A DNA stretch of 36,871 nucleotides from Stramenopiles sp. TOSAG23-3 (lineage: Eukaryota): contig LT642194.1 of the NCBI GenBank assembly GCA_900128585.1, positions 1 to 36,871 of the forward strand. The letters run 5' to 3'. The translations under genes were made by a program, and so were the position numbers. Below, piece by piece: positions 1 through 36,871 of this stretch. Below the pieces are notes generated by a model. That model searched no databases, was not told the DNA's origin, and was given only the letters and a program-made list of their open reading frames with translations. How positions within the stretch are numbered: the first letter of the stretch is position 1; every line of letters begins with the position of its first letter.

Positions 1-154
1 TTGAATTATGTAGTCAGTCCAATAACAATATCTCCTCACATATTGCGGATCGTACTTATAGTACAATTTTTTTAAGTTGCACATTTTTGTTTATTTTGGT
101 TAGCTTCAATATTTTTTTTTTGAAACCCTGTCTCCGCCTATAAAAACGTTTTTT

Positions 155-1968
155 TTAAAAAGACTCAAACCGTTTTCGGGCAGCAACAAGCTGTTTACAG
201 AATATGATCCCAGCTGGCACGGCTGTCAAAAGCGTCAGAATTCCCATTAACATGTGAGCTGATCCGAAACATTGTGCTCCACAGCAAGTGTTTTTGTCGT
301 TTGGGTAGCTCGGGTTTTCCTCATAGGCTTTCTGGTAATATGGGTGTACGATCGCAGAATTAAAAATTAAACTGGCAAAACCGGCTGAAAGATACAGAGT
401 CGAAAGAAGCGTGCCGTAGTATTTCGAATTACCAAACATGTCCAAACTGAGTGGGCCGAGCACACACCACGACATTCCAAAAACTACCGAAGCAATTGAG
501 ACCCCAGCTTTAAGGCTTACCGAAGGCGAGTTTGCTTCTGTACCCGCAATAACAAGTTGGGATGCCCCCAGAAGGATAAGGCCAACAACATAGAATATGC
601 TTCTAGGCATCTTACAGTTTCTTACCAAACTATCCTGCGCCATTCCAGTGACAATGCGCCCTGCAACACCACTTAAGGCAATTAGAGAAAGCATTTCAGA
701 AAGTTTTACAGCATCTCCGCCCAGAGAAGCGTTTATTTGAGCGATGGAAAAGATCATAACCGTTGATGCCCCATTACAACCAAAGAAAGAAATAAACAGC
801 ATCCAAAAGTCAACAGAAAAAAGGGTCCGAAAATAACTTCCCAGTCGAGAAATATTTTTGACCGCTTGAGTATTTGAATATGCCGTCTCCGTCATTTTTT
901 TCCAATTTTCACTGTCATATGTACTCAGCCTATCATTTTTGGGCTTGTAATTTGTTGAGAACGGAAACGTGTACATGCACAGAAGGAGAAGTGCAAACAG
1001 GAGAGCCAAGTCTTCTGACGGATTCAAAACACCTTGAACCTCTAACAAGGTCACGCCACAAGCAAAGGCCAAAACAAGAAGGGTAAAACCATAGTTTGCA
1101 TAAACCTTCCTTCTTCCACCATTTCCTAGCTTGACGCCTTCGGGTGGGGCTGCAATCCGCAAAAATGAAGAAGCACCGAGTCCAACCACTAAGTATAGAA
1201 ACGAAAAGAACAGAAACACCCTCATTCCGGAACCACCTAAATCTGCCTGGGTTGGCTGGTTGGTTGCTGCTGCGCTATTGTTGCTCCCGAGGTTTGCGTT
1301 GTATTGACCACCAGAACATGAGGCGGACGATGATGTTTTGCTTTTATCGCCAAAGAAAGCATTATACAACATACTCAAAGAGAAAGGTCCAACGCTCGCT
1401 TGAATGGTCCCGAGGCTAAACACCAAACCTTTGTCGTTTGGGAAATTCGTAAAAATTGCCTGTGCACTAGCAACATCAATTATTGTGGCGGCTTGACAGG
1501 CAAGGAGAAGGGAGCCGTACAAAAGCCAAACGGCCCGCCCGAAAACTCCACTTGTTGCAAGGAACATACCGAAATAGCCGACGGCGCCGGCGAGAGATCC
1601 GTACATTGCCGTTTTTATGGTTCCGAATTTGTCTAAAAGAAGTCCACCTGGGATGTAAAAGAACTTGTTAGTACAGCAAACTCCGACGTTGTCAGGGCCA
1701 TTTTTTTCTTCAACGCTTCGCTGTAAACTGAAAAAGCCAGCGGGAACGAATACAAAAATTCGATATACAACGACGATGTTAAACTCTTCCATTTATCAAA
1801 ATTTATGGCTATTTTATAGACTTTTAACTTGCTTCCATCTGAAACATGGAACGATGCCCTGCCCGTTGCCACTGACATCTGGGCTGAGTTCATTGGTCGG
1901 GCGATAGAAAGACTTGCCGATCCAGTATCATCGTCCAGCGCAGCATAAGCAAAATCTTGTGCCTCCAT
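155..1968 (-). CDS. Nodulin-like / Mch1-OFA-type MFS transporter, split by a frameshift near 1657-1663 (possible pseudogene allele or assembly error)
   Basis: ORF 1633..1986 (first ATG at 1968) encodes the family TM1 region KWKSLTSSLYIEFLYSFPLAFSVYSEALKKK. ORF 155..1792 continues in another frame with GGLLLDKFG (motif A-like), NFPNDKG, FWMLFISFFGCNG, GRIVTGMAQD and a C-terminal CCGAQCF, with many hydrophobic helices. Confidence 0.85.
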
Positions 1969-2737
1969 GTTGGATAAACAAAGCAAACGACTTTAGGGTT
2001 TTACACCAAATCAAATCCCTTCCTTCCTTTTCTGTTCCCGTTCCTGGCTGAATTATGATGGAGATGATACGAAAATCGTTTTATTAAAATACTAATAACT
2101 ATGTAATTGGCACCCATACCTTCGTCGAAATGTACGGTTAACGCCTTTCTGGCGGCATTGTCGTACGTTATATGATGATGATGATAAACAATATTATTGA
2201 TGACGACATCATTCATCATTTTTTTTTAAATGATGATATTGGATGATGTACGTATTAATATTTATTATAATAAGTATGAAGAAGAGGGTGGGGAAGAGAA
2301 GTGGTGTGTAGGAGGTATTATAATAAATATGAGATGTAAATAAATAAAATCCATTTTATTTTCTTCTTCTCCTCTGACTTCCTATGTTATAATTTAAATA
2401 TTGATGAAGTTCGTTCCAGTTCCTGTACAGGTACCTGGTATTACCGTACCGGTATAATACGAAATACCGGTGACCGGCGGAACGAAAGAAGTAGTAGAAA
2501 GAAAGACGATTACTATTATTGAAAATGCTGCTGTGATGATGTTAAAACGTTGGCCAATGATGTTCATTTTTTTTATATGATCGATTCTTCTTCTTCTGGA
2601 AAAGAAAGATTCGCAAACAAGTAGGTTTTTCGATTTTGTCAAATTAAGCTTAAGAAAATTATTTAGTTTGATAAAACTGAGAGTGATGATTGAAATGATA
2701 AGCTATCTTCTGACACTTTTGAATCGCTTGTTTAGCC

Positions 2738-3223
2738 ATGACTAATACCCAGGATAATATGTTTGAGAAACAGCTCACAGACTGCAAGCACTTAATTGCC
2801 AGCTCCGTAGTCGTCGGCAATATTCTGTATGGAGTGCGGGGTTTTCAAAATTTGCCACCGCTGCCATCAAGGCCGACTCAGATCGAACGCCGGCGGAGAA
2901 TTATAACGGTAGCCCAGCGATCTTTTGGGGGAGGTCTTAGAGTTGGAGGGTTAATTGGGTCGTGCTTGCTGTGCGACTATGGGCTGCAGCGACTGCGCAA
3001 CGTGGAGCAGAACGACAAGGTAAACAAAGTGTTGGCAGGGGCGTTCGCTGGTGGTTTGTTTTCGCTTTTCTTAGGCGGTGGACCCGCAGTTGCTGTCTCC
3101 GGGTCACTGTCCCTGGCTAGTCTTGGCCTTTTGTACCAAATGAGCATGGACACTTTCCAATACATTGACGACCAGGTTGCTTCGAAAGAAGAAAGCGTAG
3201 CTGTGGAAAAGGAAGACTCGTAG
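2738..3223 (+). CDS. Tim17/Tim22/Tim23-family mitochondrial inner-membrane protein (subfamily unresolved, could be NDUFA11/TIMMDC1-like)
   Basis: 161 aa with Gly-rich TM helices and the family-type segment CDYGLQRLRNVEQNDKVNKVLAGAFAGGLF; GCCATG start context. Confidence 0.7.
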   Translation: MTNTQDNMFEKQLTDCKHLIASSVVVGNILYGVRGFQNLPPLPSRPTQIERRRRIITVAQRSFGGGLRVGGLIGSCLLCDYGLQRLRNVEQNDKVNKVLAGAFAGGLFSLFLGGGPAVAVSGSLSLASLGLLYQMSMDTFQYIDDQVASKEESVAVEKEDS

Positions 3224-3580
3224 CCCGGAGGCCCACTGAGGGGGCCATTGTTTTGAGTTTTATGTGAGGACTCAGTGTACATAACTTCATCATAATTTTT
3301 GTTAGATTTTTATCGCACACTGGTAGACGAAGAAATAGTGTGCGGTAGGTCGTGCGAAAGTGATCGCGCGTATGTCTTGTGCTTGTCGTTAAAAATACGT
3401 AAGAAAAACATAACATATAATAAAAATATGTTCTCGCGTAATAATAGAACGTTGGTGAAGAAAACATACTGTTTGTGTCATTTTACGCGTTGTGTAAAAG
3501 GTTTTCAAGAAATTGTGCTTTGTCCGTGCAAGTGAACAATTCTCTTGCTGCTCTCGCGATATTTTAGTCACTCACCACTC

Positions 3581-5446
3581 TCAAAAACGGTGCCTCCCAA
3601 AGCCGCTAACTCCTCCTTCACTGCTATTGTTTGATCCAAAGCCGGACGTGCCAGCAAAACCGCCGCCCATACTACTCGGACCAAAGCCTCCGCCGCCCGC
3701 CTTACCACCTAATTTCGATGGCTCAAACCCGCCCCCGCCGGCATTCGAGTTGTAATTCCCTCCACCTAAAACACCGGCACCGGCGGCGGTAAACTTCCGA
3801 CGCCCCCCAGAGCGTTGGGACCGCGTTGACGGGACGTAGCCCCCCGGCTGGTACCCCCTGTTTCCACCAGACGGTGGGGCGGCACCAAAGCCGCCGTCAT
3901 TAAAACTGCCCGGCACTGGGCTGGGGGTCGCTCCCCCGGCTTTGCCTGGGCCATAGCGAGCCTGGCGAGCGTACCGACTAGTGGTCTGGTTGGTGTCGTT
4001 GTTTCCACCGAACGACGAAGAAGACGGGTTTCCAAAACCACCAAAATTATTATTACTATTTGCCGACGGGCCGCCCAAAGGCCCCGCCCCACCATTGTTT
4101 CCTCCGCGCCCAAAACTTGGCTGGTAGCCTCCCCCACTATTGTTGTTGGCACCGAACGCAGACGACGACGAACCGAAGCCGCCCCCAGACGGCTTGCTCC
4201 CGAAGCCGCCGCCGTACGACGATGGCTGGCCAAAGCCACCCCCGCCGCCGCTGGAAAAGTCACTCTTGTTGTTGCCGAACTGGCTCGCCCCGTACTGTTT
4301 CGGGGGGCTTGTTTTCTTGGCAGCGTTGCTTGCTGCCCCGAACGAGTAACCGGCGTTTGCGCCGCTGTTGTTGGCTGGGCTGCTGGACCCACCGAACCCA
4401 CCGCTCCCCCCGGTACTGCCGGCAAACGGGTCGTTGTTCCCCGAACCGAGCCCGCCCCCGGCGGCGTTGTTTCCCATCGGTTTGGCGGGGGACAGTTCCT
4501 TCTTCCCGAACCCGGGCGAGCCGGCGGGAGGGCGCTGAATTCCGGAGGATTCCATTTCGAGCGTCGGCCCGCCCGGCGTGGACGTCATGTTCACCTGAAA
4601 GAACGGGTACTGCAGGCACTGCGATGCCGTCGGCCGTTTGTGCGGGTCGAACTGGAGCATGTCTTGGATCAACTGTATGGCCTCCGGGCTGGCGTTGGGG
4701 ATCAGCGAGTTGAGGGGCGTTGGAACGAACTGCGGGAACCGAAAGTTCATTTGGGCCGCTAGCTTGATGCCCTGGGGCCACGACTTATTGCTCGGGGAGC
4801 CGAGGACGGAGCAAATCTTGTAGATCTGGTCTGCTTCGCTACTCCCGGGGAACAAGGGGCGCAGCGTGTAGAGCTCTGCCATCATGCACCCAACTGCAAA
4901 CACGTCGATCGGCGAGTTGTACGCCGTCGACCGCAGGAGGACCTCTGGCGCGCGGTACCATCGGGTGGACACGTAGTCCGTGTAGGGCGGGCGAGATCGA
5001 ATCTCCCGGGCCAACCCAAAGTCGGCAATCTTTACGGTGTCGCCCTTTACCAGCATGTTCTCTGGTTTGATGTCGCGGTGGAAAAAGCCGTGCTTGTGCA
5101 TGAACGCGAGGCCCTGGAGCAGCTGGTAGACGACGTTTCGAATACGCGCCTCCGGGAACGACCGGTCCCTGTTCTTAGTAATTTCGTACAGGTTGGCTTC
5201 CATGAACTCAAAGACGAAGAAAAGTTCGTCGTTTTCTCGGATGACCTCTTTCAGCTTCACGATGTTGGGGTGGTTTAGTTTCTTCAAACTGTTGACCTCG
5301 CGGAGTTGCATGCACTCCTCCCAGGTGTAGAACTTCTTCTTCATCTTCTTTATTGCCACCACTTCGTGCGTGGACCGGTTCACCGCCTTCAAGACAGAAC
5401 CGTAGGTCCCGTCCCCCAACTGTTTCGTGACTTTGTACCTATTCAT
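3581..5446 (-). CDS. MAK: MAK/ICK (RCK family) Ser/Thr kinase with a Gly-rich low-complexity tail
   Basis: [75 protein letters not shown] (TDY activation loop). Confidence 0.95.
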
Positions 5447-6308
5447 TTTGATTTAGAGACGCCTTAAACTTCTGCCACAAACAAACGAAGACAATGAAAC
5501 GGAAAAACCTTCAAAAAGGGAAGGAAGGAACGGACGAACGAACGAACGGCAATAGAGCAAATAAACACAAACTGGTTGTAGGTTAGTGCTCTCTCTTTCT
5601 TTCTTCCTCTTTCTCTCGATTTTCCTCACGCACGCACGCACACACACACACACGAAACTATGCAAACGAGAATGTTTACTTTGTGGAAACGTGAGCCCAC
5701 TTTGTTGTTGTTTTGTTTATCTCCCTATCCTTCTTCTCTCATGCCCATGCTTGCCTTTCTCTCCAAATGAATATGAAATCACACGATTAGTTTTTTTATT
5801 ATTATTATCAATTGACCTCTCTTCAAATAGGTCATGCATTTTCATATACTAACCAATTACATCATACAGCATTCATTTGTTCATTCTTATTTGTACTTCA
5901 CAATTTGATGTCCTTTTTTTTTAAATAATAAAGTGCTCACAACTTTTTCAAATCAAACAAAGCAAGAGAGAAGAATTCAAACCACGCTTTAAATAATACC
6001 CTATGTAGTATAATATAAATATGTAGTTATATAAATAAAAGTCTATAAAATAAAAGGATTGAATTGCTTTCTTTTAATTTTCAAAGTATAATTTATTTGT
6101 AATCTTTTATTTCATTACCTATTTAATATTATATTATTATGTTGGTTTCTCCTTTTCGTTTTTCTTCTATACTCTTTACATGTATTTATTTATTTATTTG
6201 TTCTGTATTATTTGCATGTATTTATTTTATATTGGATTTTGGATTTTGCATAACGTTCAGTTCTTTCTTTCTTCTTCTTCTTCTTAGTCGTCTCGTCTCC
6301 TCTTTTAT

Positions 6309-6400
6309 TAGAAATAGAAATAAGTAGAAATAGAAATAAGTAGAAATAGAAATAAGTAGAAATAGAAATAGAAATAGAAATGAAATAAGTAGAAATAGAG
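6309..6400 (+). repeat. Minisatellite (TAGAAATAGAAATAAG)x3 followed by (TAGAAA)n
   Basis: Perfect 16-bp units at 6309, 6325 and 6341, then TAGAAA units to about 6400. Confidence 0.9.
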
Positions 6401-7208
6401 ATTCAAACTTCCTTTGCCATTGATATTAATATAAACACAGTGCACACAGTATTTAGTTATTAAAAAAATGAAAGAGGGAATTCAATTCTTCGACTCCTCG
6501 TAAACTAAACTAATAAAAAGTTGCAACGTACCCTACTCTACACTACGGTTATATGTAGTATAAATATTCCTATTTATGAGTATTTGTAAAGTTCCAATAG
6601 TTACATAGGAATCATAGTAGTGTATTAATATATACAAGTACGATGAGTTAGAGCTTTCACTTTTTTTTCTTTCATTTTTTTTACACAAGAAGAAAGAAGG
6701 TTCTTCTATATTTTTAACATAATCATAGCATGGATTATTATTTTCAAAAATCAATAAAAGAAGAAGTTACTTTTTTTATTACTGGATAAAGAAACAACAT
6801 CATCACAGCATCAACCACCCCCAGCCCAATAATAATAATATAATAAAAATAACATTGATTGAGAAGAGAAGGAGAGTTGATAAAGAAGAAGAAGATAGAA
6901 GGAGAACAAGAAGAAGAAGAAGATAAAGAAGAAGAAGAAGAAGAAGAAAAAAAATAATAAAAAAATACAGCACAATAAAAATGAGGATTAAGTTCCTTCG
7001 TACGACGACTCTTTTGAAAACGAAAGAAAAGTGATTCCAGAAGTGAGCAATATAAAACTAACAGGTTTTGGTTCACATGTTCACATCCTCGTATTGATTT
7101 TTCGTGTACAAACAGATACACAAGAAGAAACGCACTCCGTGTACATACATACGCGCGTAAATTATTTGAATTGATAGTTTTAGTTTAGTACAGTGCCAAC
7201 GACAAAAT

Positions 7209-8594
7209 ATGGTGGAAATGAGCCCAAAAGCCTTGAAAGGCATTTGCAAGACCCACAAACTTTACAGCACGGCGTACTTGAACGATAAGTTGTACTGCCA
7301 GTACAAAGGCTTTCGGGAGATACAAAACCTTGACGAGTACACTGGCCTGCGCTGCGTATGGCTAGAGGGCAACGGGTTCCAGAAGATCCAAGGCCTCGAA
7401 AAGTGCACCGAGCTGCGGACTTTGTACCTACACGAAAACTGCATTGACGTTATCGAGGGCCTGGACACGTTAGTTGACTTGGATACTTTGAATTTGAACA
7501 AGAACGGCATCGCGAAGGTCGAAAACCTGTCCATGCTCCCGAACCTTCACACGCTCCTTCTGTCCCACAACCGCCTCGAGGACTACGAGAGCCTCGAGCA
7601 CCTCAAGGACTGCAAATCGATCCAGTCGCTGGACATCCAGTCGAACCGCATCGACGACATCAAGGTGCTGGAAGTCTTCCAGGCCATGCCGGACCTGCGC
7701 GTCTTGTACCTGATGGGAAACCCGGTCGTGAAGAAAATCAAGAACTACCGGAAGCGTCTGACGTACATGTTGCCGCAGCTGAAGTACTTGGACGACCGCC
7801 CCGTCTTCCCCGACGACCGGCTGCGCGCCGAGGCCTACATGAAAGCGTTTGAAGAGGGGGGGATCAAGGCCGCCCAGGCGGCGGAGCGGGCGGAGATCAA
7901 GCGTCAGCGGGAGGAGAAGAGGGCGAAGGAAGAGCGCAATTTTCAGCAGTTCGAGGAGATGATGCGGGAGGCCCGGCTGACCAGGGAAGCGGAGAAGAAA
8001 GAGGAGGAGAAGAGAGAGGCCGCCCAGGTTGCGGAGGGCATCGCCCCCACGACAGAGCCCGTCGCCACGGCGGAGGAAGAGGCCAGCGCCATGGAAGACT
8101 TCATCATGGAACAGGCGGGGCCATATTTGACCGAGCAAGAGCGGGTCAGCCTTAAGGCGGAGCGCACGGTCGTGAAGAAGCCGCTGGCAAAGGCCGTGAA
8201 GATCGCCCAGAAAGGGGCCGTCAACCCCTTCAGCGGGGAAGAGGTTGTCCCGGCACTCGACTCGAACATTGTCACGGAAGCTCGGGCGGAGCGGATCAAG
8301 AATTTGATGAAAACGACGAACGATTTGACGGGCGCCCAAGCGCCGATCGCCCCCCCGGCGCCGACGACGGCCTCGTCCGCAACCATGCCCCCGCCCGCCC
8401 CATCCACCACCAACGCCGCTGCGGCAGCACCCCCGCTCCCACCGGCGACTGCTCCTACCGTCGTCGCAAAGGGGGCTGAAACAAACACGGAAAGCGACAT
8501 TTTTTGTGACGATGCGGAGGAAGACGAAGACGATTCGGGTTTGAAATTGCTGGAACAAGCGTATGTTACCACAGACGTCGATGGTTTGGATTGA
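7209..8594 (+). CDS. DNAAF1: Dynein axonemal assembly factor 1 (LRRC50/ODA7) homolog
   Basis: [51 protein letters not shown]22-like LRRs, LRRcap [25 protein letters not shown], coiled coil, acidic C-terminus. Confidence 0.93.
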
Positions 8595-9321
8595 TAAGCT
8601 ATTAGTGTAATAAATACGAAGAAATATACTACAGCTGTGACGATTGGATGAAAAAAAACCCGAGTAAAATTGTACTTACCTCTCTCTTTCTTGGTATGAT
8701 ATTATGAGAGTCGTCTTTAACCGTATATTATTGCCAATTATATATACTTTTATTTAATATTGGACTACGGTACTTCATTATATCAGAACCTGCGCAGCCT
8801 TTTTTTAGTATACGACTATAAAAATAAATATTATAATATTAATACTATTATTTATACCACGAGGGTAGTTCGTAGACCGACTACTATTATTATACCGGTC
8901 GGTAGTATTAATTAATTAATAGATGGAATTAAATTAAATTAATAGTCTTTCTTGTTGAATTCAAATATAAAAAAATTTTCACAATATAATAAAAAACCTC
9001 CTTCTTCTTCTTCTTCTTCCCTTCCTTCCTTTCAACAAAATTCACAAAGAAGAAAAAAACAACAATTATTATTATTTATTATTCTTCTTCTTCATCATCA
9101 ATTCAATTCTTCTTCTTCAAATTTTTTATTATGATGATTATTATTTATTAGTCTATATAAATATTATTAATAAACAATAAATACCGAACGAAAGAGTAGA
9201 AAAACAAAGGGCATTCCATTGTACACACACGAAAAAGAAGAAATAATTGCATTAGGTATTAGTCACTACTGTCTGTGTGTGTGTGTGTCATAGTTACAAC
9301 GAACAAATTTCAAACCAAACC

Positions 9322-10269
9322 ATGGCAGAGACAACGATAGAACAGTTGAACAAGCGTGCAAGGGGGTTGCTAGTGTCCATTTCTTGCCCGGCGTATGTGC
9401 TTCGGGACCCGAAACGGGGGCCAGACCGGAGGCGTTTGCTCCGGTGGCTTTACCTGAATTTTAGGTCGGTCCCGGACAATGGTGAGGCTGCGACAAAAGT
9501 TTCGATGGAGACGCTGAAGATGTGGGTCGAAAACATGGGAGTGCCGGGGCTAGACGTTGAGTCCGCCCATAGAAGTGCTGCAGTGCCGGAGAGTAGCGAG
9601 TCCCCGGAGACCGCGCTCAAAATAGAGAACGATTGCCTGCTCCTGATCCGTTTGATAGAAACGGTCGCTGCCAGCTCAATGCCAGGAAATGCTGAGTCTG
9701 ACCTGGACCTTATGAGCCTGATAACCTCCAACTACGATTCAGTTTTTTCCAAGGAATGCAACTTGTTTCCCATGGACCTAGAACATGTAGTCAATATGAA
9801 GGAGAGCTTAATCAACGATAAGGGCCAATACTTGGCAGAGGATACGGAAGGCTTGGAGACGATGGCGCATGAACTGCGTGCCGAGAACGTGCAGTTAAAG
9901 TACACGATTCAAGAGAAAATTAATGAAGGGTTCGAAAAGCAGCCCTCCACAACAGAGTTGGAGAAGATGGGGTCCCTCGCGTCGTCGAAACTGACAAACG
10001 CGTGCGATCGCTTGGTCAATGCGACGGACCGGTTCAACCGGTTTGCCCGCACAATGCTTGAGAAGTCGCTGACCAGCCAGGACAACGTCGTTCACGAGCC
10101 GTCCGATTATCCCGACTTTTCTGCCATTGGAAAAGGCGCTGCCGATACAAACAAAGAAATGCAGCAAGTCATCCGCACGCTGCAACTACTGAAGGATAGC
10201 CGCGAATCGTTCGAGTGCCTCGCTTATCAGGGCATGGAAAACTCCGCGCCGAATGTCGTCAGCCCGTAA
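9322..10269 (+). CDS. HAUS7: Augmin complex subunit 7 (AUG7/HAUS7) homolog
   Basis: Segments DRRRLLRWLY, LIETVAAS, DLDLMSLITSNYDSVFSKECNLFPMDL, ATDRFNR and IGKGA...LLKDSRES match my recollection of plant AUG7 in order and spacing. First ATG is at 9322 (ACCATGG); the ORF-track start is a GTG. Confidence 0.75.
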   Translation: MAETTIEQLNKRARGLLVSISCPAYVLRDPKRGPDRRRLLRWLYLNFRSVPDNGEAATKVSMETLKMWVENMGVPGLDVESAHRSAAVPESSESPETALKIENDCLLLIRLIETVAASSMPGNAESDLDLMSLITSNYDSVFSKECNLFPMDLEHVVNMKESLINDKGQYLAEDTEGLETMAHELRAENVQLKYTIQEKINEGFEKQPSTTELEKMGSLASSKLTNACDRLVNATDRFNRFARTMLEKSLTSQDNVVHEPSDYPDFSAIGKGAADTNKEMQQVIRTLQLLKDSRESFECLAYQGMENSAPNVVSP

Positions 10270-10410
10270 ATACAAAGTTCGATGCAAAGTTCGAGTAATC
10301 TTCATGCAAATACACTTAATAAACAAATTTTTATAGTATGCTTAATAAATATATTGTGTAAGATACCGTAAATACATATACGTATGCATTACGTTTGGTT
10401 CCGCAAAATC

Positions 10411-11658
10411 TTATTTCTCGTTCGAGCCTTCAGCGTCGTCTGTTACACTGACGCTTTTGGGAAAGTCTGAGTCTATGGCGACCTGGTACAGGTAATTGTC
10501 ATCGTTGTAGAATAAATTGCTATTGATTGGGTCAAACGTGCACTGGTAAGGGTAGCCCATAGCAAAACTATGGTTCGTGCTCAGGGCGGCGGGAATCCGT
10601 ATCGTCTTGTAAATGGCGCCAGCCTTCCAAATTCGGGCCGTGTTGTCCCGGCAAAGAAAGACAATGCCCGTCCGAACAACGCAAAAGCAAATGATTCGTG
10701 AATCCAGGGACAACGGTGGGTAGGCTTCCTCGTACGTTCCGGTGCGGTAAATCGTTACGGTTCTATCCATTTCGACAATGCAAATCAGGGAAGGCTCCTC
10801 GTCGTTCACTTTGTCGTACAAAAATTGGTAACCCCACGGGGCACGGCCATCGCGATACGAGATAGTCAAGCCGTCGCACTCGCCGGACGAATCGTTGTCG
10901 TTGGCGGGCCTGGCAAAGGGGGGCTCCGTCGGCAACTCCTGCACTGTAACGAACACTTCGTCCCCTGCGTATTCGTCCTGGGGCGTGTCTACGATGGCAA
11001 TTTTCTTCCCATCGAACGCTGCGACCAGCGCGGTGCCGTTGTAGTGTAGAACATCCGGGCTTATCTCCACCTCGACCTGGTTCGACAAATTGATGAAGAA
11101 AGACGGGAGGTTGCTCCTTGTGCAAAGCACCTTCTTTTTGTGCTGAAGAGTGTAGGACTCGTAGTACGATCTATATTGGCGAGCGTTCGACGCAAAAGGA
11201 AACGTCATCACGGACGATTTGTTCTTCAGGGTAATCTTTAATACCCGGCGGTTGCCGACCGAAACGAAACAGTCCGACCCGTCGCAGTGGAGCCCGCTAA
11301 TTTTTTCGTCTAAAATAGAGCACACTTTGATCCGCTTCCAAGACAATATTGAGGTCACAACTTTGCTATCGCCCTTGCTATTCAACACGCTTCGCTGCTG
11401 TTTCCAACCGAAAGAGTTGCTCCGCTTCCCTCCCCCTTCTTCGATATCGCTTGTTCCCGAAGCAGTCGCTTCCTGCGCGCCGGATTCCCTGGAGAAAATC
11501 AATACCCGTCCATTAACATGTCCCAAAAGAACAGATCCTCTCAACCCCGACTGCTCTTCCCCGCAAGAGCAAGTTTCCAAGCAAGTCACCGGATTTCCAT
11601 AAAAGGGTCCATAAACGACGGAACCCTCGGCCGCTTTAGAGTCCACCACAGCAGCCAT
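10411..11658 (-). CDS. Uncharacterised protein, probably a divergent beta-propeller (WD40-like)
   Basis: 415-aa open frame with coding-like composition and repeated short strand motifs (VTCLET, LLGHVNGRVLIF, MDRTVTIY, CRDNTARIW); first ATG at 11658. Confidence 0.6.
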   Translation of the reverse strand: MAAVVDSKAAEGSVVYGPFYGNPVTCLETCSCGEEQSGLRGSVLLGHVNGRVLIFSRESGAQEATASGTSDIEEGGGKRSNSFGWKQQRSVLNSKGDSKVVTSILSWKRIKVCSILDEKISGLHCDGSDCFVSVGNRRVLKITLKNKSSVMTFPFASNARQYRSYYESYTLQHKKKVLCTRSNLPSFFINLSNQVEVEISPDVLHYNGTALVAAFDGKKIAIVDTPQDEYAGDEVFVTVQELPTEPPFARPANDNDSSGECDGLTISYRDGRAPWGYQFLYDKVNDEEPSLICIVEMDRTVTIYRTGTYEEAYPPLSLDSRIICFCVVRTGIVFLCRDNTARIWKAGAIYKTIRIPAALSTNHSFAMGYPYQCTFDPINSNLFYNDDNYLYQVAIDSDFPKSVSVTDDAEGSNEK

Positions 11659-11885
11659 TTCACACACACTTTACCTCACAGAATTTACCTGAAAATTTCC
11701 TTTCTTTTTTCTAGGAAACACTTCACTCACTATCTAGTTTCTTCTGAATCAGTTTAGGCCATCATGTTTTAGTTTGGTTGGTTTTCGATTATCTCAAAAT
11801 GCAAATTAATTAATTTAATAATTGTGTAAAATATTATTATTATAATATTATTAAATAATAAAATAATAATAATAATTATTTTTTT

Positions 11886-12138
11886 AGAAGAGAAGAAGAA
11901 GTAAGAAGATGAAGAAGGAAGAAACGAAGAAGAAGAAAGAAGAAAAAAAAGAGAAAAAAAAAAAAAGCAAAGAAGAAAAAAGAAAAAAGATTAAAAAAAA
12001 AGAAAAGAAGAAAAGAAGAAAGAAAAGAAGAATAGAAGAAAAGAAGAAAAGAAGAAAAGAAGAAAAGAAGAAAAGAAGAAAAGAAGAAAAGAAGAAAAGA
12101 AGAAAAGAAGAAAGAAGAAGAAAGAAGAAGAAAGAAGA
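11886..12138 (+). repeat. About 250-bp polypurine tract with (GAAGAAAA)n microsatellite
   Basis: Almost exclusively A/G; a regular 8-mer GAAGAAAA array runs from about 12035 to 12110. Confidence 0.9.
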
Positions 12139-12166
12139 CGGCATGAAATATAATAATAATATTGAT

Positions 12167-12215
12167 GATCTATTATTAATATAAAAACAAGAAAATTGGC
12201 TGTTATTTAAGTAAT
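12167..12215 (+). repeat. Copy 1 of a short dispersed element (candidate micro-insertion)
   Basis: ATAAAAACAAGAAAATTGGCTGTTATTTAAGTAAT at 12181-12215; 25/25 identical to 16159-16183. Confidence 0.75.
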
Positions 12216-12411
12216 AATAATTTGATACTGCTGCTGCCTTCACTTCATTTCACACACTTCTGCTGCGCTTTTTTGTCGTGGTTCGTTCTCGTGCTGCCTC
12301 TGCCTCCCTCTCTGCTTTTCTGCTGCTGAAATTTTTTTTGAGGAGGAGGGGGACGGATAGTGGTGATGAATGTGTGACTAAACGTTCGCTCGTTTTGGGT
12401 TTAAATTAATA

Positions 12412-13698
12412 TTACCGATTATCTGCTACGTACTCTTCACCACGCAAGAACATGTCCGCCTCTGTTCTGGACTGAGGCAAGACATGTTTTACCGTTGCAT
12501 TGGCTTCTTCTAAATGCAAGTTCAGGGCAAATGTAAAATTGAAAACGTTACTCAAAAGGGTGGTGCGTTTCTCGGGGTTTACGACGTAGGCTTCTACTTC
12601 AACGTGCACCATCGCTTTCGGGTGGTTGGTGGTATACGTGACGTGCGATACAAACTTGACAAGGTTCCCAATATCCACCGGCCGTTTAAAGGCTACCCTT
12701 TCCAGCTCGAGAAAATGAGGCCGGGAGCCGCCAAAGGTATAACAAGTGTCGAAGGCGGCCTCAAACGCGCGCCGCATAAGCAAGCCGCCAAAAATTTTGT
12801 TGCTCATATTTCGATGCTGTGGGTGCATCATCGATGAATTCTCAGTGCGAGTGCGGAACATCGGCACTAAATCGCCAGGCGCCAGGCCCGGCATGTCCCT
12901 CAGCACTCGGCCTTCCGCCGTCAAACGTTCGATCTTTTCCTTTCGCTCCGACTCTTTTTTCTCGTCGACTGGGAGAGACCGCGTGTACCTTCGCTGTTGG
13001 TCTAGCTCTTCGAATTTGGAGTACAAACTCTTCTCTGCCTCCGTCTGCGGTTCAATTTTATTTATCTTCATGGCTTTGCCTGTGGTCGGGTGACGAGCAA
13101 CAAAGGTAAAATTTGCATCTATTAAATTCGTTCCAGTTTTTTGGTTCGTAAGCAGCAAATTTATAACCATCGAAGAATTCCCCGTCCACGCAACAGAACC
13201 CACGAGGTCTACGTCTGCGTCCATCGTAATCCTAGACAGCACCCGCATGTTGTCGACGCTGGCGGTCACCAAGTTCGGGAAAAACGTGTTGGGGTTATCA
13301 TCTTTGCAATGGTGAAACGCCACGTTCCCTGCCAGAGCATCCAAATCTTCGAGCACTCTTCCCTTGCGAATGTACCCCCATGCATTCTTGTACTGGTCGG
13401 CGGTGTTCGGGTCGCTTTTAAACGCATACTGAACGGTGACTCTGCTTTCACTTGGCGCTTTGCTTATGGGTTCTGGCGTTGAGAGTTCAGCGTCGTTCCC
13501 CTTTTCCTCTTCGAGCAGCTTTGCCTCGGAACGTGTTTTCCAGAGAAGTGCGGTTATCGGGGAGTGGTGCTCCCCAGCGAACGCGCCGTCGTCGTCGGAA
13601 CACGCTGGCATGGTCAGGCTGGAAAACGAAGAAACATTTCCAAAGGCCCTGCCACCAACAACGAACGTGCGAGACGCCAAAATCCGTGCAGGAAACAT
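12412..13698 (-). CDS. ACOT9: Mitochondrial acyl-CoA thioesterase 9-like (double hotdog fold)
   Basis: YKNAWGYIRKGRVLEDLDALAG, LVTASVD, VAWTGNSSM, HPQHRNMSNKIFGGLLMRRAFE, FKRPVDIG; Arg/Ser-rich transit-peptide-like N-terminus. Confidence 0.9.
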   Translation of the reverse strand: MFPARILASRTFVVGGRAFGNVSSFSSLTMPACSDDDGAFAGEHHSPITALLWKTRSEAKLLEEEKGNDAELSTPEPISKAPSESRVTVQYAFKSDPNTADQYKNAWGYIRKGRVLEDLDALAGNVAFHHCKDDNPNTFFPNLVTASVDNMRVLSRITMDADVDLVGSVAWTGNSSMVINLLLTNQKTGTNLIDANFTFVARHPTTGKAMKINKIEPQTEAEKSLYSKFEELDQQRRYTRSLPVDEKKESERKEKIERLTAEGRVLRDMPGLAPGDLVPMFRTRTENSSMMHPQHRNMSNKIFGGLLMRRAFEAAFDTCYTFGGSRPHFLELERVAFKRPVDIGNLVKFVSHVTYTTNHPKAMVHVEVEAYVVNPEKRTTLLSNVFNFTFALNLHLEEANATVKHVLPQSRTEADMFLRGEEYVADNR

Positions 13699-14502
13699 AC
13701 GTATGCAAACACACTCACGGTGCCACTCTGTATTTAAAGTAGAAAGGAAAATGTATATACGTGTGTATGTATCTATCGGAATCCTTGCTTTAACTTTGTA
13801 TTTTCCATTTTAATGAAATAATAAAATTGCAAACTTTCTTTACGGATGACAACAAAAACAATAATAGACGACTAAGGAAAATATTGATATTGAAGAAGAA
13901 GGATTTTTTTGTTGAAGGAGGAGGGGGAAAAAAAAAAGAAGTATTAATAAGAGGATGATGATGATGATTTTTTCTTCTTCTTTTTTTCAGCAGCAAAAGA
14001 ATGAAGAAGAAGATGATTTATTTTTCTAAATATTAATATCAATATCCATCTTCTCTCTCCTCTCTCATTATTCATTTCTTTTTTAAATTATTATTTTTTC
14101 AAAAAAACAACAACAACAACAACAACATCATATTAATTATTTATAAACGACGAATAACAAGGACAACAACAACAAAAAAATCATCTCAAAGAAGAAGAAG
14201 TCGTTCTTCTTCTTCTCTAATAATTAATAATATATATTATATCATCATCTAATAACTATATCATATTAATAGACGACTATCATCATTTTCAACAATTTCA
14301 TCATAATCCATTTCTATCCCACATCCGTCAAATGAAAAAGAAACAAGAAATAGAAACAATCGAGATGAAAAAGAAAGAGAGAACATGACAAGTAAGCAGT
14401 TTTGAAGTTTAATACGAATCGGTGAATATCGTTCGACGTGGATTGTAGAATATAACCAACTGTTGGAGTTGCGTTACCGCAAGCAAGTTCAAGGTCCGGG
14501 GT

Positions 14503-15972
14503 ATGGTCGATACTGGAATGGAAGGCCTCCCTTTAATGATGGTTGCCTTGGCGCAGGCGAAAACGGCCGAGGAAAGAACACAAATATTGAATAGCTTTGA
14601 CAAGGCGGCGTTAGAGGGATCTCCGCCCGTGCCTCAGAACACAATGTATACGAAAGAAAAGATGACTAGTAGTTTGGCCAAGGTTCTGGAAAATAATACA
14701 GAGGAAGGTTGGAAAGCGTACCTGAAAACGGTCACCCTCGAAGTCCTGGAAGCCACTCCGAGCTTCGAAGCCTGCCTTGAGGAGACCTTTCACACTGAAA
14801 CGAACCAAACGCGGGTGTACTCTGCTATGTGCAGTATGTTTGATCGTGTGAAGGGTCTGGAAAATAAGGAGAAGGTACCTTTGAAGGTGAAAGATACCGT
14901 GGCGTTGTGGACGCCCATTTGTAAGGGCAGCCCTGTCCTATCGCAGTTTTTGAACTCTGCAGTTTCACGCTTTTTGGACGGCAAGGCCGACGACGCCCTG
15001 GCGGCAGTCACCTCCTTCGAAGGTGCCGACGTAAATTCTGTGTGTTCTGCCTTAGCCTCGTGCATAGATTTGCGTAATTTTTGGGTGCTTCGGGACAGTC
15101 ATGACCCTAGCGTTGCACGCGTTTTGACCTCTGCCATCGCTAGCTTTGAACAGAGATTGGCCGACGCTATGGTCGAACACCACAGACGTGCCATTCTCTC
15201 CACTTTGTGTGTGGAAAATTGGGAAAGTTTTCGTCCCAACCGGTACAAATTTCAACGGTGTACCCCAACAGTTTCTATGTGGGTCGTGAATATGGTGGGA
15301 ATGGTTGGCGACGAAGACGGTCTGCTGTGTTTGTCTGACGAAAAGGTGAGGGTGTCTGTATTGGCGAAAGTTTTTCTCGCTACGTTTGAAACGATCACCA
15401 ACTTTTACTGTCGCCTGCCCCAACACTTGTCGCGAGGACGATGGACGCAGCTTCGTGTGGACGTACTGACCCTTGTGTGCGCTTCCATGGCATTTTTGAA
15501 GAGCAAGCGTTTGAACCTGTTCCAATTGGACGGCTTTTCCAGGGCATTAGACGGCCATTGCACAACTCTGTTGGGGCTGCTTGCACTTCTTGACGCTCCT
15601 GTCGATGCCGTCATTGGTTCCCTGTCGAGCATGGCAAGTGACCAGGGTGCGTGTTACAAATACCCCTCCGCCGGTGTGAAATCTTTGTGCGAATTTTTGG
15701 GGGTGGAAGAAATCGTGGCTGCGAAGGCTCCGTTAAGGTTTATGTCGGTCTCGAGTAGTTTCTGCAGCCTGTGTGGTATAGAAGGTTTTTGCACCGTTGA
15801 GATTGGAACGGGGCTGTGGAAAGCTTTGTTGGAAGAGCTTCCTTTCAGCAAGAAGGAATGTTTATCGATCGTTTCGATGCGTCATGAACTTGGTAGCTTT
15901 GATTATCCGCCGCTTGCAGAAGGGCAGGAGTCTGATAAGGCAAAATTGAGGGACTTTTTAGGCGTTGGTTAA
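14503..15972 (+). CDS. KIAA0825/DUF4495-like helical protein
   Basis: ENWESFRPNRYKFQRCTPTVSMW and SRGRWTQLRVDV resemble recalled DUF4495 motifs; 489-aa open frame. Confidence 0.55.
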   Translation: MVDTGMEGLPLMMVALAQAKTAEERTQILNSFDKAALEGSPPVPQNTMYTKEKMTSSLAKVLENNTEEGWKAYLKTVTLEVLEATPSFEACLEETFHTETNQTRVYSAMCSMFDRVKGLENKEKVPLKVKDTVALWTPICKGSPVLSQFLNSAVSRFLDGKADDALAAVTSFEGADVNSVCSALASCIDLRNFWVLRDSHDPSVARVLTSAIASFEQRLADAMVEHHRRAILSTLCVENWESFRPNRYKFQRCTPTVSMWVVNMVGMVGDEDGLLCLSDEKVRVSVLAKVFLATFETITNFYCRLPQHLSRGRWTQLRVDVLTLVCASMAFLKSKRLNLFQLDGFSRALDGHCTTLLGLLALLDAPVDAVIGSLSSMASDQGACYKYPSAGVKSLCEFLGVEEIVAAKAPLRFMSVSSSFCSLCGIEGFCTVEIGTGLWKALLEELPFSKKECLSIVSMRHELGSFDYPPLAEGQESDKAKLRDFLGVG

Positions 15973-16157
15973 GTGGGTGGGCGAAGGGAGATGCAAGAGT
16001 AAACCTGAGGGAGTAGAGGAGGGGTGGACTACGCACAGTCATTTTTGTAGTCTGAATTTAATATCTTAGTAAACTTATTCACGAAAGTAAATTACTTTTG
16101 TCAGTAAAAGCGTGTAAAGTTAGAGAGTTAGTAAAAGAGATTTAATTTCTTTTAACT

Positions 16158-16185
16158 GGAAAATTGGCTGTTATTTAAGTAATTA
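16158..16185 (+). repeat. Copy 2 of the short dispersed element, flanked by an 11-bp direct repeat
   Basis: TTCTTTTAACT (16147-16157) [GGAAAATTGGCTGTTATTTAAGTAATTA] TTCTTTTAACT (16186-16196). Confidence 0.8.
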
Positions 16186-16263
16186 TTCTTTTAACTTAAA
16201 AGAATTAAGAAAATATAATTTGTTTTAATGTTTAAATTTACTAAAGCTTTTATTATATAAACT

Positions 16264-16313
16264 TAAAACATACTATATATTTTGTTTTTAAAACATACTA
16301 TATAATTTGTTTT
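16264..16313 (+). repeat. 25-bp tandem duplication
   Basis: TAAAACATACTATATATTTTGTTTT / TAAAACATACTATATAATTTGTTTT, one mismatch. Confidence 0.85.
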
Positions 16314-16440
16314 ACATATATTTTGTTTTTTTTTATATCATATAAATTAACAGCTTTAAAAGTATGAGCTAAGAAGTACCAGGTTCTAAAGATCTGTACC
16401 CTTTCCTGGCCTTTGAACCTGTCACGTCCATAAAAACTTT

Positions 16441-18672
16441 TTAGTGGTGGGCGAAATCCTCGGAATGTTTCTCGATCAACTCTCGAAACTCTTCCACGGA
16501 TATGGAGCCGGACTGGTCCTCGTCCAACTCTCTTGCGATTATTGCTATGTCGTCAACGCTCAAGTCGTTCCCACCAAAGTCTTGCATTTTGGAGATGAAC
16601 TCTTCCACCGAAATTGAACCAGACCCGTCGCTGTCGAAAATTGCAAACAAGTTCTCACACAGCTCGTCTATCGTCGGCTCGCTGCCGTCGTTTTGAGCGA
16701 TGATCCACTGGATGAACTCTTCCTTCGACACCGTTCCGTCGCCGTCCAAATCTAAAATTTGCATCATGTTCTCAACATCCTCTTTGCCACAGGTTTGACC
16801 TATCGACTGCATTAACAGTTTCATTTCGACCGGATCGATGCTGCCGGAGTTATCGGCGTCTACGACTGCCCACGCCTGCTCTGCATCGGCCAACTGTCGT
16901 TTGAGCGCCGCAGACTGGCCTGGCGTCGAATTAAACTGTGCGTTTCGCTGCAACACCGACGGGCGGCGGGCGTCCTGCGACGATTTCTTCCGTTTATTTT
17001 TCTCTTTCATGTTTAGCTTCCGCGCGTTGGACAGCACTTTCATTATTCTCAACGCCTTCTCTGTGCGCTGCCTTCGTAGAACGTTCTTTAACGTGTCCTT
17101 GTGGTGGTGCCTGAACGACCCGATGCTGCAGCTCTCTACGTGCAGCCGCACAATGAGTGGTACCTTCATCAGAAACACGACTGGTGGAGCATACGCGACG
17201 GACAGTTCTACAATTACCCCTAGGATTCCAAAAACCCCCAACTCGTTGGTCTCCTCCCATAGGCGCTGGGCGTACAGCATGGTGAAGACCGCCAAGTAAA
17301 TGCTCATTCCGAGCATCAGCTGGCGAAGCAGAAACACGTGGAAGTCCGTTCCCTTCTGCCTGAACCAAAAGAGCATTTCGTGGCGACTGGGCAGGCTGTG
17401 GTTCCCCACCCAGAAAGCGACGAACCAATTGTTAGGCCGTGGGGTGCTCGTTTCGTACTGCGGCTGGCGAGTCCCAGGGCTGTCCCAGCCCGCCCCTTCC
17501 TCTAATAAATGCGTGTCTTCAGAGTCGGCGTCAACGGCCTTTCCTTCTTCAACGTCCTCGGCGACGGCACATTGTTCGCATATAGAACTCAATTTCCCCT
17601 CCAAGAGGTGCGAGAAGAGCACCAACGTCCATGCAAAAACGATCCAAATCCACGTCAAGGCGTCCATGTTGCCTTCAACAGCCTCGATAATGCAGTACCA
17701 AACGATTAGGATAAACTCTAGGAAGAGCCAGCTAGAGACGGGGACTTCCGTGATTTCCGCGACCTCCACTCCTAAAACCTCGTACAAGTACAATGCGAAG
17801 GGGAAATCGTAGTTCAGCGCCTGGGCGGGCTTGTCGGGGTTGGCAACAAACACGCTCCGAATAGAACTGAACACCATCTGCGACTTTGGTATGAGTGCGC
17901 CGTGGTGATGGTACGAATGCCGCACTTTGTCAAAGCTAGACATGCAGGTGTCGTCCCAATACTTCCACTGCTTAAACGTTCGGATAGAAATTTTAAGGTT
18001 CGCCAAGCCGAGCATGATAAACAAAATCATAACGAGAAACAGAGTCATGTGGATGGTTTCGAATAATTCTTGCAGCTTAGCTTTTTTTTCGTTCACGCAA
18101 AGAAGCGGCCTTTCCTCGTGTTTGCACACGTGCCAGCACGAGTTTCCGTCGCAAAATAGATGGATCGACAGCGTCTGCAAGAGGTTGGTCTTCGACACTA
18201 GGAACGTTATCAATCCCAGAAACCCCAGAACTGTCAGCTCCGAAAACAGGGAAGTCACAATTGGTCGAAGACTCCTCGAAGCGTGTTCGACAACAACTTC
18301 TTTTCCCTTTTCGAAAAGTATAGTCACTGCTGCCAGAAACGACAGGCTCAGAAATGCCGCAGACGCGACGGCGTTCCACTCTCCCCCCTCTTCTTCGCCG
18401 CCTGCATTTGGGGCGTGGGCACTTCTGTGCCGCCTGTAATCCCTGTTGTTTTTTGAGTGATGCTTCCACCGGTGAAGCGTGTAGTTTCTGCGCAAGACAG
18501 GGCTTGGCTTTGACGCAGCCGGCAACGCTTTGGATGCAGCAGTGGCCGATACTTTCCGCGCAGCCTTCGACCGTTCCAATGCACTTGGCAATGAAATATT
18601 TTTTGCACTAGTGCCAGACACTTGAAATGCGAAGAAGATAGCAATTGCCACAACGACAAAAAGCTTCGTCAT
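16441..18672 (-). CDS. MLO-like 7TM protein with a C-terminal calmodulin-like (4 EF-hand) domain
   Basis: MLO motifs ELTVLGFLGL, IHMTLF, WKYWD, FPFALYL, LFWF; EF-hand loops DADNSGSIDPVE, DLDGDGTVSKEE, DSDGSGSISVEE, DEDQSGSISVEE; hydrophobic N-terminal signal peptide. Confidence 0.85.
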   Translation of the reverse strand: MTKLFVVVAIAIFFAFQVSGTSAKNISLPSALERSKAARKVSATAASKALPAASKPSPVLRRNYTLHRWKHHSKNNRDYRRHRSAHAPNAGGEEEGGEWNAVASAAFLSLSFLAAVTILFEKGKEVVVEHASRSLRPIVTSLFSELTVLGFLGLITFLVSKTNLLQTLSIHLFCDGNSCWHVCKHEERPLLCVNEKKAKLQELFETIHMTLFLVMILFIMLGLANLKISIRTFKQWKYWDDTCMSSFDKVRHSYHHHGALIPKSQMVFSSIRSVFVANPDKPAQALNYDFPFALYLYEVLGVEVAEITEVPVSSWLFLEFILIVWYCIIEAVEGNMDALTWIWIVFAWTLVLFSHLLEGKLSSICEQCAVAEDVEEGKAVDADSEDTHLLEEGAGWDSPGTRQPQYETSTPRPNNWFVAFWVGNHSLPSRHEMLFWFRQKGTDFHVFLLRQLMLGMSIYLAVFTMLYAQRLWEETNELGVFGILGVIVELSVAYAPPVVFLMKVPLIVRLHVESCSIGSFRHHHKDTLKNVLRRQRTEKALRIMKVLSNARKLNMKEKNKRKKSSQDARRPSVLQRNAQFNSTPGQSAALKRQLADAEQAWAVVDADNSGSIDPVEMKLLMQSIGQTCGKEDVENMMQILDLDGDGTVSKEEFIQWIIAQNDGSEPTIDELCENLFAIFDSDGSGSISVEEFISKMQDFGGNDLSVDDIAIIARELDEDQSGSISVEEFRELIEKHSEDFAHH

Positions 18673-19485
18673 GATCCCTCAGTGCTCGCGTTACACCCAG
18701 TCAAGTCCTTCCCTTCGATATACTTCCGCTTTAATTGCTTCGTTCGAGAAACGTTAGTATTGAGGTCCCACGTTCTGTATCCTTCACACCGATCCTTTCC
18801 ATACAAGACGTGTTTATTGTGACGTAACAATCTAGATCATTTTTTTTCCTCTTGAATAAATATACAATTATTCAATTTGCAATATGTGACATATTGACGG
18901 CATGATTAGTCTATACTTGGTTTTTAACATGTGGGTATATCATTGTACATTAAACAATTTATTTATTAATAAGAAGTGGAATAGCCCACCTCCTATTATT
19001 ATAAAAATTTAAATAGATAGGAGGGGGAATAGCATCATTATTAATAATTAGCTTTTTTTTTTTTGTATCTTTTTTTTTCTTCTTTTCTTCTATTAATATT
19101 ATTATTTTTTATTATAATAATACTTCTCAGCGTTTACCGCCACGGATTTTTTTTATTTTTTTTATTTTTGCATTTTTTTTTTCGATCGAAAAGTAGATAA
19201 ATATTACATAATCACAACATTACAATACATTGAATAACGTTGGAATAACTAGATGATTATTATACTATTTTTTATCCTCTTCTTCTTCTTCTATTTTGGA
19301 TAAAAAAAGTTTTACTTCTTTTGGTCCTTTTTTACATTTTAATAGCAGACGACTTATGTTGTGTGAATTATTCGGTATATGAGTTTGCCTTTTGTTCTGC
19401 CCAATTACTACTTAGTACTACCTCGTACCGTACCATGCCCCCACTTTCTTCTGAGATTTCTCACGTGGAAAGTGGAAATAACATT

Positions 19486-20901
19486 TTACTGCGAGTCGGG
19501 GATCCGCGCTTTGTTGAATTCTGCGGCATCGAATTCCATCACCGCGCGCTCGTGGGTAAACGTCATAAATCCCCATTCCCCTCTGTAATTCCCATACCCA
19601 GATTCGCCAAGGCCCCCGAACGGTAAATTCTCCGCAAGCATGTGCGTAATGCAGTCGTTCACGCAAACGCCCCCGGAGCGTGACGAATTGAGAATTTTCT
19701 GCACCTCGGCGTCGTCTCCGGAGAAAATATACAGGGCAAGCGGGTTAGGCAGCTGCGCTTCCTTCCGGAGCACCTGGTCCAAGTCATCGTACTGGATCAC
19801 TGGGAGGACCGGCCCGAACACCTCCTCCACGAGCAGCATGCACTTGTCGTTGGTCGGGTTGAGAACAATAGTGGGCGGGATGTATAAATCCGTCTCGTCC
19901 GGGGTTTGCCCGCCCATACCCTCCAATAAGTTCCTGCCGCCATGGTCGGCCGGGTCCCGGTACTCCACCAAGCGCTTGTGGTGCCTACTATTGATGATTC
20001 GGGAGTAGTGCTTGCTCTTCTGCGGGTCCTCTCCAAAATACTTCACTACCGCCTCCCTCACCAGCCGGGTGAACTCATCTATGTCAATCCGCGAGTCCAA
20101 ATAGACGTGATCTGGGCTCACACAAAACTGTCCCACGTTTTTAAACTTGCTGTCGACCAGCTTCAGGACCGCGGTTTCCAGGTTGGCATTTTTCGTAAAG
20201 TACACAGGGTTCTTGCCGCCCAGTTCCATGCAGACAGGGGAGAGCTGGTCGGCCGCGGTTTTGCAAATTGCACGCCCGGCCGCCGCGCCGCCCGTGAAGA
20301 AGACCATGCCCCAGTGCGATTTCAGCAGCTCATGGACGAGGTCGCGCTTCCCAAGGGCAATTTTGACGTACTTTCTGCATATCGGGTCTTTCTCGAGGTA
20401 CTCCTCCCCGAGGACTTTGACCATTACGGCCGACGTTGCCTTGCACTGGTCGTTGCACTTGAGAAACGCGGGGCACCCGGCTGCGATTGCCGTAACGATC
20501 GGTTTGATGTGCAGCGGGAGCGGGAAATTCCACGTTCCTATCACTAGCGCCATTCCCCGGGGCTCCCGTCGCACCAAAGAGCGCCGGGAGGTGGACCCGG
20601 GGCCCACCGGTGGCGTCCAGCTCTCCTGGTCTGCGCAAAGGCGGTCCATATTTTCAAGGTAGTACTTGCACGTCCCAATGGTGCCGCCCCGGATCAGGTC
20701 GTGGAACTTGGCGGGCCGCCTCAGGTCGGTGTACTCGGCCTGGCGGAAGTCGTCCGCACGCTCTATCAGACAGGCCTTGATTCGCTCGATAACGTGCTTC
20801 CGGTGCGGAATTGGTATGGTTAGCTGAGGCACGGCTTGAAGCTCCGAGACCATCCCCTTGAGCGTGGGAATAGTTGTAAAGTCCGCGGACAGGGCTGACA
20901 T
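19486..20901 (-). CDS. Aldehyde dehydrogenase, class 3 (fatty/aromatic aldehyde)
   Basis: WNFP, FFTGG, ELGGKNP, GQFCVSPD (catalytic Cys), EEVFGP, PLALYIFS, LPFGGLGESGYG. Confidence 0.93.
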   Translation of the reverse strand: MSALSADFTTIPTLKGMVSELQAVPQLTIPIPHRKHVIERIKACLIERADDFRQAEYTDLRRPAKFHDLIRGGTIGTCKYYLENMDRLCADQESWTPPVGPGSTSRRSLVRREPRGMALVIGTWNFPLPLHIKPIVTAIAAGCPAFLKCNDQCKATSAVMVKVLGEEYLEKDPICRKYVKIALGKRDLVHELLKSHWGMVFFTGGAAAGRAICKTAADQLSPVCMELGGKNPVYFTKNANLETAVLKLVDSKFKNVGQFCVSPDHVYLDSRIDIDEFTRLVREAVVKYFGEDPQKSKHYSRIINSRHHKRLVEYRDPADHGGRNLLEGMGGQTPDETDLYIPPTIVLNPTNDKCMLLVEEVFGPVLPVIQYDDLDQVLRKEAQLPNPLALYIFSGDDAEVQKILNSSRSGGVCVNDCITHMLAENLPFGGLGESGYGNYRGEWGFMTFTHERAVMEFDAAEFNKARIPDSQ

Positions 20902-21232
20902 CGTCTTGCGTGTTGGTTCTTGTCGGGGGAGACTGTTGCTTGCTCCTTGTTTTGAGACAATATATATTGTACTGGCTTTTCCTTCAAAACTATTAAAAAT
21001 TAATAGTATAGAATGAAAAACAGAAAAGCGTGCAGAAAAAGGGACACAGTACGAACCATCCCTTAAATTAATTTACATTTGATTCGTTCGGTTATAGTCG
21101 TCTATCATTATCCAATCAATCATAGTTAATCAATGTCAAATTTTGTAAATTGGTAAATAAAAAGTCCTAATAAATAATAATAATAAAAAATAATATATCT
21201 GGTTCTTCTTGCATCTTTCTTTCTTCTTCTTC

Positions 21233-21267
21233 GGTGGGGGGTGGGGGGTGGGGAGGTGGGGTGGGGG
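21233..21267 (+). promoter_or_regulatory. Potential G-quadruplex in the ALDH / 7TM divergent promoter
   Basis: GGTGGGGGGTGGGGGGTGGGGAGGTGGGGTGGGGG: five tracts of 4 or more G with short loops, in AT-rich DNA. Confidence 0.5.
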
Positions 21268-21853
21268 TTCCTCTATTCATTCGGCACACCTCGTACCCTA
21301 CATAAAACACCATTTGTCAATCGTTATAATACATTAGATAGTAGGTAGGCTACAGGTAGTAATAATTTTATCTAAAAAAGAAAAAGAGAAGAAATTGAAT
21401 TATTTATTATTACAGGTACGTAGGTAATGAATTTTCTGATTAATTCTTTTTTTTTTTTTATGTAATTTGGAGTTTGACTACCAAGTTTGGTATTATTAAT
21501 AGTCAAAGCGTTGTCTTTTTTTATTCGCTTTTTTCTAACTTATTTTTTACTGCTGGACCTTTATTATGCTAATTAAAATTAATTAACATAAACACATCAT
21601 CATAATAAATAAAAAATTATTATTATTTCAATTATTTGTTGTTGTTGGTGATGATGATGAGACACATTCTTTTTATTCTTTTTGTGTTCTGTTGACATTT
21701 CTATTGCTATTAATTGAAAGAAATCGGTATCGTTTTTAGTAACAGAAGAAACATATACGCCCACCCCGATTTTAATTTTAACTTCCTTTCGGGTCGTGCG
21801 CACAACCACAGCCTTCAACCGCCGCGTGCGTGTACATAGCGAGGCCGTGACTG

Positions 21854-23782
21854 ATGGCAGCAGTGAGGGACATAAATAGAAACCAGGTGCAACCGCGCGA
21901 TGGGGCGGTTCCTAGAGAACCGGGGCGCCCGCCGCCTGCAGATGGTCAAGGTGGGGGTTTCTGGGGGAGAGTATCTGAGTACTGCGGGAACAAAGTGTGC
22001 CGCTGCCCCGGAAGTTCTTCCCAACGCTTTCGATATGCCCTGGTTTATTTTTTCGTCCCCCTGTACATTGCATTTTTTATTTTCCTCGCGTGGGGGCCAC
22101 AAGGTCAGATCGCGCCTATGCGAGGCGCCCAAAACAAATACTTAGAAAAGCGCGAGTATTCCTATGAACACTCGGACATCTACGAGCTGCCTGGGTTTGG
22201 CTTTGCATTCAATGGCTCCGTGGATATGTCCGTGTCGGCCCTGTACCCCACCCTTGGCGCCTCGAAAGTAGGGAGCCTAACCCGCGTCATGCTTTACTTG
22301 TACATTTGTGACTACGCAATGTACATGAAGGAGTGGACGACTGCGCTTGATGGTAGGCGGCCGGCAAGGCCGCAAGGCAGAGTGGACGAGAAGATCTCCC
22401 TGTGTGGCACGGATTGGTACCACTACCACCAGCACTGTGCCTCGTTTCCTCTGCTCCCTGTAAATAACTCTTCCTCCGACCTTTATGAGGCCGAAGCCGT
22501 GTTTTCGTCCAACATCAACACCGACCCTGCGCGGAAAGAGGCAAGGTATTACACCGCGCTGCTAATGAACTGTGAATTAAAAGGCTACCCGCTCGCCAAG
22601 TCACGGGATTGCAAGTTGGACGCCGACGGCAAAGGGGAAAACTGCACGTACGTGCCGCCCATGAGCAGCGAGGGAATAAGGATCGACCTGTCGTATACGT
22701 ACAAGAACAAACCGCCGCTGCTCTACCTGTCCTCCGTGCAAGAGATTTTTCCGTTCATGTACTCCCTCGGGGCGCTCGTCTGGGTGGTTCTCTCCGTCTT
22801 ATGGGTCGTCAACACGTGGGTCTACAAGAACGCTCGTGGCATAGACCTGCAGTGGCACTTTTCGCTGTTCATCACCTTCAAACCTATCAATTTCTTGTAC
22901 AAATTATTGTTCTGGGAAGTCGTCCGGGAAGGCAAAGCGAACCGCCACTTTTACATGGTGCTCACGTTGACCATCAACTGCCTGTACTACTGCTTTCTGT
23001 GGGAGACCATGATGCGGGTGGCGCACGGGTGGATGATCGTTAGGTACCGCTTGACGCCCCAGGCAAGGTTTCACTTGTACGTATCGCTGATCATATGGGC
23101 GTTTGGGAACTTTGTCTTCAGCTATTTTTACCAGTTTCAGGAGGAAGGTTTTGGCATTGTCCGGACGGACTTGGGGCAAGACATCGTGGCCTACTACCTG
23201 GTGGCGTTTGCTTTGTTGGCGACTGGGATCTCGTACACTGTGATCCTGATGACGGTCTGCTTGGCGACGTCAAACTTGAGCCATCAGATGTCGGACCAGA
23301 TAAACATGTTGAGGGGTCTAGGAATGAACGCCCGAGGCACGTTCGTTGCGAACAGAAAACGTGCCTTCCAGTACATGAGCGTCGGCTTTTCGTCGTACCT
23401 GATCCTCTCGTTTATCACATGGTTCGTCATCGTTGCAATCGAGGACAGCGCAACCCTCTACCCTTGGCTGAACGATTTGGTGGACGAATGTTTGGAATCG
23501 ATCTTTTTGCTCTGGGTCATGTGGACTTTCCGCGCCCGTAAGTTTAACAACGTGTCGCTTCAGATAGAGGGCACCCCGGCGGAAGACCCCACCATTGACA
23601 TCAATCAGCCGATCACGTCCTCTAGAATCTGTATTTTGAACCCCTCGGAGAACAACGAGTTCGATGGGATAGAGAGGCGAATTTCCCTTGGAACCCCGTC
23701 CCGGTCTTCCGTGAGTCCGTTGGATGGGAAGAAATACCAGGTGGAGCAGAAGGAGGCTGCCAATGAACCGCCTGCCCCATAA
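21854..23782 (+). CDS. GOST-family (GPR107/GPR108/TMEM87-like) seven-transmembrane protein
   Basis: N-terminal TM, Cys-containing lumenal domain, then 7 TMs with YLSSVQEIFPFMY, VAHGWMIVRYRL and terminal WTFR. Confidence 0.75.
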   Translation: MAAVRDINRNQVQPRDGAVPREPGRPPPADGQGGGFWGRVSEYCGNKVCRCPGSSSQRFRYALVYFFVPLYIAFFIFLAWGPQGQIAPMRGAQNKYLEKREYSYEHSDIYELPGFGFAFNGSVDMSVSALYPTLGASKVGSLTRVMLYLYICDYAMYMKEWTTALDGRRPARPQGRVDEKISLCGTDWYHYHQHCASFPLLPVNNSSSDLYEAEAVFSSNINTDPARKEARYYTALLMNCELKGYPLAKSRDCKLDADGKGENCTYVPPMSSEGIRIDLSYTYKNKPPLLYLSSVQEIFPFMYSLGALVWVVLSVLWVVNTWVYKNARGIDLQWHFSLFITFKPINFLYKLLFWEVVREGKANRHFYMVLTLTINCLYYCFLWETMMRVAHGWMIVRYRLTPQARFHLYVSLIIWAFGNFVFSYFYQFQEEGFGIVRTDLGQDIVAYYLVAFALLATGISYTVILMTVCLATSNLSHQMSDQINMLRGLGMNARGTFVANRKRAFQYMSVGFSSYLILSFITWFVIVAIEDSATLYPWLNDLVDECLESIFLLWVMWTFRARKFNNVSLQIEGTPAEDPTIDINQPITSSRICILNPSENNEFDGIERRISLGTPSRSSVSPLDGKKYQVEQKEAANEPPAP

Positions 23783-24685
23783 GCAAGCTTTAAAAAAAAT
23801 TAGAAAAGGAACACGATCCCTTCTTGTTTTGTTTTGAATTTTGATAGACAGTCTTACTTCGTAAATAAAATTAAATACTTATATATAATCACGAATAACT
23901 TTACACGATTTACAAATTTTTCTTCTCAGAATCTTTTTTATTTCGATGGCGGTTACAGTCTAGACGAATCCCCACTCACCTCCTCCTCGAAAAAATCGGA
24001 AGAATATATGTTCGTGTTAATAATAGGGTACTATCTAACACGGTAGAATGCTACAATCTATTATATTGTAATGTACTATATAATACAATATTTTATAATA
24101 TTATTAATGTATACAATATAATTGTATTCTATGTATGTAAAGTTAATCTTAGGCACCACTCAATTTTGAGTTCATGTTTATGATGCTGTGACTATCCTAA
24201 TAAGGTATAATGAATATATATTGACATAATATATTTCTCATTTCTTTGGTTCATTTTTGTTTAGTAATAATCCTGGTAGTCTAATAATAGAAAAACAATC
24301 TTTAAATTATTATTTTATTTTATTTATATTAAATTCCTTATTATATAGATCTAGCTTATAGGAGGAAGAAAATAATCAAATTGAATGGTCTTCTTATTAC
24401 TTCCTGGAGGAATATAATACAATCCCTCCCTCCCTCCCTCCAGACAGTTTTAGTACTAGAAAGGGAATAGGAAGAAGAAGATTTATTAATAATTTTTACA
24501 CAAGTGGAAGTGAAGAAACAAATGAAACAAAAGAAGAGTGCGTAGAAAGTCATGTTCCTTTCTTTGCATTTGTGTATGTATATATGGAATAGAGTGAGTG
24601 TAAACGAGAAGAAGAATATTGAAACGGGTAGTGATATTTAGTTAGTTAAAGAAAGACAGAAAACGAATCACAATAAAGTTTCAAG

Positions 24686-25723
24686 ATGCGTCCCATATTA
24701 TTGAAAGGGCACACACGTGCACTAACGCACGTCAAGTACAACCAAGATGGAGACCTATTATTCACTTGTTCCAAAGACAACCGCCCGACCCTTTGGTACT
24801 CGGACAACGGCGAGAGGGTAGGAACCTACGAGGGGCACAACGGTACCGTCTGGGGGTGTGATGTGACATTCGACAGCACACTTCTGCTGACTGCGTCTGC
24901 CGATATGAGTTGTAAAATGTGGAACGTTCGCACCGGCGAACAGTTGTGGTCGTTGGATACGCCAGGGCCGTGCCGGTGGGTGCAGTGGTCCGAGGGGAGC
25001 GGAATGTTTGCTGTGTTTGTAGACCCATTCAAAGGCGCCAAAGCGCAGATTTGGATTTTTAAAATGCCCCAAAGCATGGACCCGAGCGAACTAGGCAAGC
25101 AGCCGTTTGTCGTATGCCAGGAGCAACTGGAGTTAAATAAGGAGAGAATCATTCGCGGTTTGTGGACGCCGTTGAACAGAGAGATTTTGACTGGCGCAGA
25201 GGACGGCAAGCTTCGCTTGATAAACCCACTGAACGGCGACCTTGTCGCAACCCACGAGGCCCACACCAAGCAGATCCAAGACATTCAGTACAACAAGGAG
25301 AAAACTCTCTTTATCACAGGATCCCGAGACTTTACTTCCAAGCTGTTCGACGCGTTCACCTACCAGTGCTTGATGACGTTTAAGACCGATAGGCCGATCA
25401 ACGGGGCAGCCATGTCCCCCATTAAATTGCACATTATGACAGGTGGAGGGCAAGATGCCATGTCTGTAACCACGACAGCGGGCCAGAGTGGTAAATTCGA
25501 GGCCAGGGTGTTCCACATGGTGTATGGAGATTTGTTGGGTTTGATCAAGGGGCACTTCGGTCCAATTAATACATTAGCGATCCACCCCGATGGGACCAGC
25601 TACGTTAGTGGAGGAGAAGATGGTTACGTGCGCCTTCATCACTACGATGAAGAGTACTTGAATTTGTCCGACGAAGCCGATAAAATCGCGGAGAACGCAG
25701 CTGCCATGGCCGGTGGAAAATAA
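24686..25723 (+). CDS. EIF3I: Eukaryotic translation initiation factor 3 subunit I
   Basis: MRPILLKGHTRALTHVKYNQDGDLLFTCSKD, GGGQDAMSVTTT, GKFEARVFH, KGHFGPINTLA, SGGEDGYVRLH. Confidence 0.97.
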   Translation: MRPILLKGHTRALTHVKYNQDGDLLFTCSKDNRPTLWYSDNGERVGTYEGHNGTVWGCDVTFDSTLLLTASADMSCKMWNVRTGEQLWSLDTPGPCRWVQWSEGSGMFAVFVDPFKGAKAQIWIFKMPQSMDPSELGKQPFVVCQEQLELNKERIIRGLWTPLNREILTGAEDGKLRLINPLNGDLVATHEAHTKQIQDIQYNKEKTLFITGSRDFTSKLFDAFTYQCLMTFKTDRPINGAAMSPIKLHIMTGGGQDAMSVTTTAGQSGKFEARVFHMVYGDLLGLIKGHFGPINTLAIHPDGTSYVSGGEDGYVRLHHYDEEYLNLSDEADKIAENAAAMAGGK

Positions 25724-26066
25724 GCAATAAGCATGCTCGAAACGAAGGGGGTACGTCCCATGGTGTACAATAACAGTAATACGAACGAAATTAAATATAT
25801 ATATTCGTAAAGTGTTGTTTATATTTTATTAAAACGAATTACTTGGTACTGTATTTTTAATTACTCAAATAGGGGGAAAGTAACGCCGCCTTTGCTATTT
25901 ATATGTTAAACAATTACAAACAAAAATTAGAAATAATAATAATAAAATTATTATATATAATAGGCAATGATGTTAATATTTTTTCTGAATAAACATAATA
26001 ACAAACGAACAAGTTGAAAAAAAGAGAAACTTTCCGTTTTTGAGGTCCCTTGAGCCCATTTCAGTT

Positions 26067-27902
26067 CTACCGTTTTACACGCGACCGTTCCTTTACCTTT
26101 CTTGCTATCTCTCGCTGAACCTTCTCGGCAGCTTCACGCTGCCGTTGTTTCAGCACCTCGCGCCGAAGCACGAACTCGATGTCTGCCGGGATTGGAAACC
26201 CTGCCATTCCGAGAACCTCGTAATGGTGCCGGACTTCCTCTAACAGCTCTTCGTCTTGTGGCGGCGGGTTCTCCGGGTGAAAGACGCCTGTGCCCGCCAG
26301 CATATGCTCTATTGAATAGTCCCTGTAGTCCCCCGTCGCTTTCTGAAACAAGCAGATCCCTAGATTAGCACGAGCTTCGTGCAGCGCAGGGTCCCTTTCT
26401 AACGCAGCCCTGTAATGCTTGATTGCCGTTTCATCGTCGTGCACGTTCTGGGCCTGTATCCCCAGCTCGTAATGTGCTGCCGCAACTGGCCCTTGGCCGC
26501 TTTCAATAATTTCTTCGTACTGGCTTCTGCTGTCCGTCAACGGCATTAGCTTTGGGGCTTCTTTTCTTTTCCCTGGGAATACCAGCGGTTTCTTCTCGCT
26601 ATTGCTTGCGTTTAAGGACGATTGAAAGACCAGCAGCTGTTTCGTCGCTGGTTCGATCTCCGGAGTGTCGGGAAGGCTGGCGGTTAAGTCCGCCTCGTCC
26701 TTCTTTTCTTCCTCCTTCTCTTCTTCCCCCTTTTTTTCTTCCTCTTTTTCCTCTTTACCCATCTCTTTTTCGCCTTTCTGCTGAGTCTTTGCCGCATTCA
26801 GCAAACCCATCATGCCCCCACCCGCGGACTTCTTTTTCCCAAAAAGAGAGGTGACCGTTTTCTTCTTTGCGGTTGACACGGCGGCCGGGTCTACGGGCTC
26901 TAATTTGACACGATCGTCCGTTTGCTTACCACCCATAAGTTTCGTTCTCGTGTCACGCTGCAATATTAAATCCCCCACCTTTTTCCTCACTTCCATATCT
27001 GAAGGGCGGGCGAACAGCGCTGCCTGATAATGAGACATCGCTTTGCCGAACTCTTCCCTGGCCTGGTAGGCCACCCCAAGGTTATAGTGAGCCCAGTAGT
27101 CGTTCGGCTCGGTGTCAATGACACCTTTCTGGTCCGCAACGAACGCCTTCCACCGCTCTTTTTCTAAACTCCCGCAGGGGGTTGCATCTTTGACGGCCTT
27201 CGTTCCTTTTAGCACAGGCCATTTTGCCCTTAAAGCTTCCATTTCTTCCCTCTTTCTTGCTTCTATTTCAGCCTTTATCCTGGCTTCTTCTTCCAAGCGA
27301 AGTTGCTTTGCTGTTTTCCGCGGTGGTTTTTTCTCCTCTTTATCTTCGTCGTCCTCTGGAGATTCTTCCTTGCCCTCCGTTTTCTCCTCCTTTCCCTCTA
27401 ATTTCCCCTCCTCTCCCTCCCCTTTATCGTCTTGCCCCTCGCTGTCTTTTCCGTCACCCCCATCACCTTTTTTGTCGCCTTCTTGCCCGGTACTTTCGTC
27501 TTCCTTTTTCGGGGCAGACGGCTGCTTCGGTTCTTTTTTTTTTTTTGGTTTGACCCTTGCCACTTCCTCACTACTATCTACACTATCGAACTCGTCCGAG
27601 TCATACTCTTCGTCCGAGTCTTCTTTCTTTTTCTTCTTTCCGAACCCTAATTTGCTCAAGTTGAAACCTTTTGTGCTAATTTGTGGCATCTGCTTCTCTT
27701 TTATCGGAGGCAGCCCTTTCTCGCGGCGTTTTATATTTTTCTCTAACTTCGCCAACGTCCTCTGCAACGCAGCCTTCCTAATATTGTTCAGTTCCCTCTG
27801 TCTCTGCGCTCCCGGGTTCATCAATGCAGCCAGACTGGCCAGGCCCATGCCTGGCTTTTTTGTACCAGTCTTCTTTTGAATGAGTTTTCGCAGAGCCTTC
27901 AT
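26067..27902 (-). CDS. TPR-repeat protein with long Lys/Glu-rich disordered regions
   Basis: TPRs AHYNLGVAYQAREEFGKAMSHYQAAL and AHYELGIQAQNVHDDETAIKHYRAALERDP...ARANLGICL; first in-frame ATG at 27902. Confidence 0.8.
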   Translation of the reverse strand: MKALRKLIQKKTGTKKPGMGLASLAALMNPGAQRQRELNNIRKAALQRTLAKLEKNIKRREKGLPPIKEKQMPQISTKGFNLSKLGFGKKKKKEDSDEEYDSDEFDSVDSSEEVARVKPKKKKEPKQPSAPKKEDESTGQEGDKKGDGGDGKDSEGQDDKGEGEEGKLEGKEEKTEGKEESPEDDEDKEEKKPPRKTAKQLRLEEEARIKAEIEARKREEMEALRAKWPVLKGTKAVKDATPCGSLEKERWKAFVADQKGVIDTEPNDYWAHYNLGVAYQAREEFGKAMSHYQAALFARPSDMEVRKKVGDLILQRDTRTKLMGGKQTDDRVKLEPVDPAAVSTAKKKTVTSLFGKKKSAGGGMMGLLNAAKTQQKGEKEMGKEEKEEEKKGEEEKEEEKKDEADLTASLPDTPEIEPATKQLLVFQSSLNASNSEKKPLVFPGKRKEAPKLMPLTDSRSQYEEIIESGQGPVAAAHYELGIQAQNVHDDETAIKHYRAALERDPALHEARANLGICLFQKATGDYRDYSIEHMLAGTGVFHPENPPPQDEELLEEVRHHYEVLGMAGFPIPADIEFVLRREVLKQRQREAAEKVQREIARKVKERSRVKR

Positions 27903-28555
27903 GTTACTTTGCTCAAGCGATCGCGGTATGTACAAGGACAAGGCTTGCCCCCCACTATCTCCAGATAAAAGTAACCCTCTGGGAGTGGCGGTGCCAATTC
28001 GGTTGAGGTTTCAACGCCTTCCTGCCCTGCTCCAAACAATCTCAAATCGACGTGTATATACAAGTATATATCTCACAGACTAAACCCTGCTCGAAATTTT
28101 CTTTTTCCACTTATCTGTCTTACACAAAAGAAAGTGGATTAAAACCATATTCTGTCATTCTCTCACTCACACACAGACAAATCCGCATGAGCATAAAAAT
28201 GCCCATCAACACGCACCGCACCATTGTTGCTTTTTTTCTACTTCCGCTCCTCCCACCACCGCCATCGCGCACTTTTTTTTTTCCTTCGCCTAAACATATT
28301 TTGCTTAATGCTGTGATGATGTTACATAAATAAAAATACGTTACCAGGGGGAGGGAAAAACGTCTATTTTTAGTTTCTATACTGTGTCCCTTGTGAATAT
28401 AATATTATGGACAAACCGAAATATTATTATTGTGATGGTATTATATAGTAGTGTTACATAATTAGGGTTTTCTTCTTCTTCGGACGTCGAGCGTCGAGCG
28501 TCGAAGAAGCGAAGAAGAGAAGAGATTGCAGAAGTCAGAAGAAGACTTTTTTTTT

Positions 28556-29947
28556 TTACACTCGAATTAACGTTTGACTTGGCAAATGGTTTTCCAACAA
28601 ATGCATAATCTCTGGTTTGCTAGTTTGGTAGTAACGCATGGAATTTTCCTGGTTGCTTAAGCGAGGGTGTTGCAACAGTAATTTGACAACACCAGTGTGG
28701 CCATTCTTTGCAGCATAAAACAGCGGGGTTTTTCCGAAGTTGTCTCTACAATCCGCATCAAGTTTTTGATGTTTCATGAGCAATTTCACAATTGATTTCG
28801 AACCATTGCACGCCGTGTAAAACAGCGGAGTTTTCCCGCTGTTGTCTCTACAATTTACATCAAGTTTTCGGTCTTTCATGAGCAATTTCACGATTGATTT
28901 CGAACCATTGCACGCCGCGTAGTACAAGGCCGTGTGATTTGTAAATGACTTCAAGTTTACATCAATACCAGGGACTGATAGCAGCAATTTCACTATCTTC
29001 TTGTCTCCTTTGAAGCAGGCTTGGATCAACGGGGTCCGCTTTTGGCACCCGTCAAGGGCATTCACTTCAATACTTTTGTGGCATTTCAGCAGGTCTTTTA
29101 CTAAACGAGCATTTCCTTCGTCTACCGCACCCCATAGGTCATGTTTTACTAAACGAGCATTACCCACTACACCCGACTGGTCACGTGCGTACTCGTCCGT
29201 TCTAGACCCAGCCATTTTGCCTGAAAACACTAACATTTGTGTTGGCAAATGGTTTTCCAACAAATGCATAATCTCTGGTTTGCTAGTTTGGTAGTAACGC
29301 ATGAAATTTTCCTGGTTGCTTAAGCGAGGGTGTTGCAACAGTAATTTGACAACACTAGTGTGGCCATTCTTTGCAGCGTAAAACAGCGGGGTTTTTCCGA
29401 AGTTGTCTCTACAATCCACATCAAGTTTTTGGTGTTTCATGAGCAATTTCACGATTGACTTTGAACCATTGCACGCCGCGTAGTACAAGGCTGTGTAATT
29501 TCCGTTGACCTTACAGTTTACATCAATGCCGGGGACAGATAACAACAATTTCACAATCTCCGTGTGTCCTTTGAAGCAGGCTTGGATCAATGGGGTTCGA
29601 TTTTGGCGCCCTTTGGGGACATTGACCTTAAGACTTCTGTGACACTTTAGCAGCTCTCTCATTAAACGAACATTACCGCTGTCACACACACTCAACAGGT
29701 CACTTTTCCGTGTCAGCTTTCTGTAATAGTCCCTTCTAAATCCGATCATTTTGCTTGAAAACAAGTGTTTGTACGCCCGGCATGTATTCCGTAGGGCTGA
29801 AATGGTTTTTAAGTCCTCGCCAATATATGAGAAAACTTTTTTCATTGCCCACTCCAGCGCTATCCCCGATTTGTTCCAAACCTGGAAGAGGGAGTCATGG
29901 TCTATCTCTTTGTTTTCTTCAAAAGCGTCGTGGACGAAACTAGCCAT
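28556..29947 (-). CDS. Ankyrin-repeat protein with an N-terminal F-box-like motif and internal duplication
   Basis: About 9 ankyrin repeats (TPLIQACFKGH, TALYYAACNGS, TPLFYAAKNGH); N-terminal MKKVFSYIGEDLKTISALRNTCRAYKHL. Confidence 0.85.
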   Translation of the reverse strand: MASFVHDAFEENKEIDHDSLFQVWNKSGIALEWAMKKVFSYIGEDLKTISALRNTCRAYKHLFSSKMIGFRRDYYRKLTRKSDLLSVCDSGNVRLMRELLKCHRSLKVNVPKGRQNRTPLIQACFKGHTEIVKLLLSVPGIDVNCKVNGNYTALYYAACNGSKSIVKLLMKHQKLDVDCRDNFGKTPLFYAAKNGHTSVVKLLLQHPRLSNQENFMRYYQTSKPEIMHLLENHLPTQMLVFSGKMAGSRTDEYARDQSGVVGNARLVKHDLWGAVDEGNARLVKDLLKCHKSIEVNALDGCQKRTPLIQACFKGDKKIVKLLLSVPGIDVNLKSFTNHTALYYAACNGSKSIVKLLMKDRKLDVNCRDNSGKTPLFYTACNGSKSIVKLLMKHQKLDADCRDNFGKTPLFYAAKNGHTGVVKLLLQHPRLSNQENSMRYYQTSKPEIMHLLENHLPSQTLIRV

Positions 29948-30683
29948 TGCAAGTGCTTGCTTCGATGTTACGTGTGGATGTATATCTCGATATTTGTTTG
30001 GTGATCGTTTCTCAAAAAAATCTAACAGTATAAGATTTTGTTATTCAGATATGTTATTGTTATTTCTCGTACAACTTCATGTCCTCGTAGAATTCTCACT
30101 TCTTGCGCCTTGCGCCGTGCGTGGTGGCACTGTCACTACTGTCTCTTCTTCTTTTGATGTTCTTCGTTCATCATGCGATAATAATACTATCTCTAGTAAG
30201 TACTAAATACTATTTCACATTTTCTTCTCGAAGAAGAAGGTTGTTGTCACTGAAATTATTCGAATCTGTGCTATGCCTATGTATTATTAATACTATAAAA
30301 AAAGAATGAAGAGTGAGTGAAAATTAATTTTATTAATATAGAAATAATATAGGAGCTATAATACGTGAACCTAATAAATTGTCGAGGATTGTACGAGTAG
30401 ATTATTCGACATACGAGGCGTCCTCGCGTAGTTATTGTAAGATATACTATACGAGAATATATAGAGGGGGAGGGGGGCAACATAACTTGAACTATACTTT
30501 TTTTTTAAACTCAACAACAACAAATAATGGTCCTAAACAAAAAACAAAGAATTTTTTTCTTTCTTAATTTGAATGTAAGAAAGACAATAATTGGTAAACC
30601 TTGCAAAGGATGCAAGAACAAGAAAATTAATGGAAAAGAGAAGAAGAACCTGTGTGGTTAAAAATTGCTCGTTGCTATAACTG

Positions 30684-32102
30684 ATGAAGCGGCGACGCTC
30701 TGAGAGCCCAGGCGGTGGCGCGACACTGGCTTTGCCACGCAAGACAAAGTACCACTATTATGAAAAAGACAAGAATATTATTGCAAGTCTTCCTGGGTTT
30801 TGGTCTCCATCTTTGTGTGATAATTTTGTAACGTTGGCAGAAGAACATGGCTTTACGTCCGAAAAGACTAAGGAGTACACCCAAGCAACTATAGACATAG
30901 AAGTTGATAAAAGCCCGCCGTTGAAGGAGCTGTTGCTGAACCACAGCTTTGTTGAACGGGTGGCTCAGGCAATAGTCCGTGTGCACGGGTCGCAAATTAC
31001 TGCTTTTGACGACGTTTTTGTGGTGAAGTACGATGCGAAACGGCAAAAAGAGCTGCTAAGGCATTACGATTCCGGGGATGTGTCTTTTATTTTGGCCTTG
31101 TCGCGAAAGGATTATTACAAAGGAGGGGGGACAAATTTCGATGTGCTTGGAACGGAACCGGTTGAGTTGGCACAAGGCGAGTGCTTGGTCTTTAATTCGG
31201 GCATGTATCACGCTGGCCTTCCGATCTCAAGTGGGACAAGATATCTGCTTGTCGGTTTTTGCTTTACAAAAAGGGAAGCTTTGTTGAAACGTGGCAACCT
31301 AGACTTAAATTTTAATGCTGTGCGTGGTGGAAGTAGCAGTTTCGACTTGTGGCACATTCAAGATTTTTCGCGCCACGACCCAGAACGACTAACGTCCATT
31401 TCGCGAAAATTAGCAGAGTCTGGTACATCTCTGTGGGTGAATTGCCTGTCCCCAATTACAGAGGCGGAAGAGAAAGATTACTTGCAAGTGGTGAAATTTG
31501 CAAGACGTGTGTTCTGGTTTCATGCATCACGGTTCAATTTTAATTTGACCGAATCGTCCTGCTGCGAAGTCTGGGCACAAGATTTGTTGGATGGTCATGC
31601 TCCATCGAAGGCAGAGGCTGAATACATCCCGTGGCACTACGATAAAGATGAAGAAGCTTACAAGAAGAACAATCACCTTTTAATTCACCCTACCATAGCA
31701 ACAGTTACTTACTTGACATCAAACTACCATCACCCAACAGTTGTCTTTGGTGAAAAAGAAACGTTGATCAGCTTTCCCCGATGTGGGAATCATTTGGCTT
31801 TTGCAGGAAAGCTGTTGCACGGCGTGCCTGCCAAGGGAGTTTCGGCAAAGAAACAGAAAAAAAGGCGTACTACTCTACTCATAAATATATGGTTGCAGGC
31901 TCCACGGAACAAAGTCGCCTCGATGACGCACATTACGTCGAAGAAAAAAAGCTTGAAAAACGTATCGTTGGTCCCTGTGAAGGAAGCGATTGTCGAGCTG
32001 CCAACGGTCGAAGAGAAGGTGCCACCAGAAACTGTTCTTGCCCAGGTTGAAAACACTGTCTTTGCAGAAGCAAGTGAGAGCGGGTATATGATGGTGAAGT
32101 AA
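30684..32102 (+). CDS. Tandem two-domain 2OG-Fe(II) dioxygenase (prolyl/lysyl-hydroxylase-like)
   Basis: Domain 1: RHYD...YKGGGTNF...HAGLPISSGTRYLLVGF. Domain 2: WHYDKDE...TVTYLT...LLHGV...RTTLLINIW. Confidence 0.85.
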   Translation: MKRRRSESPGGGATLALPRKTKYHYYEKDKNIIASLPGFWSPSLCDNFVTLAEEHGFTSEKTKEYTQATIDIEVDKSPPLKELLLNHSFVERVAQAIVRVHGSQITAFDDVFVVKYDAKRQKELLRHYDSGDVSFILALSRKDYYKGGGTNFDVLGTEPVELAQGECLVFNSGMYHAGLPISSGTRYLLVGFCFTKREALLKRGNLDLNFNAVRGGSSSFDLWHIQDFSRHDPERLTSISRKLAESGTSLWVNCLSPITEAEEKDYLQVVKFARRVFWFHASRFNFNLTESSCCEVWAQDLLDGHAPSKAEAEYIPWHYDKDEEAYKKNNHLLIHPTIATVTYLTSNYHHPTVVFGEKETLISFPRCGNHLAFAGKLLHGVPAKGVSAKKQKKRRTTLLINIWLQAPRNKVASMTHITSKKKSLKNVSLVPVKEAIVELPTVEEKVPPETVLAQVENTVFAEASESGYMMVK

Positions 32103-32170
32103 ATTTTAACTCCGTGTGTGAAAATAAATGTTTTAAAAACAAATCTGTGAATGGTATGAGGAAGCTAAAT

Positions 32171-32285
32171 TTAATTACTTCAATAACAGCCAATTTTCTT
32201 GTTTTTGATAATAACAAAAAAATAAAAAAACAAATTATTATATAATAAAAACAAGAAAAAAATTGGCTGCTATTTAGGTAATTAA
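32171..32285. repeat. Copies 3 and 4 of the short dispersed element, arranged as an inverted pair (MITE-like)
   Basis: 32171-32206 TTAATTACTTCAATAACAGCCAATTTTCTTGTTTTT (minus copy) and 32245-32285 ATAAAAACAAGAAAAAAATTGGCTGCTATTTAGGTAATTAA (plus copy). Confidence 0.8.
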
Positions 32286-32396
32286 CAAATTATATGTAGT
32301 ATGCTAAAATAATACTGAACGAATGCTGTTATTTAGAACACTTCTTAGAAAATATCAATATAAACTATTTAAGAACTTGAACAATCTATCCTCTAC

Positions 32397-33446
32397 TTAT
32401 TGTTGAGCGCCTCGCAAAATCTCTACATTTCTTTGAAACTCGTCTGCACCACCATCTTCTCCCCGATGTGATGATTCAAACAATTCCGAAGGGGTTTGGT
32501 TAGTTTTTTCATCGGAGACAGTCAAATACTCGGGGAAAGTTTTCACAATCCATTTAATCAAATGGTGGTTTCTAACATCATATATTGCGTAATACAGCAA
32601 CGTGCGATTGTTCGATCCTCTCCAGTTTTTAATCTTTTCTTTCAAACCTGTCTTTTCGTATAGGAATTGGACAATGTCCGAACTGGCACCAAACATGATG
32701 GCATTTACAATAGGGAGCCAACCGCCTTGAATTACGCTTAGCTGAGGATAGGAACCATCGACTTCTTCATCTTGTGAGGCCAGCAACGACTTGACGTGCT
32801 CTAATGTGGTCTTTCCCCACTTGTTGTGTCCGTCTACTCTCAATGAGGTCACCATCTCGGCGCAATTGGTACCATTGTTTAACTCTTCAGTATTTACATT
32901 CTGCTTCTCGAGATGATCACTATTATTCCTTTCTTTCGTTGCAACAACTTTCGTTTGCGAACTAGTGTAGTGTTCCACCGTGCTTGCCACGTCGGTAAGG
33001 TGGTGCTCAGACTCGAGACTATTGTAGTTTATGGCCAAATCTAGCGCCGAAATTCCATTGTCGTTGGTAACTGCAGCCCATTCAGGACTGATAGACAGCA
33101 AAAACGGGATATCCTCGTGTCGATTTTTCCAGGCTGCTATATGTAGCAAGGTGCTCCCGTCGTCCGACCGCCAATCTATAGTTCCTTTCAAGTTCGTTTT
33201 TGCCATATACTGGACAACGTTTAATTTTGCTCCATGAAAAATTGCATAATATATAGGTATCGTCTTGTATTTATGCAAATGTTTGTCTCCATGATCGACC
33301 TCGTTCAATATGTCGTGCCCAACAGCCATGGCATTTTCTACAAGCGTTTGTATGTGCTGCCTCGTTGTCGATTTCCAGTGGGCTGCGTCCGGCCACTGCT
33401 CGTTACTAACTTCCAGCATCTTTCTTACCAGCATTTTCTCGTCCAT
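32397..33446 (-). CDS. Ankyrin-repeat protein made of two diverged homologous modules
   Basis: DGSTLLHIAAWKN and NGISALDLAINY; two modules of pattern W..TT..H...L / PI..AI..GA..V(V)Q / WR....TLL..A. First in-frame ATG is at 33446; the upstream part of the ORF-track call looks like UTR. Confidence 0.7.
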   Translation of the reverse strand: MDEKMLVRKMLEVSNEQWPDAAHWKSTTRQHIQTLVENAMAVGHDILNEVDHGDKHLHKYKTIPIYYAIFHGAKLNVVQYMAKTNLKGTIDWRSDDGSTLLHIAAWKNRHEDIPFLLSISPEWAAVTNDNGISALDLAINYNSLESEHHLTDVASTVEHYTSSQTKVVATKERNNSDHLEKQNVNTEELNNGTNCAEMVTSLRVDGHNKWGKTTLEHVKSLLASQDEEVDGSYPQLSVIQGGWLPIVNAIMFGASSDIVQFLYEKTGLKEKIKNWRGSNNRTLLYYAIYDVRNHHLIKWIVKTFPEYLTVSDEKTNQTPSELFESSHRGEDGGADEFQRNVEILRGAQQ

Positions 33447-33746
33447 TTTTTCCCACGCTAAATGAAAAACAAGATTTAAGGGAAAGGTTTTCTTTTCGAT
33501 GTGAAATGAACCGAAACCATTTTGATTCCGCTGTTTATTTTTTATACACCATTGAATATTCCTGTTAGCAATGCAGCGGATAAATGTGGCCGTGAACCCT
33601 GTTGATACATCGTCATTATTACTCCCTCTTCTCTGCACCAGGACACACCATTGGAAAAAGCATCCTTCTTCTTCTATTTTTTTATTAGTATTAATAAATA
33701 TATGCGAAAATGAGAAAACCAATGCTATTGGTATATATAATAATTA

Positions 33747-33788
33747 ATTTGGACTCGTATATAATTTATTTGGACTCGTATATAATTT
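33747..33788 (+). repeat. Perfect 21-bp tandem duplication ATTTGGACTCGTATATAATTT x2
   Basis: Identical units at 33747-33767 and 33768-33788. Confidence 0.9.
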
Positions 33789-34375
33789 TAAGTTAATATT
33801 TTAGGAACTAATTACTCCTCCTTCCTCCTCATTGTATTCTTATAATTTAATAAATAATAGACTTATTACTCGTATACATCGATCATAGCTAAAAAAATGC
33901 AATAATGCGAAAAAGAAAAAAAATTTAAACCAACACAACACACTCCATGATTCCATTGATTGGATTGATGCATCTTCTCACATATGAATTTCTAAAAATA
34001 ATTTTTTGTATTTAAAATTGTTTTTTTGTTGTTATATATACCTCGTACTTGTTATAATAGTATGGATCCGTTATTAAAAATATTTAATTTATAATAAAAG
34101 GATTATAAATCATCGTCGTATGTGTACGTGTACACATATAAAGTATAGATACCAATATAAAAAAGAGAAGTAGTATTAATGCATAGTGCGGGAATTAGAA
34201 TCATTATCCTACCCTCTCTCTAAAACGTTAACAATCCCTCGCGCAAGATCTTGTTGAAGCTCAAAGTTTGTGGGAAAAAATTGCATCGATTGAAAGTGCT
34301 GCCAGAGTTGCGTCTCAACTGAGGTACAGTGGTTTTTCGCTCGCTTCATTGTACGAGAACAGACGCTGCGGGACC

Positions 34376-36712
34376 ATGCAGTTCGATCGGCGCATGGCCA
34401 AGCTGTTCACGGCCCTTACAAGATCCAGTATAAAACGCACAAAGAAAGACATTAGACTTATAGACGCATGCTTGTCCAAGCACCTACAGAAAGCTTTGAA
34501 CCAAGTAAAAATGGGAACGTTTAACGAGCATACAATTAGATTGATCTGTCAAAAGATCAAAGTCATGCAGCATGGCGTAATTGCCCGAGAAAATCGTCAG
34601 AGCGGGATTGGTGCTGTTGGCCCTTTATACAGCTGCAAGGGTGAGGCAAGTGCCGTGTACATAGTTCTTCAGGGCGAAGTATGCATACGAAACCACCTAG
34701 TGGACTCCAAATTGGAAGACATGATAAACCACGATTACCAGAGTGCCATATTCCACACAAACCAGAGCATGATGCATGTACAAAACTTCTTGCATGAATT
34801 TCTGGAAATCTACAAAACTCACCTGAAGCGTCTGCAAGGGCTCCCTGGTGCAGATAAAAATGACTGTACTGTGGGGACAAACGTTGTGGAGGAAGTAAGG
34901 AGTCAGTTCGAAAAGCTGCAAGTAGCGCTGTCCCATGCAAAGACTGTTATGAGCAAATGGGTAGACGGTTGCCTGAAAGTTTTGGAGACCAAAAAAGCAC
35001 GGCTCCCGTTGCGATCGGCCAAAGGGGCCGAACGTGTATTTGACGAAGGTATGGCCATTTTAAACACTTTAGACTCCCTGGCGACAAACATGCTAAATTT
35101 TCGAGCATTGCAGAAACGAGTCCGCCAAACGCTGTCAATAGTCGACCAAAAGGCTCCTAGTGCAAAGCACCCCGAAGAAAAGCTTTGGGAATTGTACGTC
35201 CATTTTCACTGCATCGAGGAGCTTTTCTTTCAATTCTTGCTGCTGTTCTGCCCGGAAGAAAGGCGTGCTGAGCTGTTCTCGTGGGAGTACTGCAGTGATA
35301 GAATGGAGAGTTTGCCGTCTCCCGTCCTTGCAAAGTGCTTGTGGGCAGAGTCTGTGTCCCGGCACCATGGCGTAAAGATTAAGTCCATACGGGCGTGGGA
35401 GGGTATGGACACACTCGGAGAGGAAACCTTTCAGTCCAAGTCTCCTAAATACAAACAAACTGCCGTTTGTACGGGTTCTAAAAGGGCATCTTTTGCAGTT
35501 ATTTTTCGAAAAGACATTTTGCCGATTTTGCAGGAGGGCTTTAAGCAGGAAATGGTCGACAAGACTGTATTTTTCCGAGGGCTATCGGCGTTCAGCAACT
35601 GGAGCACCGGGAAGGCAGTCGACATGATCTACAAAATGGAAACGGAAACGTTTAAGAAAGGGGCGAAGCTAATCTCGCGCGGGACAAAAGCAAAGTACGT
35701 CTATTTGGTCTACGAAGGCTGGGTCTCTGTCATTACTCCTTCCTCGGAGCCGAAAGACACGAAACGAACCCTTTTCGGCATCGACCCAAACGATGGCTAC
35801 GCTGGTAAGCATATGTGCGATGCAGGGCCCGGATCGATCGTAGGGGAGGCAGCAGTTCTCAGGGGGACAAAAACCCACGGGATGACGGAGATCATTGCCA
35901 AATCGGACGGGGTGACCACGCTGAAGCTAAACCGTGGACACTTCGAAGATTTTGTGTTGACTTCCAGTAGCACGCTGGCCTCCTTGCAGGAAATGCGACG
36001 AGCAAGAATAGAATCCAGAAGGAAGTGGCGGAGCCGACACTCGGAACTAGACAGTAAATACAATTTCAATCTTCCAATGGTGCAAAGTGTCTTTACCAGT
36101 CTGTACTCGATCAAAGATCATGTTGAGAGGGCAGAAATTGTGCATGGCCGACAAAAGTACGTCGATGAGAAGAACAGAAGCAAGAAGAATCAATACATTC
36201 CTGAGCTTGATGATCCCCACCCTTTGCGAATGAGAATGCGGAAAGAGGAGGTTATTGAAGACAGCGACCTAGACGATGAGGCAATGACAAAAAGTGCGCG
36301 TGCCCTGTTGGGATCGGAGCAGGACATACTGCTGGCGCTGAAAGAAGGCATGAAGGTCGAAGAACAGAACAAGAAAGCAGAGAAAGTGTCCAAAAGGCCA
36401 ACCCTGAATATTCGAAGAACAACGAAACGGAGAAACGTCCACATGAGGGCCGACAACGTTATTGGGGAAGACAACATTGAAGTCAGACTACCGAGGATCG
36501 AACTGCTGCGTAAAATGAGGATGGCGCTGCTTGAAACTGATGGGATGGGCACCCCACAGACCGTTGAGAAGGATGCTGGTGACAGTATCAATACGGATAT
36601 AAACATGAAGGGGCCAATGCTGAAAGCCCTGAATTCCCCAAAAGAAAAACGAGCTCCGAGAGGAGGGCGCATCAGCACACCGGGTCAGAGGGTTCGGCCA
36701 ACCTTGGCCTAA
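34376..36712 (+). CDS. Cyclic-nucleotide-binding-domain protein (CNBD1/2-like)
   Basis: RTKKDIRLI lead-in; VYIVLQGEV...LGE (CNB1, interrupted); FKKGAKLISRGTKAKYVYLVYEGWVSV...GPGSIVGE (CNB2). First ATG at 34376 (ACCATG); in-frame TAA upstream at 34229. Confidence 0.8.
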   Translation: MQFDRRMAKLFTALTRSSIKRTKKDIRLIDACLSKHLQKALNQVKMGTFNEHTIRLICQKIKVMQHGVIARENRQSGIGAVGPLYSCKGEASAVYIVLQGEVCIRNHLVDSKLEDMINHDYQSAIFHTNQSMMHVQNFLHEFLEIYKTHLKRLQGLPGADKNDCTVGTNVVEEVRSQFEKLQVALSHAKTVMSKWVDGCLKVLETKKARLPLRSAKGAERVFDEGMAILNTLDSLATNMLNFRALQKRVRQTLSIVDQKAPSAKHPEEKLWELYVHFHCIEELFFQFLLLFCPEERRAELFSWEYCSDRMESLPSPVLAKCLWAESVSRHHGVKIKSIRAWEGMDTLGEETFQSKSPKYKQTAVCTGSKRASFAVIFRKDILPILQEGFKQEMVDKTVFFRGLSAFSNWSTGKAVDMIYKMETETFKKGAKLISRGTKAKYVYLVYEGWVSVITPSSEPKDTKRTLFGIDPNDGYAGKHMCDAGPGSIVGEAAVLRGTKTHGMTEIIAKSDGVTTLKLNRGHFEDFVLTSSSTLASLQEMRRARIESRRKWRSRHSELDSKYNFNLPMVQSVFTSLYSIKDHVERAEIVHGRQKYVDEKNRSKKNQYIPELDDPHPLRMRMRKEEVIEDSDLDDEAMTKSARALLGSEQDILLALKEGMKVEEQNKKAEKVSKRPTLNIRRTTKRRNVHMRADNVIGEDNIEVRLPRIELLRKMRMALLETDGMGTPQTVEKDAGDSINTDINMKGPMLKALNSPKEKRAPRGGRISTPGQRVRPTLA

Positions 36713-36871
36713 CGCGGCGCAGTGTGTATACAGGCAATCTCTTGGCGAACTTTCAAAGTTCATCTAAAGATTAGAAACTTAAAATTTATTCCTATAAAAT
36801 ATTCTTCTGCCCTGCGTTTTTTTTTTAATTCTAAATATCTCTTTTTGAGTTTGAAATTTTTTTCTTCTTTC

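Follow-up and report, generated by a model that had tools for sequence, protein, structure and literature searches.

A recurrent 33-nt motif behind genes of a marine picoeukaryote is probably the 3' tail of a LINE-like retrotransposon family

Introduction

When a near-invariant motif of 33 nt recurs four times in a short stretch of eukaryotic DNA, each time in the 3' flank of a gene, it may be a signal that the genes use or the residue of something that inserted beside them. Here, we ask which of the two it is. The stretch analysed (the window, 36,871 nt) is compact eukaryotic DNA with 16 long ORFs, nearly uninterrupted, and AT-rich spacers in between; the ORF products include kinase, LRR, thioesterase, EF-hand, aldehyde dehydrogenase, eIF3I, TPR and ankyrin proteins. 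Four of the long ORFs (9256-10269, 10411-11670, 21851-23782 and 30681-32102) had no Pfam family at E<=0.001, and two names earlier given to neighbours of the motif, ‘MLO’ and ‘oxygenase’, are without Pfam support, with EF-hands only in 16441-18678 and no match in 30681-32102. The segment 30600-33800 was matched in many marine metagenome runs. The ankyrin-repeat ORF (28568-29707) contains an internal duplication of 296-nt units at 663 nt spacing and 90% identity, together with further units of 138-198 nt at 77-87% identity; the duplication suggests recent expansion of the repeat units.

Our best explanation, which we hold with a probability of roughly 0.85, is that the 33-mer is the constant 3' tail of a LINE-like (non-LTR) retrotransposon family of a marine picoeukaryote, lying within the last ~45 nt of the element 3' UTR, and that the window copies are 5'-truncated, dead stubs.

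Results

Four copies in the window

The 33-mer matches the window at 12183-12215 (plus strand, 0 mismatches) and 32174-32206 (minus strand, 1 mismatch), and its 25-nt core also matches 16159-16183 (plus, 0 mismatches) and 32258-32282 (plus, 3 mismatches). The core has 4 matches in the window versus 0 in 100 shuffles, and a search of the window with a degenerate 20-mer returned the identical four sites; the 33-mer, core and 20-mer matches all bear out the four positions listed in the first-pass annotation. The copies and the features around them are as follows, with strands given in the sense of the element.

12183..12215, minus strand: copy 1, probable 33-nt retroelement 3' tail, 3' end at 12183; exact 33-mer, subfamily not assignable
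12151-12166 and 12212-12226, no strand: bracket at copy 1, imperfect direct repeat TAATAATAAT(A)TTGAT, read from the sequence
16158..16185, minus strand: copy 2, 28-nt insertion of the tail core; 25/25 core match, bounds from the flanking 11-bp repeat
16147..16157, no strand: left target-site duplication (TSD) of copy 2, 11 bp, TTCTTTTAACT; direct repeat, AGTTAAAAGAA on the sense strand
16186..16196, no strand: right TSD of copy 2, 11 bp, TTCTTTTAACT; direct repeat
16262..16334, plus strand: three head-to-tail 3' tails of a second family (...TTAAAACATACTATATAATTTGTTTT), in the same spacer as copy 2
32153..32206, plus strand: copy 3, probable 54-nt subfamily A 3' end (GGTATGAGGAAGCTAAATTT plus tail), 3' end at 32206; from contig matches and alignment
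32247..32285, minus strand: copy 4, tail of ~39 nt with two substitutions and a longer T/A run, 3' end at 32247; from core match and alignment
32286..32311, minus strand: possible degenerate second-family tail abutting the 5' end of copy 4; 3 mismatches to a 13-nt core, weak

Measured to the stop codons of long ORFs, the copies lie at distances of 51-256 nt; two convergent spacers hold three of them and a tandem spacer the fourth. The stop at 12412 is 197 nt from copy 1, those at 15972 and 16441 are 186 and 256 nt from copy 2, respectively, the one at 32102 is 51-72 nt from copy 3, and the one at 32397 is 112 nt from copy 4. A purine-rich microsatellite of ~250 nt (11885-12140), composed of (GAAAAGAA)n and GAA-like runs, separates copy 1 from the start side of the ORF at 10411-11670.

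The copies differ in how clearly their boundaries can be read. Copy 2 carries a clean 11-bp target duplication, and the element length derived from it agrees with the extent of homology to other copies; relative to the consensus 3' end, copy 2 stops 7-8 nt (TTGTTTT) short, and metagenome contig joints also break at 16185, the edge of this copy. For copy 3, many contigs from four runs match exactly 32153-32206 with unrelated flanks on both sides; it aligns with subfamily A copies at three other loci (L045, L105 and L064), and no flush TSD was found for it. A near-repeat, ATATAAT(AAT)TTGTT, whose two versions differ by one AAT and which is part of a second-family tail, flanks copy 4; this copy thus appears to have inserted into an older tail of that family. 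In copy 1, homology to other copies stops at most ~48 nt from the 3' end, and no flush TSD of at least 9 nt was found. The direct repeats that had been proposed to bracket it do exist, with both TAATAATAAT..TTGAT strings present and enclosing 45 bp; since the left repeat lies 16 nt beyond the constant end of the element, they are not a flush target-site duplication. The right repeat overlaps the GTAAT of the element, and the bracket sequence is (TAA)n-like and of low complexity.

A dispersed family with one constant end

Scanning metagenome contigs with the degenerate core gave at least 119 loci. These loci and the window together hold at least 136 pattern matches, and in at least 84 of these (4 in the window) TTTTCTTGTTTT or a close variant follows. 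The remaining matches, which have no TTTTCTTGTTTT continuation, were rejected as family members; their contexts are unrelated and mostly GC-richer, and they were taken as chance. Viral contigs gave 8 motif matches, none with family flanking sequence, which were likewise judged to be chance, and the motif strings occur in none of the papers searched.

Read on the sense strand of the element, all copies end ...ATTACTTAAATAACAGCCAATTTTCTTGTTTT-3'. A core-anchored alignment showed that past the T-run the flanks are unique to each copy, and that on the opposite side the sequence runs into at least three recurrent subfamilies (A, B and C), which have only the last 40-45 nt in common. Copies vary solely in their upstream reach, from 28 to more than 460 nt. 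Pairwise BLAST of 79 non-redundant copies yielded homology extents of 37-337 nt from the common 3' end with no preferred length, 53/79 copies being shorter than 100 nt; the longest pairwise alignment spans 464 nt (L027 versus L079). The first-pass annotation had the GTAAT end as shared and the other end as variable. The polarity is the reverse: the constant end is the AAAACAAGAAAA end (AAAACAAG/CTTGTTTT), and beyond GTAAT other copies carry on into more of the element, as copy 3 does up to 32153. Contig loose ends before 32153 are mutually similar, indicating that the element continues past the GTAAT side in other copies.

Contigs from three RNA runs and one DNA run were mapped onto 14400-33800. 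The high copy number that had been predicted holds qualitatively, in that the scan gave at least 119 loci and the summed word depth over the element stands far above that of the flanks in all four runs, depth itself being no copy number; the summed word depth at 32153-32206 in the DNA run, 172 versus 2.7 for the contig spanning the locus, is not a copy number either. Depth spikes near 19053-19086 and 21429-21461 are T-runs or low-complexity sequence and unrelated to the 33-mer family. Long-range contig joints (for example, 16185 to 32153) were considered as deletions and rejected; the contigs derive from other family copies. For context only, PMC13242883 describes, for one picoalgal genus, genomes with ~10% repeats, few of them classifiable.

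Target-site duplications and junctions

Each 3' junction was compared with the 700 nt upstream of it for the longest exact repeat, and a probe shifted 40 nt downstream served as the control. Exact direct repeats of at least 10 nt (10-15 nt) flank 29/79 copies as compared to 1/79 in the shifted control, an excess of the kind that the first-pass annotation had proposed looking for. Approximately 5-6 of these 29 long repeats include element sequence of neighbouring copies and are not clean TSDs, and 30 of the 79 copies are without an exact repeat of at least 8 nt. For 14 of the 29, the element length derived from the repeat and the extent of homology agree to within 12 nt, as in the pairs (repeat/homology) 336/337, 193/193, 171/175 and 111/110. 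The flanking repeats of many copies are 8-15 bp long and placed where homology to longer copies ends.

Examination of 51 clean 3' junctions demonstrated a terminal T-run of 4-5 T in 37 of them; the ending is CTTG plus the T-run, not poly(A) or a simple repeat. The base after the T-run is A at 40 of the 51 junctions, G at 11 and C at none, and many flanking repeats start within the T-run. Apart from the T-run followed by A or G, the flanks are unrelated, and the copies lie behind many different genes. No empty-site alleles were found: among the loci there were solely duplicate assemblies of the same site, none overlapping the window, and one long DNA contig across 29242-33563 retains copies 3 and 4.

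A longer, ORF-bearing parent

At four loci (L027, L039, L022 and L016), frames ending in ...SSWSAL and a stop codon terminate ~110 nt before the 3' end of the element, and this position of the ORF end upstream of the tail fixes the sense strand. Using tblastn with P0157 and P0002, C-terminal ORF pieces were located directly upstream of the tail at eight loci (L027, L039, L016, L022, L079, L078, L084 and L011); a piece at L072 is a short fragment. A search for longer database proteins extended the ORF to 776 aa (P0002) and returned three shorter proteins as well. P0002 comes from a 2860-nt contig and is thus cut off, so that the ORF has at least 776 aa. At E<=1e-3, 265 representative proteins match the ORF, and the best 150 of the 265 are 58-419 aa long, such short matches being expected of a multi-copy, decayed element in short contigs. 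A full-length element was not found by the longer-protein and representative searches, by tblastn of the fetched loci, or among viral and prokaryote contigs.

An alignment of 40 fragments (A1) displays CxC..C..H..C followed by HN, QADG, WDVHF and K..KY. In PMC4838377, the R2 restriction-like endonuclease (RLE) is described as a CCHC followed by a PD-(D/E)xK fold with RH (helix 1), PD, D/E and K..KY (helix 2). The RG.W motif was not recognised in alignment A1. The AF2 model of the nuclease region has a core pLDDT >90. Foldseek gave no match at E<=0.001 for this model, with R2 chains ranking 2, 5 and 6 among many PD-(D/E)xK cap-snatching endonucleases; a structural aligner gave its best Z of 5.7 for PD-(D/E)xK cap-snatching endonucleases and Z of 3.5-4.2 at 13-15% identity for the C-terminal parts of R2 proteins (230 residues), all below the safe level (Z<8). 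The ORF C-terminal domain is likely an R2-type restriction-like endonuclease.

The upstream fragment P0157 is linked to the ORF via overlaps with P0156 and P0005. It starts MLAAFADDLTIV (FADD) and reads ..VELLGIPI.. further on, which we take to be reverse transcriptase (RT) motifs C and E, respectively. The nearest Atlas (language-model) clusters of P0157 are annotated as ‘reverse transcriptase domain-containing protein (fragment)’ with scores of 0.91-0.93; its AF2 model, at pLDDT 40.5, is unusable. The distance from FADD to the stop is ~1100 aa, and the corresponding region of R2 is much shorter. That P0157 is the RT part of the element is a lead, not proof. Pfam returned no match on P0002, P0157, P0155, P0156 or P0005 even at E<=10 and none on the 51 members of alignment A2, a zf-primase hit on ORF pieces (E 0.0095) falling below the family cut-off, and PDB sequence and profile searches with the ORF pieces gave no match.

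Placement behind genes

For the spacer analysis, genes were taken as ORFs of at least 150 aa on 70 loci, each chosen for holding a copy; these gene calls are crude. The spacers divide as follows.

Convergent spacers: 59 in total (33 kb), 37 with a copy, 41 copies
Tandem spacers: 63 in total (46 kb), 12 with a copy, 13 copies
Divergent spacers: 40 in total (33 kb), 0 with a copy, 0 copies

The description of the copies as confined to gene 3' flanks is thereby upheld. The density of TTTT[AG] sites differs just 1.4-fold across spacer types, and a comparison of spacer types within the same contigs should be robust. Each of the 12 listed tandem-spacer copies is closer to the upstream stop (44-489 nt) than to the downstream ORF (276-1319 nt). 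Relative to that upstream gene, 8 of these copies are in sense and 4 in antisense, so that the proposed reading in the sense of the neighbouring gene is no rule. The 3'-flank restriction would follow either from an integration preference for termination zones or from selection removing promoter insertions, two causes that the data do not separate.

A second tail family and nested stubs

The second family (...GAGAGTCTTAAAACATACTATATAATTTGTTTTTT) likewise has a constant 3' end and a variable 5' extent, and its upstream sequence falls into two subfamilies. The 869 kb of fetched DNA contain 19 places with this tail. In addition to the three window tails, 17 places lie in the loci, which include L008, L019, L027, L064, L084, L087, L093, L096 and L105. 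First-family copies often begin right after a second-family T-run (L084, L064, L105 and window copy 4), and at L081 and L068 they are stacked on one another. Nested stubs (L081, L068, L084, L064, L105 and L108; window 32207-32311) sometimes share one target duplication. Earlier insertions seem to create fresh target sites, giving rise to nested arrays, and such a process could alone concentrate stubs in few spacers. One further locus, L089, reads alike on both strands around its copy and has two identical tRNA-Arg(TCT) genes at mirror positions; it is probably a palindromic assembly artefact.

Discussion

Taken together, a constant 3' end, variable 5' truncation, TSDs of variable length and a longer, ORF-bearing parent sustain the ‘retroposed, truncated SINE/LINE end’ that was one of the two initial proposals. 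A working model for the family can be put forward. The element protein would recognise the tail on its own RNA, and this recognition would account for the retention of one tail by at least three subfamilies with different upstream 3' UTRs. The protein would then nick AT-rich DNA at a T-run before A or G, and the U-rich RNA end may prime reverse transcription on the nicked target, that is, target-primed reverse transcription; repeats that start in the T-run and junctions of a T-run with A or G fit priming in which the U-rich RNA end pairs with the nicked target. Reverse transcription would usually abort within 40-100 nt and leave dead stubs. The stubs accumulate solely in gene 3' flanks. Several observations count against the LINE reading: the tail is U-rich with no poly(A), copies 1 and 3 are without a flush TSD, and the 7-8 nt missing from the tail of copy 2 are not accounted for by plain initiation at the 3' end of the RNA. 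So do the lack of a full-length copy and of any Pfam or PDB sequence match for an RT, the nuclease fold matches below the safe level, the length from FADD to the stop, the 30 copies with no exact repeat of at least 8 nt, the long repeats that are not clean TSDs, and the failure to find empty-site alleles.

The other initial proposal was a 3'-end-processing or 3'UTR element, and a cis-acting signal for 3'-end processing, termination or 3'UTR regulation, selected at many genes, would indeed be expected to lie in gene 3' flanks and be absent from divergent (promoter) spacers, as the copies are; the motif is near-invariant between copies, and the element depth is far above the flanks in three RNA libraries, although contigs do not show transcription. 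We nevertheless regard this reading as very improbable. Just 4-5 of the 16 window gene 3' flanks carry the motif, its orientation in tandem spacers is mixed (as counted above) over distances of 44-489 nt, and young insertions would be near-identical without any selection. The tail RNA folds no better than shuffles (z-scores 0.5 to 1.0), giving no stable structure, and no Rfam family matches in the window. Target sites are duplicated, and the copies are truncations of an ORF-bearing element; the initial proposal of a processing element is not supported, given the count of flanks and these duplications, with secondary exaptation of some copies possible. We give hardly any credence to the reading of the stubs as ends of a DNA transposon or MITE, with the 33-mer as terminal inverted repeat (TIR). 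Copies 3 and 4 do form an inverted pair 29-40 nt apart, and inverted copies are present at some other loci (L012 and L019). However, the copies have a single constant end, with a different partner end in each, and their flanking repeats, at 8-15 bp, are not of fixed length; this reading fails on both counts. Moreover, the constant ends of copies 3 and 4 face each other with their interiors outward, the opposite of a TIR pair, and the parent ORF reads toward the tail and shows no transposase family.

A different question is whether many or most of the short copies stem from the LINE-like element itself or from non-autonomous RNAs, SINE-like or consisting of the 3' UTR only, that carry the same tail and were mobilised by the LINE in trans. 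SINEs are known to share tails with their partner LINEs; the presence of at least three subfamilies common only in their last 40-45 nt is in keeping with it, as is the frequency of 150-230 nt copies in subfamily B. Such copies lack a common 5' end, though, their extents (149, 152, 175, 182, 187, 193, 197, 217 and 220 nt) forming a continuum, and B-type tails also occur behind the ORF end in L016 and L015. Nor was a tRNA, 5S or 7SL head found inside the elements by Rfam (8 loci) or ARAGORN (12 loci), which returned only the two tRNA-Arg genes of L089, ~600 nt from the copy. We consider mobilisation in trans on this scale improbable, though it may account for part of the copies.

Returning to the LINE-like family, its placement invites the proposal of active targeting, with the termination zones of protein-coding genes sought out via, for example, the chromatin or a DNA feature of Pol II terminators or earlier junctions of a T-run with A. 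We put this forward tentatively, as a possibility with the odds against it. Were it true, much 3' intergenic DNA would be stacked retroposon tails, some possibly serving 3'-end formation now, and the family would be a LINE of RLE type whose specificity is regional (‘behind genes’) and not for a sequence. The total absence of copies from promoter spacers offers a clean system in which to set LINE integration against selection in small genomes.

An apparent mystery motif would thus turn out to be an ordinary, if uncharacterised, transposon family and not a new type of signal. The 45-nt tail and the ORF fragments provide a handle for annotating a class of repeats that standard libraries miss, Pfam being blank on the ORF. 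In compact marine picoeukaryotes, gene 3' spacers can be mosaics of retroposon stubs of 30-80 nt, and such mosaics matter for 3'UTR annotation, for motif discovery, where stubs mimic conserved signals, and for the interpretation of depth spikes in metagenomes.

Among known systems, the nuclease motifs point to a place for the family on the RLE (R2-like) side of the non-LTR retrotransposons. As in R2-type RLE elements, a Cys/His cluster precedes a putative PD-(D/E)xK-like nuclease near the C-terminus of a single large ORF; a K..KY motif lies in the helix after the third strand, by comparison with PMC4838377; all copies have a defined, non-poly(A) 3' UTR end in common and are 5'-truncated; and there are weak structural matches to R2 C-terminal regions. 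Neither the RT itself nor any N-terminal DNA-binding domain was among the recovered fragments. PMC4640811 gives a single specific target, such as rDNA or microsatellites, as the insertion site of R2 and most RLE elements. The present family, unlike them, is scattered across many gene 3' flanks, with a preference only for a T-run before A or G and with TSDs of 8-15 bp, and it is strictly confined to the zone behind genes. Its region from the RT-like motif to the nuclease also exceeds that of R2 by several hundred residues.

The tRNA-gene-targeting elements of Dictyostelium and the Ty elements of yeast exemplify targeted integration into safe zones of compact genomes. The present family resembles them in its strong avoidance of coding and promoter DNA and in copies that cluster and nest; it differs in that the zone is 40-500 nt behind protein-coding stops and in that selection alone could give the pattern. 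‘Stringent’ LINEs form LINE/SINE pairs with a shared, specifically recognised 3' tail. In contrast to those pairs, no stable stem-loop is predicted in the tail described here, and no SINE head was found. The likeness to them lies in the tail of 40-45 nt, which is identical in subfamilies A, B and C despite their different upstream sequences and fits recognition by the RT.
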